A DNA stretch of 64,000 bases from Deltaproteobacteria bacterium (lineage in GTDB: Bacteria > Desulfobacterota > Binatia > UBA1149 > CAYXZP01), in contig JAYGCL010000079.1 in assembly GCA_046583365.1 (NCBI GenBank), forward strand, positions 17,508 through 81,507. The letters are read 5' to 3'. Position 1 is the stretch's first letter, and each line of letters begins with the position of its first letter. The translations under genes were made by a program, and so were the position numbers. A model generated the notes under the pieces. The model was not told where the DNA came from. It ran no database searches and saw only the letters and a list, made by a program, of their open reading frames with translations. This document shows positions 1 to 64,000 of this stretch, piece after piece.

Positions 1-94
1 CCATATGGCCACACGGTGGCCGTTGGTTGTGAGCAGGCTGCCAAGGGCAGTTCCCCAACTGCCCGCGCCAATGACGGCAGCTTTGCCCCTCACG

Positions 95-2557
95 CTAGTC
101 TCCGTCGATGGTCTCACTGTCGGCCACGTGGGCCACCGAGACCACCGCTTCGGGGCCCTCGTCCTTCCCCAACCTCACCAGGCGTACTCCCTGCGTATTA
201 CGGCCTATCACCCTCACGTCGGTAGCCGATATGCGTATCAATTTACCGCCATCAGTGACCAGCATCATCTCCTCTTCCGCGCTGACTATCTGGATCACAC
301 CCACGACCGGACCGGTCTTCCTGGTAATCTTCATGGTGATCACACCCTTGGCACCACGATGAACCAGGCGGTAGGAGGATATTTTGCTGCGTTTGCCAAA
401 GCCGTTGGCCGAAACCGTAAGGAGGGTGGCGCCGGGATCCACTATTTCCATCGACACCACCGAGTCGTCCCTGGCCAGGGCTGCCCCACGCACGCCGGCC
501 GCCGTACGGCCAATCGACCTGACCTCTGATTCTGCGAAGCGTACAAGCATGCCGCCGCGGGTGGACAGGGCGATTTGCCGGCTCCCATCGGTAAGGCCCA
601 CGCCTATTAACTCGTCACCGGGGGCCAGGTTGATAGCCTTGATGCCGGCCAGACGCGGCCTGGAGTAGTCGGCCAGGGGAGTTTTCTTAACCGTCCCGGC
701 AGCGGTGGCAAAAACCACAAAGCGCTCCTCACCACCAAACTCACGCACCGGCAGGAAGGCCGACACCTTCTCCCCCGGCCCCAACGCCAGAAGATTTACT
801 ATCGCCTTGCCACGGGCGGTACGGCTGGCCTGGGGCAATTCGTGAACCTTTTTCCAGTAGACCCGACCGGTGGTCGTAAAGAACAGGATGTAGGCATGGG
901 TCGAGGCCACAAACATATCGGCCACGAAGTCTTCACCCCGCGTTTTCGCGCCGATCCGTCCCTTGCCGCCACGCTTTTGTGCACGGTACTGGGAAGTAGG
1001 CGTGCGCTTTACGTAACCTTCGTGGGAAAACGTCACGACCATCTCCTCCTCGACAATCATGTCTTCGACATTGATCTCGGAGGTCGCGTCAACGATCTCG
1101 GTACGGCGCTCATCACCGTACTGCTCGATGAGGTTCTGTGTGTCCTGGCCTATGATCTTGAGAATTTCTTTTTCACTGGACAGAATTTTTTTGAGTCGCT
1201 TGATCAGCGCACTGACTTCTTTGTGCTCGCCAAGGATCTTGTCGCGTTCCAGGCCCGTAAGACGCTGCAAACGCATGTCGAGAATGGCTTGGGCTTGAGC
1301 TTCGGAAAGTTTGAACTTCGTTGTCAGTTCGGTCTTGGCCGCGGGGCCGTCTTTGGCTTTACGGATCAGTTTGATAACCGCGTCGAGATTGTCGAGCGCT
1401 ATCTTCAACCCTTCGAGAATGTGCAGCCGGGCCTCAGCCTTGCGCAAGTCGAAGGCGGTGGCACGGGTAATAATCTCCTTGCGGTGCTCTATGAAGCACT
1501 CAAGCATGGCTTTGAGGTTGAGAAGGCGGGGCCTGCCGTCGACCACGGCAAGCATAATCACCCCAAAGGATTCCTGCATGGGGGTGTACTTGAAAAGGTT
1601 GTTGAGTACGACTTCCGCTATGGCATCGCGTTTGAGTTCTATAACGATACGCATACCGCGACGGTCGGATTCATCGCGCAGGTCGGAAATACCCTCGAGA
1701 CGTTTTGCATGCACCAGATTGGCGATCTTCTCTATCAGTCTCGATTTGTTAACCTTGTAGGGGATTTCACTAACGATGATGCGAGCGCGGTTGGTCTTTT
1801 CGTTTTCCTCGATCTCGGCACGCGCGCGCATTCGCAGGATGCCGCGCCCCTGCGTGTAGGCCTGGGCAATGGGCGCACGGCCATAGATAAACCCGCCGGT
1901 GGGGAAATCCGGACCCTTGACCAACTTCATCAACTGTTTGATCGTGGTGTCAGGATTTTCAATCAGCGCGAGCACTGCACGCCCTATTTCAGTCAGATTG
2001 TGCGGTGGTATGTTGGTGGCCATGCCCACCGCGATCCCCGACGAACCGTTGATGAGCAGGTTGGGCAAGCGGGCCGGCAACACCGACGGTTCAACCGTGG
2101 AATCATCGTAGTTGGGGGAAAAGTCTACCGTCTCCTTTTCGATATCGGCAAGCATTTCTCCCGTCACCCGGGACATACGGATTTCGGTGTAACGCATTGC
2201 AGCGGCAGGGTCGCCATCGACGGAACCGAAGTTTCCCTGTCCGTCGATAAGCATGTAGCGAAGCGAAAAATCCTGGGCCATGCGCACGAGGGTGTCGTAG
2301 ACAGCCTGATCGCCGTGGGGATGGTACTTACCTATGACATCGCCGACCACACGGGCGGACTTCTTGTACGTTTTGTTCCACTGGTTCCCGAGGTCCTCCA
2401 TCGCGTAAAGCACCCGACGGTGTACAGGTTTCAGCCCGTCACGAGCGTCGGGCAAAGCACGGCCCACGATGACGCTCATCGCGTAGTCCATGTAGGACGT
2501 ACGCATCTCGTCTTCGATGCTTACGGGGATATTTCTCTGGTCGGGCTCAGACGCCAC
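95..2557 (-). CDS. gyrA: DNA gyrase subunit A
   Basis: 820 aa ORF. The N-terminus [31 protein letters not shown]...YHPHGD is the canonical GyrA active-site region with the QRDR, and the C-terminal repeat domain is present. Confidence 0.95.
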
Positions 2558-2559
2558 CG

Positions 2560-5085
<2,526 letters not shown>

Positions 5086-5255
5086 TTACCGGACCTTTTA
5101 TGTGGAGCCTGCAACAGCCCCCGGGGGAGCCATAAAGCTATCAAATTGGAACCTGTAAGTAAAGCAGCTAATGCCACTAAAACCCTTTAAATAAAAGGAT
5201 TTCTAGCACATCCGGGACATATTCCCGGCGACCCGAGGAAGCAGGTTCAGAGGCC

Positions 5256-6371
5256 CTATATGCGCATGGGCATGACGACGTAACGGTACCCTGGATCGTC
5301 CCCTCTGATCACCCCCGGACTCAGTTCGTCGCCGAGACCGATCTCAACCCTGGAACCTTCTGGAAGCACAGCTAAAACATCGAGGAAATAGCGGGCGTTG
5401 AACCCCACCTCTATCTCATCACCCTCATATTCCACCCCGACGTCTTCCCTGGCCTCTCCAACATCGGGGTTATTTGCGGAAATATTCATAGAACCAGCGT
5501 GCAGGGTAAGCCTTATGCCACGGGCTCTTTCACTGGATAAAATGGAAACACGGCGAATGGTCTGCAGCAATTCATCGCGCCCAACCCCCACAAGATTGGG
5601 GGTCTCTTTGGGCACTACCTGCCGATAGTCGGGAAAGGTTCCCTCAACCAGACGCATACTGAAAGTGCACGCAGACAATGAGAATGTGGCTTCGTTGCCG
5701 GCCACAGTGATGGTCACCTTCTCGGTTTCCTCGCCCAGCAGTTTGGCAACCTCAGAAAGACCCTTGCGCGGCATTATAATCCCCTCGGCCGGGGCCTCTC
5801 CCTTGATCTTTCTCTCCACTATAGCCAAGCGGTGCCCATCGGTGGCTACAGTTCTGAGGATGCCCTTCTTTTCACCACGTACCATATACACCCCGGCCAG
5901 GTTTGAGCGGGTGTCGTCTGAGGACACCGCAAATATTGTCTTACGTATGAGTTCGGCCAGGTCTCCAGGGTCAATTTCCATGGTACTGGTCTTCTCCCCG
6001 TTGTCTGGAGGTGTGGGCATCCCGGGGTGCTCGGCTGGATCCATACCGGTCAGCTTGAAGTTAGAACGACCATAGGAGACCTCGAGCCACTGGTTTTCCA
6101 TGGTCTGGATGGAAACCTCGTCACTGCCGGCTTCCCTTACGATCTCAAATAGCTTTCTGGAGGATACCGATGCGCGTCCTTCTTCCTGTACCTGGGCTTC
6201 ACACTTCTGTTTGAGCCCTATTTCCAGATCAGTGGCAATTATTTCCAGTTCTCCGTTACGGGCCTCCAACAGAAGGTTGGCAAGAACCGGCATCGAGTGG
6301 CGTTTGTCGACCACTCCCTGGGTGTGGGTGAGGATCTGGAGCAAGTTATCTTTATTGACTGTTATTTTCAT
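5256..6371 (-). CDS. dnaN: DNA polymerase III beta sliding clamp
   Basis: 371 aa, three-domain clamp. N-terminus MKITVNKDNLLQIL...PVLANLLLEA. Sits in the classical position between dnaA and gyrB. Confidence 0.93.
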   Translation of the reverse strand: MKITVNKDNLLQILTHTQGVVDKRHSMPVLANLLLEARNGELEIIATDLEIGLKQKCEAQVQEEGRASVSSRKLFEIVREAGSDEVSIQTMENQWLEVSYGRSNFKLTGMDPAEHPGMPTPPDNGEKTSTMEIDPGDLAELIRKTIFAVSSDDTRSNLAGVYMVRGEKKGILRTVATDGHRLAIVERKIKGEAPAEGIIMPRKGLSEVAKLLGEETEKVTITVAGNEATFSLSACTFSMRLVEGTFPDYRQVVPKETPNLVGVGRDELLQTIRRVSILSSERARGIRLTLHAGSMNISANNPDVGEAREDVGVEYEGDEIEVGFNARYFLDVLAVLPEGSRVEIGLGDELSPGVIRGDDPGYRYVVMPMRI

Positions 6372-6584
6372 GGGTACTTCCTATCAGTAATGTAATATCT
6401 TTCTGTTGTTTTTTTAAAGTGCACACATATGTGGATATCTATCCTAAGTTGCTGGAAAACTTATTTTTAATGCTTGTTTTGACCTGTGTGTTGGGTGTTT
6501 GCTGGCCTGCATATCTTTGTAGCAGGGCTCAGGCAAGGGTCGTTTTGTCCTCCTGACGGGGGTTTTGTGCAGGACTTATCCACA
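6372..6584. promoter_or_regulatory. Candidate oriC segment in the dnaA-dnaN intergenic region. A ~100-bp AT-rich stretch (~6380-6480, candidate DUE) is flanked by DnaA boxes TGTGGATAT (6430-6438, 8/9) and TTATCCACA (6576-6584, perfect, overlapping the dnaA stop).
   Basis: Seen directly: the stretch is about 30% GC in a roughly 66% GC window, and the boxes match the consensus TTATCCACA. Confidence 0.5.
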
Positions 6585-7967
6585 GCCCAGGGTTCGAGTG
6601 ACAGTTTCTAATACATTGCGGTAGTGGGGGTCTGCCCGCAGGCGTTTGTTGACGGCCTGGCAGGCGTGAACTACGGTGGAATGGTCGCGACCACCAAGAA
6701 AAGACCCAATGGCTGGGAATGAAGCCTCTGAGTGGTTACGCATGATGTACATGGCCAACTGCCTGGCCTCGGCTACCTTGCGGGTCCGACGGCGGGCCTG
6801 CAGTTCTCCGGGTTTAAGGCCGAAGTGCATGCTTACCCTGTTCTCGATTTCCTCCAGCGTGGGGGTTTCTGGACACTTCGCGCCCATGCTGTTGAGAAGT
6901 TCGGACGCCATGGATGTCGTTATTGCACACCGGTTTAAGGAGGCGAAGGCGCTTATGCGGGTCAGCGCACCTTCAAGGTCACGGATGTTTGAATCCACCC
7001 TGGAAGCTATCAATGTGGCGACGTCCATGGGCAGGTCGATACCCTCGTCACGGGCCCGGCGTTCGAGAATTGCCATGCGGGTTTCCACGTCCGGGTATTG
7101 GATATCAGCGACCAGACCCCACCCAAATCGGTTACACAGCCGTTCTTCCACTCCACGGATCTCGTTTGGGAACTTATCCGAGGTGAGAATGATCTGGCGG
7201 CCCCCCTGGTAGAGGCTGTTGAAGATATGAAAGAGTTCTTCCTGGGTCCTCTCCCTGCCGGCTATGAACTGTACGTCGTCGAGGATTAGCACGTCTATCC
7301 TGCGCATACGGTTCTTAAATTCCGGGGCCTTGTTGCGGGCCATGGCGTCGATCATCTGGTTGGTGAAAGTATCGGCGGTCAGAGAAAGCACACGGGTGGC
7401 CGGCGCGGCCTGTAAGATGGCATTGCCGATGGCATTGGCCAGGTGGGTTTTCCCTAGGCCGACGCCGCCAAAAAGGAAGAAAGGGTTGTAGAGGGTGCCC
7501 GGTTGTCCGGCCACAGCCATGGCTGCGGCTTTTGCAAACTGGTTACTCGCACCGACAACAAAGCTGTCAAAGTCGTAACGTTCGACCAGGCCGGAGTTCG
7601 AGAGTTGTCTACGGTGGGCCTCCTTTTGAGTCTTTAACAGATGGTCTGATTCATTGGGCTGGCCCTGTCCGTCCTGGTCTGAGAACAATTCTCCTTGCCG
7701 CGAGTGGTCCTGCCAGTTAAAGCGCAGGCGCGGTGTGTTGCCGGCCATGGCCCGCCAGGCGGCGACCAGGGTCTCGGTGTAGTGTTGTTCCACCCAGGAG
7801 GCGAACATGCGGTTCGGAACGCCGATCTCAAGCACCCCATCGCTGATGGAAAGGGGTTTCAGGGGTTTTACCCAGTTGTCGAAATCGCTGCTGCCAAGCT
7901 GCTGTCGAAGCGGCTCAACTGCCTGCTCCCACACCAGTTTCAGAGATTTTCCGGATCCTCTATCCAC
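6576..7967 (-). CDS. dnaA: Chromosomal replication initiator DnaA
   Basis: 463 aa. AAA+ Walker A GGVGLGKTHL, sensor motifs and a C-terminal HTH DNA-binding domain (AIGSFLGGRDHSTVVHACQ). Confidence 0.95.
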   Translation of the reverse strand: MDRGSGKSLKLVWEQAVEPLRQQLGSSDFDNWVKPLKPLSISDGVLEIGVPNRMFASWVEQHYTETLVAAWRAMAGNTPRLRFNWQDHSRQGELFSDQDGQGQPNESDHLLKTQKEAHRRQLSNSGLVERYDFDSFVVGASNQFAKAAAMAVAGQPGTLYNPFFLFGGVGLGKTHLANAIGNAILQAAPATRVLSLTADTFTNQMIDAMARNKAPEFKNRMRRIDVLILDDVQFIAGRERTQEELFHIFNSLYQGGRQIILTSDKFPNEIRGVEERLCNRFGWGLVADIQYPDVETRMAILERRARDEGIDLPMDVATLIASRVDSNIRDLEGALTRISAFASLNRCAITTSMASELLNSMGAKCPETPTLEEIENRVSMHFGLKPGELQARRRTRKVAEARQLAMYIMRNHSEASFPAIGSFLGGRDHSTVVHACQAVNKRLRADPHYRNVLETVTRTLGCG

Positions 7968-7994
7968 TTCCTGCCTGAGGGCTTAAGCACAGGG

Positions 7995-8014
7995 TTATCA
8001 ACAGTTGTGGATAA
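7995..8014. promoter_or_regulatory. Convergent pair of DnaA boxes upstream of dnaA: TTATCAACA (7995-8003, 8/9) and TGTGGATAA (8006-8014, perfect). Likely autoregulatory, or a second oriC half.
   Basis: Read directly in the sequence, 20-40 bp upstream of the dnaA start. Confidence 0.5.
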
Positions 8015-8192
8015 CCCGCCTGGTCCAGACCTGAGCCCTGGCCCACATGCTCCTGTGCCTCGTTCGGCGGAAATAGTGTGGGCGTGCGGACCTTGCAAGG
8101 AGCGGGGTGCGTAAGAGGGGATGCCGACGGTGGAGCAGAGGTTGCCACGGGCCTGCTACCTTGGTTTAGGTCGTTGGGCAAGGCTATTGGCG

Positions 8193-9473
8193 GTGGTGGA
8201 GACAAGGCAACAGGACAGGTCAGAGGCCCTTCACCGGGCCGCGCTCGCAGTGATACCCGGCGGCGTAAACTCGCCGGTCAGGTCATGGTCGGCAGTGGGG
8301 CTCAACCCCCGTTTTGTCGAGAGTGCACGGGGGACATCCATCCGGGATGCGGACGGCCATTCCTACACCGACTATGTAGCCTCGTTCGGCCCGCTTATCC
8401 TCGGCCACGCCGACCCCGTGGTGGTTGATGCCGTGGTGACTGCGGCCGCCAAGGGGACCAGTTACGGGGCCACCACGGCTGCTGAAGTCGAGTTGGCCGA
8501 GAGTCTGTGCCGGCGCTTTACCTCACTCGAGCGTATCCGCCTGGTCAATTCCGGAACCGAGGCAACCATGAGTGCCATACGGTTGGCCCGTGCCGCCACT
8601 GGCCGTGAGGGGATAGTAAAATTCGGCGGTTGTTACCACGGCCACGCCGATGGCCTTCTGGTGCGTGCCGGTTCGGGGGCCACTACCCTGGGGGTGCCCG
8701 ACAGTCCCGGCGTTCCCGCATCCTTTGCCGACCTGACCCGTGTGGCCAGATTTAACGACCTTGATTCCCTGGAGGCGGTTTGCGACAAGACCACCGCGGC
8801 AGTGATCGTTGAGCCGGTAGCCGGCAACATGGGAGTGGTGCCACCCCGGCCGGGTTTTCTTGAGGGCCTTTGCGAGATGGCCGCTGCAAGGGGTGCCCTG
8901 GTCATATTCGACGAGGTTATAAGCGGACTTCGACTGGGACCGGGAGGCTACCAGGGGCTTGCCGGTTTTACGCCCGACCTCACCTGTCTCGGCAAAATAA
9001 TCGGTGGGGGACTGCCGGTGGGCGCCTATGGCGGCCGCGCCGAGTTGATGGACATGCTGGCCCCGGTCGGCCCCGTCTACCAAGCCGGCACGCTCGCGGG
9101 CAACCCCCTGGCCGTGGCCGCCGGCTTGGCCACCCTCAGACGTCTGGACGAACTTGACCCCTACGACTGCCTCGAGGACCTGGGTGCTCGTCTCGAGGAC
9201 GGTATCCGCGCCGCGTTGGCCGACCGCGGCTGTGTGCAGAGGGTGGGCTCCATGCTCACCGTGTTTTTCGGACCCTCGCAGGTGACCAACTACGATGAGG
9301 CCACCACGGCCGACACCCAGCGCTTTGCGCGCTTCTTCCGTGCCGCCCTCGACCAGAGCCTGTGGATACCGCCCTCCCAGTTCGAGTCCTGGTTTGTGTC
9401 GGTGGTCCACAGCCAGGCCGACATCGATGCAACCGTGGAGGCGGTGGAAAGGGCCCTGCTGGCTTCGGACTAG
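8193..9473 (+). CDS. hemL: Glutamate-1-semialdehyde 2,1-aminomutase
   Basis: IPGGVNSPVRSW near the N-terminus and the PLP-lysine region DEVISGLRLGPGG...LTCLGKIIGGGLPVGAYGG. The track ORF starts at 8121, but alignment to HemL favours a GTG start at 8193 or 8196. Confidence 0.9.
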   Translation: MVETRQQDRSEALHRAALAVIPGGVNSPVRSWSAVGLNPRFVESARGTSIRDADGHSYTDYVASFGPLILGHADPVVVDAVVTAAAKGTSYGATTAAEVELAESLCRRFTSLERIRLVNSGTEATMSAIRLARAATGREGIVKFGGCYHGHADGLLVRAGSGATTLGVPDSPGVPASFADLTRVARFNDLDSLEAVCDKTTAAVIVEPVAGNMGVVPPRPGFLEGLCEMAAARGALVIFDEVISGLRLGPGGYQGLAGFTPDLTCLGKIIGGGLPVGAYGGRAELMDMLAPVGPVYQAGTLAGNPLAVAAGLATLRRLDELDPYDCLEDLGARLEDGIRAALADRGCVQRVGSMLTVFFGPSQVTNYDEATTADTQRFARFFRAALDQSLWIPPSQFESWFVSVVHSQADIDATVEAVERALLASD

Positions 9474-9477
9474 CCCG

Positions 9478-9684
9478 TTGGCGGAGGTTCCCAAAAACAA
9501 GACTTCCCAAGACCTGGGCCTGGCGTGGAGTTTTGGCTGGCCCATAGCCGCCGGTGCCATGGTCGGCTACTGGCTGGACGGCTACCTGTCGACCGCGCCC
9601 TGGCTGGCCCTTGTCTTTTCCCTGGCCGCCATGGTCATGGGGGTGGTCAGAATGCTCGCCTTACTGGATCGGGACAGGGATTGA
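9478..9684 (+). CDS. Putative AtpZ/AtpR-like small membrane protein of the F0 operon, possible TTG start
   Basis: The downstream part of ORF 9295..9684 after the hemL stop reads EVPKNKTSQDLGLAWSFGWPIAAGAMVGYWLDGYLST...LAAMVMGV. It has two TM helices and sits directly before atpI. Confidence 0.4.
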   Translation: MAEVPKNKTSQDLGLAWSFGWPIAAGAMVGYWLDGYLSTAPWLALVFSLAAMVMGVVRMLALLDRDRD

Positions 9685-10046
9685 AGCTCCGGCGGGTGGA
9701 AACGGGACGGGTGATCAGAACCAGCCTGCTGCTGCTGGCCCTGGCCGTGGTCGTAGCGGCGCTTTGCGGACTTGGCAGCCCCGCCAGCCTGGCCCTGGGC
9801 GGGGGCTTCATGGCCGCCGACGTCCATTTGATTCGTATCCTTGTTTCCCGATTAATTGGGCCCGGCACGAGTCGCATCTGGGTATTCCTGCTCCTCGGTC
9901 TTAAGTTTTTTCTGTTAATCGGTTTAGTGACGGGCATCATGTACCAGTGGCCAGTGGCCCCCTTGTCGTTCGCTTTCGGCGCGTCCATGTTGCCGTTGGC
10001 CGCGCTACTGGAGGCTACCTTGTTGGGCTCCGTCGTAGAGGTTTGA
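9681..10046 (+). CDS. atpI: ATP synthase protein I
   Basis: Hydrophobic ~120-aa product (LLLLALAVVVAAL...WVFLLLGLKFFLLIGLVTGIMY) immediately upstream of atpB. The start is uncertain (TTG 9681, or GTG 9696/9711). The upstream part of track ORF 9525..10046 is not coding-like. Confidence 0.5.
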   Translation: MKLRRVETGRVIRTSLLLLALAVVVAALCGLGSPASLALGGGFMAADVHLIRILVSRLIGPGTSRIWVFLLLGLKFFLLIGLVTGIMYQWPVAPLSFAFGASMLPLAALLEATLLGSVVEV

Positions 10047-10047
10047 G

Positions 10048-10782
10048 ATGACCCATCCGCTGCTCTGGGTAGAACACATTCCCGTCCTTGGTGCCTTGAC
10101 AGGGGAGGGTAAAATCCTGGCCACCCACACGGTCCACGCCACGCTGGTGATGCTCATTCTTGTGGCCTGTGCCTGGGTCGCCAATCGCCAGCTTATTACG
10201 GCCCGTGAGGCCGGTACCGCGCTGATTCCCGACCAGGGTTTGAGCATGCGCAACCTGGCTGAGTTGGTTGTGGGCGGCATAACAAACCTGTCAGACGGTG
10301 TGCTCGGTCGTGGTGGTCGCCCCTACGTCCCCCTGTTTGGCAGCTTTTTCATGTTCATACTGATCGCGAATCTGATGGGCCTGGTTCCGGGTTTCTCGCC
10401 GCCCACCAACGAGTTCAACATAACCTTTGCCCTCGGCATTGCCTCGTTTCTTGCCTACAACGGCATAGGCATTCGCACCCAGGGACTGGTCAATTACTTG
10501 AAACACTTTGTCGGCCCGATCTGGTGGCTTGGCATATTGATGGTGCCGTTGGAATTGATCGATAATCTGGTACGGCCGGTTTCTCTTTCCCTGCGACTCT
10601 TCGGCAACATGCTGGGTGATCACCTGGTGCTCGAAATTTTCACCGATCTTACCAAACTGATTGTGCCGGTTCTTTTCTATTTTCTGGGTTCATTCGTTTC
10701 GTTGATTCAGGCTTTCGTGTTCACCTTGCTGACAATCATTTATGTGCACCTGGCCGTAGGCCACAGCGAGGATCATCACTAG
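10048..10782 (+). CDS. atpB: F0F1 ATP synthase subunit a
   Basis: 244 aa with the conserved RLFGNMLGDHLV arginine motif and multiple TM helices. Confidence 0.9.
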   Translation: MTHPLLWVEHIPVLGALTGEGKILATHTVHATLVMLILVACAWVANRQLITAREAGTALIPDQGLSMRNLAELVVGGITNLSDGVLGRGGRPYVPLFGSFFMFILIANLMGLVPGFSPPTNEFNITFALGIASFLAYNGIGIRTQGLVNYLKHFVGPIWWLGILMVPLELIDNLVRPVSLSLRLFGNMLGDHLVLEIFTDLTKLIVPVLFYFLGSFVSLIQAFVFTLLTIIYVHLAVGHSEDHH

Positions 10783-10880
10783 GGGGACGCGATAGACACG
10801 GTGCCGTTTCGCTGTGGATTGTAGAGGACAGATGAGGCGTGGTGCGAAAAAGACACGGGACCGTCTAACAAGGAGAAAAC

Positions 10881-11210
10881 ATGAGAAAGATTAAAACGTT
10901 ATTGTATGTATTTGCGGCAGCCGTTGCTGCTACGCTTGGCGGTGCAAGTCCGGCTTTGGCTGCTGACGGGTACGGTGGTGGTGCGTCGGATGGAATGATT
11001 GCGATGGCTGCCGGTGTGGCCATGGCCGGTGCCGCCATTGGTGCGGGTCTGGGCCAGGGGCGGGCCGTTGCCGCGGCCATGGAATCAATCGGGCGTAACC
11101 CGAATGCGGCCGACCGTATTCAGACCCCGATGATTATCGGTATCGCTTTTATGGAAGCCCTGGCGATTTACGCCTTGGTTATCGCCTTCTTTTTGCAGGG
11201 CAAGATCTAG
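10881..11210 (+). CDS. atpE: F0F1 ATP synthase subunit c, with a 38-aa signal-peptide-like N-terminal extension
   Basis: The C-terminal 71 aa are a canonical c-subunit hairpin (GAGLGQGRA...RNP...[18 protein letters not shown]). A strong RBS AAGGAG lies 5 nt before the ATG at 10881. The extension [30 protein letters not shown] has n-, h- and AXA regions. Confidence 0.85.
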
Positions 11211-11269
11211 GTTTACAAGACAAGATCTCGGAAAAGGGGGCGGTTGCCAACAGCGGCCGTCCTCTTTTT

Positions 11270-11845
11270 TTATCCGGACCGTGGGTTCCCGGCTGCAATG
11301 ATGAGGCTGCGCGTGCTCAGTGTCTCGACGGTCGCTACGGCCTGGCCGAGCCTTTCCATTCCCTGATTTTCTTCGCGGTCGACCACCGTCACAACCAGAC
11401 TCACCTTGGCGCCGGCCTTTTCCACTTCCTCAATGGCGGTGAGCGTGGAACCGCCACTGGTGACCACGTCTTCGACCAGGGCGATACGAAGCGCGGGGTC
11501 GAAACGCCCCTCTATGAGGCTTTCGGTGCCGTGGTCTTTTGCCTGCCTGCGAACGAAAAAGCCGTCCAGCGGATAGTTGCGGCCGGCTGCCTCCACCAGT
11601 GCCGCGGTGAGCAGGGGTACGGCACCCACCGCCATACCCCCCACCAGCTGGATGCCATGGTGGACGAGGCGGTCGCATATAAGGCTGCCCAGAAGGCGGG
11701 CGCCGGGGGCCGTCATGACCGTCTGTTTGACGTCCACGTAAAAGTCGCTGCTGCGACCCGAGGCCAGACGGAAAGTGCCGCGGCGCCAGGACAACTCGGC
11801 AAGCATGGTGGCAAGTTCCGGGCTGTTGGGTGGCGACGGATTCAT
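11270..11845 (-). CDS. pyrE: Orotate phosphoribosyltransferase
   Basis: FRLASGRSSDFYVD and the PRPP-binding motif VALVEDVVTSGGS. Confidence 0.88.
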   Translation of the reverse strand: MNPSPPNSPELATMLAELSWRRGTFRLASGRSSDFYVDVKQTVMTAPGARLLGSLICDRLVHHGIQLVGGMAVGAVPLLTAALVEAAGRNYPLDGFFVRRQAKDHGTESLIEGRFDPALRIALVEDVVTSGGSTLTAIEEVEKAGAKVSLVVTVVDREENQGMERLGQAVATVETLSTRSLIIAAGNPRSG

Positions 11846-11890
11846 GGGTGAGGTTTTATACGATTTGGCGGGCGCCGTTAAAGGGCCGTG

Positions 11891-12772
11891 TCAGGCCAGT
11901 TCCAGAAAAGCCTTGAGATGGCCCATGAACTCATCGAAGCCGTCGTGGTGGGCCCAGTGCCCGGCCCCGGCGATCTCGGCATAGGTATAGTCGCTGAAGT
12001 GGGTGGTGCGGCCATCTTTTGTCGGGTCGGAGGCCCACGACTTGGCGCCGCGTATGAGCAGGACGGGGCAGGTTATACGCGCCCACAGGCCTTCGACGGC
12101 GTCGCGGTCGTAGCGCTGGGGCGGGAAGGCACGCACGTAGTTGTCAAACTTCCACGTATACGAACCGTCTTCGGTACGCATGGTGCCGTGAATGGTCAGG
12201 TGGTGTGCCATCGCCGCAGACAGATGGGGGTTGGCCTCGCGCATGCGTGTTTCGGCCTCTTCGAGTGAGTCGTAGTGGCGGGGGCGGCGGCTGGCACAAG
12301 CCTGCATGGTCTCCACCCACTCGGCCATTCTTTGTTCCACCGGCCGGTCGACCTCCATGTCGGGGGGGGGGCCGAGTCCCTCGATGGCCGTCACCCTGGT
12401 GACCGAGTCGGGGAAGATGCCGGTGTAGTGCAAGGCGATGGCACCGCCCAGGGAATGACCCACCAGCGTTGCCTGGCTTTTGCCGACGTGGCGCAGCAAC
12501 TGGGTCAGGTCGAGCAGGTACTCGGCCATGGCGTACTGGGAGCCGATGGCCCAGGTCGAATCACCGTGGCCGCGCAGGTCGGGGGCTATGACGTGGTAAT
12601 GGTCGGCCAGACCGGCGGCGACGAAATCCCAACTGCGGGCATGGTCACGGCTGCCGTGGACCAACACCAGCAGCGGCTTGTCCGGACTGCCATAGTCCAC
12701 ATAGCTGAGCCGCAGACGCTGGGAGAAAAACGTATGAGAGGTTGGTCCCGGGCCGTTGGTGTTGGCTGCCAT
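11891..12772 (-). CDS. Alpha/beta hydrolase fold protein
   Basis: LVLVHGSRDHARSWDFV...APDLRGHGDS and the nucleophile elbow GHSLGG. Confidence 0.75.
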   Translation of the reverse strand: MAANTNGPGPTSHTFFSQRLRLSYVDYGSPDKPLLVLVHGSRDHARSWDFVAAGLADHYHVIAPDLRGHGDSTWAIGSQYAMAEYLLDLTQLLRHVGKSQATLVGHSLGGAIALHYTGIFPDSVTRVTAIEGLGPPPDMEVDRPVEQRMAEWVETMQACASRRPRHYDSLEEAETRMREANPHLSAAMAHHLTIHGTMRTEDGSYTWKFDNYVRAFPPQRYDRDAVEGLWARITCPVLLIRGAKSWASDPTKDGRTTHFSDYTYAEIAGAGHWAHHDGFDEFMGHLKAFLELA

Positions 12773-12773
12773 G

Positions 12774-13916
12774 CTAGTGTTTCAGGATGTTGCGGGCGAT
12801 TATCACGCGTTGGATTTGTGAGGTTCCTTCGTAGATCTGGACGAGTTTGATATCGCGCATGAGCTTCTCCACGGGGTACTCTTTCATGTAGCCGTAGCCC
12901 CCGAATATCTGTACGGCGTTGGTGGCTATCTGCATGGCACGGTCGGCCGAGAAAGCCTTGGCATAACTGGAAACTATGGTGGAACGTTCGCCCTGGTCTA
13001 TGAGCCAGCCGGCCTTGTAGGTCAGCAGCTGCATTGCCTCCAACTCGATGGCCATGTCTGCAAGCATGAACTGTATGGCCTGGAAGTTGGCAATGGGCTG
13101 GCCGAACTGTTTACGTTCCAGTGCGTAAGCCTTTGACTCATCGAGTGCCCGCCGTGAAATCCCGCATCCGATGGCCCCGATCTGGGGACGTGAACGGTCG
13201 AAGGTCTCCATGGCGATTTTGAAGCCCTGGCCTTCTTCTCCGACCAGGGCTGTCCTGGGTACGCGAACCTCCTCCAGCACGATCTCACCCGTATCCGAGG
13301 CTCGCTGCCCCATCTTCCCTTTCATCTTGGTGGTTGTGATTCCGTCGCTGCCGGCGTCAACGATAAAACAGGATATGCCCTTGTGGCCGAGGGACTTGTC
13401 GTGGGTGGCAAATACCACAAACCAGTCGGCAACCGTTGCGTTGGTGATGAAGTGTTTGGTTCCGGAAATCACAAAGTCCTCGCCCTCGCTGCGGTAGCTT
13501 GTCGATATGCTGGCCGCGTCCGAGCCCGAACCGGGTTCGGTAAGGGCGTAGGCGGCAAAGCGACAGTCGGAAGTCAGGCGGACGAGATAGTTGAGTTTTT
13601 GTTCCGGGCTACCGGCAATGAGCAGCGGGGTGGCGGCAAGGCCGTTGGCCGCCACCGTGGTAGCCATACCGGCGCACCCATAGTTGAGTTCTTCGAGTAC
13701 CAGGATGGAGTCGAGAATGTTGAGTCCGAGGCCACCGTATTCTTCGGGTATTTCAAAATTGATCAAGCCTACTTCCCAGGCTTTGCGCATGATCTGGGCG
13801 GGAAACTCTTCGGCTTCGTCGTAGTGGGAGGCAAGCGGGATAATTTCCTTGCGTGTAAAGTCGCGGGCTGTTTTCCTGAGCTGTTCCTGCTCCGGGCTTA
13901 GTGTGAATCCGAACAT
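12774..13916 (-). CDS. Acyl-CoA dehydrogenase
   Basis: Four-helix C-terminal ACAD domain (QIFGGYGYMKEYPVEKLMRDIKLVQIYEGTSQIQR). The likely start is the internal Met MFGFTLSPEQEQL rather than 13976. Confidence 0.85.
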   Translation of the reverse strand: MFGFTLSPEQEQLRKTARDFTRKEIIPLASHYDEAEEFPAQIMRKAWEVGLINFEIPEEYGGLGLNILDSILVLEELNYGCAGMATTVAANGLAATPLLIAGSPEQKLNYLVRLTSDCRFAAYALTEPGSGSDAASISTSYRSEGEDFVISGTKHFITNATVADWFVVFATHDKSLGHKGISCFIVDAGSDGITTTKMKGKMGQRASDTGEIVLEEVRVPRTALVGEEGQGFKIAMETFDRSRPQIGAIGCGISRRALDESKAYALERKQFGQPIANFQAIQFMLADMAIELEAMQLLTYKAGWLIDQGERSTIVSSYAKAFSADRAMQIATNAVQIFGGYGYMKEYPVEKLMRDIKLVQIYEGTSQIQRVIIARNILKH

Positions 13917-14047
13917 GGGTAGAGATTTTACGGGCGGCGAGCAGGTATGAAAACCTAAACCGGGTGACATATCCAAAACGGCCGGATAAGAAGTCCATTA
14001 TTGCAGCCAGCAGCCCCAGTTTAGGGCCGCCGGCCGAGGAGGGGGAA

Positions 14048-16303
14048 ATGAGAGTTTTGAGGTTGTTTCACGGGAGTTTCCTGCCGGCGGCTGCCACCGT
14101 CGTTGCAACCGCCATGGCCCTGTCGGCCTGCAGCGGCCGCCACGAGGGCCCGGGCCAACCCAGTGCAGCCCGTCTTCCAGAGGCGGTTATCAGCGCCGCT
14201 GCCGCCCGCCAGGCCGGACACAACAAGCCGGGCAAACAGGTTCTTTTCGGCGACCTTCATGTCCACACCACTTTTTCCCCGGACGCATTCACCATGAGCC
14301 TCCCCCTGGTCAACGGGGAGGGTGCCCACCCCCCGGCAGATGCCTGTGACTTTGCCCGTTTCTGTTCGGGGCTGGATTTCTGGAGCATCAACGACCACGC
14401 CGCCGGCCTAACTCCCCGCCACTGGCGGGAGACGGTGGAATCGATTCGTCAGTGCAACAGCTTGGCCGGTGACGAAGAAAATCCTGATGTCGTTGCTTTT
14501 CTGGGTTGGGAATGGACTCAGGTAGGCCTCACCCGCGACGACCACTATGGCCACAAAAACGTCATTTTACGCTACACCGATGAAGAGCGTATTCCGGCCC
14601 GGCCCATAGCGGCACCGTCGCTGTTGTTGAGTGTCTTCAACCCCGATATTCCGTTGTGGCAGCAGGTGGGGATGATGCTCAAGGACTTCCCCGAGCGCCA
14701 GCGTTATTTTGATTTCAACTTTTACCAACGCGAGTTGGACGAGGCCCCACGTTGCGCCCAGGGCGTGGATAGCCGCGAGCTTCCCGTCGATTGCATGGAA
14801 ACGGCAGCCACGCCGGCCGAGCTGTTTGAAAAGCTCAACCAGTGGGGACACGAAGCCATCGTTATTCCGCATGGAACCACGTGGGGTCTTTACACCCCAC
14901 CGGGTACGGCGATCGACAAACAGTTGAACCTCGACCAACACGACCCCGCACGGCAGACTCTCTTCGAGATTTTTTCCGGCCACGGCAACTCCGAAGAGCA
15001 CCGCGCTTGGCGTGAGTTTGGAGTCGATACCCAAGGCAACCTCATCTGTCCGCAGCCCACAGACGATTACCTGCCCTGTTGTTGGCAAGCCGGTGAAATA
15101 ATCCGCGGCCGTTGCGGCCAGACCAGTGCCCAGGAGTGCGAACGACGGGTGATTGCAGCCCGCCGCGAGTACCTCAGCGCCGGCCAACAGGGCCATCTGA
15201 CCCTGCCCGGCGCCAAAGCTGTCGAATGGAAGGACTGTGGGCAGTGCCGGGATTGTTTCCAGCCCGCGTTCAACTACCGGCCGCGTAACTCGGCCCAGTA
15301 TGCAATGGCCCTTACCAATTTCGACGACCCGGCCAACCCGCTACGGTTCCGTTTTGGTTTTATGGCCTCAAGCGACAACCACACGGCCCGCCCCGGCACC
15401 GGCTACAAGGAGTACGACCGCTTACAGATGACCGAGGCCACGGGTCCCAAAGATGCGTTTTCCACCCGTGTGGCCGCCGGTCCGGACCCTCTGCCCACCG
15501 ACGAGGCGGTTCCTTTCGATTTTGAGGCCACCACCCCGGCGCTCGCACGTTTTTTTGAGGGTGAGAGGGGGACCTCGTTTTTCGTGACCGGTGGTCTGGT
15601 GGCCGTGCACGCCGAGGGCCGCAGTCGCGATTCAATTTGGGAAAGCCTGGAACGCCGTGAAATCTACGGTACCAGCGGAGACCGAATACTCTTGTGGTTC
15701 GACCTGTTGAACGCACCTACAGGAGTTGCGCCCATGGGCAGCGAGGTGGCGATGTCGGAGGCTCCGAGTTTCCAGGTGCGCGCGGTCGGAGCTTTCGAGC
15801 AGCTGCCCGGGTGTCCTGACCACAGCCTGTCGGCGCTGTCGCCGGCCAGACTCGCCCACGTCTGTCGCGGCGAGTGCTACAACCCTTCGCAAGAACGCTA
15901 CCGGATAACCCGTATCGAAGTGATTCGAATACGGCCCCAGCGCCATCCCGGTGAGGATATAACCGCGCTGATTGAAGACCCATGGTTGAGTTTGCCGTGC
16001 CAGGACAGTGGCGATGGTTGCGTGGTGGAATTTTCCGATCCGCAGTTTGACGCCTCAGCACGAGACACCGTTTACTATGTGCGAGCGGTTCAGGAGCCCA
16101 AGCCCATGGTCAATGCCGATGGCCTGCGTTGCACCTATGATGAGGCCGGCCGCTGTACGCAGATCAGTCCTTGTTACGACGGCTACAAAGATATTACGCC
16201 CGAAGACGATTGTATGGCCATGGATGAGCCCAGGGCCTGGTCTTCGCCCATCTATTTGAACGTAGCCCAAGTGTCCGGCGGCGCGGGAGATTCCGCCAAT
16301 TGA
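14048..16303 (+). CDS. Large secreted lipoprotein with a PHP-like metal-binding N-terminal motif (DUF3604-like)
   Basis: Lipobox signal MRVLRLF...AMALSAC, then VLFGDLHVHTTFSPDAF (PHP-type His motif). About 750 aa and Cys-rich, with no other recognisable domain. Confidence 0.5.
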   Translation: MRVLRLFHGSFLPAAATVVATAMALSACSGRHEGPGQPSAARLPEAVISAAAARQAGHNKPGKQVLFGDLHVHTTFSPDAFTMSLPLVNGEGAHPPADACDFARFCSGLDFWSINDHAAGLTPRHWRETVESIRQCNSLAGDEENPDVVAFLGWEWTQVGLTRDDHYGHKNVILRYTDEERIPARPIAAPSLLLSVFNPDIPLWQQVGMMLKDFPERQRYFDFNFYQRELDEAPRCAQGVDSRELPVDCMETAATPAELFEKLNQWGHEAIVIPHGTTWGLYTPPGTAIDKQLNLDQHDPARQTLFEIFSGHGNSEEHRAWREFGVDTQGNLICPQPTDDYLPCCWQAGEIIRGRCGQTSAQECERRVIAARREYLSAGQQGHLTLPGAKAVEWKDCGQCRDCFQPAFNYRPRNSAQYAMALTNFDDPANPLRFRFGFMASSDNHTARPGTGYKEYDRLQMTEATGPKDAFSTRVAAGPDPLPTDEAVPFDFEATTPALARFFEGERGTSFFVTGGLVAVHAEGRSRDSIWESLERREIYGTSGDRILLWFDLLNAPTGVAPMGSEVAMSEAPSFQVRAVGAFEQLPGCPDHSLSALSPARLAHVCRGECYNPSQERYRITRIEVIRIRPQRHPGEDITALIEDPWLSLPCQDSGDGCVVEFSDPQFDASARDTVYYVRAVQEPKPMVNADGLRCTYDEAGRCTQISPCYDGYKDITPEDDCMAMDEPRAWSSPIYLNVAQVSGGAGDSAN

Positions 16304-17148
16304 ACCGTAGCCCGGTGTTGCTGGCTGCCGGAGCCGCCCTTGGAATAGCAATGGCGGCGTCATCGTTGCTCGGCGACGGTGGTGGGCGTGGCAGGGACCT
16401 TGGTGCATCGACGGCCGCCATCGTAAACGGTGTGGCCATACCTCGCCAGGACGTTGAGAGTATTGCCGGTACGCAGCAAGCCGACCCCGAGCGCCGCCGT
16501 TTGATTCTGGAACGGCTGGTCGAAGAGGAACTGCTGGTCCAGCGTGGCATTGAACTCGGCCTGGCCTCCCGCGACCCGCGCGTGCGCAGCGATCTGGTGG
16601 CGGCGGTAACCGCCATGGTGATTGCAGAGTTTGTTGGGGCCAATCCCGATGACGAGGATCTTGGTGCTTTCTACCAGTCCAACCGTGATTTTTTTTCCAC
16701 CGCCCAGCGTATGAAGATACGCCGTCTTTTTTTTCGTGCGGGCAGTGGGCGCGACCGGCAGGCAGAGGCACGGGCGCAATTGGCCGCCTCGCGTTTACGT
16801 TCGGGACAACCCTTTGAAGAGGTGGAGGCAGAGTTGGCCGACCGGCCGGTGGTTGCCCTTCCCTGGGCCTGGTTACCGGCTTACAAACTCCAGGATTATC
16901 TTGGCCCCACAGCCACGCGTACGGCGCTTGGGCTCGAACCCGGGCAGGTGAGCGAGCCGTTGCGCTCGTCGGCGGGCTTTGAGGTGCTGGTCCTGGTGGC
17001 CCGCCGGGGTGGCGGCGACGCTGCTTTCGAGGAACTCAGGCCCCAGGTTTTAAGCGAGTACCGCCGGCGGGCAGGAGAAAGGGCACTGCGCGATTATATC
17101 GAGGAACTCAAAGGGCGGGCAGAACTTGTCCGCACCGACCAGCCTTGA
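16300..17148 (+). CDS. Parvulin-type peptidyl-prolyl cis-trans isomerase (SurA/PpiC-like)
   Basis: Signal peptide, SurA-N-like helical region, and a PpiC-like segment GQVSEPLRSSAGFEVLVLV. TTG start overlaps the previous stop (TTGA). Confidence 0.55.
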   Translation: MNRSPVLLAAGAALGIAMAASSLLGDGGGRGRDLGASTAAIVNGVAIPRQDVESIAGTQQADPERRRLILERLVEEELLVQRGIELGLASRDPRVRSDLVAAVTAMVIAEFVGANPDDEDLGAFYQSNRDFFSTAQRMKIRRLFFRAGSGRDRQAEARAQLAASRLRSGQPFEEVEAELADRPVVALPWAWLPAYKLQDYLGPTATRTALGLEPGQVSEPLRSSAGFEVLVLVARRGGGDAAFEELRPQVLSEYRRRAGERALRDYIEELKGRAELVRTDQP

Positions 17149-18344
17149 AGAGGTTTCTGCTCCTACTGGCCTGGTTGTTGCTGGCCTTGCCCGGCCCGGC
17201 CCAGGCTCACGAAAGGACTTACTCCTACTCAAATTGGACGGTTTCGGGGGACCAGGCCTTTGTCAGCGTCCGCGTGGCTGCACGAGATGCCGCCAGACTC
17301 TCCCTGGAGCGCTGGTCGGGGACCGGACAAAGCCAGAGCCAGGCGTTGGGGGCTTATCTTGCCGACAACCTCAAGCTGCTGGCTTCGGGCCGCCCCTGTC
17401 CCTTGGTCGGTGACCCGCGCGAACTGTCGGGAGAGAGAGCCTTCAGGGTCTACGAGTGGAAGCTCGACTGCGCTTCTTTACGGGGAGAGTTGGCCATCGG
17501 CAGCCGCCTGCTGCTGGACCTGGGCAGCCGTTCCTTGCACTTCGCACGCGTTCGCAACGGGCAGGGGACCTTCGAAAGGGTCTTGTCGAGAGACCGGCCA
17601 TTGTGGACGATTCCCGGCCCGGCCTCCACGCCCGGCCCCTGGCGTCTGGCCACCGACTACTTCGGTCTGGGTGTGGGGCATATTCTTGGCGGCTACGACC
17701 ATCTGGCATTTTTGCTCGCCCTGCTGCTGGTCGGCGGCAGCCTGGCACAGGCCGCCGCCGCGGTAACCGGCTTTACCGCCGGCCACAGTGTGACTCTGGC
17801 TCTTGCAACGTTGGGGTTGGTACGTCCACAAACCGCTTCGGTCGAAGCTCTCATTGCGCTGTCGATAGTGGTGGTGGCCGCCGAGAACCTCTGGCACTAC
17901 GGTGGTCGTTCCCGTGCCGTGCCGCTGGGGCTGGTGTGTGCCCTGTGCCTTCTTGCCGCCTCGGCTGTGGGCGGGTGGGGGCAGATAGCGGCCACGGCCC
18001 TGGCCGGCCTGGCTCTGTTTGTTGCCTGCTACTTCGCCCTGCTCCGGGTCGTTGTCCGGCCCCAGGCTCTGCGTTGGTGGGTGGCCCTGGTATTTGGTCT
18101 GGCCCATGGCTTTGGTTTTGCCGGTGCCCTGGCCGCCACCGGTCTGCCCACCGTCAGCCTGGGCTGGGCCCTGGCCGGTTTTAACCTCGGCGTGGAGGCC
18201 GTACAGCTGGTGGCCGCGGCCGCACTGTGGCCTTTGCTGGTGTGGATGGGCCGTCACCCACGGCTGCATCGGATGGTAGTGGAGTCGGGGTCGGTAGTGG
18301 TGCTGGCCGCCGGGGTGTTCTGGTTCGTTACGCGCAACTACTGA
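17145..18344 (+). CDS. HupE/UreJ-family membrane protein with N-terminal periplasmic domain
   Basis: Signal peptide, then a ~170-aa soluble region, then the HupE/UreJ_2-type helices GLGVGHILGGYDHLAFLLALLL and GFTAGHSVTLA. Confidence 0.6.
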   Translation: MKRFLLLLAWLLLALPGPAQAHERTYSYSNWTVSGDQAFVSVRVAARDAARLSLERWSGTGQSQSQALGAYLADNLKLLASGRPCPLVGDPRELSGERAFRVYEWKLDCASLRGELAIGSRLLLDLGSRSLHFARVRNGQGTFERVLSRDRPLWTIPGPASTPGPWRLATDYFGLGVGHILGGYDHLAFLLALLLVGGSLAQAAAAVTGFTAGHSVTLALATLGLVRPQTASVEALIALSIVVVAAENLWHYGGRSRAVPLGLVCALCLLAASAVGGWGQIAATALAGLALFVACYFALLRVVVRPQALRWWVALVFGLAHGFGFAGALAATGLPTVSLGWALAGFNLGVEAVQLVAAAALWPLLVWMGRHPRLHRMVVESGSVVVLAAGVFWFVTRNY

Positions 18345-18346
18345 GT

Positions 18347-19657
18347 TCAGGCCGCACGGGTACCGGTACTGCCTAAAAGAACGCGGGCAACACGGCGTCC
18401 TTCCATTTCGGTAACCCGTCCACGACGGTTGCCGATCACAAAAGCATCGCCCTCGCGGGGAATTTTGCCGAGTAGATTGGTGACATAACCGCCAACCGTG
18501 TCGGCGTCTATCTCGTGGTCCGAATCCAGTCCGAGTTCCCGGCACAGGTCATCGACCAGCAGCATGCCGTCGATCTGTACCCCGTCGTCCTCGTAGACGA
18601 TCTGCGGTCTTTCGTCGTCGTCGAACTCATCTTGTATTTCACCCACCAGTTCTTCGAGAACGTCCTCAAGGGTGACCAGGCCGGTGGGGACACCGTACTC
18701 ATCGACTACCACGGCCATGTGGGCCCGCTCTATCTGAAACAGACGTTGAAGTTCGTCTATGGGCTGGGACTCGGGGACGAACAACATGTCGTGTTGGATA
18801 AGGCGTAAGTCCTCGGAGGACTGTATGGTATTGGAGCGCCTGAAGAGGTCTTTTATGTGGACCATGCCCACCACGCTGTCCAAGTCCGACTCGCAGAGAG
18901 GATAACGGGTGTGGCCGCTCTCCATGATGATGGCCAGGTTTTCTTCCATCGTGCGCTCCAGGGAAACGTAGTCGATTTTGTCCCGTGGCATCATCACTTG
19001 CCGGGATGTGTGTTCGGCAAACTCGAATACGTTTTCAATCATCGCACGCATGACCCGGGGCAGGCGGCCTCGCGATGAAAGCTGCGACAGCACCATACGC
19101 AGCTCTTCCGAATCCATTGTCTCCTCGCTCTCCTTGGCCTTGTCCACGCCGAAGGTCCGCAGGATCAGGGAGGCTGAACCGCTCATCACGTTGAGGGCCG
19201 GCCGGGTCATGCGTGCGAACCCTCGCACCAGCGGCGCCGTCCACAGTGCTACGGCCTCGGTGCGGCGCAGGCCGAGAAATTTCGGGGCTAATTCGCCGGC
19301 GATGATCAGGACCGCAGTGATCATCGCGAAGGCCAGGCTGAAAGAAACCGTGTGTATGACGACGGCCGCCGTAATGCCGAGGGCACCGAGCAGGCCGGCT
19401 ATGACGGAGGCAAAGGCGGGCTCGCCCAGCCAGCCGATGGCCAGACTTACCGAGGTTATGGCCAGCTGGATGGCTGACAGGTGTGAGTCCAGGTCGCCGA
19501 GAACCCGGTCGAGGACGGTGGCACGGCGGTTGCCGGCCGCCACCAGGGTTTTGACGCGACTGCGCCGCACCGTGACGATTGAGTACTCGGCCGCCACGAA
19601 GCAGGCGTTTACTGCGACCAGCACGAGGACCAGCGCAAGCGCCGCACCACTGCTCAC
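18347..19657 (-). CDS. CNNM/CorC-family transporter (DUF21-CBS pair-CorC_HlyC)
   Basis: N-terminal 4-TM DUF21 (AEYSIVTVRRSRV), a CBS pair, and a C-terminal transporter-associated domain. Confidence 0.8.
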   Translation of the reverse strand: MSSGAALALVLVLVAVNACFVAAEYSIVTVRRSRVKTLVAAGNRRATVLDRVLGDLDSHLSAIQLAITSVSLAIGWLGEPAFASVIAGLLGALGITAAVVIHTVSFSLAFAMITAVLIIAGELAPKFLGLRRTEAVALWTAPLVRGFARMTRPALNVMSGSASLILRTFGVDKAKESEETMDSEELRMVLSQLSSRGRLPRVMRAMIENVFEFAEHTSRQVMMPRDKIDYVSLERTMEENLAIIMESGHTRYPLCESDLDSVVGMVHIKDLFRRSNTIQSSEDLRLIQHDMLFVPESQPIDELQRLFQIERAHMAVVVDEYGVPTGLVTLEDVLEELVGEIQDEFDDDERPQIVYEDDGVQIDGMLLVDDLCRELGLDSDHEIDADTVGGYVTNLLGKIPREGDAFVIGNRRGRVTEMEGRRVARVLLGSTGTRAA

Positions 19658-19816
19658 TTAAAAGTCACCGTACTGGGAAAATAGTCCTCCGGCCGGTTCG
19701 GCGATGGAGGTTCGTCGGGGTCGCTCATTGTGCGGCCCTATTAGAGCCTTATGTGGGGTTGGTTGCAAGGGCATGGCGCCGGACGGTGCAAGCTGTTAAA
19801 AATCGGTAACCGGCTT

Positions 19817-21007
19817 ATGGATTTTTCCTATACCCCCGAACAGGAGGCCTTTCGGGCCGAGTTGCGAGGCTGGCTTGACGCGCGCCGGCAGGCCCGGGCC
19901 ATTCCGCAAGGTGCTTCCACAGATCTCGACGAGTTCGTCAGCAACGGCCGGCGTTGGCAAAGAGAACTCCACGAGGGGGGCTGGTGCGGGGTACACTGGC
20001 CTGTCGAGTACGGCGGCCGTGGGACCGGCCTCATCGAACAGATTATTTTTCAGGAAGAGCTGGCCCGTGCCGCTTCACCCCAGTTGGTAAACCTCCTGGC
20101 CCTGAGCATGGTCGGCCCCCTTTTAATCGAACACGGTAGCCGGGCGCACAAGGAGCGTTACCTCAAAAAGATTCTTACGGCCGAAGAAATCTGGTGCCAG
20201 GGTTTCAGTGAGCCGGGGGCCGGCAGCGACCTGGCCTCGGTGTCTACTCGTGCAGTGGCCGATGGCGACACTTACAGGGTGAGCGGACAAAAGGTGTGGA
20301 CGAGTTTCGCCCAGTACGCCGACTTCTGCCTTCTGCTCGTGCGTACGGATACGCAGGCGGCCAAGCACCAGGGCCTCAGCATGTTGATTGTAGACATGCG
20401 CAGCCAGGGCGTGCAGACAAAACCGCTCAGACAGATGAACGGCGACAGCGAGTTCAACGAGGTTTTTTTCGATGGGGTGTCGGTTCCCCGCCGTAATTTA
20501 GTCGGGGAGGAAAACCAGGGGTGGTCGATGGCCTTGGCCATGCTCATGTACGAGCGCGCCACCTTGACCTTTCAACGCCAGCTCCAGTCGCGAGTGGCGT
20601 TGGAAGACCTGTTGCACTTCGCCCGCGAGTTTGCCCCTGGGGGCAAGACCGCCGCCAGTGACCCGCTTTTACGCCAACGCCTGGCCTGGGCCTACACGGA
20701 AAGCGAAGCGCTGAGGCTTACCTCGCTCCGTCACCTGACCAAACAACTCAAGGGCTCGCCCCCCGGTCCCGAGGGTTCCATGGATAAACTGTTCTGGAGT
20801 GAGATGTTCCAGCGCATGTTGGAAGTGGCTATGTCGGTGGCCGGCCCCTACTCCCAGCTCGCCGCCGGCGACCCCCATGCTCCTATGCAGGGGCACTGGC
20901 CGCATATGTATCTGTACTCACGTGGCCGCACGATTGCGGCAGGAAGCTCGGAAATTCAGCGTGGTATCATAGCCCAGCGCGTACTCGGTCTGCCCAAAGA
21001 CAGATAG
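19817..21007 (+). CDS. Acyl-CoA dehydrogenase family protein
   Basis: ACAD N-terminal, middle and C-terminal domains (GFSEPGAGSDLAS...YRVSGQKVWTS). The likely start is MDFSYTPEQEAF at 19817. Confidence 0.8.
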   Translation: MDFSYTPEQEAFRAELRGWLDARRQARAIPQGASTDLDEFVSNGRRWQRELHEGGWCGVHWPVEYGGRGTGLIEQIIFQEELARAASPQLVNLLALSMVGPLLIEHGSRAHKERYLKKILTAEEIWCQGFSEPGAGSDLASVSTRAVADGDTYRVSGQKVWTSFAQYADFCLLLVRTDTQAAKHQGLSMLIVDMRSQGVQTKPLRQMNGDSEFNEVFFDGVSVPRRNLVGEENQGWSMALAMLMYERATLTFQRQLQSRVALEDLLHFAREFAPGGKTAASDPLLRQRLAWAYTESEALRLTSLRHLTKQLKGSPPGPEGSMDKLFWSEMFQRMLEVAMSVAGPYSQLAAGDPHAPMQGHWPHMYLYSRGRTIAAGSSEIQRGIIAQRVLGLPKDR

Positions 21008-21029
21008 CCACGGGGCCAGGCGGTACGCT

Positions 21030-21518
21030 TCAGCTCGCTCGGAGTACTTTTCGTCTCTCGCGTTTGGCGTTGATGCTGTGGCGGCGTCCGTTGACGCGGC
21101 GGAAGGGGAAACGGTAAACTTGGCCGGACAGACCCTGGTCCTGGGTGCGGATGCGCCACTGGCTGAGCCCCCGGCGCAGGTATTCGGGCTCCATGTTGAG
21201 GGCCTGGCAAATACTGGCAAACGAAAACGGCCAGCTCATGTCGTTCGAGTCGAGCCACGCTTCCACGTCGGGTCCGTCCCCGTTGCGGCTGTCTTCAGAC
21301 TGCAGAAAATTTTTCTGGAATGAGGCAATGGCGTCTTCGAGAACGGCCAGCATGAGCCGTTTCTCCGGCACTAGGGTCGACTCTCCCACCTGCCGGTCAA
21401 AGAACTGCGAAGGGGTCATCGTGTCCGGTTCCACCATGGTGATGGCCGGATCTTCGACGCACACGGTGCGAGATTTGCGTTCCGGGCCAGTGTCGGTTGC
21501 TGGTGCTGCTTCGCTCAT
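21030..21518 (-). CDS. Hypothetical protein with basic C-terminus
   Basis: 162-aa ORF with coding-like composition and no confident family match. Sits between an ACAD gene and a MerR gene. Confidence 0.35.
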   Translation of the reverse strand: MSEAAPATDTGPERKSRTVCVEDPAITMVEPDTMTPSQFFDRQVGESTLVPEKRLMLAVLEDAIASFQKNFLQSEDSRNGDGPDVEAWLDSNDMSWPFSFASICQALNMEPEYLRRGLSQWRIRTQDQGLSGQVYRFPFRRVNGRRHSINAKRERRKVLRAS

Positions 21519-21545
21519 TTTGTTTCCCTTATTAGAGTTTGACCG

Positions 21546-22316
21546 TCAATCATGGGTTCCGGTTGCTTCGTGTTCGGACTCATCTCTGAGTTCCCCGATG
21601 GCCTGCAGAATAAGTTTGCGTCTGAGAAGAACTATGAGTTGTTCGACGAGTTTGATCCCGGCCTGGGCCATCTCGGCCACTTCGGCCGGGTCGAATTTGC
21701 CGGTGACGGCCCTGGTAAAGATCTTGAGTTCCTCTTTGGCCATCATCTTGATCGATCTGACGTACATCGGCATTGCACTGTGGGGGGGTACAACATCAGA
21801 ACCGAGGTTTGCTTCCTGCAGCAACCTGAAGGTCTCAAGTATCAGTACGTCGTCGCCTTCAAAGTACTCAACCCCGTTGCGTATGACGGGGGTCAGGACG
21901 TCGAGTTCAATGCAGTAATCGAGGTTCTCATCCGTGACCTGGTAGCGCGCGATGGCCTGCTGGCGGCTGACCGGTTTGTGGCCGGGAGAGTAGTGAATCT
22001 CTTCGTAAAGATTCCCCTCCAACCCCATCAGCGTATTAATTTCTCCTTGCGAGACGACGTTTTCGTCTCGGTCCAGGATTGTTTTTATGATGTCGAGAGG
22101 GAGAAAGCGCTTTCGCTGCAGTTCCTTGATTATGCGGATGCGGTCGACGAAGGAGCGGTCGTAGTAGGCCATGTTGCGGCCGGTTTTAAGCGTGGGCGCG
22201 GGCAGCAGGTCCTCGCGCATGTAGAATTTTATGGTGGCCGCCGATACGCCGGTCTCCCGGGCAAGGTCGGAAATCTTATAAAGCCCTTTGCGGGCGTTGT
22301 TGGTATCGGACGCCAT
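21546..22316 (-). CDS. MerR-family transcriptional regulator
   Basis: N-terminal MerR HTH (LYKISDLARETGVSAATIKFYMREDLLP) plus a C-terminal effector/dimerisation region. Confidence 0.75.
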   Translation of the reverse strand: MASDTNNARKGLYKISDLARETGVSAATIKFYMREDLLPAPTLKTGRNMAYYDRSFVDRIRIIKELQRKRFLPLDIIKTILDRDENVVSQGEINTLMGLEGNLYEEIHYSPGHKPVSRQQAIARYQVTDENLDYCIELDVLTPVIRNGVEYFEGDDVLILETFRLLQEANLGSDVVPPHSAMPMYVRSIKMMAKEELKIFTRAVTGKFDPAEVAEMAQAGIKLVEQLIVLLRRKLILQAIGELRDESEHEATGTHD

Positions 22317-22347
22317 GGTAAGTAGCTAGTACAACTATCTACTTACC
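22317..22347. promoter_or_regulatory. Perfect 9-bp inverted repeat GGTAAGTAG-N13-CTACTTACC abutting the merR start codon. Candidate MerR operator in the merR/glpD divergent promoter.
   Basis: Read directly. Dyad symmetry with a 13-bp spacer, located in the 146-bp divergent intergenic region. Confidence 0.45.
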
Positions 22348-22462
22348 CGTATGCTCCGGACGCTGTCAACAGTTTTTTGGTTTCCTCCCCATTTTTTCTC
22401 CACCTTCCGGTCTGGACAGTCCAAACACTTGATTTTCCAAGCTTTATTGACACAGCCCGAGG

Positions 22463-24130
22463 GTGGTATTAGGGCCACGGGGGATGGGTGGTTTTTCCGC
22501 AAGCAGCCGCAGGGGGGGGTTGGAAAGGGCGGCCGAGGGGGTGGCCGACCTGCTTGTGGTCGGTGCCGGCATCACCGGGGCCGGGGTAGCCCGTGAAGCG
22601 GCCTTGAGGGGATTGGCCATTGTTCTTCTGGACAAGGGGGATATTGGCGGGGGCACCAGCAGCCGTTCGTCCAAGCTCATCCATGGGGGCCTGCGCTACC
22701 TGGCCCAGGGTGAGGTGGGTCTGGTGCGTGAGGCGGCCCGTGAGCGTTCCGTGCTCCGGCGTATTGCCCCGCATCTGGCCAAGCCCGTGCCGGTACTTAT
22801 CCCGGCCGGGTCGAAAGCCGGGCGCATGCGTCTGGGCGCCGGCTTGTGGACTTTTGTAAAACTTGCCCCGGCCGGCTCGGGTGAGAGTTACCGTAGCCTG
22901 GATGCTGCCGAGACCTGTCAGGCCGAACCCCTCCTTAAAAAAGGCCGCCTGGCAGGTTCGGTGGCAATGACAGAGTACATTACCAGTGATGCCCGTCTGA
23001 CCTTGGAAACGGCCCGCTCGGCCGCCGTTGCCGGTGCGGTGGTGGCCAATTATGCCGAGGTGGTCGGGGTCGAGGAGGACAGCAGCGGATTCAGGGTGAC
23101 GGTAGAGGACCGCAGCGGGGGAGGCCGCCTGGTGATACGTTGCCGGGTCCTGGTCAATGCCGCCGGCCCATGGTTCGACCGGGTAAGGGCCCTGCTCGAT
23201 GACGGCCGACAGGCGGCGGCTAAGGGTATGGTACAACTCACCCGGGGTATCCACCTGGTTGTACCCCACCAGCGCCTGCCCCTTGGCCACATGGTCATTC
23301 TTCGGGCCGGCGACGGTCGTTCTACTTTTGCGATCCCGCGGCCCCCCTACACCTATATAGGCACCACTGACACGGCCTACGACGGGGCCCCCGAAGAGCC
23401 CGGGGTATCAACCGAGGATACCGCCTACCTGCTCGATTCGGTTTCGCTGGCCTTTGAAGATGCCCCTTCGGTTGCCGACGTGGTTGGGACCTGGTCAGGC
23501 GTGAGGCCCCTGCTACGGCAGGACGGTCGGCCCCCCCACGAGATATCCCGGCGCGATGAGATCGTCTGCGGTCCCGGGCCGGTTGTTTCGGTGGCCGGGG
23601 GGAAGCTGACAACTTACCGATGCATGGCGGTGAGGGTGATGGAAAAAGTTTTTGAGCTGCTGCACCGCAGCCCGGATGTTGATATCGATTCGGCGACGAT
23701 ACCGTTGGTCGGTGGTTCCCTGGCCGAACAACAGGCGGCCCGCCTCAAGGCCCCTGCTCTGGCCGACGAGGTCCTGGCCGACCGCCTGTGGTCGACCTAC
23801 GGGACCGAGGCACTGGGCATTGTCGAGCGCATCGCAAGCGCGCCGGCCGCGGGCGGGCCGGTCGGGGGTCTCAGCGAACTGACCCTGGCCGAAGTCGAGC
23901 ACGCCGTAGAAAGCGAGATGGTGATCACCCTCGACGACCTGTTGCGGCGCCGCTCGTCTGTTGCCATGTTCGATGGTGGCAGGGCGGCTGCGGCGGCCGT
24001 TGCGGTGGCCGCCTGCGTGGGCCGCCTGTGTGGCTGGTCGGACGGGCGCGTCCAGGCCGAAGCGGATACGGTCAGCCAACGCGCCATCGGTGAACTGGCC
24101 ACTGTGAAGAATACCGGCGAGTGCGGGTGA
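22463..24130 (+). CDS. glpD: FAD-dependent glycerol-3-phosphate dehydrogenase
   Basis: FAD fold DLLVVGAGITGAGVAREAALRG...SSRSSKLIHGGLRYL and a C-terminal GlpD-type domain. Confidence 0.8.
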   Translation: MVLGPRGMGGFSASSRRGGLERAAEGVADLLVVGAGITGAGVAREAALRGLAIVLLDKGDIGGGTSSRSSKLIHGGLRYLAQGEVGLVREAARERSVLRRIAPHLAKPVPVLIPAGSKAGRMRLGAGLWTFVKLAPAGSGESYRSLDAAETCQAEPLLKKGRLAGSVAMTEYITSDARLTLETARSAAVAGAVVANYAEVVGVEEDSSGFRVTVEDRSGGGRLVIRCRVLVNAAGPWFDRVRALLDDGRQAAAKGMVQLTRGIHLVVPHQRLPLGHMVILRAGDGRSTFAIPRPPYTYIGTTDTAYDGAPEEPGVSTEDTAYLLDSVSLAFEDAPSVADVVGTWSGVRPLLRQDGRPPHEISRRDEIVCGPGPVVSVAGGKLTTYRCMAVRVMEKVFELLHRSPDVDIDSATIPLVGGSLAEQQAARLKAPALADEVLADRLWSTYGTEALGIVERIASAPAAGGPVGGLSELTLAEVEHAVESEMVITLDDLLRRRSSVAMFDGGRAAAAAVAVAACVGRLCGWSDGRVQAEADTVSQRAIGELATVKNTGECG

Positions 24131-24136
24131 GTATAT

Positions 24137-25546
24137 ATGGGCGATAGTCTTGAAAGCCTGGAAAAACTGGTAAGCCGCAACGACAGCCTCGAACTGGTGA
24201 CCGAAGAAGCCGTCCGCGCCGAGTTGAGCCACGACAGTTGGATGCGCTCTCTCCTGCAACGGCGTGCCGGCCGCAGCGCCGCGATTGCCCGCGCGGTGGT
24301 AAGGCCTTCTACCACGGCCGACGTCTCGGCACTGCTCGAGTGGGCCGAGGCTTCACAAACGGCGGTAGTGCCCTACGGGCTGGGCTCGGGGGTATGCGGA
24401 GGTATCCTGGCCGGGGCCGATACCGTAGTCATCGACATGCGCAATATGGCCGCCATGGTGGATATAAACGAAGAGACTCTCAACGTAAGGGTACAGCCGG
24501 GTATGTGCGGTGCCGACTTTGAACGCGAACTGAACAGCCGTGGTCTCAGTATGGGCCACTTCCCCCAGTCCATAGGGGTTTCCAGCGTGGGCGGTTGGTG
24601 TGCCACGCGGGCCTCGGGGCAATTCTCGACCCGTTACGGAAATATCGAAGACATGATGGTAGGTTGTGAAGTGGTGTTGGCCGGCGGCAAAGTAGTGCGC
24701 ATGCCTGCGGCGCCGCGTTCCTCGACCGGCCCCGACCTCAAGGAACTATTCATGGGCAGCGAGGGGACCCTCGGCATTTTCACCGAACTCACCTTCCGCG
24801 TACACGAGTTGGCCGAGGAGTCGGCGGGTTGTTGCTACACGCTTGATTCGGTTGCTGCCGGTATCGAAGCCATGCGCCTGGTGATGAGGGCCGGCTGGCG
24901 GCCTGCGGCCATGCGACTCTATGATGCTACCGAGGCCGGCCGTCACTTTTCCATGGAAGGGGCTGAGGGACAGCCCGCTTTGCTCATAATCAGCGAGGGA
25001 CCGGCGGCTTTGGTGGAGTCCGAGGTGCGTACGGTCGGCGAGATTGTGGAAAAGGCCGGCGGGCGCAGCCGCGGCAGTGGCCCGGTGGAGAGTTGGCTGG
25101 AGCACCGCAACGAGGTTCCTTCTTTTGACGAACTTATAGACCGGGGCCTGGTGGTAGACACGATCGAAGTTGCAGTCGGCTGGGACCGTCTTGCCGGCCT
25201 TTTCGAAACAGCCATTGCCCGCGGTGCCGCCATAGAAGGGGTGATGGTCATGTCAGGCCACCTCTCCCACTGCTACGGAGACGGTGCCAATATCTATTTT
25301 ACTTTTGTCGGTACCCGCTCGGAGGCCGATGATGCCACCGCGCTTTACGACCGGGTCTGGGAGGCCACCATGGAGGCGACCCTTGAAGCGGGCGGTACCA
25401 TAGCCCACCACCACGGTATAGGCAGGGTGCGCAAGGACTGGTTGCGCCGGGAACTTGGCCCGGCCCATGAAGTCCTGCGCGCACTCAAGCGCACCCTGGA
25501 CCCCTCGGGCATTATGAACCCCGGGGTCTTAATGGACATGGACTGA
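24137..25546 (+). CDS. FAD-linked oxidase, alkyl-DHAP-synthase-like (AGPS-like)
   Basis: FAD_binding_4 domain (VVPYGLGSGVCGG). C-terminal HLSHCYGDGANIYFTF resembles the AGPS-type H-x-Y..GA.LYF motif rather than the HxxDGNxH of GlcD/Dld enzymes. Confidence 0.65.
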   Translation: MGDSLESLEKLVSRNDSLELVTEEAVRAELSHDSWMRSLLQRRAGRSAAIARAVVRPSTTADVSALLEWAEASQTAVVPYGLGSGVCGGILAGADTVVIDMRNMAAMVDINEETLNVRVQPGMCGADFERELNSRGLSMGHFPQSIGVSSVGGWCATRASGQFSTRYGNIEDMMVGCEVVLAGGKVVRMPAAPRSSTGPDLKELFMGSEGTLGIFTELTFRVHELAEESAGCCYTLDSVAAGIEAMRLVMRAGWRPAAMRLYDATEAGRHFSMEGAEGQPALLIISEGPAALVESEVRTVGEIVEKAGGRSRGSGPVESWLEHRNEVPSFDELIDRGLVVDTIEVAVGWDRLAGLFETAIARGAAIEGVMVMSGHLSHCYGDGANIYFTFVGTRSEADDATALYDRVWEATMEATLEAGGTIAHHHGIGRVRKDWLRRELGPAHEVLRALKRTLDPSGIMNPGVLMDMD

Positions 25547-25553
25547 AGCGGCC

Positions 25554-27014
25554 GTGGGCACACACGTGATGGGAATAGATGCCGGCACCACGGGGGTGCG
25601 GGCGTTGGTCTTTGATGAGACCGGGGGGGTCGTGGGCCGGGCCTACCGGGAACTGAAGGTGGATTTCCCACAGCCCGGCTGGGTGGAGCAGGATGCCGGC
25701 CTGGTGTGGTCGGCAACGCTGGAGGTGGCCCTTGCGGCCGTGTCCGAGGCCGGCCTTGTTCCCTCCGACCTTGGGGCCATAGGCATTGCCAACCAGCGCT
25801 CTTCCGTCGTGGCCTGGGACGGAGTTTCCCTGAGCCCGCTCTCTCCTCTGATCGCCTGGCAGGACCTGCGCACGCAAAACCGTTGCACGCAGTTGATGGC
25901 CGAGGGTTTTTACATCATTCCGATGCAGGCCGCCTCCAAGGCCGAATGGATCCTGGCCAATTGCCCGGCCGCTGCCACGGCTGCCAAGGCGGGCCATCTC
26001 CGCCTTGGCACGCCCAATAGCTGGTTGGCCGCGTGTTTAAGCGGCGGCGTCCACGCCTGTGACCACGCCAACGCCAGCACCACCGGCTTGTACGCCCATG
26101 TTGAGAGGGGTTGGGACGAGACTGTAATGCAGGCCTTGGGCCTGCAGCGGTCCTGGATGCCCGAACTGGTCGAGTCGAATACGGTTTTTGCCACCACGGC
26201 CGCCGACGTTTTCGGGGCCGAGGTGCCGCTGGCCTCTATGTGCGGTGACCAGCAGGCTTCGCTTTTTGGCCTGGGTTGCACCGAGGTGGGCCAGACCAAG
26301 TGTTCCTACGGTACCGCCGCGATGGTTGATTCCAATACCGGGTTTTCAATGACCGCGGCCGGTCCGGGCACCTACCCATTGGTGGCCTGGAGCTTTGACG
26401 GCCGCCCCACCTATTGCACCGAGGGCACGGTGGTTACGGCCGGAGCCGCCGTTCAGTGGTTGCGAGACGGACTCGGCTTGATCCAGCATGCCGCCGAAAC
26501 CTCCGCGCTGGCCCAGAGCATCAACGATGCCGGAGGAGTGTGGGCGGTGCCGGCACTGCAAGGGGTCGGCACCCCGATAATGGACCCATCCGCCCGGGCT
26601 ATGCTGGCCGGCCTGACGCGGGCCTCGGGCAAGGCCGAGGTCGTAAGGGCGGTGTTGGAGGGAATCGCCAACCGTGTAAGCGATGCGGCCGAGAGTCTGT
26701 GGTCGGAGAACGCGGGTCCGGCCGTATTGCGTGTCGATGGGGGCGCCAGCGCCAATGACTTTCTCATGCAACGCCAGGCCGACCTGCTCGGCATTGCCGT
26801 TGAGCGCGGGCGTGAGACCAATGGTGCCGCTTTGGGCGTGGCCGCCATGGCCGCGGCCGCTACCGGATTGTGGCAGGGCGATTGTTCGGGGGGAGCCTGG
26901 CAGCTTGAGCGTTGTTTTGAACCCTCAATCGACGAACAGCAAAGACAAGACGAACGTGGACTATGGGCCAAACGCCTGCAGGGGGCCGTGGCCCTGAGCC
27001 GCGTCGCAGACTGA
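25554..27014 (+). CDS. glpK: FGGY-family carbohydrate kinase, glycerol-kinase-like
   Basis: MGIDAGTTGVRALVFD, QPGWVEQDA, GIANQR, GDQQASLFG and VDGGASANDFLMQ parallel the GlpK motifs. Confidence 0.7.
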   Translation: MGTHVMGIDAGTTGVRALVFDETGGVVGRAYRELKVDFPQPGWVEQDAGLVWSATLEVALAAVSEAGLVPSDLGAIGIANQRSSVVAWDGVSLSPLSPLIAWQDLRTQNRCTQLMAEGFYIIPMQAASKAEWILANCPAAATAAKAGHLRLGTPNSWLAACLSGGVHACDHANASTTGLYAHVERGWDETVMQALGLQRSWMPELVESNTVFATTAADVFGAEVPLASMCGDQQASLFGLGCTEVGQTKCSYGTAAMVDSNTGFSMTAAGPGTYPLVAWSFDGRPTYCTEGTVVTAGAAVQWLRDGLGLIQHAAETSALAQSINDAGGVWAVPALQGVGTPIMDPSARAMLAGLTRASGKAEVVRAVLEGIANRVSDAAESLWSENAGPAVLRVDGGASANDFLMQRQADLLGIAVERGRETNGAALGVAAMAAAATGLWQGDCSGGAWQLERCFEPSIDEQQRQDERGLWAKRLQGAVALSRVAD

Positions 27015-27026
27015 CGGGCGAAGGGC

Positions 27027-27656
27027 GTGGGGTTTGAACTGGTCGTTTTTGACTGCGACGGAGTGCTGTTTGATTCCGACGGTGCCAATTGGGCCTTCTA
27101 TGATGAGATCATGAAGCGGGCCGGCCAGCCCCCCTTGCCGGAGACCGCCAGACCAGACGCCAGTGCCCTGGCCTCGGCCCAGCTGTTTCAGCGTTACTAC
27201 GGTGACGATCCCGAGTCTCTGGCCACCATTCGTGCCACGGCGCGGGCGACCGATTACGGTCCGTTCTTCTCCCTCATGAAACCACGCAGCGACCTGCGCC
27301 AGGTGATTGAGGGTCTCAGGGGCCGCTACCAAACGGCCATGGCCAGCAACCGCAGCCGCACGCTTGGCGGCGTGATAGAACATTTCGGGCTTGAGGGCCT
27401 GTTCGACCTTGTCGTCGGTGTGGCCGACGTCAAACATCCAAAGCCCGCCCCCGACATGCTGCTCGAATGCAGCCGTCGGCTGGGGGTGGACCCCGGCCGG
27501 GCGGTCTACGTGGGCGACCAGGAAAGCGACCGCCTGTCGGCCGCTGCCGCCGGCATGGTCTTTGTCGGCATCGGCGCTGCTGTGGCCGCCGCCGAGTTCA
27601 GGATCAACACCCTTGAGGAGCTGGAACCCCTGCTTGCGAGTATCGATTGCGCCTAG
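27027..27656 (+). CDS. HAD-superfamily hydrolase (phosphoglycolate/sugar-phosphate phosphatase-like)
   Basis: Motif I VVFDCDGVLFDS and motif IV VYVGDQESDRLSAAAAGMVFV. Confidence 0.7.
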   Translation: MGFELVVFDCDGVLFDSDGANWAFYDEIMKRAGQPPLPETARPDASALASAQLFQRYYGDDPESLATIRATARATDYGPFFSLMKPRSDLRQVIEGLRGRYQTAMASNRSRTLGGVIEHFGLEGLFDLVVGVADVKHPKPAPDMLLECSRRLGVDPGRAVYVGDQESDRLSAAAAGMVFVGIGAAVAAAEFRINTLEELEPLLASIDCA

Positions 27657-27686
27657 GCCGGAAAACGTGTTTGGAGGACGGCAAAC

Positions 27687-27949
27687 ATGAAGACAGTAAC
27701 GTATTATTTCGCTTACAATAGCCCCTATTCCTTTCTTGCCAATACCCGCTTGTTGGAACGGGAGTTGGAGCCGTGTGGTATCACCATAGACAGCCGCTGA
27801 CCTCTCAATGCGACCTCGATAGCGATGAGTTTTGCACGGCTATAGCGGCCGGCAGTCGCTACGATGAGGAGTTGCAACGGTGTAACCGGCAGGCCGAGGC
27901 CGATGGCGTTTTCGGGTTCCCGTTCTTTGTCTACTACGGGCGGCCATAG
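27687..27949 (+). pseudogene. Remnant of a DsbA-like 2-hydroxychromene-2-carboxylate isomerase family gene. The N-terminal 37 codons and the C-terminal ~45 codons are in different frames, and the central ~350 bp is missing.
   Basis: RBS GGAGG, then MKTVTYYFAYNSPYSFLANTRL (family N-terminal signature), then a TGA at 27798. A +2 frame continues ...AEADGVFGFPFFVYYGRP* (family C-terminal signature), ending at 27949. Confidence 0.5.
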
Positions 27950-27956
27950 AAGGAGT

Positions 27957-28334
27957 ATGATGAACGGAGCAAAGGAATTTCGCTGTGGTGTCGAGGCAAG
28001 AGACCTCGACCGGATGATGACTGCGTTTGCGGCAGAGGCCCGTCTGTTCAGCCCGGCCCATTGGAAACCGTTGGAAGGGAGAGAGGTCATCCAAGCGCTC
28101 CTTTCGGTACTGCTGCAGACCTTCGAGGACTTCGAGTACACCGATGAACTGACCTCCGCTGAAGGTACAACGGCCCTGATCTTCAGTGCCCGGGTCGGTA
28201 AGTTGGAACTTCAGGGCCTCGACCTTATACGTCTGTCCAGCGAAGGTTTGATAACTGAGTTCACCGTTATGGTGCGACCCTTCTCGGCCCTTGAGGCGTT
28301 GATGGCCAGGGTGACCGAAGGTCTGATGGCCTGA
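27957..28334 (+). CDS. SnoaL-like/NTF2-fold small protein
   Basis: About 125 aa from MMNGAKEF, preceded by RBS AAGGAG. The upstream part of track ORF 27864..28334 overlaps the pseudogene remnant. Confidence 0.45.
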   Translation: MMNGAKEFRCGVEARDLDRMMTAFAAEARLFSPAHWKPLEGREVIQALLSVLLQTFEDFEYTDELTSAEGTTALIFSARVGKLELQGLDLIRLSSEGLITEFTVMVRPFSALEALMARVTEGLMA

Positions 28335-28335
28335 C

Positions 28336-29334
28336 TCAGCCGGCCGCCGGGGCCAGCTGGTTGAGACGGTCGATGAGGGTGCGAAGGCGGCCGTAGCTTT
28401 CCATGTCGAAGTGCGTCGTCAGGCGGGTGAGTCCGTCGAGGGCCGGCTCGTCGAACTCTTCCTTGAAAACCCCTCGCTGTCGTATCGGTTGTCCGCCGAG
28501 GATGTCCGAGAACTCTTCGGACAGGCTCGCCAACGCGGTCTCCCCCAACTTTTGCGTGGTACGCAGGACCAGGCGGCGGCGGATCACGCGGGAAGAGTGG
28601 TAGCAGCGGTAGAAGTCGGTGATGTGTTGCACGGCTGTGTCGACGTTGTCGGTAATGGAGTAAAGGTTGAGGTCGGTGGGACTGATAAGGCCCCGGCCGA
28701 GGAGGTGGCGACGCACGTAGTCGTCCCAGCCCTGCCAGTAGTCTCCGCCGGGGATGTCGAGAAGGATTATGGGCATCAGTTGGGCCTTGCCGGTTTGCAC
28801 CAGGGTCAGCGTTTCAAAGCCTTCATCGTGGGTGCCGAAACCGCCGGGCAGAAGTACCACGGCCGAGGACTCTTTTAAGAAGAACAGTTTGCGGGTGAAG
28901 AAGTATTTAAAGTCCACCAGCTTGCGGTCTCCGCGGATCACCGGGTTGGCCACGTTCTCAAAGGGCAGTTTTATATTGACCCCGAAGCTGCGCTTGCGCC
29001 CGGCTCCCTGTTGGCAGGCCTCCATGATGCCGGGCCCGGCTCCGGTGATAACCATGAAGCCGGCATCGGCGATGCGCCGGGAAAAGTCGCGGGCCAGGTC
29101 ATAGATCGGCGTGTCGGGGCGAGTACGGGCCGAACCGAAGGTCGTTACCTTGCGCACCGAGGCGTAGGGACGAAAGCAGGCCAGGCCCCGGCGGATCTCG
29201 TCCATGGCCGACTCGATGAGTTTGAGGTCGGCCACCGCGATGCCGTCGTCGGCTAGGTTGAGGCAGGTCTGTATGAGCTTGGCCAGTAAGGGGCCGGTTC
29301 TGGGGTCGTCGATTTTGTCGGAAGGCTTGCCCAT
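28336..29334 (-). CDS. LOG-family protein, long form (TIGR00730 Rossmann fold with N-terminal extension)
   Basis: VTTFGSARTRPDTPIYDLARDFSRRIADAGFMVITGAGPGIMEA...LLPGGFGTHDEGFETLTLVQTGK. Confidence 0.7.
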   Translation of the reverse strand: MGKPSDKIDDPRTGPLLAKLIQTCLNLADDGIAVADLKLIESAMDEIRRGLACFRPYASVRKVTTFGSARTRPDTPIYDLARDFSRRIADAGFMVITGAGPGIMEACQQGAGRKRSFGVNIKLPFENVANPVIRGDRKLVDFKYFFTRKLFFLKESSAVVLLPGGFGTHDEGFETLTLVQTGKAQLMPIILLDIPGGDYWQGWDDYVRRHLLGRGLISPTDLNLYSITDNVDTAVQHITDFYRCYHSSRVIRRRLVLRTTQKLGETALASLSEEFSDILGGQPIRQRGVFKEEFDEPALDGLTRLTTHFDMESYGRLRTLIDRLNQLAPAAG

Positions 29335-29387
29335 AGGCTTCTGTCTTGCGTCGGCCGCCGGTCAGTGCAAGCCGCCGACCGCCGCTC

Positions 29388-30392
29388 TCAGTGGCCGTCG
29401 CGGTGTTGATTGATTTCGAGCAGTCGAAATTTCGCGCTGGGGGCGATGCCGTCACGGTCGTAGACTATCGCCTCAACGCCTGCCGCCTGGGCCACGGCCA
29501 GCCCCTTGCGGCCCGTGATCACCAGGGCCGTGGACCAGGCCTCGGCCACCGCGGCCCGTGGGGCCATTGCGGTGGCAAGGCGGGGGGGAAGAACCGGGCT
29601 TAAATTGAAAGGGTCAATGATGGGCCCAACCTCGGCTGCCGGTCCCAAGGCCTTTGAGGTTGAAAGGGCCGCGTCGTGCAGTTCGACTGCACCCAGGAGT
29701 TGCCCCGGTTGGATGCCGCCGAGGGCCACCCGCCAGGCTTTGTCCCCTCTGGTCCGCCCGAGGGCCATGTGGCTGGAACCGCCGAAGTCGGCAAAGGCCC
29801 CGCGTGCGCCTTTGGATTTTAAAAAATCCACGATCTTGTCCAGGGCCAGGCCTTTGCCTATGCCACCGGCGTCCAGACGGACCCCGGGCAGGAGGGAGGC
29901 TGTGGGACGGGCTCCCTTTGCGCCTTCGAGGGTAAGGGCGGTTTGCAGACTCAAGGCTCCGCGCAAGGCCGCGCGTTCGAGCGTGTGCAGGTCGGCGGCG
30001 GTTGGAGTTTTGTGTTGCCGCCATAAATCCACGGCTGGCCCCAGGGCCGGGTCAAAGGTGGCCTTGGTGGCTTGGGCCAGGTCTTTCATTGTCGCCAGGG
30101 CCCAGGCCAGGTCCGGGCTTATGGCTACGGCTCCACTGCCGGCCTTGAGGTTGAGCCGTTCCAGCTCCCCTTCGGGCCGCCAGGTGGTAAGCACGTCGTC
30201 CCAGTGCCGGGCGATTGCAATACAAGCCTGGGCCAGACGGTCGGCTTCCTCGCCGGTGGCGGCCACCACTTCGACTTGCAAGACGGTGCCCATGACGGCC
30301 GCCGCCGCCTTTGCCGAGGCAGCGCCGGCGGCTGTGGCCGGGGCCGCCAGGACAAACAGAAGAAATACCAGCGCCGGCAGCGCTCGCGTCAA
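29388..30392 (-). CDS. apbE: FAD:protein FMN transferase
   Basis: Signal peptide, and an ApbE fold with LDAGGIGKGLALDK and a C-terminal Mg/FAD-binding region. Confidence 0.8.
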   Translation of the reverse strand: MTRALPALVFLLFVLAAPATAAGAASAKAAAAVMGTVLQVEVVAATGEEADRLAQACIAIARHWDDVLTTWRPEGELERLNLKAGSGAVAISPDLAWALATMKDLAQATKATFDPALGPAVDLWRQHKTPTAADLHTLERAALRGALSLQTALTLEGAKGARPTASLLPGVRLDAGGIGKGLALDKIVDFLKSKGARGAFADFGGSSHMALGRTRGDKAWRVALGGIQPGQLLGAVELHDAALSTSKALGPAAEVGPIIDPFNLSPVLPPRLATAMAPRAAVAEAWSTALVITGRKGLAVAQAAGVEAIVYDRDGIAPSAKFRLLEINQHRDGH

Positions 30393-30395
30393 CTC

Positions 30396-30917
30396 TCAGT
30401 CCCCGTTCTCGCCGTTACTGTTGGACGGGCCGTAAGCGCTTGGCAGTTCGAAGAGCAGGGCCCGGGCCACCAGTATTACCAGGATGGCAATCACGCCCTG
30501 CAGGAGCAGGAACATGGAGATTTTCATCCAGGCAAACCCCGGATGCACAAAGCGTACGCCCCAGCCGGCCAACTCGCCGCCCATGCCGGCGCCGAAGGCA
30601 AGGGCGATACCCCAGGCCTTGATACGCATGGAAATCGGTACAAACAGGGTCAGGTGGGTGAGCGTAAGCAGCAGGATGCCCATGGCAAAACTGTGGAAGT
30701 GGAGCATTTCCAGCAGCCCGACAAAGCTGCGGGGCTGCAGGTAGAGTTCTTCGTTGCCGAGGTAATAGTCGATTACCGAAGCCGGGTTGAGGCTCATCTT
30801 TGAAAAGTAAAGACCGATGTTGGTCAGCCACAACACCACCGTGTAGGCCAGGAAACACCACACGATCATTTTGAGTAGACGGTTTTTGGTCCACTCTCCG
30901 GTTACTACGAAACGCAT
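30396..30917 (-). CDS. 4-TM integral membrane protein with conserved His in TM helices, possibly DUF4405/cytochrome-b-like
   Basis: Four predicted TM helices. Histidines sit inside hydrophobic segments (EMLHFHSFAMG, LTLTHLTLF). Lies between the FMN-binding gene and apbE. Confidence 0.5.
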   Translation of the reverse strand: MRFVVTGEWTKNRLLKMIVWCFLAYTVVLWLTNIGLYFSKMSLNPASVIDYYLGNEELYLQPRSFVGLLEMLHFHSFAMGILLLTLTHLTLFVPISMRIKAWGIALAFGAGMGGELAGWGVRFVHPGFAWMKISMFLLLQGVIAILVILVARALLFELPSAYGPSNSNGENGD

Positions 30918-30929
30918 GACTATAACGGC

Positions 30930-31493
30930 CTAATCGTTGTCGGTTGGGGAGGCGGCGATGACTTCTTCATAAACCGCCAGCGCGCGGCCCACGGCGGAGA
31001 CCACGGCCCGCGAACTCAACGTCGAGCCGGTTACGGCGGCCAGGTCGCGGCCTATACGCAGGCCACTGCCCAGGCGCTTGCCCTTGAGTTGCTCCAACCA
31101 ACGCGCGCTCGGCAAGTATTCCAACGGCTCGTAGAAGGCAAGGACGTACACGGCACGTACCCGCCCGTCCGGGGAGAGGACGGTCAGGAAAGCCTCGGGG
31201 AGGGTGCGTACGATGTGGGTGTCGAGCAAGGCATAGCCGAGGGGTTCGTCTTGTTTGTAGCCGCTGTAGACTTTTATCAGGTCCGAATCGAGTCTGGTTC
31301 TGGCCGCGGCCTCGATTCGTTGGTGCTGGTCGGGACTAAGAAACAGCGTTGTCGTCTCGGTACGGGTGGCCTCGGGAAAGGCCAGGGCCGGCACCTCATC
31401 AAGTGAGTAGAAAACCGTTGCCGCGGCTTGGCCCGGGCAGGCCAGGCCGCAGGCAACAACCAGAGTGAGGCAAGGTTTCAGGAATGCTGGCAT
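30930..31493 (-). CDS. FMN-binding domain lipoprotein, likely an ApbE flavinylation substrate
   Basis: Lipobox LVVAC, and FMN_bind flavinylation motif GRDLAAVTGSTLSSRAV near the C-terminus. Confidence 0.65.
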   Translation of the reverse strand: MPAFLKPCLTLVVACGLACPGQAAATVFYSLDEVPALAFPEATRTETTTLFLSPDQHQRIEAAARTRLDSDLIKVYSGYKQDEPLGYALLDTHIVRTLPEAFLTVLSPDGRVRAVYVLAFYEPLEYLPSARWLEQLKGKRLGSGLRIGRDLAAVTGSTLSSRAVVSAVGRALAVYEEVIAASPTDND

Positions 31494-31507
31494 CCCAGTC
31501 CAGTGGC

Positions 31508-32797
31508 CTAGAAGATGTAGCCGGCTCCCAGACGGACCTCGTCGGAGGGGTCGGCGCCGCTTTTGTCGCTCCAGTCACGGTAGTCGAGTTTCACGACTAC
31601 ATTGGGAATCGGCTTGTAGGTCAGGCCCACTTCGACCACAGAGCGGTCTTTGTCCTTGTTGGCCGTGTAGCCGGTGGGTACAGTGGCCTGGCTGTCCAGC
31701 GTGGAATAGCGGACCCAGGGGGCCAGGTACTGGCCGCTGTCGGCGGCCAGCAGGGGCATGACGTCGTAGGCCGCCTCCAGGTACCAACCGGTCATCTTCT
31801 CGGCCACCGACTTGCCGGTGTCGTCTTTGTATTTGGCCCGGCTCAAAATGTCGGCGTCGTCCAGGTCTACCGATATGCCCAGGGCTCTGAGCTCCAGGCC
31901 TTTGGACTTCCACTGGATGTGGCCTTCAAACATTTCCATCTTTGCATCCGGGCTGCCCAGGGCGCTGCCATTGTCGGCATCCGTCAGGGCTACGTCCTGG
32001 CCCTGGTCGCCCAGGTAGGCCGAGCCGCCAAGGCTCAGACCGGGGACCGGGGTGTAGTCGATGCGGGTTACCCAGGACCAGTCGTTGGACTTTTCCTTGG
32101 AGCCTTTCTGCCGTCCGCTACGGAGGTTGCTCTCGCTGAACTCGCTGCCCAGCAGGCTTGTCACCAGGTAGGAGCGGTAGCTGAGGCCGGCAAAGGGTTG
32201 GCCGAACAGCCCCACACCGTTGGCCTGCCAGGTGGACGGGATTAACTGTCTCTCCACCGTCGGCCTCATATTGCCGTGGTAGAAAGGCGGTTCGTGCATC
32301 TCGTTGATGAAACCGACCGGAACCAGCATAAGGCCGGCGCGGGCGTTTACGGCTTCGTTAAACATAAAATCCAGGTAGGCGAATTCCACCGACACCGTGC
32401 CGTTGTCGTCGGTGGCGTGCTCGAATTCGATTTCGCTGTTCATGATGATCCAGTCGTTAAATTTGTAACCGAAGTACAGGACAAAACGGTAGAAGTCGGT
32501 TATGTCGTCTTCGCCGGCATCCTCGTAGTTGGCGTAGTTGAACTCGCCGTAGCCGCCTATCGAGAGGCCCCGCTCTTTTGAGTAGACCTTGGATGCGGCC
32601 GGACCCATCCCGTAGGCGCTCTTGAGTTCCCTGGTTTCCGGCAGGACCTGGGCTTCTTTGAGGGTTGCCAACTCTCCGGCCAACACGTCGATGCGGCGTT
32701 CAAGCTCGTCGATTTTGCCGGCGCCGCTGGCCGCCGCCGGCCCGGCCAGCAAGGCCACGAGCAGGGCCAGGGCCAGGGCTTTGTTGTAAGCGTTCAT
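31508..32797 (-). CDS. Outer-membrane beta-barrel porin with N-terminal coiled-coil segment
   Basis: Signal peptide and a heptad-like ELERRIDVLAGELATLKEAQ. Alternating amphipathic strands, and a C-terminal ...GAGYIF aromatic terminus typical of OM barrels. Confidence 0.55.
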   Translation of the reverse strand: MNAYNKALALALLVALLAGPAAASGAGKIDELERRIDVLAGELATLKEAQVLPETRELKSAYGMGPAASKVYSKERGLSIGGYGEFNYANYEDAGEDDITDFYRFVLYFGYKFNDWIIMNSEIEFEHATDDNGTVSVEFAYLDFMFNEAVNARAGLMLVPVGFINEMHEPPFYHGNMRPTVERQLIPSTWQANGVGLFGQPFAGLSYRSYLVTSLLGSEFSESNLRSGRQKGSKEKSNDWSWVTRIDYTPVPGLSLGGSAYLGDQGQDVALTDADNGSALGSPDAKMEMFEGHIQWKSKGLELRALGISVDLDDADILSRAKYKDDTGKSVAEKMTGWYLEAAYDVMPLLAADSGQYLAPWVRYSTLDSQATVPTGYTANKDKDRSVVEVGLTYKPIPNVVVKLDYRDWSDKSGADPSDEVRLGAGYIF

Positions 32798-32833
32798 GCG
32801 TAAGGTTCTCCGTGGGTAGTTCCAGTCTTAGTT

Positions 32834-32855
32834 GATTTTGATTATGATTATCAAT
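32834..32855. promoter_or_regulatory. Fur-box-like hexamer repeat GATTTTGATTATGATTATCAAT in the porin/exbB divergent promoter
   Basis: Seen in the sequence. It is the reverse-complement form of the (GATAAT)n arrangement of the Fur consensus GATAATGATAATCATTATC, inside an AT-rich island between two divergently transcribed operons. Confidence 0.35.
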
Positions 32856-32949
32856 TTCGGTTACTGAGTCAATAAGGCTCCTCCCTCCCCTCCTTCCAGC
32901 CCCCTGTCCGGCTTGCATTGGAGCCGTGGCACGGAGTTTATAGCCGCCT

Positions 32950-33630
32950 GTGGGAGTGACGGAATTTTTCGACCAGTCAGGCCCTCTGGGCCTCGTTTTA
33001 CTGCTGCTGTCGGTGCTGGCCCTGGCCATCATCATTACCAAGACCCGTCATTTCGTCCGCCTGAGAGTGAGAAATCTGGCCTTTGGCGACCAGGCGCTTG
33101 CAGCTCTGGCCGGCGGCGACATTGACGGGGCCCGGACCCTCATGGCCGCCAGTCCCAACCCGGTTGCCCGGGTGATGGAGGCACTGGTGGAACACTACGC
33201 CACCGACGGCCAGGCCCTGGCGGGGGGAGACGCCGAAGTTGAGCGTCGGGGCGAGGCCGAACTGCGAGAGATGGAAACCTGGCTGCGTCCCCTGGCCACG
33301 GTTGCCCACCTGAGCCCGTTGGTGGGATTGCTGGGTACCGTGTTCGGCATGATCCGGGCCTTCATGGCCATAGAGGCGGCCGGCTCCCGTGTTGACCCCG
33401 GCCTGCTCGCCGGCGGCATCTGGGAGGCCCTGCTGACGACGGCTTTCGGCCTGGCCATTGCTATTCCCTCTCTGGCCGCCTTTCACTTCTTTGAGGGTGA
33501 GATAGAGCGGGTCCGTGCCGCCATGAAAGATGTAACGGTAAGACTCATGGCTGCCTGTGGGGTCGAACCTGCAAGTTCGGCTGCTTTTGCGACCCTGCCG
33601 GCGGCCGAACGTGAAGACTATGCGGTTTGA
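32950..33630 (+). CDS. exbB: MotA/TolQ/ExbB proton channel protein
   Basis: 3-TM topology with the conserved LGLLGTVFGMIRAF...AFGLAIAIP. Confidence 0.8.
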   Translation: MGVTEFFDQSGPLGLVLLLLSVLALAIIITKTRHFVRLRVRNLAFGDQALAALAGGDIDGARTLMAASPNPVARVMEALVEHYATDGQALAGGDAEVERRGEAELREMETWLRPLATVAHLSPLVGLLGTVFGMIRAFMAIEAAGSRVDPGLLAGGIWEALLTTAFGLAIAIPSLAAFHFFEGEIERVRAAMKDVTVRLMAACGVEPASSAAFATLPAAEREDYAV

Positions 33631-34018
33631 ACGCCGCGCCACCCCGGTTGCGCGGCTCAGTCTGGCTCCCCTGATAGACGTTGTTTTTCTATTGCTGATT
33701 TTTTTCATGTTGACCAGCAGCTTTCTGGAAACCCAGGCCATCGAATTTGACTTGCCCGCCTCGGCCACTGCCGAGGCGACCCGGCCGACGGACCTGGTGG
33801 TCTCGGTCAGCCGTGGGGGGGGATTTGGAATTGACGGTCGGCTTCTGGAGACCCCGGCCTTCAAAAAAGAGTTGGCCGCGCGCCTCGGCAGCAATGGTCC
33901 TGGCGTGCTCGTTCTAAGCGACCGCGATGTCAGTGTTGAGAGGGTGGTTGCCGTCATGGATATGGTCCGTCAGGCCGGTGGCCGGGAGGTTTCCCTGGCC
34001 ACCCGTCCAGCCAACTGA
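33620..34018 (+). CDS. exbD: Biopolymer transport protein ExbD/TolR
   Basis: LAPLIDVVFLLLIFFM TM helix with the conserved Asp, plus a periplasmic domain. Start moved to MRFERR. Confidence 0.8.
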   Translation: MRFERRATPVARLSLAPLIDVVFLLLIFFMLTSSFLETQAIEFDLPASATAEATRPTDLVVSVSRGGGFGIDGRLLETPAFKKELAARLGSNGPGVLVLSDRDVSVERVVAVMDMVRQAGGREVSLATRPAN

Positions 34019-34022
34019 ACCC

Positions 34023-34631
34023 ATGGCGCCCCCACGGCCGAGCTTTGCCCTTTCCCTGGCCCTGGCTGTAGCCGTTCATGTGGGGGCCTTTGCCTTTCTC
34101 ACCCCCGGCCCGAGCGACCTGCCGGCCTACCGGCCCAGCCCTCCGGTCGTTTTGAGAGGGGAACTTTCCCCCCGCGATTCGGCACCACCCCACCCCGACC
34201 CTGACCCTGCCAGCCTCGGGCAAAGCCAACCGCAGCGGGGCCGCGCCCGTACTACGGCGGCACAGGTGGCGGTGGCCCCGATGGCGGCGGTCCGCGAGCA
34301 CGGCTCCGGCGATGAGGCCCTCATCGGCTACCAGTCTCTGCTGGCAGCCTGGTTGGAACGTTACAAACGCTACCCCGCAGCTGCCCTGCGCCGCCGTATA
34401 GAGGGCCGGGGTCTGTTGCAGGTGAGCATAGACGGCCGCGGTAACCTTCGCAGCAGCCGCCTGCTCGAGGGGCTGTCCTCGCCTATTCTTGACCAGGCCG
34501 TCCTCGACCTGGCCCGCCGTGCTTCCCCCTTTCCACCCCCGCCGGCCGGGGATGGTCATTACGAGTTTACGGTGCCGGTTGAGTTTCGACTGGGCCGCTC
34601 TTTGCCGTCCCCGCCGCTTTCGTCGCGGTAG
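34023..34631 (+). CDS. tonB: TonB-family energy transducer
   Basis: N-terminal TM helix, Pro-rich spacer, and a TonB_C domain (YPAAALRRRIEGRGLLQVSIDGRGNL...LDQAVLDLA). Start moved to MAPPRPSF. Confidence 0.6.
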   Translation: MAPPRPSFALSLALAVAVHVGAFAFLTPGPSDLPAYRPSPPVVLRGELSPRDSAPPHPDPDPASLGQSQPQRGRARTTAAQVAVAPMAAVREHGSGDEALIGYQSLLAAWLERYKRYPAAALRRRIEGRGLLQVSIDGRGNLRSSRLLEGLSSPILDQAVLDLARRASPFPPPPAGDGHYEFTVPVEFRLGRSLPSPPLSSR

Positions 34632-35860
34632 GCTGAGGCCAGCAACTCTATGGGGTGGGTCACCTCGATGGCAAGGCCCTGGAGGGCAAAGGCCCTTTCC
34701 AATTGCAGCAGACAGCCGAGGTTGGCCACGGCCACGCTGCCGGCATCCTTGCCTTCGGCAAGACGGGCCTTGTCGGCTCCCAGACGTTCGGCCATGGCCG
34801 GGTGGTCGAGGTTATAACTGCCCGCGCTGCCACAACAGATCTGGTTGTCGCCCAGATCTTCCACCGCGCTCCCGGTTGCGGCCTCGACCAGGGCCCGTGG
34901 TGCCTGGCTTATCCCCTGGGCGTGTACGAGGTGACAGGCGTCGTGGTAGAGAACCGGCCCGTTGGTGTTGGCCAGGGGCCGGGGACGTTCGAAACCTTCT
35001 TCGAACAACAGTTCGCAAATGTCACGGGTCCTGGCCGACAGCGCCGCTGCTGCCGCCGAGAGTCCATCGTCAGGGTCATCGGCAAACAAGCGGTCGTAGT
35101 CCTTGAGCATGGCCCCACAGCCGGCGCTGGTACTGACAACGAAGTCGGCACCGCCCAGAACCTCGATGTTTTTGCGGGCCAGGGCTCGGGCTTCTTTTTT
35201 ACGGCCACCGTGAAGGGCCAGGGCCCCACAGCAGCCCTGGGCGGGAACTTCCAGGACATCAAAGCCGTTGCGGCGCAGTACCTCGACGGCCGCCTGGTTC
35301 GTCTGGGGGCGCAGCAGGGGGGCCACACAGCCCTCAAGCAAAACCACACGGGGGCGCTTGGCAGCCGTAGCCACAGGCCGGGCCGGCAGGGTTGGGGCCA
35401 GGTCGTTGCCGTTACGGGGCATCAGCGACAGCCCGGGCAGACGGCGGCGCAGGTGGCCCAGCCCCATGCGGTCCAGAGCGCGGGCCGTGGCCAGGGCCGC
35501 GGCCATGAGGGGGCGGTTGGTTGTTAGCACCAACACCAGGGTCTTCCATAGAGCCTTAAGAGGTCGGTGCCGGGGAGCGCTTATGAGGGGGCGGAAAGTT
35601 TCAATCCGCCGGCCGAAGTCCACTCCCGAAGGGCAGGCACTCTCGCAGGCCAGGCAACCGAGGCAGCCGTCGAGGTGGGCGGCCGCTTCATCATCGAGGG
35701 ACAACTGGCCGGCGGTGATCGCTTCCATCAGGTAGATGCGTCCCCGTGGCGAGTCGGCCTCGGTGCCCAGCTGTCTGTATGTGGGACAGTGGTCGAGGCA
35801 GAGTCCGCAGTGGACACAGGGCAGGCCGATGTCGGCCGGGTTGTCGATGGCCGGGTTCAC
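34559..35860 (-). CDS. glcF: Glycolate oxidase iron-sulfur subunit
   Basis: Two 4Fe-4S ferredoxin motifs (CVHCGLCLDHCP, CLGCLACESACP) and two CCG cysteine-rich domains. Confidence 0.8.
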   Translation of the reverse strand: MNPAIDNPADIGLPCVHCGLCLDHCPTYRQLGTEADSPRGRIYLMEAITAGQLSLDDEAAAHLDGCLGCLACESACPSGVDFGRRIETFRPLISAPRHRPLKALWKTLVLVLTTNRPLMAAALATARALDRMGLGHLRRRLPGLSLMPRNGNDLAPTLPARPVATAAKRPRVVLLEGCVAPLLRPQTNQAAVEVLRRNGFDVLEVPAQGCCGALALHGGRKKEARALARKNIEVLGGADFVVSTSAGCGAMLKDYDRLFADDPDDGLSAAAAALSARTRDICELLFEEGFERPRPLANTNGPVLYHDACHLVHAQGISQAPRALVEAATGSAVEDLGDNQICCGSAGSYNLDHPAMAERLGADKARLAEGKDAGSVAVANLGCLLQLERAFALQGLAIEVTHPIELLASAYRDESGGDGKERPSRNSTGTVNS

Positions 35861-37104
35861 AGTCCCCCTACAAACCTTCCCGGCGAGAGCACCCGGTCGG
35901 GGTCGAAACGCTCCTTGATGCGTTTCATAAGTTCAAAACCCTGGGGCCGTTGGTCCCACACCTGCAGCCCCTCCTTGACCTCGGCCGTGGCTCTTAGGAC
36001 CACCGCGCCGGTGGCAAAGCCGGTGGCAAGCCGGCGCAGGCCGTCGACAAGGTCGGCCGCGGCCTGGGTGTCGGTTGTCGAGATGCACAGCAAACCGCTG
36101 CCCAGATGTCCGCTTACCCTGAGGCCGCCCGGACTGTGGTGGCTTAAATGGTCAAGGACTTTGGCAGCAAAGGCCAGGGCCTGGGCCGGTTTCAAGGCGA
36201 CCTCTACGGCCAGGGTTTCCTCATCCATGGGGTGGACGGGAGAATGCCAGGGCTCGGTGGAAACAGAGACCTGGCGGCGACACAGGGAAGTGATGCCTTC
36301 GATCTGGTAATCGACCTCACTGCGGGTGCCTTCGACGCAGGCCAGCAGGGTCCAGGGCGTTTGCTGGGGGGTAACGGTAAAGTCCAGTGCGGCCAGGGGC
36401 AGTGATGAGGCGAAAACAGCCCGCCTGGCCTCTCCCAGTTCTTTGTCGCTGGGGAATTCACACACCACCGTGGCCCGGGTATGGGCCAGGGGGTGGGTGC
36501 GCAGGGTGACCTCGGTTATGACGGCGAGGGTACCCAGGGAACCGCAAAAAAGCCGCGGCAGGTCGTAGCCGGAAACGTTTTTTACAACCTTGCCCCCGCA
36601 GGCAAAATAGCGGCCGCTCCCGTCGACCACCCTCAACCCCAACACCATGTCGCGGCAGGCTCCAAAGCCGTAGGCCAGACCGCCACTGGCGCCCGTTGCC
36701 ACCAGGCCACCCAGGGTCGCACGTTCGGGGTGGGCCGGGTCCAGGGCCACCCTCTGACCGGTCTGTTCCAGGCTGCGGTTGAGACGGGCCAGGTTGACAC
36801 CGGCGCCTGCCGTCACCGTCAGGTCCTCGCTGCGTTGTTCGATGATATCGGCCATGCCGGTGGTTTGCAGACGCAGGTCGAAGGCTTCTGGTATCGCACC
36901 CGCACCGAGCTGGCTGCCCCCGCCGGTGGTAACAATGGCCAGGCGGTTTTCCCGGGCCGCCTGCACCACGGTAAGGACGTCTTCAAAAGTGCGGGCCGTG
37001 ATCACGTGGCCGGGGGTAATGCCGTCTATAGAGTCCTCGCTGCGTCCGCTGCGGGCCTGGCCGGGACCAAACGAAGCGGTTACGGCCGCTATGTCGTGGT
37101 CCAT
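35857..37104 (-). CDS. glcE: Glycolate oxidase FAD-binding subunit
   Basis: FAD_binding_4 domain. Translationally coupled between glcD and glcF. Confidence 0.75.
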   Translation of the reverse strand: MDHDIAAVTASFGPGQARSGRSEDSIDGITPGHVITARTFEDVLTVVQAARENRLAIVTTGGGSQLGAGAIPEAFDLRLQTTGMADIIEQRSEDLTVTAGAGVNLARLNRSLEQTGQRVALDPAHPERATLGGLVATGASGGLAYGFGACRDMVLGLRVVDGSGRYFACGGKVVKNVSGYDLPRLFCGSLGTLAVITEVTLRTHPLAHTRATVVCEFPSDKELGEARRAVFASSLPLAALDFTVTPQQTPWTLLACVEGTRSEVDYQIEGITSLCRRQVSVSTEPWHSPVHPMDEETLAVEVALKPAQALAFAAKVLDHLSHHSPGGLRVSGHLGSGLLCISTTDTQAAADLVDGLRRLATGFATGAVVLRATAEVKEGLQVWDQRPQGFELMKRIKERFDPDRVLSPGRFVGGL

Positions 37105-37107
37105 GCT

Positions 37108-38559
37108 CTAACCCCCTCCCCGCGGTCGTGGGCGCGTGACTTCCACACAAACACGGTTGTCGGGGAACACCTTGCCGGGGTTACAACGGCCGTCGGGGTT
37201 GAAGGCCTCTTTGACATCGGCCATAGCCTCGATGGCCTCATTGCTGAATGCCGCCGGCATGAGGTCGATCTTTTCAATGCCGATGCCGTGCTCGCCGGTT
37301 ACCGAGCCACCAAGTTCGAGACAGGCCTCGAGGATTTCCCTTCCGGCCGCCAGTACTCTTTTTATCTCTTCATCGTTCTTGTCGTCGTACAAAACCAGGG
37401 GGTGAATATTGCCATCCCCGGCGTGGGCCAGGGTTGCAATCTTCAAAGAGTATTTATCGGCCACCTGGGCAATTTTTTCGACGATGTCAGCCATGCGTGA
37501 ACGGGGTACCACCCCGTCCTGAGTACAATAGCTCGGGGCTAGGCGTCCCATCGCGCCGAAGGCCCGCTTGCGCGACTTCCACAGCAGTTGTCTTTCTTTC
37601 TCGTCGGCCATTCGTCTTACCTGGCTGGCACCGGCCCGGTGGCAGGCTTCTATTATACGGTCGCCGGCCTCGTCGAGACCGGCTTTGAGACCGTCGAGTT
37701 CGATGATCAGGACCGCGCCGGCCTCGCGGGGGAAACCAAAATGGTAGGCCTCCTCGACCGCCTCTATGACCATGGCGTCCATCATTTCCAGGGCCGCAGG
37801 AATGATACCGGCCGCGATGATGGCAGAAACAGCCCGGCTGGCTTCGACGACGGAGGGGAAAACGGCCAGCAGGGTGGACACCCCTTCGGGTTTTACCAGC
37901 AACCTCAAGGTGGCGGCCGTTATGATGCCGAAGGTACCCTCCGAACCCGTGGCCAGACCGGCCAGGTCGTAGCCCGTCCCGGTGGCCCCGCCGGCAGAAG
38001 CGGCGGCGGCGGGGCGGGTGAGGTTGACAACTTCGCCGTTGGCCAGAACCATTTCTATGGCCAGCAGATGGTTTACCGTCACCCCGTATTTCAAGGTATG
38101 GGGCCCCCCCGAGTTTTCTGCAATGTTGCCGCCTATCGTGCAGGCCGACTGGCTGGAAGGGTCGGGGGCATAATAGAGTCCGTGGGCAGAGACCTGGCGG
38201 CTCACTTCGAGGTTTACCACTCCGGCTTCAACTTCCACCGTGCGGTTTTCGACGTCGATCGAGCGGACCCGCTTCATGCGGCTGGTGCCTATCATCACCG
38301 GAATTTCCAGGGGCAGGCAGCCCCCCGAAACTCCGGTGCCGGCCCCGCGGGGGACAAAGGGCAAGTCGGCCTGGGCCAGTATGGCGAGTACGCGGCTCAC
38401 CTGTTGGGTAGAGTCCGGCAACAGCACCAGTTCGGGGCGGGCCCGCTCGAGCGTGTAGCCGTCGCACTCGTAGACCTTAAGAGCGGCCTGGCCGGTGACA
38501 AATCCCTCGCTGCCGACCACGTGTTTGAGGCGGCGTTTTATTCTTCCACTGAGAGGCAA
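37108..38559 (-). CDS. glcD: Glycolate oxidase subunit GlcD (FAD-linked oxidase)
   Basis: FAD_binding_4 domain, and the C-terminal HAGDGNIHPL motif typical of GlcD/D-lactate dehydrogenases. Confidence 0.85.
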   Translation of the reverse strand: MPLSGRIKRRLKHVVGSEGFVTGQAALKVYECDGYTLERARPELVLLPDSTQQVSRVLAILAQADLPFVPRGAGTGVSGGCLPLEIPVMIGTSRMKRVRSIDVENRTVEVEAGVVNLEVSRQVSAHGLYYAPDPSSQSACTIGGNIAENSGGPHTLKYGVTVNHLLAIEMVLANGEVVNLTRPAAAASAGGATGTGYDLAGLATGSEGTFGIITAATLRLLVKPEGVSTLLAVFPSVVEASRAVSAIIAAGIIPAALEMMDAMVIEAVEEAYHFGFPREAGAVLIIELDGLKAGLDEAGDRIIEACHRAGASQVRRMADEKERQLLWKSRKRAFGAMGRLAPSYCTQDGVVPRSRMADIVEKIAQVADKYSLKIATLAHAGDGNIHPLVLYDDKNDEEIKRVLAAGREILEACLELGGSVTGEHGIGIEKIDLMPAAFSNEAIEAMADVKEAFNPDGRCNPGKVFPDNRVCVEVTRPRPRGGG

Positions 38560-38653
38560 CGCCCCAAAGTATCATAGCTGGTGGCCCGAGGTGTCCCTGC
38601 GTAGGGTGGGAGATTGTTGTTTTTCCCGTTTCCAGGCCTTATTCACCCGCGCC

Positions 38654-39775
38654 ATGGATGTGGGCAAAAAAAGCAACGCTCTCCCCGAACGACTTTTGCT
38701 GGGGCCTGGCCCCTCGATGGTCCACCCCCGAGTACTGGCGGCCATGGCCCAGCCTCTGGTCGGCCACCTCGACCCCGTCTTTCTGGAAATCCTCGACGGT
38801 GTGCAGGAATCCCTCAGGGGACTGTTCAAAACCACCAATCCCATGACCCTGCCGATTTCGGGTACCGGGTCGGCCGGTATGGAGGCCTGCTTTGTCAACC
38901 TGGTCGAAGAGGGTGACGAGGTCGTGGTTGGTGTCAACGGGGTTTTCGGCACGCGTATGGCCGAGGTGGCAGAGCGTCTTGGAGCCCGCGTCACAAAAAT
39001 AGAAGCCGAGTGGGGACGGGTCATAGAGACAGAGAAAGTCGTCGAGGCGTTGTCGGCCTGTCGCCGCCCGGTCCTGCTGGCCCTGGTCCATGCCGAAACC
39101 TCGACCGGGGCCTGGCAGCCCCTGGAGGGTCTGGCCCGGCTGGCCCACGATGCCGGTGCTCTCTTTATGGTCGATGCCGTCACCTCTCTGGGCGGTTGTC
39201 CGGTGGAGGTAGACGGCTGGGGCATCGACGCCTGTTACAGTGGCACTCAAAAGTGCCTGAGCTGTCCACCTGGACTTTCTCCGGTGACGTTCAGTCCGCG
39301 GGCCATGGAGAAGGTCGCCGGGCGCAGGTCCAAACCGAGAAGTTGGTACCTCGACCTTGGCCTGATCGGCGGCTACTTCAGCGAGCAGCGGGTTTACCAC
39401 CATACGGCTCCGGTCTCGATGATCTATGCCCTGGCCGAAGCACTGGCCCTTGTCGAAGAGGAGGGTCTCGACCACCGTTTTGCCCGCCACAAACGCAACC
39501 ACGAGCTGTTACTCGAAAAAGTCGCCGGCCTTGGCCTGGTTGCGGCCGCCGAGCAGGGCCACCGTCTGTGGATGCTCAACAGCCTGCGCATTCCCGAGGG
39601 CATAGATGAGGCCGGCGTCCGTTCCCGCCTGCTCTCAAGGCATGGAATTGAGATAGGCCCCGGCCTGGGACCCCTGGCCGGCAAGATCTGGCGGGTGGGG
39701 CTGATGGGAGAATCCAGCCGTGCCGGCAACGTAGAGCGTCTGGTCGGCGCTCTGACCGAAGAGTTGGCACACTGA
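38654..39775 (+). CDS. Class-V aminotransferase (alanine-glyoxylate/serine-pyruvate aminotransferase)
   Basis: PLP lysine in SGTQKCL, and the GPGPS N-terminal motif. Start moved to MDVGKK at 38654. Divergent from glcDEF. Confidence 0.8.
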   Translation: MDVGKKSNALPERLLLGPGPSMVHPRVLAAMAQPLVGHLDPVFLEILDGVQESLRGLFKTTNPMTLPISGTGSAGMEACFVNLVEEGDEVVVGVNGVFGTRMAEVAERLGARVTKIEAEWGRVIETEKVVEALSACRRPVLLALVHAETSTGAWQPLEGLARLAHDAGALFMVDAVTSLGGCPVEVDGWGIDACYSGTQKCLSCPPGLSPVTFSPRAMEKVAGRRSKPRSWYLDLGLIGGYFSEQRVYHHTAPVSMIYALAEALALVEEEGLDHRFARHKRNHELLLEKVAGLGLVAAAEQGHRLWMLNSLRIPEGIDEAGVRSRLLSRHGIEIGPGLGPLAGKIWRVGLMGESSRAGNVERLVGALTEELAH

Positions 39776-39909
39776 GCGGCGAGGCCGGGTCACTTGCGCA
39801 CCGTTGTTGTTGACTCCGGCAAGGCCGGACTCACAATGACCGCCTCATTCCTTGACGGTGGGGTCGACGGTAAGCGGTGGTGGAGCGTGCAGGGGACTTA
39901 ACCCACTTT

Positions 39910-41178
39910 ATGCGGGCGGGACTGCTCTCGGTCCTGGTGTTTTGCCTTCCGGTTGTTGCGGGTTGCCACGGACTGCGCGTGGCCTTTTACAGACCTCCCA
40001 CCCCGCACTACCGCCAGCTTGCCAGTATTCCCATACGGGGTGACGATCTCGACATTGACAGCTTGCGTCGTGCCGCCGAGGCCAGCCTGCGTTACTTCGA
40101 GCGGGCCCCCGAACACCGCTCTTACGTTCTTGGCTACGACCGCTACAGCTCAGGACAGTTAAAACGCAGTGTCCTGTCTTTTCTCGACATCATAGAGACC
40201 ACTGCCCCCGCCCTCCTGCATGCGCGCCTGTCGCGCGAGTGCAGGGCCTATAGCCCGGCCACGCAGGTGCGATTTACCGCCTACTACGAGCCCGTGCTCG
40301 AGGCCCGTCGCAGCCGCGACGAACGTTTCCGCTACCCGATCTACCGGCGGCCGGGGGAATTGAAGTCCGTGCGTTTGCGACGTTTTTTCACCGGCGACAA
40401 TCGTCTCATAAACGGTTGGCTCAGCGGCAACGAACTGGTGCCTTATCTAAGCCGCCGCGACATAGACGGGGGCCGTCGCCTTGACGGCCGGCGTCTCGAA
40501 CTGGCCTGGGTGGACGACCCCGTGGCCTTGTACTTCCTTCACATCCAGGGCAGCGGCCGTTTGAATCTAGCGGATGGAACAACCGTAAGGATAAACTTCG
40601 CTGCCAGCAACGGCATGGCCTATACGAGCATAGGCCGCCACATGCTCAGCAGTGGTCTTATAAGGGCGGGTTCGGCGCCGGCCATTCGTGACTACCTCGC
40701 TGCCCACCCGGAAAGCCGCGATGACATCATGTTCAAAAACCAGCGCTATATTTTCTTTCGAGAAGTTGAGCTCGATGACAGGCAGGGTCCGCTTGGGTCT
40801 TTGGGCGTGCCGTTGGTGGCCGGGCGTTCGCTGGCCGTTGACACCAATTTTGTTCCCCCCGGGGTTGTCGCCCACATCAGTTCCGACAAGCCTCTCGTCG
40901 ATGGGGATGGAGGGGTCGTGTGGGAGCGCTTCTCCCGCTTTGCTTTCAGCCACGATTCCGGAGCCGCCATCAAGGGCCCCGGCCGTGTGGACGTGTACTG
41001 GGGGGAGGGCGAGGAGGCCGGCATGGCCGCCGGCTATCTGAACCGTAAGGGTAGCCTCACTCTGCTCGTTTGCGGTGTGGAACCGTCACCAGGCCGAATA
41101 GCCACCATCGACGGCAACCACCGTACCGGTTACGTAGGACGAAGATGGCGAGGCCAGGAACAGACAGGCCGTCTTTAA
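39910..41178 (+). CDS. mltA: Membrane-bound lytic murein transglycosylase A
   Basis: Lipobox VVAGC, then MltA and 3D domains (LYFLHIQGSGRL, D-x-G). Confidence 0.75.
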   Translation: MRAGLLSVLVFCLPVVAGCHGLRVAFYRPPTPHYRQLASIPIRGDDLDIDSLRRAAEASLRYFERAPEHRSYVLGYDRYSSGQLKRSVLSFLDIIETTAPALLHARLSRECRAYSPATQVRFTAYYEPVLEARRSRDERFRYPIYRRPGELKSVRLRRFFTGDNRLINGWLSGNELVPYLSRRDIDGGRRLDGRRLELAWVDDPVALYFLHIQGSGRLNLADGTTVRINFAASNGMAYTSIGRHMLSSGLIRAGSAPAIRDYLAAHPESRDDIMFKNQRYIFFREVELDDRQGPLGSLGVPLVAGRSLAVDTNFVPPGVVAHISSDKPLVDGDGGVVWERFSRFAFSHDSGAAIKGPGRVDVYWGEGEEAGMAAGYLNRKGSLTLLVCGVEPSPGRIATIDGNHRTGYVGRRWRGQEQTGRL

Positions 41179-41865
41179 CTCCCCCGCCTTGCCTATCCTT
41201 GCCATCGGGCAGGCCCGCCCCATGCTTTCCCTTATCCCTTCCTTGGCCAGGCTTGCCTCGGTCATCTCGGAGGCAAACCAGGCCGGTGCGATGGCGTTTA
41301 CGGTTATGCCGTCGCCGGCCCACTCAACGGCCAACTGCCGGGTCAGGTTTTCCACCCCGCCCTTGGCGGCGGCGTAGGCGGCGATTCTGAACAGAGAGCT
41401 TCCAAGGTGGCCGAAGATCGAGGCGATGTTGATAATACGCCCTTCTTTGCCACCCCGCATGGACTCGGCGCCAAGCAGGCAGCAGTGGAACAGAGCGCTC
41501 AGGTTAAGGTCCAGCGATGTCTGCCAGTCTTTGGGCCATTGGCGCTCGGCCGCCCCCGTGGGTGCCGTGCCGGCGTTGTTTACCAATGCATAGACAGGAC
41601 CAAGCCCGACCTCCACTTCCCTGAAGGCCCGTCGCCTGTCCTCTTCGTTGTTCAAGTCAACGGCTACAGGAAGGACCTCGGCCCCATACTCGGACCTCAG
41701 CTTGGCGGCCACTTCCTCAAGACGCTCACGGCGCCTGGCCATAAGGGCCACACGGGCGCCGGCAGCGGCCAGGGCTTCGGCAAACTCTACGCCGAGGCCT
41801 GCCGAGGCCCCGGTCACAACGGCGGTTCTGCCGTCGAAGCCGAAAAGTTCATTGAGGCCATTCAT
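41086..41865 (-). CDS. SDR-family oxidoreductase
   Basis: TAVVTGASAGLG cofactor motif, the NNAG motif, and the catalytic Y-x3-K (AAYAAAKGG). Confidence 0.75.
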   Translation of the reverse strand: MNGLNELFGFDGRTAVVTGASAGLGVEFAEALAAAGARVALMARRRERLEEVAAKLRSEYGAEVLPVAVDLNNEEDRRRAFREVEVGLGPVYALVNNAGTAPTGAAERQWPKDWQTSLDLNLSALFHCCLLGAESMRGGKEGRIINIASIFGHLGSSLFRIAAYAAAKGGVENLTRQLAVEWAGDGITVNAIAPAWFASEMTEASLAKEGIRESMGRACPMARIGKAGELKTACLFLASPSSSYVTGTVVAVDGGYSAW

Positions 41866-42410
41866 GATAGCAGTCCGGTCTCCCTCAGTGTTTCGATCGC
41901 CTGGTTGGGGTTGTCGCATACGGTAACCAGGCGGCGGTGGCCCGGGGTTATTTCCATGAAATTACTCAGTTGCTCTATGGCATCCTTCCAGGCCTGCCCG
42001 ACTACGATCAAGGGGCGTGCCGCTATCAATCCCATGTAGAGTTCGTTCCAGGCCAGCGCCACCTCCACCAGTGTGCCTATGCCGCCGCCGAGGGCCAAGA
42101 GGGCGTCGGAGCTGTGGATGAGATGTTTCAGCCTCTGGTAGAGATCGGTGCAGCAAACCTCTTCGCTCAAATAGGGGTTGGCCTCTCTGCCCGGAAAATT
42201 TTCCACGGTGTAGCCTATTACGCGGCCGCCGCTGTGGCTGGCCCCCCGGCTCACCGCTTCCATGACGCCGGCATAGCCACCGCAGGCCACGGTGGCGCCG
42301 GCATCGCCCAACAGGCGGCCGGTCAGCAGGGCCTGCCGGTAGAGGTCGCTGTCGGGCTTGCAGGCCGAACTGCCGTATACGGAAACCGTGGGTGCTGTTG
42401 GTGCTGCCAT
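41862..42410 (-). CDS. LOG-family protein (cytokinin riboside 5-prime-monophosphate phosphoribohydrolase-like)
   Basis: GGYAGVMEAVSRGA and the PGGIGTLVE-like segment ALGGGIGTLVEV. Confidence 0.7.
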   Translation of the reverse strand: MAAPTAPTVSVYGSSACKPDSDLYRQALLTGRLLGDAGATVACGGYAGVMEAVSRGASHSGGRVIGYTVENFPGREANPYLSEEVCCTDLYQRLKHLIHSSDALLALGGGIGTLVEVALAWNELYMGLIAARPLIVVGQAWKDAIEQLSNFMEITPGHRRLVTVCDNPNQAIETLRETGLLS

Positions 42411-42556
42411 GGACGGGCAAACTATCGCGCACGCGGCGTACTGTCACGGACCGGACCTGTCCCAGGTCGGCCAGGACTGCTTGCTTGGACTGCGGTCGGC
42501 TGCGACGATGGTCGGTGCGGGCAGTCCGGCCCGCGCCCCCGGAGAAGAGACCGTAG

Positions 42557-43414
42557 TTGCGATACACCGAGGCCGAAAGCCGGCGCGTTGAGGTAAACGG
42601 CGTTGTCCTTAATCTGACCGACTGGGGCGGGGCCGGCCGCGGGGTACTGTTTTCCCACGCCACCGGTTTTTTGGGTGCCGTGTGGGAGCCGGTCATAGCC
42701 GAGCTCCGCAGTGGTGGTTTTGGCGGCCGCATTCTCACCTACGACCAAAGGGGTCATGGACTGAGTTCCAAGCCCGATAGTGGTTACGATTGGAATACCT
42801 TTGTCCGGGACCTTGGAGCGCTCATGGAGGCCGAGGGGCTCGCCGGCCTGCTGGGGGTGGGACACTCGGCCGGGGCTACTACGGTGGCCTGCCTGGCTGC
42901 CGACCAGCCCGGCTGTTTCAGTCGCCTGCTCCTCATAGATCCTATTCTGTTCGACCCTGAAGAGATGGGGGCGGCCGGTGGGCAGTCCAATCCCCTGGCA
43001 GAGCGTGCGCGTACGCGCCGCATGGTGTGGGCTTCACGCGAAGAACTTTCCGCATCCTTTGGCAGCCGCCCTCCCTACGACAGTTGGGGTGCCGAGGCGT
43101 TGGCCGTCTACGTGGACTACGGCAGTTTTGAAAGGCCAGACGGTGAGGTCGAACTGCTATGCCCGGGCCGGATCGAAGCCCAGGTCTATGCCAATGCCGG
43201 CGGTCTGGACGGGTTTGCCCGCCTGGCCGGGGTTGCCGTGCCCACACTGATTGTGCGTGGCCGCGACAGTGACGCCTTTCCTGCCCAAAGGGCGGCCCGG
43301 ACGGTTGCCACTATCCCCGGGTCGCGCCTGGTGACGGTGGATGGCAGCCACTTTGTTGTCATGGAGAGGCCGGCAGAAATTGCACGCTTGGTCGTTGCCG
43401 AGGCCGAGTCTTAG
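42557..43414 (+). CDS. Alpha/beta hydrolase
   Basis: HG oxyanion motif (VLFSHATG), nucleophile elbow GHSAGA, and a C-terminal His. Confidence 0.7.
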   Translation: MRYTEAESRRVEVNGVVLNLTDWGGAGRGVLFSHATGFLGAVWEPVIAELRSGGFGGRILTYDQRGHGLSSKPDSGYDWNTFVRDLGALMEAEGLAGLLGVGHSAGATTVACLAADQPGCFSRLLLIDPILFDPEEMGAAGGQSNPLAERARTRRMVWASREELSASFGSRPPYDSWGAEALAVYVDYGSFERPDGEVELLCPGRIEAQVYANAGGLDGFARLAGVAVPTLIVRGRDSDAFPAQRAARTVATIPGSRLVTVDGSHFVVMERPAEIARLVVAEAES

Positions 43415-43429
43415 CGTTATACCCAACCC

Positions 43430-44131
43430 GTGACCACAGAGACCGGCAAGGTCAGAACCGTTTTAGCTTGGGGGGTGCATCTGTATACGGCGCTCGGGGC
43501 TCCGCTGGGAATGTTGGCTCTGGTCGCGGCCTTTGCCGGCGACTTTCGTCGTACCTTCATACTGTTGGCCATAACCGTGTGTATCGATGCCAGCGACGGA
43601 GCCCTTGCACGCTGGCTCGACGTAAAACGGGTCGTGCCCGGGGTTGATGGCGCACTGCTCGATTGCCTGGTCGATTACTTGAACTTCGTGGTGGTCCCGG
43701 TGGCGGTTCTCATGCAGCCGGGCATCCTGCCCGAGTTCGCCCAGCCCGCTGCGCTGTTGGTGCTTGTTGCCAGTGCCTATGGCTTTGCGCAGACCGAGGC
43801 CAAGGGCACCATCGAACCATACTTCCGTGGTTTCCCATCCTATTGGAACATTGTAGCATTCTACTTCGTTGTGCTTGAAACCTCGCCGGCGTTTAACCTG
43901 GCCACCATCCTCGTTCTTGTGGTGCTGGTATTTGTGCCCATACGCTGGCTCTACCCCAGCCGCATGGAGACCATGCGCGCCCCCACCATAATCCTGGGCC
44001 TGGTCTGGGGCGCGGTGGCCGTCGTTCTGATTGCCCGCCTACCCGATCCCTCACCGCGGCTGGGGCTCATATCGCTGTTCTTTCCCGTCTACTACACGGT
44101 GGGCTCGCTGGTCTATCATTTCCGCGACTGA
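43430..44131 (+). CDS. pcs: Phosphatidylcholine synthase (CDP-alcohol phosphatidyltransferase family)
   Basis: DASDGALAR...G...DCLVD motif. The protein parallels rhizobial Pcs over its whole length. Confidence 0.7.
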   Translation: MTTETGKVRTVLAWGVHLYTALGAPLGMLALVAAFAGDFRRTFILLAITVCIDASDGALARWLDVKRVVPGVDGALLDCLVDYLNFVVVPVAVLMQPGILPEFAQPAALLVLVASAYGFAQTEAKGTIEPYFRGFPSYWNIVAFYFVVLETSPAFNLATILVLVVLVFVPIRWLYPSRMETMRAPTIILGLVWGAVAVVLIARLPDPSPRLGLISLFFPVYYTVGSLVYHFRD

Positions 44132-44182
44132 CCGGGGCCGGGGTTGCCTAAGCTGGCCGCGGCGGTTACGAGCAGGCTTATG

Positions 44183-44962
44183 TGTGAACTTACCGACAGA
44201 GTAACCATTATCACCGGCGGAGCTTCCGGCATCGGGGCCGCGACGGCCAGGCATTTCTGCGCCAACGGTGCCCGAGTGGTCCTTGCCGACATACAGGACG
44301 GCCGCCCCCTGGCCACTGAGTTGGGGGCGACGTTTGTGGAAACCGATGTGACCGACCCCGCCGCGGTCGATGCTCTGGTCACCGAGACGGTCGCCTTGCA
44401 CGGCCGTCTTGACGTGTACTTCAACAACGCCGGTATTGAGTTGCACGGGCCGCTGGCGGCCACGGATCCCGAAGACCACCGCCGTGTGATCGATGTGAAC
44501 CTGAACGGTGTCTACTACGGCTTGCAGTCGGCCGTCCGCGCGATGCTGGAAAATCCCGGTCCGGTGCGTGGGTCCATCGTAAATACGGCCTCGGTGGCCG
44601 GACTCATGGGCTTTGCCATGATGTCTTCCTACAATGCCGCCAAGGGCGCGGTGGTGCTGATGACCAAGAACGCGGCGGTTGAGTACGCAGCCTTGGGTAT
44701 TCGTGTAAACGCCGTGTGCCCGGGGATAATACGCACCCCGATGGCCGAGGCCACGATAGCCGAGATCGGCGATGAGGATTATCTCGAAAAGATAGGTCGC
44801 AAGGCTCACCCCATGGGAAGGCTCGGGGAGGCAGAGGAAATAGCCAGAGTGGTAGGTTTTCTGGCCAGCGAGGAGGCGTCCTTCGTAACCGGTGTGGCCC
44901 TTCCCGTCGACGGTGGCATGACGGCGGGCGTTGTAACTACTGACCTTGGCGAGGAGAACTGA
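44183..44962 (+). CDS. SDR-family oxidoreductase
   Basis: TIITGGASGIGAA, NNAG, and Y-x3-K (SYNAAKGA). Confidence 0.75.
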   Translation, partial: CELTDRVTIITGGASGIGAATARHFCANGARVVLADIQDGRPLATELGATFVETDVTDPAAVDALVTETVALHGRLDVYFNNAGIELHGPLAATDPEDHRRVIDVNLNGVYYGLQSAVRAMLENPGPVRGSIVNTASVAGLMGFAMMSSYNAAKGAVVLMTKNAAVEYAALGIRVNAVCPGIIRTPMAEATIAEIGDEDYLEKIGRKAHPMGRLGEAEEIARVVGFLASEEASFVTGVALPVDGGMTAGVVTTDLGEEN

Positions 44963-44974
44963 GGGACTGCTACT

Positions 44975-45190
44975 GTGAGACGCAAGGCTCTTCGCTGGTT
45001 TCGCCTCATAGGCGGGACGCTGCTCATCATTGCAGGGATAATCGGTGGGTTTATACCCATCTTGCAGGGCTGGATGTTTGTGGTGGCCGGCCTGGCCTTG
45101 ATGGCGCCGGAAAGCAGCAAGGCCAGCAGGGCGCTTGAATGGGCAAAGTCGAAGTTGGCAAAGACCAGAGCAAAGGAGAACCGGGGATGA
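44975..45190 (+). CDS. Small 2-TM membrane protein
   Basis: 71 aa with two hydrophobic helices (LLIIAGIIGGFIPILQGWMFVVAGLAL). Confidence 0.35.
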   Translation: MRRKALRWFRLIGGTLLIIAGIIGGFIPILQGWMFVVAGLALMAPESSKASRALEWAKSKLAKTRAKENRG

Positions 45191-45501
45191 CGGACAAGGA
45201 CCGTTTTGGAGACAAGCTACGCGACAAGGAACGCGTCGAAGAAGACCGTTATTTTGCCGAACAGGACCGGGCAAAGTTGAAGGCCATAAAGGAGGGCGTC
45301 ACCGAGGAGCCCCACCTTGGGCTGTGTCCGCGTTGTGGCAAGGCCCTGGATGAGAAGGTCTACCTGGGGGTTGCCATCGACGAGTGTGCGGCCTGCGGGG
45401 GAATATGGTTGGACAAGGGAGAACTCGAAGCGGTCAACGAGCGCGCCGACGAAGGCTGGGTGAGCCGTTGGATTCGCAGTGTGCTCGGCGAAGAGACCTG
45501 A
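45187..45501 (+). CDS. TFIIB-type zinc-ribbon domain protein
   Basis: CPRCG...DECAACGGIWLDKGELE matches the zf-TFIIB pattern. Start moved to MTDKDRF. Confidence 0.5.
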   Translation: MTDKDRFGDKLRDKERVEEDRYFAEQDRAKLKAIKEGVTEEPHLGLCPRCGKALDEKVYLGVAIDECAACGGIWLDKGELEAVNERADEGWVSRWIRSVLGEET

Positions 45502-46101
45502 GTGTTCAGCGGAATCATCGAAGACCTGGGCTCGGTGGCCGCGGTGGAGCCCTTGCAGTCTGGTTCGCGGCTTACCATAAAGACGGCGCTTGAAGTCGGC
45601 GAGATCGGCTTGGGCGACAGCATTGCCGTAAACGGGGCCTGCATGACGGCGGTGGCCGTTGCAAGTAAGAGCGGCACTTTCGACGTCGACGTGTCGGCCG
45701 AATCTCTGAGGTGTACCACCCTGGGTCTTCTCAAGGCCGGCAGCCGGGTAAATCTCGAACGTTCCATACGCATGAGCGACCGTCTGGACGGCCACCTGGT
45801 CTCCGGACACGTGGACGGTACGGGTAGTCTGAGGGCAATAAAGTCCGAAGGGGAATCGTCGGTCTACTCGTTCGAAGTAGCGGCTGACCTTATGCGCTTG
45901 ATGGTGGAAAAGGGCTCGGTGGCCGTCGATGGAATAAGCCTTACCTGTTTTAACTGTAGCCGCAGCGGTTTTGATGTGGCCGTCATAGCGCATACCGCCT
46001 CCGTGACTACCCTTGGGCTGCTCACCGACGGAAACCCCGTGAACATTGAAAACGATTTGTTCGGCAAGTATGTGGCCAAGCTGGCCGGCCCGGCCGTCTA
46101 G
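45502..46101 (+). CDS. ribE: Riboflavin synthase
   Basis: MFSGIIEDLG...AVNGACMT and the duplicated lumazine-binding repeat. Confidence 0.85.
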   Translation: MFSGIIEDLGSVAAVEPLQSGSRLTIKTALEVGEIGLGDSIAVNGACMTAVAVASKSGTFDVDVSAESLRCTTLGLLKAGSRVNLERSIRMSDRLDGHLVSGHVDGTGSLRAIKSEGESSVYSFEVAADLMRLMVEKGSVAVDGISLTCFNCSRSGFDVAVIAHTASVTTLGLLTDGNPVNIENDLFGKYVAKLAGPAV

Positions 46102-47456
46102 CCGGTGGCACCACCGATGAGGTAGGGCAGCAACACGGCCATGGGGTCGACGTCGGAGTCCAGCTGTTTGCCGATTCCACTCAGCAGACCCATGACCCGC
46201 AGCACCAACAACAGGTCGGCGGAAGCCTCAACCAGCGGGTCCTTGCGCAGGGCGGTAAAGACTTCGTCGCCGATGCGCTCGACCATGGCCAGGTTGGCGT
46301 AGGCACGGCCGGTGGTGAATGCCTGGCCCAGGAAAACGTCGCCGATGAGGACCAGGGTTTCGTCTTTGCCGCTGCGGGTACGAAAGCCCAGGGCGCGAAA
46401 AGCCGAGGCCACCGCGGCGTTGTCACCCCTGGCTATGGCCGCGGCCAGAGTTATGACGGCGTTCCTGAGTTGGGCCGAGAATTCCTTGGCCAGGCCCAGG
46501 TCGACAATGGCCAGTACGGGTCCGGGCAGAACCAGGAGGTTGCCGGGGTGGGGGTCGCCGTGGAAGAAGCCATGTTCGAGAATCTGTCGGACATAGGCGC
46601 GAGTCAGCAGCGAGGCTATCTCGCGTTTGTCGATGCCTGCGTCTTCTAAAGCCTTTACATCGGTTATCTTGATGCCGTCCAGATAGGTCATGGTGAGAAC
46701 CGTGCGGCAGCTCAGCTCTTCAAACGGGGTGGGGAAGACCACGCTCGGGTCGTCGGCAAAATTGGCGATGAAGCGTCTGGCGTTGGCCGCCTCGTTGGTA
46801 AAATCCAATTCGAGAGGGATGAGTTCGACTATCTCCTTGAGAAAAAGCCTCAGGTCGAATCTTTTTTCGAGCTTGGCCAACAGGTTGATGAAGAAAGAAA
46901 AATTGGCCAGGTCGGTGGCGATGATCTTTTCGATGTTGGGGTACTGGACCTTTACGGCCACTTCGCGGCCATCGTCGAGGCGGGCCCGGTGTACCTGGGC
47001 CAGGGAAGCGGCCGCGATAGGGTGGGGGTCGATGTAGGCAAAGCAGCTGTCGAGACTACGGCCGAGTTGGTCTTCGATCCACGGTCCAATGGTTGAAAAG
47101 GGGCGTGGCGGGACACGGTCGTGGAGTTCGGAGAGAATCTCTACGTAGTCGGCCGGGAGTATGTCGGCACGGCTGCCGGCAAATTGGCAGGCTTTTATGA
47201 GCAGACCCTCCAGCCTTACGGCCGTATTTCTTATCAGCCGGGCGCTACGGTGGTGCTGGCGGTCCCAGTAGTCTTTGCGCGAGCTTGCACCCAGCAGCGC
47301 TCCCCAGGCCTGCAGTCCCTTGTACCCGACATATATGGCGACGACCATGTACGCCACCGAGGCGAAGCGGCCGATACGTACGGGCAAAGGTAGTGGGGTA
47401 GGACTTTCAGTCGTGGCCGGCGGCGTCACGTTCGAGTTGCTCGATGCGGTGCTCAA
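46098..47456 (-). CDS. ubiB: ABC1/UbiB-family atypical kinase
   Basis: AAASLAQVHRARLDDGREVAVKVQYP and the HGDPHPGNLLV motif. Confidence 0.8.
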   Translation of the reverse strand: MSTASSNSNVTPPATTESPTPLPLPVRIGRFASVAYMVVAIYVGYKGLQAWGALLGASSRKDYWDRQHHRSARLIRNTAVRLEGLLIKACQFAGSRADILPADYVEILSELHDRVPPRPFSTIGPWIEDQLGRSLDSCFAYIDPHPIAAASLAQVHRARLDDGREVAVKVQYPNIEKIIATDLANFSFFINLLAKLEKRFDLRLFLKEIVELIPLELDFTNEAANARRFIANFADDPSVVFPTPFEELSCRTVLTMTYLDGIKITDVKALEDAGIDKREIASLLTRAYVRQILEHGFFHGDPHPGNLLVLPGPVLAIVDLGLAKEFSAQLRNAVITLAAAIARGDNAAVASAFRALGFRTRSGKDETLVLIGDVFLGQAFTTGRAYANLAMVERIGDEVFTALRKDPLVEASADLLLVLRVMGLLSGIGKQLDSDVDPMAVLLPYLIGGATG

Positions 47457-47550
47457 GTTTTGCCGACGACGAGGTCAGACGCCAGGCGTAAAAAAAGATA
47501 AGCGTCCACACCACCGCATAAGCGGCACCCACATAAGCCAGGGGACTCAC
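47407..47550 (-). CDS. ccmD: Heme exporter protein D (not in ORF track)
   Basis: 47-aa ORF VSPLAYVGAAYAVVWTLIFFYAWRL...EHRIEQLERD with a single TM helix. Its GTG start overlaps the ccmC stop (GTGA). Confidence 0.45.
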   Translation of the reverse strand: MSPLAYVGAAYAVVWTLIFFYAWRLTSSSAKLEHRIEQLERDAAGHD

Positions 47551-48254
47551 CAGTTACCTCCCGCCCCGCCCACACTGCCGGCGGCCAGAATCTGAGTACG
47601 TTCTTCCAGCCTCAGCATTTTTACGCGCAGGGCCCAGAGCCACGCGAAGAGGAGTGAAAAAGCGACAAGGCATAGAATAAGGGTGGTTATCATAGCTGGA
47701 TCGTCGATGCCTCCTTCCCGATTGCGTACAACCTGTGGGTGGATGGTACGCCACAGCCTGGTTGCCAGCATGACCAATGGCACGTTGGCAGCTCCGACTA
47801 TGGCCAGGACGGCTGCAAAGCGCGGGGTCATGTCGTTGCCGCGGCCCATGGCGCGGAGCAGGAGATAGGTGGCAAACAGGAGCCACAGCACGAGGAAGGT
47901 GGTCAGACGGGTATCCCAGGTCCACCAGGTACCCCAGGCCGTACGAGCCCAGATGGAACCAGTGACCAGGACCATGGTGGCGAATATCATGCCCACCCCT
48001 ACGCCGGCGTGGGCGGCGTGGTCCCAGATAGAACGGTTGCTTTTCAGGAAAGCGATGCTCGACAGTCCGGCCACGGCAAAAGCCAGGAAACAAGTGGTGG
48101 CCGCCGGCATATGGTAGTAAAAAATTCTCTGGCTGAGCCCCAACCCCTTGTCCGTGGGCACCCACCAGAAAATCGCCCACAGGGTGACAAGCAGGAGGAC
48201 GAGAAGTATCGGTGGGCAGACCTTCAAAATAATTTTTTCTATGCGTTCGATCAT
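47547..48254 (-). CDS. ccmC: Heme exporter protein C
   Basis: WGTWWTWDTRLT tryptophan-rich (WWD) motif and conserved His residues. Start taken at MIERIEKI, which avoids an overlap with ccmB. Confidence 0.85.
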   Translation of the reverse strand: MIERIEKIILKVCPPILLVLLLVTLWAIFWWVPTDKGLGLSQRIFYYHMPAATTCFLAFAVAGLSSIAFLKSNRSIWDHAAHAGVGVGMIFATMVLVTGSIWARTAWGTWWTWDTRLTTFLVLWLLFATYLLLRAMGRGNDMTPRFAAVLAIVGAANVPLVMLATRLWRTIHPQVVRNREGGIDDPAMITTLILCLVAFSLLFAWLWALRVKMLRLEERTQILAAGSVGGAGGNW

Positions 48255-48267
48255 GGCAACCGTTTCC

Positions 48268-48927
48268 CTAATCGGTGGCGACAAACTCAAAAGCCAGCCA
48301 ACCCAGGACCAGGAAGAGTACGTCGAAGGCTACCAGTATATTCCCCCAGGCCCCCAGTAAGCCAAGCGGTTGCCCGGCCAACACCAGGGCGGTGGCTTTG
48401 ACGGCCGCTATGACGAGGGGGATTTCCAGGGGCAGCACGAGCAGGGGAAGCATGAGTTCTCGCGCTCTCGTCCCCAGGGCTGCCAGCGCAAACAGGGTGC
48501 CGGTGGCCGCCAGTCCAACCGAGCCGGCAAATAGTACGACGGCCAGCGCAGGGATGTTTTGCCAGGGGTCCAGTCCGAACATGAGCATGAAAACCGGCAG
48601 CAACATGGCTTCGAAGGTCAGTAAGAAGAGCAGGTTGACGCATAGCTTGGCCACAAACAGGGAACTACGGTCCAGCGGTGAGGCGAGCAGGGCCGACATG
48701 CAACCGTTTTCACGTTCGATGAGGAACGTACGGCTGACCCCCAGCATGGCCGACAAAACGATGGCGGCCCACAGCAGGCCGGGTGCAAGACGCCCCATGT
48801 TTTCGGCGGTAATGTCCAGGGCGAAGTTAAAGACCAACAGGATCAGTACCCCGAGTACAAAAAGCGAGAACACGGTCTCCTTGCTGCGGATTTCAAGCAG
48901 GAGGTCTTTTCGAATAAGGGCCAGCAT
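48268..48927 (-). CDS. ccmB: Heme exporter protein B
   Basis: 6-TM CcmB family (FLIERENGCMSALLASPL). Confidence 0.8.
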   Translation of the reverse strand: MLALIRKDLLLEIRSKETVFSLFVLGVLILLVFNFALDITAENMGRLAPGLLWAAIVLSAMLGVSRTFLIERENGCMSALLASPLDRSSLFVAKLCVNLLFLLTFEAMLLPVFMLMFGLDPWQNIPALAVVLFAGSVGLAATGTLFALAALGTRARELMLPLLVLPLEIPLVIAAVKATALVLAGQPLGLLGAWGNILVAFDVLFLVLGWLAFEFVATD

Positions 48928-48929
48928 AT

Positions 48930-49673
48930 CTACAACAGACCTGGGCGGATGCCGTTTTTTACCGCCTCGGAATAAATCGAAGTCATCTCGTCGGCCGTGG
49001 GCAGGCTCGGCCCGGAGCTCCAGGCCACGCGCCCACGGTGCAGGACGAAAGCGAGGTCGGATACGGCCAGGGCACGGGTGAAATCGTGGCTGGCCAATAC
49101 CATGGTGGTGCCCTCATCTTTGAGCTCGCCAAGCATGGCGGTAAGCGAAGCGGCGCCGTCCGGGTCGAGTCCGGTAAAGGGCTCATCGAGCAGTAGTAGC
49201 TCGGGGCGATGCAAGACCGCACGGGCCAACGATAGCCGTTGCAGCATGCCGCGGGAGTAGGTGCGTACGGGCCTTTGCGATACTTGCTCCAGTCCTACCC
49301 TGGATAGCATCGAGCTTACACGCCCGTTGCTGCCGTTGCCGAGACCGTAAAGATCGGCGTAGTAGTCGAGGTTCTCACGTGCGCTGAGGTCGGCGTAGAG
49401 CCAACACTCGTGGGCGAGCATGCCGATGCGGCGTCTGAGAGCGGCACTGGCGGGCAGACGTTGCCCGAAAATTTTAACGCTGCCACTGCTGGGCGTACAC
49501 AGGCCGGCCAGAATTTTAAGAAGGGTGGTTTTACCGGCGCCGTTGGAGCCGAAGATGGCGGCCGTTTGTCCGCGGGGTATTTCTAAACTGAGGCCGGACA
49601 GCGCAAACACACTACCGTAACGCCGCTCCAGTGCATTGGCCGTTACCGCCGCCTGTACGTCTAAGCCTGCCAT
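48930..49673 (-). CDS. ccmA: Cytochrome c biogenesis ABC transporter ATPase
   Basis: Walker A GSNGAGKTT, signature LSRGMLQRLSLA, and Walker B LLLLDEP. Confidence 0.8.
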   Translation of the reverse strand: MAGLDVQAAVTANALERRYGSVFALSGLSLEIPRGQTAAIFGSNGAGKTTLLKILAGLCTPSSGSVKIFGQRLPASAALRRRIGMLAHECWLYADLSARENLDYYADLYGLGNGSNGRVSSMLSRVGLEQVSQRPVRTYSRGMLQRLSLARAVLHRPELLLLDEPFTGLDPDGAASLTAMLGELKDEGTTMVLASHDFTRALAVSDLAFVLHRGRVAWSSGPSLPTADEMTSIYSEAVKNGIRPGLL

Positions 49674-50929
49674 CTGCGTCCTCTCTCTGTCAGCAGCCAG
49701 GCGGCGGCGTAGACCATGTGGTTTACCAGGGCTGCCGCCAACAGGAACAGGTCGAATCTGGCTACCAGAGCAGCCAGCAAGAGCCCGTAGGCGGTGCCCT
49801 CACGGTTGGCAAAGCGTGAGGCCGGGGGGTCGGGGGCCACCTGGTAGAGACGCCCGGCGGCGCGCAACGCCCACAGCCTCGCCAGTACCCTGCTGTGGGC
49901 CAGCCAGGCGCTGACGAGCAGGCCCACGGCGGCTACCGCGGCCGCCAGGGTCGTGCCGGTAGCCGTGGCCAGAGCCCAGAGCAAAGCCAGGTGTAGAATG
50001 ATGTCACTGGCAAAGTCGGCTTTTTCTCCTTGTGAACTGTCGCGAAGGGTGGCACGGGCCAACTGAGAGGCCACGCCGTCGAGCACCTGGGAAAAGAAGA
50101 ACGCCACGGCGCCGACCAGTCCGGCCATATAGCCGCCGCCGGCCAACACCCAGGCCGAGGCCAGGCCCAGGGCGACCTTTGCCGCGCATACGTGCATGGG
50201 AACCACGCGGGTGCCGGCAAGGCGGCGCGTTATCGGAATCGAGATGCGTTTTTGTACAAAACCAAGTTCGGGTCCGGCCGCGTTTGTATGCGTACGGCCG
50301 AAGAGTTTTGTTTCGGCGCGTTCGACCGCGACGTTGTCGCTCAGGCGGTGGCGTTGGCTTACATCCAACGTGAAAACAGCGGCTTCCCGTCCACACGCCC
50401 GGTTGATAATCTCGCCCGAGGCGTTGTCGGCCAGGTCGTCTATGAGGCGGCGTAGTTGTTTGACCGGGAGTCTGGCCAGGGGAGCCACCTCGCGGTTGCG
50501 TTCCTTGAAGCGGGCCACGGCCCGGCCGTCGGTTTCTTCGACGAACTCCATGGTGGCCCGCGGCGATATGTACCAGTCGGCGGCCACGACGAGGACCAGG
50601 TCGTCGTTGCCGCCGGCCTGGTCACCGAGAGTATCGGCGGGCATAGAGCGGGCCCGGCCGTCGAGTTCGCCGGCAATCTCGGCACCCAGGGCCCGCATGG
50701 AAGGCGGGAACAGCACCATGGGTTCCAGCCCCAGCTTGATGGCTGTGGCAACATGACGGCCCACGGCGGTCATGCCGCCAATGCGCGACACCGCGGTGCG
50801 TCCGGTTACGAGCAAGACGATGGGGTCTCGTCTGGCCCGTCCAAGGGGGGGGGGAAGTTCCACCTCTATCCTTATAACGACACCGCCTTCTAGTTTCGAC
50901 CCCGATTGCGCCGGCTTGTCCGCAACCAC
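49661..50929 (-). CDS. Bifunctional-like protein: N-terminal nucleotidyltransferase-like domain fused to a C-terminal CDP-alcohol phosphotransferase membrane domain (IPCT/DIPPS-like architecture)
   Basis: The N-terminal half has an LLVTG-RTAVSRIGG and LARLPV pattern like inositol-1-phosphate cytidylyltransferase. The C-terminal half has TM helices with VLDGVASQLARAT...GEKADFASD (a CDP-OH phosphotransferase-like motif). Confidence 0.5.
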   Translation of the reverse strand: MVADKPAQSGSKLEGGVVIRIEVELPPPLGRARRDPIVLLVTGRTAVSRIGGMTAVGRHVATAIKLGLEPMVLFPPSMRALGAEIAGELDGRARSMPADTLGDQAGGNDDLVLVVAADWYISPRATMEFVEETDGRAVARFKERNREVAPLARLPVKQLRRLIDDLADNASGEIINRACGREAAVFTLDVSQRHRLSDNVAVERAETKLFGRTHTNAAGPELGFVQKRISIPITRRLAGTRVVPMHVCAAKVALGLASAWVLAGGGYMAGLVGAVAFFFSQVLDGVASQLARATLRDSSQGEKADFASDIILHLALLWALATATGTTLAAAVAAVGLLVSAWLAHSRVLARLWALRAAGRLYQVAPDPPASRFANREGTAYGLLLAALVARFDLFLLAAALVNHMVYAAAWLLTERGRRWQA

Positions 50930-50967
50930 CTTGATACGGTCCGGCCAGTCTGAAAGTCTGCGGTCCC

Positions 50968-51975
50968 ATGCCGAGACTTCTTGCCAACTGGCGCGAAATT
51001 ATTGCCACCCAGAACCTGTCGGCCGGCCGTCAGATGGACGGCGTTTCCCGTTGGTTGCTCATCACTCGCGCCAGCGTGTTCCCCATGACCCTTATTTCCG
51101 GGCTCATAGGCGGTCTGCTGGCGGCCGGCCAACCCGACGTCGACGTGGACTGGGCAAGCTTTGCTCTGGCCCTGGCCGGGCTGCTGGTCGCGCATGCAGC
51201 CAACAACATGATCAACGACTACTTCGACCTCGAGGCCGGGGTCGACAGCCCCGGCTATACCAGGACTCTATACGCCCCGCACCCGATTCTATCCGGCCTG
51301 ATATCGCGCAAAGGTCTGTTGGCGGCCATTGCCGTTTTTAACGCAGTCAACCTGGCCATTCTCGTCTATCTCACGTCCCTGCGCGGTGCGGGCGTGGTGG
51401 CCTTTGCCCTTGCCGGCCTCGCGATCAGTGTCTTCTACGTGGCGCCGCCTCTGCGGCTCAAACACCATGGCTTCGGGGAGCCGGGGGTGGCGGTGGTGTG
51501 GGGGCCTTTGATGATAGGTGGCACTTACCTGGTTGCTACCGGCCAGATGCAGGCCTGGGTGGTAGCGGCCAGCCTGCCCTACGCAATGCTGGTCAGCTCG
51601 GTGCTGTTTGGCAAACACATAGACAAACTTGAGGCCGACCGCGACAAGGAGATCCACACCCTGCCGGTCCTCCTCGGCCACGACCGTGCCATTGCAGCCA
51701 CCCGGATCCTCATGATTGGCTTCTATGCCGCCGTTGCATTGCTGGTCGGTGCCGGGGTGTTCGGGGTGTGGACCTTGGTGGTTTTCTTTTCCCTGCCCCG
51801 CTTGCGCAGCACGCTTGAAACCTTGCGCCAACCCAAACCTGAGGTTGCCCCGGCCGGCTACCCCCTGTGGCCGCTCTGGTATGTCGCCTGGGCTTTTCGT
51901 TTGAACCGTCTGAGCGGGGGACTGTTGGTGGCCGGGCTGGCCGCGAACGTGTTCTACCCCCTTTACGTTTTTTAA
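50968..51975 (+). CDS. UbiA-family aromatic prenyltransferase (MenA-like)
   Basis: NNMINDYFDLEAGVD Asp-rich motif and about 8 TM helices. Confidence 0.7.
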   Translation: MPRLLANWREIIATQNLSAGRQMDGVSRWLLITRASVFPMTLISGLIGGLLAAGQPDVDVDWASFALALAGLLVAHAANNMINDYFDLEAGVDSPGYTRTLYAPHPILSGLISRKGLLAAIAVFNAVNLAILVYLTSLRGAGVVAFALAGLAISVFYVAPPLRLKHHGFGEPGVAVVWGPLMIGGTYLVATGQMQAWVVAASLPYAMLVSSVLFGKHIDKLEADRDKEIHTLPVLLGHDRAIAATRILMIGFYAAVALLVGAGVFGVWTLVVFFSLPRLRSTLETLRQPKPEVAPAGYPLWPLWYVAWAFRLNRLSGGLLVAGLAANVFYPLYVF

Positions 51976-52035
51976 ACGTTTTTGTTGCGTATATGTCCGG
52001 ACTCTAATCAAGTTGCCTGGAGGGAGAGCAAAACA

Positions 52036-53223
52036 GTGAAAGAAGCAGTCGTAGTATCCAGCGTTCGTACCGGATTGGCCAAGTCCTATCGTGGCGGGTT
52101 TAACAACACACGTCCCGACGACACCTGTAGCCTGGTCATAGACGAGGCCTTGAAGCGCGTCCCCGCGCTTGAGCGGTCGGAGGTGGAAGACGTGGTGATA
52201 GGCTGCGGATTTCCCGAAGGCCCCCAGGGTATGAACGTGGCGCGTGTGGCCGCCCTTGGCGCGGGCCTTCCCGAGACCGTAGCGGCGACCACCGTCAACC
52301 GTTTCTGTTCTTCCGGCCTTCAGGCCATCGCCATGGCGGCCCACCAGATTATCGCCGAGGGAGCCCAGGCCGCCATAGGTGGCGGCACCGAGTCCATCAC
52401 CATGGGGCAGGGGCAGATGAATGTGAACGGCATGATCAACGATAGCCTGCAAAAGAAATGGCCCGGCGTCTACATGGGCATGGGCGAGACGGCCGAGGTT
52501 GTGGCCGAGCGTTACGGTATTTCGCGCCAGGACCAGGACGAGTTCGGGTTGCGCAGCCAGCAACGCTACGCAGCCGCCGTTGACAGCGGCTACCTCGCCG
52601 ATGAGATCGTGCCGATGGAGGTCAAGTGGGCCAAAAAGGACCGCGCTACAGGCGAGACCTCTATAGTTGATCACGTTGTTGACAGTGATGAGTGCAACCG
52701 CCCCGATACAACCCTGGAAGGGTTGGCCTCGCTGGCCCCGGTGTTCAGGCCCGACGGTGGTACGGTGACCGCGGGCAACGCCAGTCAGATGAGCGATGGG
52801 GCCTCGGCCACCGTGCTGATGTCGAGCGCACGTGCGGGCCAGCTTGGTATTGAGCCGATGGGCGTATTCCGTGGTTTTGCGGTGGCTGGCTGCAAACCCG
52901 AGGAAATGGGCATAGGCCCGGTGTTTGCCATTCCCAAGTTGCTGGCGAGGCACGGGCTGAAAATTGAGGACATCGACATAGTCGAACTCAACGAGGCCTT
53001 CGCTTCTCAGGCCCTCTACTGCATGCGCAAACTCGGTATCAGCGACGAACAGGTAAACCCCAACGGTGGTTCCATCGCCATTGGCCATCCCTACGGGATG
53101 ACCGGCTCGCGCATGGTCGGACATCTTTTGCGAGAACTCGGCCGTCGCAAGCAACGCTACGGTATTGTGACCATGTGTATAGGCGGCGGCCAGGGCATGG
53201 CGGCCTTGTTCGAGGCCTGCTGA
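52036..53223 (+). CDS. Acetyl-CoA C-acyltransferase (thiolase)
   Basis: Active-site Cys in [12 protein letters not shown]-terminal [10 protein letters not shown] and CIGGGQG. GTG start at 52036 after RBS GGAGGGAG. Confidence 0.85.
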
Positions 53224-53258
53224 GCCAGCGGAGATAGGTGCTGTCGAGGCCTGGGGTT

Positions 53259-53885
53259 TCAGGCCGAAGGGGGGCGGCGTCCCGAGCTTTTGCCCGTCCC
53301 TTGGGCGGCCTCGTGCTCAAGCAGCCAGCGCTTTATGCCGATCCCGCCCGCGTAGCCGGTTAGCCGGCCGTCCGAGCCGATCACCCTGTGGCAGGGAACG
53401 ATGATGGGCAGAGGGTTGGCGGCCTGGGCGGCGCCAACCGCGCGCATGGCCCGTTCGCGTTGAATACGGCGGGCGATGTCCATGTAACTCCTGGTCTCTC
53501 CATAGGGGATTGTCGCTACTTCTCTCCACACGGCGGTTTGGAAAGCCGTGCCCATCAGATGAAGGGGGACGGAAAAGCGACGCCGCCGGGAAGAGAAATA
53601 CTCCTCAAACTCGCCGGCGGCCTGTTTCAGCAGAGGGCTGATACCCTGGCGGTGTTCGCAATCGGGAAAGTGCAAAGCCAACCACACGTCAAGGTGTGTG
53701 GTGGCTCCCTTGCCAGGTAACTCCACCCTCACCAGACCGCGCGAGGTGGCTGCCAGGTGCAGCCGGCCTATGGGAGAGGCAAGGGGCAGGACTAAAATGG
53801 TCCGGTTCTTCTCAACTTCCGGCTTTGCTCTTTTAGCGCCCGCTGCCACAGGCTCGGCTATACGCCCATTGCCAGACACCCGCAA
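53259..53885 (-). CDS. ogt: Methylated-DNA-protein-cysteine methyltransferase
   Basis: IPCHRVIGSDGRLTGYAGG active-site motif. The N-terminal extent is uncertain. Confidence 0.75.
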   Translation of the reverse strand: MRVSGNGRIAEPVAAGAKRAKPEVEKNRTILVLPLASPIGRLHLAATSRGLVRVELPGKGATTHLDVWLALHFPDCEHRQGISPLLKQAAGEFEEYFSSRRRRFSVPLHLMGTAFQTAVWREVATIPYGETRSYMDIARRIQRERAMRAVGAAQAANPLPIIVPCHRVIGSDGRLTGYAGGIGIKRWLLEHEAAQGTGKSSGRRPPSA

Positions 53886-53947
53886 AGTGCTGTGGCCACC
53901 GGTACGCCAAAGGTGCGCGACCTGGTGCTGTCAGCTACAACATAGGG

Positions 53948-54385
53948 GTGGGTGCGGATAGCCAGAGCGGGGGCCGGCGTTGTGTGGCGGTAGTGGGGAC
54001 GCAGAGCCCCCAGCGCAGCCTGACGCTTGAGTCCCTGTTGCGCAGCTGTATCGAGGAGCACGGTTGGGGCCAGCGGCTCAGCGTTGTGGGTGCCGGACTG
54101 GGCCCGGGGGCCGGTGACGCCGGCGGCAGAACCTGTACAGACCTTGAAGAGAGCCCCGAATTGCTCGAGTCGGTCGACCTGATTCTGGTGGGAGACCCCG
54201 AGCAGGCCGACTACCTGCTCGAATGGCCGCAGGCCGAGGGCAAGGATATCGTGGCCATTGGCGAGGGCGGCGGGGGGGAGTCGGACCACGGAATTCTGTA
54301 CGACCCGCAGTCGTCGGATGAAGAGTTTGTAGAGGCTGCCCGTCGGGCTATGTCCGACGTGTTGCGGCGGGTGATATCGGCTTAG
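53948..54385 (+). CDS. Hypothetical protein, possible Rossmann-like/CoA-binding-type fold
   Basis: Alternating beta-alpha pattern (VAVVGTQSP...VVGAG...DLILVGDPEQA...DIVAIGEG). No confident family assignment. Confidence 0.3.
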   Translation: MGADSQSGGRRCVAVVGTQSPQRSLTLESLLRSCIEEHGWGQRLSVVGAGLGPGAGDAGGRTCTDLEESPELLESVDLILVGDPEQADYLLEWPQAEGKDIVAIGEGGGGESDHGILYDPQSSDEEFVEAARRAMSDVLRRVISA

Positions 54386-54388
54386 GGG

Positions 54389-54847
54389 TCAGACCTCAAT
54401 AAGGCGAAACCCGACTTCGGCCTTGAGTTTGTCTATAAATGCGTCTTCGGTGGCAAAGCGCAAAAGGGAGCGGCGTCTTTTTTCCATCACTACGACTGCG
54501 GGTCTCTGCGTGCTGAGAGCCTCGGCCGTTTGCTGTGCGTAGTCCCCACGCCGTACTTCCGAGCTGACCGTGACCCCTTGGCGCTGCGCTTCACTGAGGA
54601 TATCCTGGGCCTGGTCGAGGGCCAGTTGCTCATGCCTTTTGTAAAGCGAGTCGAGAAACCCTTCCGACGGTCGTGTCCCGATCTGGCCGGAATCGGCGAA
54701 CTGTTCGGCTACTCTGCGGGGGATGGCACGGTCGAGAACCGAGAGGATTACGAGTTCCTGGGCGGAGGACTTGGCCGTTGCGATGGCTTCCTTTATCACT
54801 GCCCTGTGCAAGCGTACGCTGCTGAGAATCAGCACCACCGAGGCCAT
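54389..54847 (-). CDS. Universal stress protein-like
   Basis: The N-terminal beta-alpha pattern VVLILSSVRLHRAVIKEAIATAK...LVILSVLD resembles the Usp fold. The C-terminus is less canonical. Confidence 0.4.
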   Translation of the reverse strand: MASVVLILSSVRLHRAVIKEAIATAKSSAQELVILSVLDRAIPRRVAEQFADSGQIGTRPSEGFLDSLYKRHEQLALDQAQDILSEAQRQGVTVSSEVRRGDYAQQTAEALSTQRPAVVVMEKRRRSLLRFATEDAFIDKLKAEVGFRLIEV

Positions 54848-54901
54848 GGGCCGAACCTATCACCTCACAAGCCCGGACGGCAATCGGGGGGGACGAGAAG
54901 G

Positions 54902-55747
54902 TGGGGGATCGCCCTCGGGTTTGCCATTCTATTGCAGTTTGGACCTTGCTTTGCGGCAACCGCCGTTGCCGAGGTCGAGGAGTGGGAACTGGCGCAAATA
55001 CCCGAACCCTCAGGGGTCGTCTACCACCCCATCCGCAACACCCTCTTTGTGGTAGGCGACGAGGGGCATATAGCCGAGGTCTCGATTTCCGGGGACTTGC
55101 TGAAATCGAAAAATATAGGCGGTGATCTCGAAGCCGTGACCTGTGATCCCGTCAGCGGACTCATCTACACTGTTCGCGAAGGACACGAGACGATTTTTGA
55201 AATACGTCCGGATGATTTCAAGATCCTGCGTCGTTTTACTATCGACCGCAGCTATGCCGGCAACGCAAATTTTCTTGAGCGGGGTGGCGACGGCATAGAG
55301 GGGCTCACCTTCAAGCCCGAGGCCGACCACGCCGAGGGCGGACGCTTTTTCGTCGTCAATCAGAACGACCCGCCTCTGCTGCTGGAAATTTCGGTCCCCA
55401 TACGCAGTTCCAAAGAGCGCTTTGAGATTGCCGAAATCGTTGGGGTCGCAAAAACCGGGTCTGGACCACTGTCGGGACTGTTCTGGGATGAGGAAACCAA
55501 CGTCTTCCTGGTCCTGTCATCGTTGTGGCGCTCGGTATACATTCTCGATGCCGGGCTTGGCTATCGTCGAACGGTCAAGGTCCCCGGTATCATGCTGGAG
55601 GGTATTACGCGGCTTCCCGACGGCTCCATAGTCATGGCCCAGGACACCGGCGGGCTGATACGATGGACGCCACCTGCAAACCCGTTCATGATCGCGGATG
55701 AAGATGAGCAAGAAGGCCGGCAGGAAAAACGCCAGGGCGAAGACTGA
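54902..55747 (+). CDS. SdiA-regulated/YjiK-like beta-propeller protein. The start codon is unresolved: there is no canonical in-frame start, and a G7 tract lies immediately upstream.
   Basis: Signal-like RRWGIALGFAILLQFGPCFAATAVA, then IPEPSGVVYHPIRNTLFVVGDEG (SdiA-regulated family signature), then repeated DGIEGLTF-type blades. Confidence 0.5.
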   Translation, partial: WGIALGFAILLQFGPCFAATAVAEVEEWELAQIPEPSGVVYHPIRNTLFVVGDEGHIAEVSISGDLLKSKNIGGDLEAVTCDPVSGLIYTVREGHETIFEIRPDDFKILRRFTIDRSYAGNANFLERGGDGIEGLTFKPEADHAEGGRFFVVNQNDPPLLLEISVPIRSSKERFEIAEIVGVAKTGSGPLSGLFWDEETNVFLVLSSLWRSVYILDAGLGYRRTVKVPGIMLEGITRLPDGSIVMAQDTGGLIRWTPPANPFMIADEDEQEGRQEKRQGED

Positions 55748-57164
55748 CACGGGTAAGGGCGGCCACCGGTTGGCTGTTGTCGTCCTGGCCGCTGGCCTCG
55801 GCAAGCGCATGCGCTCGCAGCGTGCCAAGGTTTTGCACGAGATTGCCGGGCGTCCCCTGCTCTCCCACGTTCTGTCGGCCGTAGGCCGCCTGTCCACCGA
55901 GCGTTGTGTGACGGTGGTGGGTTACCAGGCCGACCAGGTCGGCGCCCTGGCTGCCGAGCATGGGACCATCTGTGCATTGCAGTCGGAACAACTCGGTACC
56001 GGCCATGCCGTAGCGCAGGCCAGGTCGGCGCTTGGCAGGTTTCGTGGCGACTTGCTGGTGCTGGTGGGCGATGCTCCGCTGATAACCACCTCTACTTTGC
56101 GTATGCTTGTTTCCGGCCACCGCCGGCGTGGGGCCCTGGCAACCGTACTGACAACATTTGCGGAAAACCCGGACGGCTACGGTCGCATAGTACGCGACGA
56201 TGAAGGGGGCATAAGGATCGTCGAGCACCGCGACGCCAGCCGCACGCAACGGGAGATCGATGAGGTCAATACCGGCATTTATTGTTTCGATTCGACTTTT
56301 CTATTCCGGTCCCTCGCCTCCCTGGACCGCGACAACGTCCAGGGAGAGTATTATCTCACCGATGTCATGGCCGCGGCCTCGCACCGAGGCAAGGCCGGGT
56401 CGGTGGTTGTAGAGGATGAATGCGAGGCCCTGGGTGTGGACTCACGTCTGGGACTTGCCCGTGCCGAAGCGTTGATGCAGGAGCGTTTGATTCTGGGGTG
56501 GATGGAAAAGGGAGTGACCTTTCTCGACCCTTCTTCAGTATATCTGTCGGCCGATACCACAATAGGACGCGACGCCAGGGTAGGGCCGGGTCTGAGGACC
56601 CGGGGGGCCACGAAAATCGGCCGCGGGGTGGTCATAGACGGCAACGCCTATCTGGCCGATACCAGTGTGGGCTCCGGCAGCCACGTGCGTTGGGGAGTGG
56701 TGGCCGATGGTGCCCGCATCGGCCGCAACGCGAGGGTAGGTCCGTACAGCCATCTGCGGCCCGAGGCCGACCTCGGAGACGAGGTCCATGTCGGCAATTT
56801 TGTCGAAATTAAAAATTCCACAATCGGACGGGGTTCCAAGGCTAACCACCTCGCTTATATAGGGGATGCCAGTGTTGGCCGTGGTGTAAACGTCGGTGCC
56901 GGCACCATAACGTGCAACTACGATGGTTTTGCCAAGCACCGCACGGTCATCGAAGACGGTGTGCAGATTGGCAGTGACACCCAGCTTGTCGCCCCAGTTC
57001 GCCTTGGCCGTGGCAGCTATGTGGCCGCCGGTTCCACGGTGACTTCGGATGTGGAAGCCGATGCCCTGGTCTTTAACGATAAGCGGCAGCGGGTACGTCC
57101 GGGTTGGGCCCGCCGTTTCCGCCAACGGGCCGGCGGCACCGACGCCAAGGGAAAGAAAAAGTAG
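55698..57164 (+). CDS. glmU: Bifunctional UDP-N-acetylglucosamine pyrophosphorylase/glucosamine-1-phosphate N-acetyltransferase
   Basis: N-terminal LAAGLGKRM nucleotidyltransferase motif and C-terminal left-handed beta-helix hexapeptide repeats. The real start is probably downstream of 55698. Confidence 0.85.
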   Translation: MKMSKKAGRKNARAKTDTGKGGHRLAVVVLAAGLGKRMRSQRAKVLHEIAGRPLLSHVLSAVGRLSTERCVTVVGYQADQVGALAAEHGTICALQSEQLGTGHAVAQARSALGRFRGDLLVLVGDAPLITTSTLRMLVSGHRRRGALATVLTTFAENPDGYGRIVRDDEGGIRIVEHRDASRTQREIDEVNTGIYCFDSTFLFRSLASLDRDNVQGEYYLTDVMAAASHRGKAGSVVVEDECEALGVDSRLGLARAEALMQERLILGWMEKGVTFLDPSSVYLSADTTIGRDARVGPGLRTRGATKIGRGVVIDGNAYLADTSVGSGSHVRWGVVADGARIGRNARVGPYSHLRPEADLGDEVHVGNFVEIKNSTIGRGSKANHLAYIGDASVGRGVNVGAGTITCNYDGFAKHRTVIEDGVQIGSDTQLVAPVRLGRGSYVAAGSTVTSDVEADALVFNDKRQRVRPGWARRFRQRAGGTDAKGKKK

Positions 57165-57167
57165 GCT

Positions 57168-58997
57168 ATGTGCGGTATCGTTGGTTACGTGGGCCATCGT
57201 CATGCCGCCGGTGTCCTGCTGTCGGGACTGAGAAAACTTGAGTACCGTGGCTACGATTCGGCCGGCGTGGCCACGGTGTGCGATGACGACATCGACGTGC
57301 GTCGTGCCGTCGGCAAACTCGACAACCTCCAGGCGGTGCTTGCCGAGAACCCGATCGGCGGAACCATCGGTATAGGCCATACCCGTTGGGCAACCCACGG
57401 CCGCCCATCCGAACAGAACGCCCACCCCCACCGTTCCGGCGATGTGGTGATTATCCACAATGGCATCATAGAAAATTACGTTGCCCTGCGTGAGCAGTTG
57501 GTCGCCGAGGGCAGAGAGATAGCCTCGGAGACCGATACCGAGGTGATTTCCCACTTGATTGACCGTGAGATGACCAACGGCCGCGATATTTTTGAGGCTA
57601 CCACGGCCGCTATCGTATATCTGGAGGGTTCTTTTGCACTGGTCTCCATGTCGAGCCGTGAGCCCGGACGCCTGGTGGCGGCCAAGAATGCGACACCGGT
57701 AGTCATAGGGGTGGGCGATGGAGAAAATTTTGTCGCTTCCGACATCCCGGCGGTTCTGGAATACACCCGCGACGTACTCTTTCTCGAAGACGGGGAAATA
57801 GCCGACATCGACCGGAGTGGGATAAGGATTTCAACGTTCGCAGGCCAGCAGGTTTCAAGGAAACCCAAACGCATCACATGGGACCCTATCACCGCTCAAA
57901 AGGGCGGCTACAAACACTTCCTCATAAAGGAAATCCACGAACAACCGCAGGCCGTTATCGATACTATGCGGGGCCGGATTGCACAGGACACGGGTGATGT
58001 GCTGCTCCCCGAACTGGAGGCTCTGGGCGACAGGCTCGACCGCATCAAGAGGGCCACGATTGTCGCCTGTGGAACTGCCTGGCACGCCGCTCTGGTCGGC
58101 AAGTTCATACTAGAACGTTTCGCCCGCATACCCACAGAGGTCGACTACGGCAGCGAGTTCCGCTACCGCGACCCGCTGGTAGACGATGAGACCCTTATCA
58201 TCGCGGTTTCTCAGTCGGGGGAAACGGCCGATACTCTGGCTCCCCTGCAGCAGGCCCAGGACAAGGGCGCCCTGGTGGTTTCGATCTGTAACGTTGTCGA
58301 CTCTTCTATCGCCCGTAAGTCGGATGCGGTTATCTATACTCATGCCGGTCCGGAAATCAGCGTGGCCAGCACCAAGGCTTTCACCACTCAACTGACCGCT
58401 CTTTACCTTGTCGGCTTGTTTCTCGGCCGCCGCTTCGGAGGCATCAACGAAAGGCTGGAATCCGAGTGCATACAGGCGCTGGTGGAGATGCCCAGCTTGA
58501 TGCAGCAAACCCTGTCTTGTGAGAGCCATGTAGCCAGGGCCGCACGGCGTTACGCGTCCTCGTCTGACGTTCTCTATATTGGCCGCGGCATCAACTACCC
58601 GATTGCCCTGGAGGGAGCGCTCAAACTCAAGGAGGTCTCCTATATACACGCCGAAGGTTATCCGGCCGGCGAAATGAAGCACGGACCCATAGCACTTATA
58701 GACGACAAGATGCCGGTGGTGGTCTTAATCCCCCGTGACGAGGTTTACAGCAAAACACTGAGCAACCTGCGCGAGGTGGAGTCCAGGGGAGGACGCATCA
58801 TAGCCTTGACCGACAAGGCCGATGACGAACTCACCAGCATAGCCGAGACCATCATCGAGGTGCCGACGACCAGTACCAGCCTCATGCCGGTGTTACTCGC
58901 TCTTCCCCTGCAACTGTTGGCCTACCACATCGCCGTAGAGCGCGGCACCGATATCGACCAACCCCGCAACCTGGCCAAGAGCGTAACCGTCGAGTAG
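57168..58997 (+). CDS. glmS: Glutamine-fructose-6-phosphate aminotransferase
   Basis: MCGIVGYVG Ntn-glutaminase start, two SIS domains, and the C-terminal ...KSVTVE. Confidence 0.92.
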   Translation: MCGIVGYVGHRHAAGVLLSGLRKLEYRGYDSAGVATVCDDDIDVRRAVGKLDNLQAVLAENPIGGTIGIGHTRWATHGRPSEQNAHPHRSGDVVIIHNGIIENYVALREQLVAEGREIASETDTEVISHLIDREMTNGRDIFEATTAAIVYLEGSFALVSMSSREPGRLVAAKNATPVVIGVGDGENFVASDIPAVLEYTRDVLFLEDGEIADIDRSGIRISTFAGQQVSRKPKRITWDPITAQKGGYKHFLIKEIHEQPQAVIDTMRGRIAQDTGDVLLPELEALGDRLDRIKRATIVACGTAWHAALVGKFILERFARIPTEVDYGSEFRYRDPLVDDETLIIAVSQSGETADTLAPLQQAQDKGALVVSICNVVDSSIARKSDAVIYTHAGPEISVASTKAFTTQLTALYLVGLFLGRRFGGINERLESECIQALVEMPSLMQQTLSCESHVARAARRYASSSDVLYIGRGINYPIALEGALKLKEVSYIHAEGYPAGEMKHGPIALIDDKMPVVVLIPRDEVYSKTLSNLREVESRGGRIIALTDKADDELTSIAETIIEVPTTSTSLMPVLLALPLQLLAYHIAVERGTDIDQPRNLAKSVTVE

Positions 58998-59001
58998 TAC
59001 C

Positions 59002-60159
59002 GTGTTTACACAGATGCCACCGGGGACCCTCCCCTCCAGCCAGACTGCGATATCCCCCGTAGAGGAGATCATCGAGGAACTGAGGGTGGGCCGTATGGTC
59101 ATCCTCATGGACGATGAGGATCGCGAGAACGAGGGCGACGTGGTGGTGGCGGCGGAAAAAGTCACCGTCGACCAGATCAATTTCATGCTCAAGCATGCCC
59201 GCGGTCTCATCTGCATGCCGATGTCGGAAGAGCGCCTCAAGGCGTTGGGCCTGCGCATGATGGTGGCCGAGAATACGTCTCCCCTGGGGACCGCGTTTAC
59301 CGTATCGATAGATGCGGTGGCCTGCCAGGGCACCGGCATGTCGGCCAGGGACCGCACCACAACCATACGTACGGCGGCTGGCGACGATGCTGCCGCCAGG
59401 GATTTTGTCGTTCCCGGACACGTTTTTCCCCTGCGCGCCCGCGACGGCGGGGTGTTGGTAAGGACGGGACAGACCGAGGGGACTGTAGACCTTTGCCGCT
59501 TGGCCGGGTTGAAGTCGGCCGGGGTTATTTGCGAGATTTTGAACGAGGACGGGACAATGGCCCGTCTTCCGGAAATCGTCAGGTTCGCCGGCCTTCACGG
59601 CCTCAAGATTGGAACGGTTGCCGATATTATCCAGCACCGCCTTGAAAACGAGTCTCACGTCAGCTGTGTCGCCACGGCGAGGTTGCCGACGAAATTCGGC
59701 GGCGATTTCACAGTTCACATCTACCATTCGAGCGTCGAAGAAGGCGAGCACACGGTGTTGGTAAAGGGCGAGATCGACCCCGACCGTCCGGTGCTCGTTC
59801 GTGCCCATGCCGAGTATCTTCCCGGCGACGTGTTTGCCTATACCCACAGAAACACGCGCGGGGTGCTGCACTCGGCCATGAGGATGATTGCCGAGGAAGG
59901 CGCGGGTGTGATTCTCTACGTGCGCCGCCGTGGGCGTGGTGCCGAGATTCTGGCCGAGGACACTGATGCGCCGGCCAGCACCAACCCTGCGGCCCGGCTC
60001 GCCAACTTCAAGGATTACGGTATCGGTGCCCAGATTCTGCGTGACCTTGGTGTACGCAAAATCCGCCTGCTCACGAACTCCCCGCCGCGTTTTGCCAACA
60101 TCGGGGGCTATGGCCTTGAGGTTGTCGAGGTTGTGGCCGTAGAACCTATCGATACGTAA
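59002..60159 (+). CDS. ribBA: RibBA-like protein: DHBP synthase domain fused to a GTP cyclohydrolase II-like domain that lacks the zinc-binding cysteines
   Basis: RibB half has RENEGDVVVAAE and PGHVFPLRA, but TGQTEG where characterised enzymes have GHTE. In the RibA half, RAHAEYLPGD and AYTHRNTRG replace the Cys-containing SEC-LTGD and LRCDCG motifs. Confidence 0.75.
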   Translation: MFTQMPPGTLPSSQTAISPVEEIIEELRVGRMVILMDDEDRENEGDVVVAAEKVTVDQINFMLKHARGLICMPMSEERLKALGLRMMVAENTSPLGTAFTVSIDAVACQGTGMSARDRTTTIRTAAGDDAAARDFVVPGHVFPLRARDGGVLVRTGQTEGTVDLCRLAGLKSAGVICEILNEDGTMARLPEIVRFAGLHGLKIGTVADIIQHRLENESHVSCVATARLPTKFGGDFTVHIYHSSVEEGEHTVLVKGEIDPDRPVLVRAHAEYLPGDVFAYTHRNTRGVLHSAMRMIAEEGAGVILYVRRRGRGAEILAEDTDAPASTNPAARLANFKDYGIGAQILRDLGVRKIRLLTNSPPRFANIGGYGLEVVEVVAVEPIDT

Positions 60160-60715
60160 CTACGAGGTAGTGGGTGTTGAGCCCCGAATTGGCCTCGGCC
60201 CAGAGGCCGGCGTGCGATATGTGGCGCAGACGGTAACCGAGGGACCAACGGTGGGGGTCGGCGGCGCCAAAAGTCACGCCCCCGCCTATCTGGTCGCTGA
60301 ACAGGATTCGCGAGCCGAGGTTGTAGCCACGCAGGTCCGAGTAGGCCAGACCCACGCCGCCTTCCACGAAGGGACGAATGCTGCGGTCTCTAAAGCCCTC
60401 GACCCTGACCATGGGAACCACCGAGAACTCCACGGTTTCGGTATCCTTGGTGGTAAAGCCCAACAGGGGTTCGACCACCAGGGACAGGTCGAGGCCGTAG
60501 GGTTCGGTTGCCCGCTCGACCGCGGCCGGGGGTTGGAAGGAGAAACGCCAGCCGATGGCGTAGGTGACCAGGTTGCGGCCGCCCTGCTTGTGGGAGTAGC
60601 CCACGGCCAATATGGGTCCGTTGGTTCGGGCCTGGTCGACGGTTTGGGTCTGGCCGACGGCTGGCAGCAGGAGCAGGGCCAGGACCAGCAGAGCTTTGGC
60701 TGTGAGTGTATCCAT
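60146..60715 (-). CDS. PagL-like outer-membrane acyloxyacyl hydrolase/lipid A deacylase family protein
   Basis: Signal peptide, small beta-barrel, and a C-terminal RHISHAG...SGLN resembling the PagL His/Ser catalytic region. Confidence 0.5.
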   Translation of the reverse strand: MDTLTAKALLVLALLLLPAVGQTQTVDQARTNGPILAVGYSHKQGGRNLVTYAIGWRFSFQPPAAVERATEPYGLDLSLVVEPLLGFTTKDTETVEFSVVPMVRVEGFRDRSIRPFVEGGVGLAYSDLRGYNLGSRILFSDQIGGGVTFGAADPHRWSLGYRLRHISHAGLWAEANSGLNTHYLVVTYR

Positions 60716-60800
60716 CGCGCTGGTGCTTAGCCGTCGGCCGGGGCACTGGCAAACGGGCTACTCGCAAATCCGACCGGGCTCGGCTAGCGTCCGAACTGCT

Positions 60801-62576
60801 GTGTTTTTAATCCCTGGCCGTTGGACCAAGGCGGTTCTTGCCGGTGCGGCCGTATTCGCTGCGGTCACGCTCGTGGGCGCCCTGCCGACCAGTGCGGCCG
60901 ATGAGCCCGTGGTTGCACGCGTTCGGGTACTACCGGCTACGGTGGCCGGGGGCGATGCCGCCGCGGTCACCGTCGAGATCGAGATCGCCGAGGGTTGGCA
61001 CATCAACAGCAGCCAGCCGGGGCCGGAGTTTCTCATCCCCACCCGTTTGGACTTCGAACTGCCCCCCGGTTTCACCGCCGGCCAGACAGTTTACCCCGGT
61101 GCCGTCAGCCGCCGTCTCAAGGTGGCCGGCAACCGTGAGTTCAACTTCTACGAGGGTAAAATCCTGCTCAGTACCCAACTGCGCTATGCACCGGTCGACG
61201 ACCGCAAAGGCGACGGTCCCGGACGACCGCTGGCGGTGCTCAGTTACCAGGCTTGTAGCGATACGCTATGCCTGAGGCCGGCCAGCATGAGGCTTGCCCT
61301 GGACCTGGAGTTTGCGTCGGCCGCCGCCACCACCCCGCCCCGAGCCGGACCCGGCCAGGATTCGGCGGGGGCGATTGCGCGGATGGTTGGTGGCGGTCTG
61401 TGGGTGGTGATTCCGGGCATGCTGCTTTTCGGACTGGCTCTGAATCTCACCCCCTGCGTGTATCCTCTTATCTCGGTGACGGTGGCCTATTTCGGCCGCC
61501 AGGCCGGGGGCAGTCCCCGCCGCCGTTTAGTCCTGGCCCTGGCCTACAGCCTGGGAATAGCGGTGACATTTTCTGCCCTTGGGGTCAGTGCGGCGCTGTC
61601 GGGATCCTTCTTCGGCAAGGCCCTGGCCAACCCTATGGTGTTGGTGGGGGTGGCCGCCTTGATGGTGGCCCTTGCCCTGTCCTGTTTCGGCCTCTACCAG
61701 ATCCGTGTTCCCGAGGTCGTCAATTCACGACTGGGGCGGGCCGCCGGTGGCGTCTTCGGCTCCCTGTTCATGGGCATGACCATGGGCGTGGTGGCCGCAC
61801 CTTGCGTGGGACCGGTGGTGGTCGGTTTGCTGATGTTTGTAGGCAGCCGCGGTGACGTGGGGCTTGGGCTGGGTCTGTTCTTTCTGTTGGCGCTCGGGCT
61901 GGGCCTGCCCTACGTGGTCCTGGCCATGGCCGCCGGTTCTCTGGACCGCCTGCCTCGGGCCGGCGACTGGCTGCAGTGGACCGAACACCTGTTCGGTTGT
62001 GTACTGTTGGCGGCGGCTCTGTATTTCGTGGGTCCCCTTCTCCCCGACAAGCTCAGTGGTGTAGCGATGCCGGTCTATCTGGCTCTGGCGGTGTTATACT
62101 TGGCCTTTTTCGACCCCGTCGGACGTCGGCACCGGGTTTTCCGCCTCCTGAGGGCGGTGGCCGGGACCGCCGCCCTGGCGGCGATTGCGGTCGTATACAT
62201 CCCTCAATCCGGGTCCCATGGGGCCCTTTCCTGGCAGCCTTTCTCCGATGAGGCCCTGGCCGTGGCCAAGGCCAGTGGCCGGCCTTTTGTTATCGAGTTC
62301 GGGGCCGATTGGTGTCTGCCCTGCAAGGAGATGGAAGAGCGGACCTTTACCGACCCCGCCGTCCTCGGGCAGGCCCAGGGGGTATTGTTCATAGAGGTGG
62401 ACATGACGACCTCTACAGGCTACACGGACCTTGTCTTGAAACGCTTCGACGTGCTCGGAGCGCCTACCACCCTGTTTTTCGATTCCGATGGCAAAGAGGC
62501 CGCCAGAAGGATAGGCTTTATAGGTCCGCAAGACTTTCGCGACCTGCTCGTAGAGACAACACGTGTCGGCGGATAG
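60801..62576 (+). CDS. dsbD: Thiol:disulfide interchange protein DsbD
   Basis: N-terminal DsbD-alpha-like domain, a central CcdA-like TM domain, and a C-terminal thioredoxin with WCLPC. GTG start at 60801 gives a signal peptide and removes the overlap with the PagL-like gene. Confidence 0.75.
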   Translation: MFLIPGRWTKAVLAGAAVFAAVTLVGALPTSAADEPVVARVRVLPATVAGGDAAAVTVEIEIAEGWHINSSQPGPEFLIPTRLDFELPPGFTAGQTVYPGAVSRRLKVAGNREFNFYEGKILLSTQLRYAPVDDRKGDGPGRPLAVLSYQACSDTLCLRPASMRLALDLEFASAAATTPPRAGPGQDSAGAIARMVGGGLWVVIPGMLLFGLALNLTPCVYPLISVTVAYFGRQAGGSPRRRLVLALAYSLGIAVTFSALGVSAALSGSFFGKALANPMVLVGVAALMVALALSCFGLYQIRVPEVVNSRLGRAAGGVFGSLFMGMTMGVVAAPCVGPVVVGLLMFVGSRGDVGLGLGLFFLLALGLGLPYVVLAMAAGSLDRLPRAGDWLQWTEHLFGCVLLAAALYFVGPLLPDKLSGVAMPVYLALAVLYLAFFDPVGRRHRVFRLLRAVAGTAALAAIAVVYIPQSGSHGALSWQPFSDEALAVAKASGRPFVIEFGADWCLPCKEMEERTFTDPAVLGQAQGVLFIEVDMTTSTGYTDLVLKRFDVLGAPTTLFFDSDGKEAARRIGFIGPQDFRDLLVETTRVGG

Positions 62577-62615
62577 CCGCGACGGCGCTTCCACTTTCAA
62601 CCCAGGAGTATTGCA

Positions 62616-63848
62616 ATCAAATTCAGTGAGTTAGATTTACCCGAATCCGTAAGACGGGGCATAGAGGCTGTCGGCTTTGTCGAGTGTACGCCTATTCAGG
62701 CCGAGACTCTGCCGCTGGCGCTCGTCGGCCGTAGCGTGGCCGGTCAAGCCCAGACTGGCACCGGCAAGACAGCGGCCTTTCTGATCGCCTCGTTTTCACG
62801 CCTGCTCGAGTTGCCCAAGCCTAAGATCCAGCGTCCGGTTTGCCCGCGCATGCTGGTGGTTGCCCCCACCCGCGAACTGGCCATACAGATCCGCGAGGAG
62901 GCCGACCTGCTCGGACGATTCACCGGGCTCTCCATGCACGCCGTCTACGGTGGCGTTGACTACGACAAACAGAGGGATCGTTTTAACAAACCCGTCGACG
63001 TGCTCATCGGCACCCCCGGACGGCTGATCGATTATTTCAAACAAAGGGTCTTTACGCTTAAAGACACAGAGATAGTCATCATCGACGAGGCCGACCGCAT
63101 GTTCGACATGGGCTTCATCGACGACATCCGCTACCTGCTTCGCAAGATGTCCAAACCATCGCAGCGGCAGTCCTTCCTGTGGTCGGCCACGCTCAGCCAG
63201 AGGGTTATGGAGTTGGCCTTCGAGCATCTGGGCGAAGTCGAGCGCATAGCCATCGACTCAGAAAACATAACCGCTGCCAATATAGATGCGCGAGTCTACC
63301 ATGTGGGGCAGGAAGACAAGTTTCCTCTTCTGCTCGGTATACTGAAGCGGGAAGCCCCCACCCGGTGTCTCATTTTTGTTAACATGCGCATTGAGGCCGC
63401 GAGGGTAAGTGAGAGGCTTGAGGGCGAAGGCTACCAGGTCGGTAAACTGGCCGGCGATATGGACCAGAAGAAGCGCCTTAAATTACTGTCGGGTTTCAAG
63501 GAAGGCCGCATAGGCATTATGGTTGCCACCGATGTCGCTTCGCGGGGCCTCCACATCGACGATGTGAGCCACGTCATAAACTATGATCTCCCCCAGGATC
63601 CTGAAGACTATGTCCACCGTATCGGGCGGACGGCACGGGCCGGGGCTTCGGGCAAAGCGCTGTCGTTGGCCTGTGAAAAATACGTGTACTCGCTGGAGGC
63701 CATAGAGGAGTTTATAGGCGGGCGTATTCCGTTTGAGTTTGCCTCCGACGATATGCTCGTAAAGCCGCGTACCTCCCGCTACCGACGCCGCAGTCGGCCG
63801 CCGGCAAGGGGGGGGGGACGGGGGCGCAGTCGGGCTTCGGCGTCCTGA
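62616..63848 (+). CDS. rhlB: DEAD-box ATP-dependent RNA helicase (RhlB-like) with RGG-rich tail. The 5-prime boundary is approximate: no canonical start codon is available.
   Basis: Q-motif region FVECTPIQAETLP, AQTGTGKT, DEAD (IIDEADRM), SAT, HRIGRTARAG, and an arginine/glycine-rich C-terminus. The reading frame is open back to the dsbD stop. Confidence 0.8.
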   Translation: MKFSELDLPESVRRGIEAVGFVECTPIQAETLPLALVGRSVAGQAQTGTGKTAAFLIASFSRLLELPKPKIQRPVCPRMLVVAPTRELAIQIREEADLLGRFTGLSMHAVYGGVDYDKQRDRFNKPVDVLIGTPGRLIDYFKQRVFTLKDTEIVIIDEADRMFDMGFIDDIRYLLRKMSKPSQRQSFLWSATLSQRVMELAFEHLGEVERIAIDSENITAANIDARVYHVGQEDKFPLLLGILKREAPTRCLIFVNMRIEAARVSERLEGEGYQVGKLAGDMDQKKRLKLLSGFKEGRIGIMVATDVASRGLHIDDVSHVINYDLPQDPEDYVHRIGRTARAGASGKALSLACEKYVYSLEAIEEFIGGRIPFEFASDDMLVKPRTSRYRRRSRPPARGGGRGRSRASAS

Positions 63849-63855
63849 CAATCTG

Positions 63856-64000
63856 ATGGCACTGGCCGCCACACTGGCCTGCCTGTCTCTTTACTGGCTG
63901 GGGTACCGTTTTTACGCCACTTACATTTGCCGACGCGTCTACTCCTTGTCACCCGTGGCCGTTACCCCGGCCCACGCTCTGCGCGACGATGTCGACTATC
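63856..64000 (+). CDS. cstA: Carbon starvation protein A, N-terminal fragment (runs off window)
   Basis: MALAATLACLSLYWLGYRFYATYICRRVYSL...PAHALRDDVDY matches the CstA N-terminus. Confidence 0.5.
   Translation, partial: MALAATLACLSLYWLGYRFYATYICRRVYSLSPVAVTPAHALRDDVDY

Follow-up and report, generated by a model that had tools for sequence, protein, structure and literature searches.

The window analysed here, a 64-kb stretch of a 100.9-kb contig from a Candidatus Binatia bacterium, carries dnaA, dnaN, gyrB and gyrA on its minus strand and, divergent from dnaA, hemL on the plus strand (Table 1); atpB and atpE are likewise plus-strand genes, and the identities around dnaA are supported by NCBIfam profile matches. 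The dnaN ATG (6369-6371) forms the edge of the dnaA-dnaN spacer. For comparison, 14 Candidatus Binatia loci were considered (the window and 13 relatives, whose DnaA proteins are 57-66% identical), all of which share the order dnaA-dnaN-gyrB-gyrA with a divergent hemL; rpmH, rnpA and yidC are located downstream of gyrA-gpsA in the relatives. [quoted passage not shown] The original prediction had ended this region at 8120, where a hemL open reading frame does begin; however, the hemL profile match starts at residue 31 of that frame, so the true hemL start probably lies further downstream (about 8142-8195; the relatives' proteins have 423-443 aa) and the hemL-dnaA intergenic region is correspondingly longer.

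Table 1. Genes and sequence features of the dnaA locus, in window coordinates.
Feature	Position	Strand	Basis
gyrA	95-2557	minus	NCBIfam
gyrB	2560-5064	minus	NCBIfam
dnaN, DNA polymerase III beta clamp	5256-6371	minus	NCBIfam TIGR00663, E 7.9e-87
AT-rich segment, DUE candidate with flanks	6343-6492		150-bp dG -177.3 versus mean -229.7 +/- 9.6, next-best -201.0
AT-rich tract with dnaN ribosome-binding site, sense ATTACATTACTGATAGGAAGTACCC	6372-6396	minus	sequence
Period-3 array AAA AAA CAA CAG AAA GAT, dnaA-sense strand	6397-6414	minus	alignment A1
Spacer between box 2 and array, with GC cluster, sense TATGTGTGCACTTTA	6415-6429	minus	alignment
DnaA box 2, ATATCCACA, 8/9	6430-6438	minus	motif search
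Conserved GCACA block, sense CACACAGG	6483-6490	minus	alignment A1: C103, A104 invariant; C105, A106 >=90%
Weak box-like motif, sense ATATGCAGG, clade consensus TTATGCAC	6506-6514	minus	alignment A1 columns 85-93
DnaA box 1, perfect TTATCCACA	6576-6584	plus	motif search
dnaA, 463 aa, GTG start (7965-7967)	6576-7967	minus	NCBIfam TIGR00362, E 8.7e-148
Box B4, CTATCCACT, 7/9	7960-7968	plus	motif search
Box B3, TTAAGCACA, 7/9, oriented as B2, 3 bp from B2	7983-7991	plus	motif search
Box B2, TTATCAACA, 8/9	7995-8003	plus	motif search, alignment
Box B1, perfect TTATCCACA on dnaA-sense strand (TGTGGATAA on plus strand)	8006-8014	minus	motif search, alignment
Promoter-like motif: -35 TTGCAA (8093-8098), 17-nt spacer, -10-like TATTTC (8070-8075)	8070-8098	minus	alignment
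hemL ORF, divergent from dnaA	8121-9473	plus	NCBIfam hemL

Two strong DnaA boxes mark the dnaA-dnaN spacer. As had been predicted, box 1 is perfect and overlaps the dnaA stop: its sense strand reads TGTGGATAA, which codes for Cys-Gly-stop, the stop TAA being the reverse complement of 6576-6578. The overlap is seen in 10/14 loci, and in the other four the box lies 20-75 nt into a correspondingly longer spacer; that the box persists on its own in loci with a different dnaA C-terminus argues for selection on DNA, not protein. The T.TCC core of box 2, the predicted 8/9 match between the two genes, does not vary among the 14 loci; A and one more C reach >=90% in the alignment, and the box has 0-2 mismatches in 12 loci. 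At this box the dnaA-sense strand reads 5'-TTATCCACA-3'. The two boxes are mutually inverted and 146 bp, or ~14 helical turns, apart, a distance that is exactly kept in nine of the 14 loci and amounts to 145-148 bp in three more (measured range 145-158 bp). Between them lie a conserved GCACA block, possibly a half-site or weak DnaA site, and a box-like motif with 2-3 mismatches to TTWTNCACA, a putative low-affinity site.

Upstream of dnaA, the predicted convergent pair corresponds to B1 and B2, which are inverted relative to each other with a gap of 2 bp, and a search with relaxed matches added the 7/9 boxes B3 and B4. TGT...AA of B3 is invariant in alignment A2, and B4, whose sense strand reads aGTGGATAg, includes the dnaA GTG start. 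The sequence GTGGA[T/A]A at this position is kept in closer relatives and weak or absent in L002, L166, L167 and L169; its conservation could in part be a coding constraint. The dnaA-leader cluster thus has three boxes in most loci, with a fourth over the GTG start in closer relatives. Over the whole 64-kb window, boxes with at most one mismatch are not enriched (9 found versus 6.5 expected); four of the nine fall within 1.6 kb, as happened in 2/300 Markov simulations of the window (P about 0.007), and for a sequence with the base composition of this region P(>=4) is about 2e-4. Taking an oriC cluster as at least three boxes spaced on average by less than 100 bp, one is present here, with four boxes in 55 bp upstream and two strong boxes in the spacer, and it is kept in the 14 loci.

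The promoter-like motif beyond B1 has an invariant TTG.A and a conserved T-A 17-18 nt downstream in the 14 loci. A strict sigma-70 scan of 5900-8600 gave no promoter match, the conserved TTGCAA-17-TA motif included; judged by its conservation, this motif is the putative dnaA promoter, a position that places B1-B4 within the dnaA leader. Boxes downstream of such a motif, one of them over the start codon, are what would be seen if all of them were transcriptional operators for dnaA-dnaN autoregulation and the true origin lay elsewhere on the chromosome; such a separation of dnaA from oriC is found in E. coli. The same explanation is compatible with box 2 and the AT-rich tract, both located within the dnaN leader, and with the spacer, which is probably transcribed because no minus-strand terminator was found after dnaA or between dnaA and dnaN. 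On the other hand, the layout is of origin type, with inverted strong boxes phased at 146 bp and, after them, a GC cluster and a period-3 array; both duplex stability and base skew also speak against a purely regulatory function, which we consider unlikely.

With regard to the former, the least stable 100-bp duplex of the 64 kb is 6343-6442 (dG -114.5 versus a mean of -152.6 +/- 7.3; next-best -126.0), a segment ~5 sd from the mean that lies in the spacer and adjoins box 2, so that a candidate AT-rich unwinding element is found beside a DnaA box. The AT-rich stretch that had been predicted here reaches 64-72% A+T in 50-bp windows starting at 6350-6450; the tract at 6372-6396 is likely the core of the unwound region, and a homologous tract of 25-40 nt occurs in 13/14 loci, those with boxes identified. 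Because this candidate DUE extends over the leader of dnaN and its ribosome-binding site, its conservation could serve gene expression instead. The densest group of boxes sits on the other side of dnaA, and unwinding beside it in the hemL-dnaA spacer would reduce the dnaA-dnaN boxes to an auxiliary role. This is very improbable: the hemL-dnaA spacer has no AT-rich tract (32-48% A+T in 50-bp windows) and is missing among the least stable segments, its matches to the canonical rule for unwinding modules discussed below are the neighbouring boxes themselves, and the skew minimum is located on the opposite side of dnaA.

Cumulative G-C, calculated over the 64-kb window and over +/-10 kb in the relatives, reaches its lowest in-window value at 6270, ~100 bp from the dnaA-dnaN spacer. 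The curve descends over the 6.3 kb to the left of this point and climbs over the 57.7 kb to its right, also across minus-strand genes, which is the polarity of an origin and not of a terminus; because the left arm comprises only 6.3 kb and four co-oriented genes, the minimum is weakly anchored. The +/-10-kb minimum is at most about 800 bp from the dnaA stop in 10/14 loci and elsewhere in the remaining four (L163, L166, L167 and L169), a recurrence that again argues against boxes acting as operators only. Third-codon-position GC skew per gene, considered for the side on which forks start, is negative in all genes (codon bias), with dnaA clearly more negative in the window only and not across the clade. 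The strand switch claimed at ~8 kb is real but weaker than proposed, since the plus-strand run extends from hemL to atpE only (about 8.1-11.2 kb); next comes a block on the minus strand (11270-12781), and ~63% of the coding bases right of 8 kb are on the plus strand by a rough GC3-based gene call.

The DNA between box 2 and the AT-rich tract contains a further conserved element. Beyond a spacer of 9-16 nt in the relatives (consensus ..TTGCGC..), the dnaA-sense strand carries an array with a period of 3 nt; its central adenines (6413, 6410, 6407 and 6404; A1 columns 189, 193, 196 and 199) are found in every one of the 14 loci. A purine follows them in 55 of 56 cells, and the position before each adenine is variable; runs of 4-8 NAN units are present in 13 loci, versus NTN runs of two at most. 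Inside the window such a run is ordinary (29 NAR runs of at least four units versus 12.5 expected), so that its weight derives entirely from conservation. A small open reading frame as the source of the periodicity was rejected upon inspection of the aligned sequences, which have no conserved start and, in most loci, TAA stops in the NAR frame; no alternative anchor box is conserved 3' of the array, from the array to dnaN +120.

On the sense strand, the array precedes the dnaN start by 25-40 nt, and its succession of invariant A, purine and any base is formally an ARN motif. With the origin still placed here, the element (5'-NAR-3', equivalent to A-R-N repeats) may thus act in the dnaN mRNA leader, as an (ARN)n site for the distal face of Hfq or as an A-rich enhancer of translation, and unwinding would depend on boxes and AT-richness only; the lack of a detected dnaA-dnaN terminator and a repeat strand that is wrong for a canonical DnaA-trio agree with this. 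At the same time, the array lies 9-16 nt from box 2 with a GC cluster in between, a distance within the range set for the basal unwinding system; DnaA has conserved its base-capture residues, and an Rfam search of 5000-9000 returned no RNA family at E <= 1. The sequence pattern itself is compatible with both an RNA and a DnaA element, and a role confined to the mRNA leader is a credible but rather doubtful explanation.

Boxes in defined orientation and spacing that cluster around dnaA, an unstable duplex, a local skew switch and conservation of this set across the clade bear out the earlier proposal of an origin with bidirectional replication at this site. We conclude, with a probability of roughly three in four, that the region is the chromosomal oriC of this Candidatus Binatia bacterium, arranged in two parts around dnaA in a B. 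subtilis-like manner, with unwinding in the dnaA-dnaN spacer; as judged from sequence comparison, the strongest support comes from the recurrence of box positions, box orientations and the AT-rich tract in the 13 other loci of the clade. From this arrangement we infer DnaA binding, the site of unwinding, the strand bound at the period-3 element and any cooperation of the clusters as follows. ATP-DnaA would occupy the two strong inverted boxes of the spacer and probably also fill the weaker sites between them; beside box 2, a DnaA oligomer would extend over the short GC cluster onto the period-3 element and open the AT-rich tract immediately before dnaN (about 6372-6414), where the replicative helicase would be loaded and forks would depart both ways. 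The B1-B4 cluster (7960-8014), in the transcribed dnaA leader, would most simply be an autoregulatory operator and may aid the origin by DNA looping; the latter is a candidate role, and the cluster could be purely autoregulatory. In a literature search, no published replication origin was found for Binatota, an uncultured phylum; from the locus and its 13 relatives comes an oriC model for this clade that is both precise and testable, with uses in orienting MAG assemblies, estimating growth rates from read depth and comparing origin architectures.

The proposed origin resembles the bipartite oriC regions of B. subtilis (incAB/incC), C. difficile (oriC1/oriC2) and H. pylori (oriC1/oriC2) in having box clusters on both sides of dnaA and, in the downstream sub-region, an AT-rich unwinding candidate that neighbours a DnaA box and a GC cluster, a period-3 element separating the box from the AT tract. 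Origins of this type are further characterized by a requirement of both clusters for initiation, through DnaA-mediated looping. An unwinding element downstream of dnaA is recognizable at the level of sequence, the upstream spacer having the low A+T content given above. Unlike these systems, the Binatia locus has a divergent hemL as upstream neighbour rather than rpmH, has a much smaller number of boxes, with two strong ones downstream of dnaA and four upstream, and carries the central adenines of its period-3 element on the opposite strand.

In E. coli oriC, DUE 13-mers are followed by R1 ... R4, and the ssDUE motif TT[A/G]T(T) is on the T-rich upper strand, 5' of the DUE-proximal box, which on that strand reads TGTGGATAA. 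The plus strand of the window presents elements in the same order and with the same orientations of the end boxes, namely a T-rich tract, a GC cluster, TGTGGATAT (R1-like), ~137 bp with weak sites, and TTATCCACA (R4-like). All 14 loci contain TT[A/G]T at least once on the T-rich strand (27 occurrences, versus seven on the other strand); the A/T skew of this tract would by itself give rise to such motifs, so their presence does not discriminate. The Binatia origin differs in being next to dnaA and much more compact, with 146 bp between the end boxes, and in having no GATC-rich 13-mers and no identified IHF site. Another E. coli element, the core shared by DARS1 and DARS2, consists of three adjacent boxes: box I faces the opposite way to box II, box III is oriented like box II, and a conserved 5-bp spacing separates I from II. 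On the sense strand, B1 (->), B2 (<-) and B3 (<-) reproduce these orientations in 14/14 loci, but their B1-B2 gap is 2 bp in every one instead of 5 bp, a spacing that rules out the upstream triple as a DARS, and their location in the dnaA leader suggests an operator.

The basal unwinding system (BUS) has reportedly been proposed as ancestral and orientation-dependent. It is composed of one or more DnaA boxes, a GC-rich gap and DnaA-trios, 3'-AATAGGTGT-gap-(GAT)n-5' (Richardson 2016/2019; Pelliciari 2021, 2023), with at most two mismatches in the box and a gap of up to 16 bp to the first trinucleotide (Pelliciari 2021); the trios are on the strand where the box reads 5'-TGTGGATAA-3' and form its 5' tail, and box orientation is essential for the B. 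subtilis unwinding module. The Binatia spacer shares with this system a box with at most two mismatches (12/14 loci), a 9-16-nt gap containing a GC cluster, and at least four trinucleotides in which the central A never varies and has a purine beside it (3'-RAN-5'), followed by AT-rich DNA. It departs from it in that the adenines are on the strand where box 2 reads 5'-TTATCCACA-3', 3' of the box, whereas the canonical strand carries 5'-YTN-3' repeats without adenines at those positions, and no anchor box lies beyond the array. Accordingly, the strand where the box reads 3'-AATAGGTGT-5' has runs of at most two central-A trinucleotides, as against the three or more of canonical trios. A canonical module was rejected after applying the published rule to both spacers of the 14 loci, the only hits being 3-unit runs that are the neighbouring boxes, or sporadic non-homologous runs; the same code recovered canonical 5'-box-CCC-(CTA/ATA/GTA)n arrays in other phyla. 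Run lengths of inverted and canonical arrays in those phyla are confounded, as (TAN)n repeats can be read in an A-centred as well as in a T-centred frame, and serve as a positive control only.

In a B. subtilis cryo-EM structure, the DnaA residues that capture DnaA-trio bases include N187, I190, N196, E228 and R202. By alignment to 8btg, the trio-capture residues are kept in the protein encoded here, where N203, I206, M209, N212, K218, R238, E239 and E244 correspond to N187, I190, I193, N196, R202, K222, E223 and E228 of B. subtilis. We tentatively suggest that Binatia origins use a variant of the unwinding module whose single-strand element is inverted relative to the anchoring box, with DnaA engaging either the 3'-RAN-5' trios of the 3'-tail strand or the T-centred 5'-YTN-3' repeat of the canonical strand, and with the further peculiarities of dnaA start and stop codons embedded in boxes and origin boxes held 146 bp apart. 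Binding to trios on the 3' tail would need swivelling between domains III and IV of DnaA, as has been described for an inverted box in Thermotoga; deviant trios of the T-centred kind have been anticipated, with none documented (Pelliciari et al.). In keeping the box, gap, 3-nt periodicity and base-capture residues of the BUS while flipping the strand, the clade would either extend the BUS model or reveal that dnaN-adjacent repeats can have another role, at the RNA level.

The locus is very probably oriC, its DNA being unwound between dnaA and dnaN and a second cluster of DnaA boxes lying in the dnaA leader; the original prediction of an origin is supported. A literature search surfaced no described replication origin for this phylum. 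The region studied consists of two intergenic regions and dnaA between them; the nearest relatives of its DnaA come from MAGs labelled Candidatus Binatia or Binatota (57–66% identity), and an identical protein, from a contig of 100,887 bp, is on record under 'MAG: Deltaproteobacteria bacterium'. Comparison with 13 more distinct loci of the same clade (L001–L003 and L162–L171; 10 with flanks of up to ±10 kb) reveals the order atpE-atpB-...-hemL in one direction and dnaA-dnaN-gyrB-gyrA-gpsA-(rpmH/rnpA/yidD)-yidC in the other in the eight loci with flanks long enough to include yidC; the other loci keep the core hemL | dnaA-dnaN (-gyrB) over their available extent, the exception being L163, which is without hemL-atp and gyrB. 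The classical place of rpmH/rnpA/yidD/yidC is just upstream of dnaA; in L162, L164–L169 and L171 these genes lie downstream of gyrA-gpsA (~18–21 kb, locus coordinates) and the divergent upstream neighbour of dnaA is hemL-atpI-atpB-atpE; the window itself stops short of the rpmH/rnpA/yidD/yidC region. Because the hemL profile (NCBIfam) aligns only from residue 31 of the ORF with ATG 8121, the true hemL start probably lies downstream, at ~8142–8195, making the hemL-dnaA spacer longer; the hemL products of relatives measure 423–443 aa.

Within the 64-kb window, cumulative G−C has its minimum at 6270, the curve running down across the short left arm (6.3 kb) and climbing almost monotonically across the 57.7 kb to the right. 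Since the climb persists through minus-strand genes (for example 28336–30929 and 46098–47474), it is not a coding-strand effect alone; the curve has origin polarity, with G exceeding C on the would-be leading strand on both sides. That genes to the right of ~8 kb are on the plus strand, as had been proposed, is overstated: by a rough GC3-based gene call, ~63% of coding bases there are plus, with a minus-strand block from 11270. Negative upstream and positive downstream skew, with a cumulative minimum no more than ~800 bp from the dnaA stop, is found in 10 of the 14 loci (window included), and no such switch occurs within ±10 kb in the remaining four; third-codon-position skew, tried as a way to place the fork start on one side of dnaA, was uninformative.

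Features of the locus, in window coordinates
Feature	Sequence	Position	Strand	Remark
gyrA		95-2557	-	NCBIfam
gyrB		2560-5064	-	NCBIfam
dnaN		5256-6371	-	NCBIfam
dnaA		6576-7967	-	NCBIfam
hemL		ORF from 8121	+	NCBIfam
atpB, atpE			+	NCBIfam
Box 2	ATATCCACA	6430-6438	-	
Weakly box-like block	GCACA	6483-6490		
Weakly box-like block	TTATGCAC	6506-6514		
Box 1	TTATCCACA	6576-6584		overlaps dnaA stop
7/9 box		7960-7968		includes dnaA GTG start codon
7/9 box		7983-7991		
Inverted pair	TTATCAACA and TGTGGATAA	7995-8003 and 8006-8014		gap 2 bp
T-A element		8070-8075		
TTGCAA	TTGCAA	8093-8098		

Every motif named in the original prediction was found in its place, and on the dnaA-sense strand box 1 reads TGT GGA TAA, the Cys-Gly-stop of dnaA. 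Near-perfect boxes are not enriched over the whole window (9 found, 6.5 expected); four of the nine fall within 1.6 kb, a clustering that only two of 300 simulated windows reproduced and that has P ~2e-4 at the region's own composition. A third perfect TTATCCACA, isolated at 57451-57459 within the plus-strand ORF 57165-58997, may be meaningless, its chance expectation being ~0.5 per 64 kb. The AT-rich stretch claimed between dnaA and dnaN is confirmed, and it is extreme: nearest-neighbour ΔG over 6343-6442 (100 bp) is −114.5 kcal/mol, compared with a window mean of −152.6 ± 7.3 and with −126.0 for the segment ranked second. The latter (5126-5225, 61% A+T) belongs to the dnaN-gyrB intergenic region (5065-5255), which contains no DnaA box at ≤2 mismatches and is presumably a gyrB leader or promoter. 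G+C is 53–57% in the first 8 kb (gyrA to dnaA) and ~58–67% over the remaining window.

Upstream of dnaA, the sense strand carries the pattern TTATCCACA-NN-TGTGGA(T/C)AA-NNN-TGTGnn(T/C)AA in all 14 loci, to which closer relatives add, ~13 nt further, a fourth box (G/T)GTGGA(T/A)A in which the start codon, GTG or TTG, is embedded. Beyond the boxes on the upstream side stands an invariant TTGCAA whose distance from them varies (~80 nt in the window, as much as ~190 nt elsewhere), with a conserved T-A 17–18 nt downstream of it; the pair, which a strict sigma-70 scan did not call, looks like the dnaA promoter, in which case the boxes would fall in the transcribed leader. Judged from sequence, the simplest role for this upstream cluster would be autorepression of dnaA; it could possibly also act as the distal part of a bipartite origin of the kind known from B. 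subtilis, C. difficile and H. pylori. The hemL-dnaA spacer has no AT-rich tract and is therefore very unlikely to be the unwinding site. In box topology the cluster resembles the E. coli DARS core, from which it differs in that its first two boxes stand 2 bp apart instead of 5 bp, and a DARS assignment was rejected on this ground. Upstream of the promoter-like element, L166, L167, L169 and L001 share a motif, GTTATCTCGCG(A/G)(C/T)GTT, that is absent from the window.

An alignment of the 14 dnaA-dnaN spacers (mean column identity 54%) has very few invariant columns, grouped into discrete elements. In 10 loci the dnaA stop codon is overlapped by box 1 (sense strand, TGTGGATAA); the four with a different DnaA end have it free-standing, 20–75 nt into a correspondingly longer spacer, which points to selection acting on the DNA rather than on the two C-terminal residues. 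Box 2, with the sense reading TTATCCAC(A/G), has the opposite orientation to box 1, and from start to start the two are exactly 146 bp apart in nine loci and 145–148 bp in three more (~14 helical turns). A 9–16 nt gap contains a GC cluster (consensus ..TTGCGC..), and four invariant adenines stand at exact 3-nt steps (window 6413, 6410, 6407 and 6404), each with a purine after it (55 of 56 cells) and no fixed base before it. Thirteen of the 14 loci have in-frame NAN runs of 4–8 units, and an AT-rich tract of 25–40 nt leads into the dnaN ribosome-binding site. The period-3 run is not statistically unusual inside the window alone; it owes its weight to conservation.

The basal unwinding system described by Pelliciari et al. 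comprises a DnaA box with ≤2 mismatches, a gap of ≤16 bp and ≥3 trinucleotides whose middle base is adenine. In their supplementary tables it takes the form 3'-AATAGGTGT-gap-(GAT)n-5' (B. subtilis, AATAGGTGT TTAGGTGT CCGG GATGATAATGAAGATGAT; E. coli, AATAGGTGT CCCGTCACGC TAGGATTAT), so that the strand carrying the trios is that with the box in the 5'-TGTGGATAA-3' reading, the trios being its 5' tail. The Binatia loci resemble this system in box quality, gap length, GC cluster, periodicity and 3'-RAN-5' composition; unlike it, their adenines lie 3' of the box, on the strand where box 2 is 5'-TTATCCACA-3'. The canonical strand carries 5'-YTN-3' repeats (for example CTG CTG CTG TTA); it lacks adenine at the corresponding positions, and its NAN runs number at most 2. 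Searching both spacers of every locus with the published rule gave no conserved canonical module, and there is no alternative anchor box beyond the array; as a positive control, the same code detects canonical arrays in other phyla of the locus set, such as 5'-CTATCCACA CAATTCACA CCC CTA ATA GTA GTA GTA-3' in a Saccharibacteria locus.

In the B. subtilis cryo-EM structure a set of DnaA residues captures G and A in every trio, and the window protein keeps them (N203, I206, N212, E244 and K218, the last replacing Arg). The B. subtilis origin was inactivated when boxes 6/7 were reversed. In the Binatia loci, DnaA may bind canonical-looking trios on the non-canonical strand, with precedent of sorts in T. 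maritima DnaA, in which swivelling between domains III and IV allows head-to-tail oligomers whatever the box direction. Alternatively, the strand bound may be the canonical, T-rich one, which resembles the E. coli arrangement (T-rich upper strand, GC cluster, R1), and TT[A/G]T is present on this strand in all 14 loci, although its T-richness alone would lead one to expect that. A third reading, in which the repeat acts in RNA, draws on its position in the leader of dnaN, on the lack of a terminator behind dnaA and on its A-purine-N pattern, formally an (ARN)n motif. In the more distant, Binatia-related L006 (Bacterium HR30, DnaA 51% identical), the spacer has two forward boxes (TTTTCCACA and CTTTCCACA) followed by GTA CTA, resembling a short trio pair on the canonical strand, and after that by an A-rich tract; to judge from this sequence, strand arrangement may vary across the wider phylum.

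As an origin adjoining dnaA, the locus is of an ordinary type; beyond expectation, and worth biochemical attention, are its strand-inverted conserved period-3 element, the fixed 146-bp spacing and the location of both ends of the dnaA ORF inside DnaA boxes.

Follow-up and report, generated by a model that had tools for sequence, protein, structure and literature searches.

A conserved GlpD-like, AGPS-like and FGGY kinase module in a deltaproteobacterial operon, possibly a phosphorylative route for a glycerol-like compound

The closest described counterpart of the locus treated here is the PA3026-PA3025-PA3024 (-PA3023) operon of Pseudomonas aeruginosa, whose activator, GliR/PA3027, is a regulator of AraC type (Kotecka et al., 2021, PMC8151288). 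It unites an AGPS-like FAD-linked oxidase, a GlpD homologue and an FGGY kinase, and a role leading from glycerol to alkylglycerone phosphate has already been proposed for it from database (KEGG) mapping (Kotecka et al., PMC8151288). Other known systems each resemble a part of the locus: alkyl-DHAP synthase itself (AGPS, EC 2.5.1.26; PDB 4bby, 2uuu; MXAN_1676 of M. xanthus), with its two-domain flavoprotein fold; the canonical glpK-glpD pair, in which a kinase is followed by FAD-dependent oxidation of the 2-hydroxyl beside the phosphate ester; the GlcD/LDHD dehydrogenases; and the ygc cluster of E. coli (ygcNOPQRSUW-yqcE-ygcE), where YgcU, 32% identical to the flavoprotein described below, of the same length class and with the same Tyr and HHHG motifs, is likewise accompanied by an FGGY kinase, although this kinase, YgcE, is just 21% identical to ours; the cluster encodes ETF (YgcQR) and ETF-QO-like (YgcNO) proteins, and a GlpD-like gene is missing from it.

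The window, that is, the whole stretch of 64,000 nucleotides of deltaproteobacterial DNA that was analysed, carries the following features at the locus:

21030..21518, minus strand: conserved 162-aa protein, accompanying MerR gene and operon throughout the closest clade
21546..22316, minus strand: MerR-family regulator, 256 aa, divergent from the operon (Pfam MerR_1, 2.6e-21)
22463..24130, plus strand: GlpD-like FAD-dependent glycerol-3-phosphate-type dehydrogenase/oxidase (Pfam DAO and DAO_C)
24137..25546, plus strand: AGPS-like flavoprotein of VAO/PCMH fold, short (469 aa; Pfam FAD_binding_4 and FAD-oxidase_C)
25259..25306, plus strand: motif HLSHCYGDGANIYFTF, flavoprotein residues 375-390, in which Tyr387 aligns with the catalytic Tyr578 of Cavia AGPS
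25554..27014, plus strand: FGGY kinase derived from GlpK, its substrate pocket altered (Pfam FGGY_N and FGGY_C)
27027..27656, plus strand: HAD-IA phosphatase with the full motif set (Pfam HAD_2, 2.6e-24)

The four plus-strand ORFs lie in tandem and form one operon; they are co-directional, as the initial annotation had stated, but the gaps of 7-13 bp given there measure 6, 7 and 12 nt. The same four genes recur in the same order, at 48-64% identity, in independent contigs, so that the arrangement is not due to chance. All four enzymes fall short of the NCBIfam equivalog cut-offs and are therefore diverged relatives rather than textbook GlpD or GlpK. The divergent MerR-type gene, for which NCBIfam has no applicable equivalog, keeps its position at 55-63% identity in related loci (L001, L003, L013-L015, L023) and probably controls the operon. 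The 162-aa protein has no match in Pfam, NCBIfam or PDB; its identity across L001, L003 and L005, at 66-79%, exceeds that of the neighbouring enzymes, and its synteny suggests that it belongs to the system. The likeness to P. aeruginosa, being one of families and gene content as described in that paper, comes with differences: the order there is FAD-GlpD-FGGY and here GlpD-FAD-FGGY, the regulator is of AraC type there and of MerR type here, and the gene that follows encodes a YegS-like lipid kinase there and a HAD phosphatase here.

Beyond the window, 80 metagenomic loci carrying the AGPS-like gene at 39-64% identity were surveyed. A GlpD-like gene stands immediately upstream of it in 39 of the 51 loci with enough flank, and 38 of 52 have an FGGY kinase no more than 4 kb downstream. 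Cultured Novosphingobium, Paracoccus and Microbacterium have the trio as well, as does a 6.6-Mb genome, with 86% identity between its copy and that of Novosphingobium; one homologue search returned alphaproteobacterial and MAG relatives alone. In cultured organisms the neighbours include MFS and ABC transporters, LysR and LacI regulators, Fe-ADH, ALDH and enoyl-CoA hydratases. A transporter, aldolase or isomerase that always accompanies the module was not found. Relatives in the closest clades also lie beside glycerol-3-phosphate dehydrogenases, in the arrangements GMC oxidoreductase-AGPS-like-GlpD-GDPD and AGPS-like-CCG-glpABC. Judged by gene order and homology, the GlpD-like/AGPS-like/FGGY trio is a widespread conserved bacterial module, of which the window operon appears as a local variant with an added HAD phosphatase.

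The central question is the nature of the flavoprotein. Its best PDB match is AGPS (phmmer; 2uuu, 3.7e-57; 4bby, 3.7e-51), as against 5.9e-39 for GlcD and D-lactate dehydrogenases, and the top 32 Foldseek matches of its AF2 model (pLDDT 91) are all AGPS, with a TMq of 0.87-0.90 for Cavia AGPS and about 0.80 for Dictyostelium AGPS, and a TMt to AGPS of just 0.74-0.79. The GlcD/LDHD type has the VAO/PCMH fold in common with it (TMq about 0.83), but is marked by HxGDGNxH and GEHG, where the flavoprotein has HxSHxY..G..YF and HHHG. The metal-site motifs of the D-2-hydroxyacid dehydrogenases are thus absent from it, HLSHCYGDGANIYF and HHHGIG standing in their place, and the contrast is real, since the window's own GlcD (37108-38559, minus strand), part of a separate glcDEF set, carries HAGDGNIH and GEHGIG. 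The top NCBIfam match is nevertheless TIGR00387 glcD, with 177 bits where the cut-off is 568. As for the AGPS active site, besides the tyrosine, His424-426 (HHHGIG) align with His615-617 of Cavia AGPS and Arg260 (MRLYD) with Arg419, so that the His/Tyr/Arg set, which the initial annotation had singled out for inspection, is kept in full. Its placing of the oxidase nearer to AGPS than to GlcD and the D-lactate dehydrogenases is likewise borne out (TMq 0.89-0.90 against 0.83), and no clustering with D-lactate or D-2-hydroxyacid dehydrogenases was found.

This closeness to AGPS in sequence, fold and catalytic residues is what invites an interpretation in terms of ether lipids, in which glycerol would pass through G3P, DHAP and acyl-DHAP to alkyl-DHAP, the flavoprotein being a genuine alkyl-DHAP synthase. 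DHAP is indeed the product of GlpD-type enzymes, and the Pcs-like gene that the initial annotation had seen is present at 43430-44131, 16 kb from the operon (the other CDP-alcohol transferase reported with it was not found in the window); furthermore, the P. aeruginosa module is regulated together with phospholipase C and adjoins a YegS-type lipid kinase (PMC8151288). However, in an NJ tree built from 233 FAD-domain columns with 100 bootstraps, a clade recovered in 99/100 bootstraps unites the proteins of Dictyostelium and Cavia with six bacterial ones of AGPS type, and the flavoprotein falls outside it. The same tree gives the trio clade weak bootstrap support as a group (20%), a point against the route proposed below. 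Identity to true AGPS proteins is 28-33%, compared with 41-50% among these themselves, which speaks against orthology. The alignment starts only at residue ~105-119 of Dictyostelium AGPS and ~163-182 of Cavia AGPS, so the N-terminal extension is missing and the N-terminus is 60 to about 160 residues shorter than in AGPS (the bacterial protein P0289 has ~60 additional N-terminal residues relative to the flavoprotein), and opposite Cavia 425-470 a gap marks the absence of an insert of 25-45 residues.

Nor is the Tyr/HHH/Arg set diagnostic, because it is common to a wider and very large bacterial AGPS-like family: among the best 150 family representatives most have the HHHG loop and about 100 the strict Tyr-motif pattern, and the motif also occurs in relatives paired with Fe-S CCG proteins and in YgcU with its ETF cluster. 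True-type bacterial AGPS genes, for their part, have a PlsC-type acyltransferase (PF01553) upstream and FAR-type NAD_binding_4/Sterile domains nearby. MAGs labelled Binatia or 'Deltaproteobacteria', the taxonomic labels that the flavoprotein's own relatives also bear, contain closer homologues of AGPS, and at L093 and L094, the loci with enough contig, they adjoin acyltransferase and FAR-type genes. Of the acyltransferase and the fatty-acyl reductase that the initial annotation had advised seeking in the genome, neither was found within the 64-kb window (tblastn with the partner genes of true AGPS as queries, E <= 0.9; Pfam scans), and a reductase from alkyl-DHAP to alkyl-G3P is absent too. 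The flavoprotein is thus best classed, on phylogeny and motifs, as a bacterial paralogue of AGPS and not AGPS itself. If to this are added a kinase that is not a canonical glycerol kinase and a deletion of PA3026-PA3024 without phenotype (PMC8151288), the ether-lipid synthesis that the initial annotation had put first becomes highly improbable.

The top PDB match of the GlpD-like enzyme is the GlpD 3da1 (2.6e-85), and it scores 319 bits with the NCBIfam G3PDH model NF008899, near but under the cut-off of 360; the true start is probably the ATG at 22484, because the PDB alignments open only with residue 11 and this ATG follows a stretch rich in G. When the invariant residues, defined on E. coli GlpD, 3da1 and three GlpA sequences, were followed through 39 sequences (the window gene and 38 GlpD-like genes adjoining AGPS-like genes), all bar one (Ec D109) were at least 90% kept, Y55, H233, R317, R332 and K354 included. 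An intact active site of this kind agrees with ordinary glycerol catabolism, in which kinase and GlpD-like enzyme would make DHAP and the flavoprotein would serve as an additional dehydrogenase acting on a side product or stereoisomer, for example D-lactate (methylglyoxal bypass) or sn-glycerol-1-phosphate. In sister clades the flavoprotein is paired with a CCG Fe-S protein by glpABC, or with ETF genes, and these partners suggest that it acts as a dehydrogenase; on the other hand, the metal-binding His/His/Glu set of the D-2-hydroxyacid dehydrogenases is replaced in it, the window already has glcDEF, and there is no glycerol facilitator (glpF) adjacent to the operon.

The kinase also weighs against plain glycerol use. 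About 35% identical to E. coli GlpK, it reaches 404 bits with TIGR01311 (cut-off 590) and 403 with NF000756 (cut-off 498). Five positions determine specificity among FGGY kinases, Arg83, Glu84, Tyr135, Asp245 and Phe270, and in real glycerol kinases they are essentially invariant (PMC3245297); here they read R-S-M-D-M instead of the R-E-Y-D-F of GlpK. The pattern extends to the 37 AGPS-associated kinases compared, all of which keep R83, W103, D245, Q246 and T267, while E84 has become S, A, G, T, C or D and F270 has become M, V, T, S or C in every one, and Y135 is replaced in 36, mostly by L, I, M or V. With three of the five residues changed, glycerol is probably not the substrate of the module kinases, and the earlier statement that this enzyme makes G3P is doubtful. 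Some module-bearing genomes are reported to have no other glpK and glpD genes (Kotecka et al., PMC8151288), a finding that would agree with plain glycerol use in spite of the altered pocket and that counts against the route proposed below; P. aeruginosa, in contrast, has canonical glpK and glpD besides the operon, and growth on glycerol was unaffected by the deletion (PMC8151288). One module-adjacent kinase carries the NCBI name GlpK. Unlike the canonical pair, moreover, the module always inserts a third enzyme, and ordinary glycerol catabolism is, in sum, an unlikely account of it.

In the erythritol pathway of Brucella, a kinase (EryA) is combined with a GlpD-like dehydrogenase (EryB), and a C4/C5 polyol pathway of this type, in which the flavoprotein would further oxidise or rearrange a ketose phosphate, has some appeal. 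The sphingomonad trio is accompanied by a sugar-phosphate isomerase/epimerase, by MFS transporters and by LysR or LacI regulators, and more distant AGPS-like genes are found with xylulokinase and a sugar ABC transporter, with PTS, a polyol dehydrogenase and kinases, or with PdxA and a four-carbon acid-sugar kinase. But extra hydroxyls would require a pocket more polar than that of GlpK, and that of the module kinase is less polar; moreover, neither a transporter nor an isomerase goes with the trio in the window or in the majority of the metagenomic loci. A polyol substrate seems, for these reasons, quite unlikely.

We therefore prefer, tentatively and with a probability of roughly 0.45, to read the module as a phosphorylative, FAD-dependent pathway that catabolises or salvages a glycerol-like compound, and not as ether-lipid biosynthesis. 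Its steps could be: (i) the kinase would phosphorylate a glycerol analogue at its primary hydroxyl, the opposite end of the molecule being less polar than in glycerol or carrying a substituent, since the catalytic Asp245 and Arg83 are retained and small or aliphatic residues have taken the place of those that form hydrogen bonds with the remaining hydroxyls of glycerol; (ii) the GlpD-like enzyme, given the conserved GlpD invariants, would oxidise the 2-hydroxyl beside the CH2-O-phosphate to a DHAP-type ketone phosphate; (iii) the AGPS-like flavoprotein would bind this phosphorylated ketol through its His-His-His/Arg site, and its conserved Tyr and flavin would act on the carbon across the keto group, carbon thus reaching the level of DHAP, a dehydrogenation being at least as likely as an AGPS-style exchange or cleavage at C1-O in view of the Fe-S or ETF partners found in sister clades; (iv) and finally, in what is the weakest of the steps, the HAD enzyme might dephosphorylate an intermediate or side product. 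The phosphatase has complete HAD-IA motifs I-IV (FDCDG, MASNRS, KHPKP, GDQESD), its top PDB match is 4rn3, an uncharacterised HAD protein (6.8e-31), and its gene is confined to the closest clade (L013, L015, L016, L017, L023). A kinase and a phosphatase within one operon form a pairing for which the proposed route does not account.

The transporters, regulators, Fe-ADH, ALDH and enoyl-CoA hydratases that surround the trio in cultured organisms give it a catabolic flavour. The idea of ether lipids is itself not new, as it is already in print for PA3026-PA3024 of P. aeruginosa as a database-derived guess (PMC8151288); the second possibility that the initial annotation had kept in reserve, an undescribed pathway for a DHAP derivative, remains the better reading of the two.

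The gene group is a conserved trio, made up of a GlpD-like dehydrogenase, an AGPS-like flavoprotein and a GlpK-like FGGY kinase, and it is not built around an orthologue of alkyl-DHAP synthase (AGPS), a reading to which we would assign a probability of about 0.85. The four co-directional genes recorded in the initial annotation are borne out as four ORFs of the + strand separated by 6, 7 and 12 nt, with GC3 of the coding type in a window of 62% GC, and the first of them probably starts at the ATG at 22484.

Genes of the operon and of its upstream flank
21030-21518, - strand: 162-aa protein of no known family, with no Pfam, NCBIfam or PDB match
21546-22316, divergent, upstream of the operon: MerR-family regulator
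22463-24130, + strand: GlpD-like gene (Pfam DAO + DAO_C)
24137-25546, + strand: AGPS-like flavoprotein gene (Pfam FAD_binding_4 + FAD-oxidase_C)
25554-27014, + strand: GlpK-like kinase gene (Pfam FGGY_N + FGGY_C)
27027-27656, + strand: HAD phosphatase gene (Pfam HAD_2)

All four operon proteins are diverged relatives of textbook enzymes, since their NCBIfam scores fall below the equivalog cut-offs: 319 bits against 360 for the GlpD-like protein as a G3P dehydrogenase, 404 against 590 for the kinase as GlpK, and, for the flavoprotein, which has no equivalog, 177 against 568 with glcD. The HAD protein has complete catalytic motifs, and its nearest structure, 4rn3, is itself an uncharacterised HAD. 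The GlpD-like proteins compared are the query's own and 38 others whose genes immediately precede an AGPS-like gene. With a single exception, the canonical invariants, defined as the residues common to GlpD of E. coli, GlpD of B. halodurans and GlpA, are kept at 90% or more among them, including Y55, H233, R317, R332 and K354.

With E. coli GlpK the kinase shares about 35% identity. According to Zhang et al., specificity in FGGY kinases is determined at five positions, which in GlpK are Arg83, Glu84, Tyr135, Asp245 and Phe270 and which they describe as essentially invariant among glycerol kinases (PMC3245297). At these positions the window kinase reads R-S-M-D-M, and the pattern is general: in every one of the 37 kinases encoded next to an AGPS-like gene, R83, W103, D245, Q246 and T267 are kept, E84 has become S, A, G, T, C or D, and F270 has become M, V, T, S or C, while Y135 is replaced in 36 of the 37, mostly by L, I, M or V. 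Judged from these residues, the pocket has become consistently less polar on the face opposite the hydroxyl that is phosphorylated. Ordinary glycerol catabolism aided by an accessory dehydrogenase is an explanation on which the two enzymes bear in opposite directions, the GlpD-like proteins being orthodox in their conserved residues and the kinases departing from glycerol kinases where these hardly vary, and we consider it unlikely.

As regards the flavoprotein, its best PDB matches by sequence are the AGPS of Dictyostelium (3.7e-57) and of Cavia (3.7e-51), the nearest glycolate oxidase or D-lactate dehydrogenase entry standing at 5.9e-39. In a register anchored by the Y578F and R419H mutant entries of AGPS, Tyr387 aligns with Cavia Tyr578, His424-426 with the His615-617 loop, and Arg260 with Arg419. 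An AF2 model built on a 56-sequence alignment (pLDDT 91.3) is closest to Cavia AGPS (TMq 0.89-0.90, rmsd about 2.7 Å), with D-lactate dehydrogenases next by fold (TMq about 0.83). The window provides its own internal control in a complete operon of the glycolate-oxidase type.

Genes of the glcDEF operon
34559-35860, - strand: glcF
35857-37104, - strand: glcE
37108-38559, - strand: glcD

In this GlcD the metal site has the canonical motifs HAGDGNIH and GEHGIG, which the flavoprotein lacks, and the early description of the latter's motif as AGPS-like rather than GlcD-type is therefore upheld. Clustering with D-lactate or D-2-hydroxyacid dehydrogenases, which had been named as the result that would speak against it, was looked for and does not occur.

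Resemblance to AGPS is nevertheless not membership of AGPS. When the Dictyostelium FAD domain was used as the query for true AGPS, bacterial proteins of 45-52% identity were recovered, some of them labelled as Binatia and Deltaproteobacteria MAGs. These bacterial true-AGPS proteins are 41-50% identical to AGPS, and the flavoprotein of the window shares 29-35% identity with them and 28-30% with the eukaryotic enzymes. In a neighbour-joining analysis of 233 FAD-domain columns, eukaryotic and bacterial true AGPS form one clade in 99 of 100 bootstraps, with the query outside it. The genomic company of true AGPS is also distinctive: in one metagenomic locus (L093) its gene lies directly 3′ of a PlsC-type acyltransferase and near a CDP-alcohol transferase, and in another (L094) beside an acyltransferase, an SDR and NAD_binding_4/Sterile (FAR-type) ORFs, partner genes that neither tblastn nor Pfam scans found in the window. 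The query furthermore has neither the N-terminal extension (some 60 residues long in bacterial true AGPS and 100-160 in the eukaryotic enzymes) nor the insert opposite Cavia 425-470. Because of this evidence from clade, identity, partner genes, extension and insert, membership of AGPS proper is rejected, and what remains is the chemical likeness of the active site.

The proposal that the operon serves bacterial ether-lipid synthesis draws on that likeness, and the initial annotation had joined to it Pcs and another CDP-alcohol transferase in the window, of which the first is present in a Pcs-like form and the second was not found.

Candidate phospholipid gene of the window
43430-44131, + strand: Pcs-like CDP-alcohol phosphatidyltransferase, motif DASDGALARW...G...D...D at 43586-43675

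NCBIfam phosphatidylcholine synthase models match this gene at 5e-54, below their cut-off, Pfam is silent at E ≤ 0.001, and its flanks are an alpha/beta hydrolase and an SDR. With the flavoprotein outside true AGPS and the acyltransferase and FAR partners not found in the window, genuine ether-lipid synthesis is highly improbable.

The motifs themselves belong to something much larger. An exhaustive profile search with the flavoprotein family returned 1,399 cluster representatives at E < 1e-30, the best 150 of which all score at least 282 bits, against 197 bits for true AGPS; most of these 150 have the HHHG loop and about 100 the strict Tyr-motif pattern. The family includes fusions of 800-1000 aa that contain a second FAD_binding_4 and have a GlcF-like Fe-S/CCG protein encoded behind them, and also members followed by a CCG protein and glpABC. 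Many representatives of 700-1100 aa (for example, at the locus of representative P0135) have the order FAD_binding_4, FAD-oxidase_C, second FAD_binding_4, and the long fusions keep the AGPS-type Tyr and HHHG motifs despite their GlcF-like Fe-S/CCG neighbour. E. coli YgcU, 32% identical to the query, shows in the alignment the motifs HSSHSYQNGTNMYF and HHHGIG, and its gene has as neighbours ETF and ETF-QO-like genes and an FGGY kinase. In K-12 this ygc cluster (2892657-2903374, our locus L010) comprises YgcU, YgcQR (ETF), YgcNO (ETF-QO-like), YgcE (FGGY), two transporters, an SDR, and YgcP, annotated as a putative anti-terminator regulator, which we take to be GlpP-like; it offers a tractable model for the wider family. 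Thus, the "AGPS signature" marks out a large family of bacterial proteins, some at least of which are ordinary redox flavoproteins. The idea that the motif alone would entail the non-redox chemistry of AGPS is rejected, since the motif is common to the Fe-S-partnered members and to YgcU beside its ETF genes.

On independent long contigs, the four genes recur at 48-79% identity along with those for the MerR regulator, the 162-aa protein and an acyl-CoA dehydrogenase and with the LOG-like gene. A flavoprotein copy of 97% identity is labelled as a "Deltaproteobacteria bacterium" MAG, and relatives at 53-64% as Binatia, Dadabacteria and similar. A metagenome scan with the family alignment gave 80 loci at 39-64% identity, the gene content of which was read by panel tblastn and masked-ORF clustering. 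Of the 51 loci that extend 1.5 kb or more on the upstream side, 39 have the GlpD-like gene immediately before the flavoprotein gene. Of the 52 that extend as far on the downstream side, 38 carry an FGGY kinase there, no more than 4 kb away, and in 27 of these it is the adjoining gene; in six loci a CCG protein is adjacent instead. The HAD gene is restricted to the closest clade, and masked-ORF clustering of the loci found no gene universally linked beyond the trio; since only its three genes recur widely, the trio is the stable unit.

Representatives at 44-47% identity show the orders GlpD, AGPS-like, FGGY; GMC oxidoreductase, AGPS-like, GlpD, GDPD; and AGPS-like, CCG, glpABC. A sister clade (L009:7001-13838, L048, L069 and L091) has a flavoprotein about 46% identical, and the gene behind it encodes a CCG-domain Fe-S protein. 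In the last three of these loci glpA and glpB adjoin this pair (upstream of it in L091), with glpC also in two, which implies for that clade a redox role beside the anaerobic G3P dehydrogenase. In a further locus (L071) two AGPS-like genes, at 2106-3407 (32% identical to the query) and 5968-7350 (41%), flank a GlpD-like gene. In four marine or metagenomic loci of a single lineage (L059, L061, L063 and L067; for example, L059:9095-11595), an SdsA-type alkyl sulfatase gene (MBL + Alkyl_sulf_dimr + Alkyl_sulf_C) and BioY lie 3′ of the trio. Alkyl sulfatases release fatty alcohols, and this neighbour is suggestive of an alkyl-chain connection.

Cultured carriers of the trio
Novosphingobium sp. EMRT-2: LysR gene, trio, sugar-phosphate isomerase, MFS transporters, LacI
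Paracoccus jeotgali: ABC transporter, trio, ALDH, two enoyl-CoA hydratases, Fe-ADH, thioesterase
Microbacterium sp.: trio

A 6.6-Mb genome has the trio too, in a copy 86% identical to that of Novosphingobium. The single-protein scan of genome contigs gave only a relative in Enterococcus termitis, itself one of the wider family, within a cluster of PTS, polyol-dehydrogenase and kinase genes. A tetritol or pentitol pathway of the EryA/EryB type known from Brucella would find its points of contact in this cluster and in the Novosphingobium isomerase, neither of which recurs with the trio at large, and it is distinctly unlikely.

Around the operon itself, the 162-aa protein is 66-79% identical across the three loci L001, L003 and L005, better conserved than the adjoining enzymes; within the closest clade its gene is always found beside that of the MerR regulator and the operon, and weaker copies (38-41%) lie 3′ of the operon in L016 and L017. 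On the downstream side are a SnoaL-like ORF, a LOG-like gene, syntenic in L001, L003 and L005, and ApbE.

Other features of the window
95-7967, - strand: gyrA, gyrB, dnaN and dnaA in a row
28336-29334, - strand: LOG/SLOG-family gene, adjoining the operon
29388-31493, - strand: ApbE flavin transferase, FMN_bind protein and two small family-less ORFs
41862-42410, - strand: second LOG/SLOG-family gene

The start of the window is thus the gene set of a chromosomal replication origin, with a GC of 0.54-0.56 at the gyrA-dnaA end against about 0.62 elsewhere, and the presence of PagL, TonB/ExbBD and Ccm genes indicates a Gram-negative host. A scan for promoters and terminators near the operon gave no signal above background, and no tRNA or Rfam families were found in the window.

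In P. aeruginosa the same three families make up the PA3026-PA3025-PA3024 operon, which has the YegS-like lipid kinase PA3023 behind it, is turned on by the AraC-type regulator GliR and shares its regulation with the phospholipase C PlcA (PMC8151288); the likeness to the window trio is one of family content and not of sequence comparison. For that operon a database-mapped route was proposed from glycerol through G3P and glycerone-P to acyl- and alkylglycerone-P, so that the ether-lipid idea is not new, and its deletion left growth on glycerol, Biolog plates, motility and biofilm all unaffected (PMC8151288). Beyond that paper, no biochemical characterisation of the trio module or of YgcU was found in the literature, and two mentions of PA3026 and PA3025, in proteomic or array work, are uninformative. 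The window locus adds to this recognised operon type an example from an uncultured lineage, which differs by its HAD and MerR genes.

As to what the trio would do, we tentatively outline, at slightly worse than even chances, a module that would break down or salvage a glycerol-like compound. The kinase, with its catalytic Asp kept, would phosphorylate a primary hydroxyl of a substrate that is substituted, or less polar, at its far side; oxidation of the neighbouring secondary hydroxyl by the GlpD-like enzyme would give a ketone phosphate of the DHAP type; and the flavoprotein would bind this product through its His3/Arg site and act, by means of Tyr387 and the flavin, on the carbon beside the carbonyl. 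This last step could be a dehydrogenation, as the relatives with Fe-S or ETF partners suggest by analogy, or an exchange or cleavage at C1-O in the style of AGPS, as the family resemblance suggests. DHPS, 1,2-propanediol, glycosylglycerol and G1P were considered as substrates, and none is singled out by the data.

A further, and improbable, reading is that the trio would break or salvage, independently of oxygen, the ether bond of 1-O-alkylglycerols, which form the backbones of ether lipids, by running the chemistry of AGPS backwards. The altered GlpK relative would then supply the orphan activity of an alkylglycerol kinase (EC 2.7.1.93), the oxidation of 1-alkyl-G3P to alkyl-DHAP would fall to the GlpD-like enzyme, and the flavoprotein, with water or a carboxylate, would yield DHAP and a fatty alcohol; in its general form, a flavin-N5 mechanism of the AGPS type would strip the C1 substituent from a substituted DHAP, catabolically. 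The hydrophobic kinase pocket and the retained AGPS residues are hints consistent with this, as are the lipase/LCAT-like gene, GDPD and alkyl sulfatase among some neighbours, the ADH, ALDH and enoyl-CoA hydratase genes of the Paracoccus cluster, and the Pseudomonas operon, co-regulated with PlcA and adjoining a lipid kinase.

In automatic annotation, members of this very large family regularly receive the name "alkyldihydroxyacetonephosphate synthase" (JGI names), an invitation to infer bacterial ether-lipid synthesis wrongly in surveys of MAGs; clade membership, the N-terminal extension and acyltransferase/FAR neighbours serve to tell true AGPS from its paralogues. Within the family, one clade of paralogues keeps close company with G3P dehydrogenases and with a kinase that derives from GlpK and has a systematically changed specificity signature, and this association points towards a reaction, so far undescribed, at the glycerol-phosphate/DHAP node, testable in the cultured carriers P. 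aeruginosa, Novosphingobium and Paracoccus.

Follow-up and report, generated by a model that had tools for sequence, protein, structure and literature searches.

Probable remnant of a DsbA/HCCA-isomerase-family gene, shortened by two deletions, beside an intact SnoaL/NTF2-family gene

Results

Genes and features at the locus

The window, the whole 64-kb stretch of DNA that we analysed, carries at 27687-27949 two short pieces of coding sequence in different frames, directly followed by an intact SnoaL_2/NTF2-family gene. Pfam searches identified an FAD oxidase, an FGGY sugar kinase and a HAD hydrolase upstream of these pieces and, convergent with them downstream, a LOG-family gene, ApbE and an Aq_1264-type membrane protein. 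The features of the locus are as follows.

27027-27656, + strand: HAD-family hydrolase (Pfam, synteny), the left flank and the last gene of a DAO-FAD oxidase-FGGY kinase-HAD block
27657-28335, no strand: lineage-specific segment of ~680 bp (leader, remnant and SnoaL gene), bounded by the HAD and LOG stop codons, the two genes being convergent
27673-27678, + strand: Shine-Dalgarno-like GGAGGA, 8 nt upstream of the remnant's ATG (read off the sequence)
27687-27797, + strand: N-terminal DsbA/HCCA-isomerase-family fragment, family residues ~4-38, YYFAYNSPYSFLANTR..., including the YNSPYS active-site-region motif
27687-27800, + strand: 37-codon ORF, translated as MKTVTYYFAYNSPYSFLANTRLLERELEPCGITIDSR and then stop
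27791-27812, + strand: interval holding the internal deletion junction (tblastn pieces end and start at 27797; phase 0 to 2)
27797-27946, + strand: C-terminal fragment, family residues ~126-174, ...AEADGVFGFPFFVYYG, in frame -1 relative to the N-terminal fragment
27798-27800, + strand: TGA, the first out-of-frame stop, closing the 37-codon ORF
27947-27949, + strand: premature TAG closing the remnant, with the family's last 19-21 residues (KFWGNDRIEWL...) absent
27950-27955, + strand: Shine-Dalgarno AAGGAG of the SnoaL/NTF2 gene (read off the sequence)
27957/27960-28334, + strand: intact SnoaL_2/NTF2-family gene of 124-125 aa (Pfam PF12680, E 1e-7)
28336-29334, - strand: LOG/TIGR00730-family gene (Pfam, NCBIfam, synteny), the right flank

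The first-pass annotation, made from the sequence alone, had described an ORF that follows a ribosome-binding site and stops after 37 codons, with the C-terminal part of the same family in a different frame. Both were confirmed: GGAGGA precedes the ORF at 27687-27800, and the second-frame reading, ...DLDSDEFCTAIAAGSRYDEELQRCNRQAEADGVFGFPFFVYYGRP (also ...QPLTSQCDLDSDEFCTAIAAGSRYDEELQRCNRQAEADGVFGFPFFVYYGRP), terminates at the TAG. The separation of about 100 bp given for the two parts holds only as the distance to the GVFGFPFF motif; the fragments themselves abut at ~27797 (± 10 nt), and their frames overlap at 27773-27800. The ribosome-binding site of the SnoaL gene had been placed across the remnant's stop codon, but AAGGAG instead begins right after the TAG. 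A single uninterrupted ORF is absent, the fragments lying in different frames and the first frame meeting a stop at 27798-27800, or 15 codons later in strains that carry TGG there. The expected gene has 190-195 codons (about 575-590 bp) and the remnant measures 263 bp; the first-pass figures were about 600 and about 260 bp.

The SnoaL gene is intact in all strains. Its short start at 27957/27960 is backed by gene callers and by homologues, whose alignments begin at SnoaL residue ~4-11. A longer ORF of 156 codons (27864-28334) runs in the SnoaL frame from an ATG at 27864, inside the remnant. At NCBI, a 58-aa ORF of the remnant is entered as hypothetical protein VCA74_08270 (MFP6627030.1), with the HAD protein (MFP6627029.1) and a "nuclear transport factor 2 family protein" (MFP6627031.1) as its neighbours. 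JGI names the same ORF "2-hydroxychromene-2-carboxylate isomerase", and neither annotation carries a pseudogene flag.

Both fragments derive from the same protein family

A tblastn search of the whole 64-kb window with full-length family proteins, which had been proposed as a check on the first-pass annotation, returned two collinear pieces. The 195-aa protein P0100 matched at 27696-27788 with its residues 6-35 (71% identity, E 1.3e-8) and at 27797-27943 with its residues 126-174 (61% identity, E 2.7e-15); these were its only matches below E 0.1 in the 64 kb and lie on the same strand, in collinear order and in different frames. The N-terminal fragment is 62-74% identical to P0100, P0079, P0012 and P0093 (E 1e-8 to 8e-11, tblastn over the whole window), and the C-terminal fragment is 55-61% identical to full-length relatives (E 1e-11 to 3e-15, tblastn), the relatives of 190-195 aa being 61-74% identical to the fragments. 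We found no paralogue of the remnant elsewhere in the 64-kb window.

The decisive relatives came from an exhaustive phmmer search with the 58-aa ORF against 1.84 billion representatives. Both window fragments match a complete DsbA-like domain in the protein P0005, and this domain, used as a query, retrieved 212 proteins at E ≤ 1e-5. Among the 120 matches listed of these 212, most are 187-200 aa long, all have PF01323, and many bear the source name "2-hydroxychromene-2-carboxylate isomerase". Intact relatives span the DSBA profile from 1 to 190/191 (E 1e-29), and the solved structures nearest to them are those of the HCCA isomerases 3fz5 and 2imd (full length, E ~2e-15).

Profile matches of the fragments themselves are weak but collinear. 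The N-terminal fragment aligns with positions 1-21 of the Pfam DSBA profile PF01323 (E 0.041, 14.1 bits) and the C-terminal fragment with positions 132-172 of 191 (E 0.018, 15.2 bits), each alone below the gathering score of 25.6 bits. Against the PDB, the N-terminal fragment matched residues 3-32 of the HCCA isomerase 2imd (E 0.079) and the C-terminal fragment residues ~148-199 of FrnE/SCO1869 (E 0.4-1). An NCBIfam search with the fragments gave nothing meaningful. We accepted family membership because full-length relatives match two abutting, collinear pieces far more strongly than Pfam does, and alignment to 109 full-length family members upholds the DsbA/HCCA-isomerase assignment of the first-pass annotation. 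The N-terminal active-site-region motif is present, with YYFAYNSPYSFLA aligned to FYFDFLSPFSYLA of 2imd. Judged by these comparisons, the ancestral gene is a member of the DSBA-like thioredoxin family (PF01323), within its cysteine-less HCCA-isomerase/kappa-GST-like branch.

Prokaryotic HCCA isomerases have been linked to kappa GSTs (Robinson et al. 2004, as cited in PMC10295636). Like the members of this branch (PF01323; PDB 2imd/2ime/2imf NahD, 3fz5), the remnant has the N-terminal FYFxxxSPxSxLA motif, with Ser where DsbA has CxxC (SPYS), and the GVFGxPxF strand. Those members are complete, whereas the window copy covers ~85 of ~190 residues in two frames and has neither the helical domain nor the FWGNDR motif, and we therefore regard it as a relic rather than an enzyme belonging to the branch. 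Identity between NahD and the ~190-aa subfamily is only ~25-30%, as judged by eye from the alignment. The FrnE/DsbA-like oxidoreductases (PDB 5cnw, 5cp1, 3gl5) belong to the same Pfam family, and their residues ~148-199 align with the C-terminal fragment; they differ in having a CxxC active site and 240-260 aa, whereas the remnant's family has SPYS, and the matches are marginal. In some members of the intact ~190-aa DsbA-like subfamily an N-terminal AIG2/gamma-glutamyl-cyclotransferase-like domain is fused, or was called as fused, to the DsbA-like domain (PF13772/PF06094 + PF01323): P0005 (354 aa), P0036 (291 aa) and P0105 (239 aa). These fusions hint at a possible glutathione- or gamma-glutamyl-related role for the ~190-aa subfamily.

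Two stretches of the gene are missing

Relative to the family, residues ~39-125 are missing at ~27797, a loss of about 87-91 codons plus 1 nt (~262-271 bp) that removes the helical insertion and much of the core. The phase changes from 0 to 2, so the internal deletion must be of 3n+1 nt. The position of the junction is uncertain within 27791-27812 because both frames are weakly similar to the family there. A second lesion removes the last 19-21 codons. The remnant ends in ...FFVYYGRP before its stop, and relatives carry on with ...Y(K/R)G(H/R/K)KFWGNDRIEWLV... to theirs; the lost part includes the conserved FWGNDRIEWL, and its columns are mostly ≥ 90% conserved. We did not find the FWGNDRIEWL segment in any frame downstream of the remnant. 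We rejected the idea that the DsbA frame carries on beyond the TAG, as the sequence there, KEYDERSKGISLW, is unlike KFWGNDRIEWL. The family alignment thus bears out the first-pass picture of retained N- and C-terminal signatures, a deleted middle and shifted frames, with the correction that the extreme C-terminus (~19-21 codons) has also been lost.

We assessed what the lesions removed using the conservation of the 109 full-length members, in whose alignment 58 columns are ≥ 90% conserved. Thirty-six of these 58 columns lie in the lost parts. Where the remnant does cover conserved columns, it keeps the consensus residue at 20 of 22 (12/12 in the N-terminal fragment and 8/10 in the C-terminal fragment), and neither frameshifts nor stops interrupt the retained pieces. 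The remnant does not contain the full ~190-residue domain, a thioredoxin fold with an inserted helical domain. Two deletions accompanied by so little point-mutation decay suggest a fairly recent inactivation, or else some residual constraint on the sequence. Taking the homology and the lesions together, we consider 27687-27949 very probably to be a non-functional remnant (pseudogene) of a gene of ~190-195 codons.

The lesions recur in independent assemblies

The window comes from a metagenome-assembled genome (MAG), so a collapsed or mis-joined assembly that conceals an intact gene of ~200 codons is a possibility a priori, and several short contigs end in or near the region, at 27896 and 27916. 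We recovered copies of the locus from public assemblies by exact-protein look-ups. Ten other independent assemblies span both lesions with 98.9-100% identity to the window and zero gaps: L001 (SRR27277814), L002 (ERR10542833), L003 (ERR10542836), L004 (ERR14025298), L164 (ERR10542865), L165 (ERZ27300294), L166 (ERZ23486799), L168 (ERZ27332921), L169 (JGI 3300040949) and L170 (JGI 3300047570). They differ in sample, pipeline and k-mer size (Logan, MEGAHIT k119/k141, scaffolds, JGI), and a continuous ORF of ~200 codons, which had been named as the sign of an assembly error, appears in none of them; gene decay as opposed to assembly collapse, the first-pass reading, is thereby supported. The family also has no internal repeat able to cause a collapse. 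A search of 5.8 billion clustered proteins for an intact allele sharing words with the concatenated remnant returned only the species' own 58-aa cluster. An assembly artefact is, on this evidence, exceedingly improbable.

Seven SNP sites fall in the 263-bp remnant, three of them synonymous. At 27800 an A/G difference turns the TGA into TGG in L002, L003, L169 and L170 and lengthens the ORF to 52 codons; in the frame of the C-terminal fragment the same site is Thr/Ala, and the G is probably ancestral, since Ala is the family consensus. The other replacements are N>H at 27717 in the near-invariant YNSPY motif (L169 and L170), E>K at 27756 and A>V at 27846. The ratio of nonsynonymous to synonymous sites is 4:3 in the remnant and 22:50 in flanking genes (odds ratio 3.0, Fisher p = 0.21), a trend in the direction of relaxed constraint that does not reach significance in a comparison underpowered by too few sites. 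Both deletions are fixed in all sampled strains and are thus older than about 1% sequence divergence.

Some contigs show other differences in this region. The ENA scaffold ERZ23486250 (L005, positions 1-1653) carries a LivF-like ABC ATPase and a DUF6867 gene (PF21741, profile 9-103/106) joined in frame to window position 27896 onward, with junction 946/947 corresponding to window 27895/27896. After the junction come the remnant's last 17 codons, the SnoaL gene and the 3' end of the LOG gene, with 100% identity over 707 bp; the upstream part has a GC content of 0.67 and is absent from the window. This type of junction reflects either a chimeric assembly or strain-level structural variation. Shared contig starts occur at 27896 (L007, from another sample, the same base as the L005 junction), at 27916 (L006 and L008) and at 26923 (L010 and L011). 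In the FGGY kinase, codon 185 (26107-26108) has GG (Arg) in the window and CC (Thr) in every other covering contig (L001-L003, L169 and L170). Only the window's MAG has this adjacent double substitution, which could be genuine strain variation or an error in the consensus.

Expression and possible retained functions

No terminator-like site was found between the HAD and SnoaL genes, and the remnant is probably still transcribed by read-through from the glycerol-type operon (DAO-FAD oxidase-FGGY-HAD). The 37-codon ORF, with its good Shine-Dalgarno sequence, may be translated into a useless peptide. We infer that neither a DsbA-like fold nor a DsbA-like activity could result from the remnant. 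Glutathione-dependent isomerase or transferase activity and thiol-disulfide activity are not expected, because the core is missing.

The same Shine-Dalgarno sequence, the overlap of the two frames and the calling of the 58-aa ORF as a gene at both NCBI and JGI could instead point to recoding, in which a -1 frameshift fuses the pieces into a product of ~87 aa, or to functional mini-proteins encoded by the 37- and 58-aa ORFs. The junction ...CAG CCG CTG A... (GACAGCCGCTGACCTC), however, offers no X XXY YYZ slippery heptamer, and Rfam gave no match over 27400-28200 beyond one at chance level on the other strand. A fusion of the pieces would be without 88 residues of the core and without the C-terminal motif, and the TGG that replaces the stop in four strains alters product length. 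Short homologous proteins were not found beyond the species' own copies. We regard recoding or functional mini-proteins as very unlikely.

A further alternative is exaptation, that is, retention of the remnant because it serves the SnoaL gene as a spacer or as a 5' leader with a promoter. The only two sigma-70-like sites in 27000-28600, where 0.3 are expected, both lie within the AT-richer N-terminal fragment, one of them being AAGACA-18-TACAAT (27690-27719, + strand), and the remnant is fixed in all sampled strains. These sites are consensus matches only, at 9/12 positions, and the low GC content there follows from a peptide rich in F, Y and N. SnoaL could be expressed by read-through, with no terminator after HAD, and fixation among strains just 1% diverged says little. 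Exaptation as a leader is accordingly improbable in our judgement. We give slightly less credence to a broader variant, in which the remnant would not be inert but would serve both as an expression leader for a horizontally acquired SnoaL/NTF2 gene and as a strain-level recombination junction that moves a "tail-of-DsbA + SnoaL" module. The leader part of this variant is prompted by the promoter-like N-terminal part and by the remnant's position flush against the SnoaL ribosome-binding site, and the junction part by the recurrent contig breaks at 27896/27916 and the alternative upstream context in L005.

The remnant and the SnoaL gene occupy a lineage-specific segment

Homologues of the HAD protein drop from 99% identity within the species straight to ≤ 57%, and the searched data contained no relative at 57-99% identity that could show an intact syntenic copy. 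We compared three of the nearest relatives with genomic context, namely L171-173 (GCA_966190875.1 and two ENA assemblies), L174 (JGI 3300048539) and a third JGI contig. In these three relatives the block reads MerR, then DAO-FAD oxidase-FGGY-HAD converging on LOG-ApbE-Aq_1264, and HAD and LOG overlap or sit 1-2 nt apart in all of them. L171-L174 share up to ten orthologous genes with the window (44-84% amino acid identity, tblastn), and tblastn detected no trace of a DsbA-like or SnoaL gene in their loci. We conclude that 27657-28335 is lineage-specific, since HAD and LOG abut in the relatives with neither gene between them. The comparison with syntenic loci that the first-pass annotation had suggested thus finds the segment absent in all three. 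The segment has a GC content of 0.555, against 0.645 and 0.622 in the 5-kb flanks, and stands at the 10th percentile of same-size windows. L171 and L174 resemble each other somewhat more closely than they do the window (64% against 55% identity for HAD), and one loss is therefore as parsimonious as one gain. On the comparisons made here, the segment of remnant plus SnoaL is probably an insertion.

The surrounding block of ten genes, at 21546-31493, is syntenic with L171 and L174 at the same 44-84% amino acid identity. Its genes are MerR, then GlpD-like DAO, FAD-linked oxidase, FGGY kinase and HAD on one side and, converging on them, LOG, ApbE, the Aq_1264-type membrane protein and an FMN_bind-like ORF. 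The block is a conserved glycerol-type operon facing an ApbE/flavin-related cluster. The source names of related HAD proteins include Binatia and "Deltaproteobacteria".

We looked for the DsbA-like gene near homologues of its present neighbours. The best match of a HAD scan of genome contigs had 45% identity and the best non-self match of a SnoaL scan of metagenomes 53%, and none of 140+ loci had a DsbA-like gene near the HAD or SnoaL homologue; DsbA is therefore no conserved neighbour of these two genes. Intact family members occur in varied surroundings (a molybdopterin oxidoreductase operon, an NTF2-like Lumazine_bd_2 gene, or none) that give no functional clue here, and no conserved DsbA-SnoaL operon that would explain the pairing was found. 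In the P0087/P0079 lineage, whose DsbA-like protein is among those closest to the remnant, the intact gene for that protein is closely preceded by an NTF2-like Lumazine_bd_2 gene (PF12893; L157:132-410 and L158:2-196). BLAST detected no similarity between this gene and the window's SnoaL, and a link of this neighbour to the DsbA-SnoaL pairing is only a hint.

Two candidate traces of the mode of insertion were rejected. A 14-nt direct repeat, CCCTTGAGGAGCTG / CCCTTGAGGCGTTG, identical at 12/14 positions, lies at 27610-27623 and 28288-28301, with the copies exactly 33 nt before the HAD stop and before the SnoaL stop and a spacing of 678 nt that equals the distance between these stops. By our own estimate, ~1-2 such matches per 1 kb are expected by chance; the 33 nt that follow the two copies show no relation to each other, and relatives of the HAD protein share its tail (LEELEPLL) as native sequence. 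We also discarded an integron cassette, because the SnoaL stop lies 1 nt from the LOG stop and leaves no room for attC.

Discussion

In the account that we favour, the DsbA/HCCA-isomerase-family gene and the SnoaL/NTF2 gene would have entered the lineage together on a single piece of foreign DNA, after which the former would have been broken, or possibly was already broken on arrival. This DsbA-like gene would have lost ~262 bp internally, with a frameshift, and also its 3' end, which would have left the SnoaL ribosome-binding site flush against the premature TAG, and the SnoaL gene would have stayed intact throughout. We infer the order of these events, the place of the decay and the read-through expression.

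The gene may have decayed partly or wholly before it reached this locus, since the nearest known relatives lack the segment at their syntenic loci. The gene may thus never have been intact in this lineage, if foreign DNA with a DsbA-like gene already broken beside SnoaL was inserted between HAD and LOG, the decay having taken place in the donor or during illegitimate recombination. The remnant would be a pseudogene in this case also, and only the site of decay would differ. Consistent with such an origin are the absence of the segment from syntenic relatives, its GC content below that of the flanks, its exact fit between two stop codons, and the finding that HAD, LOG and this SnoaL are not conserved neighbours of intact family members. 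The remnant nevertheless has its own Shine-Dalgarno sequence, start codon and unblemished N-terminal 37 codons, for which a complete gene once present at the site is the simplest explanation, and no donor sequence was found. We therefore hold decay in situ to be moderately probable and decay in a donor to be a tentative alternative.

The remnant is a fresh instance of a very familiar feature, an ordinary pseudogene. It shares with bacterial pseudogenes formed by internal deletion and truncation the homology to an intact family, the frame-disrupting deletion, the 3' loss, the polymorphic nonsense codon and the miscalling as short "hypothetical proteins". Nothing about it is unusual compared with typical bacterial pseudogenes, and the added detail is only its location in a small lineage-specific segment beside an intact gene. 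It offers a small, clean example of a lineage-specific segment between convergent conserved genes that has been trimmed by deletions, with its passenger SnoaL/NTF2 gene intact. The main value of the finding lies in annotation: neither the NCBI nor the JGI entry is a working gene, and the organism should therefore not be credited with HCCA isomerase activity from this locus.
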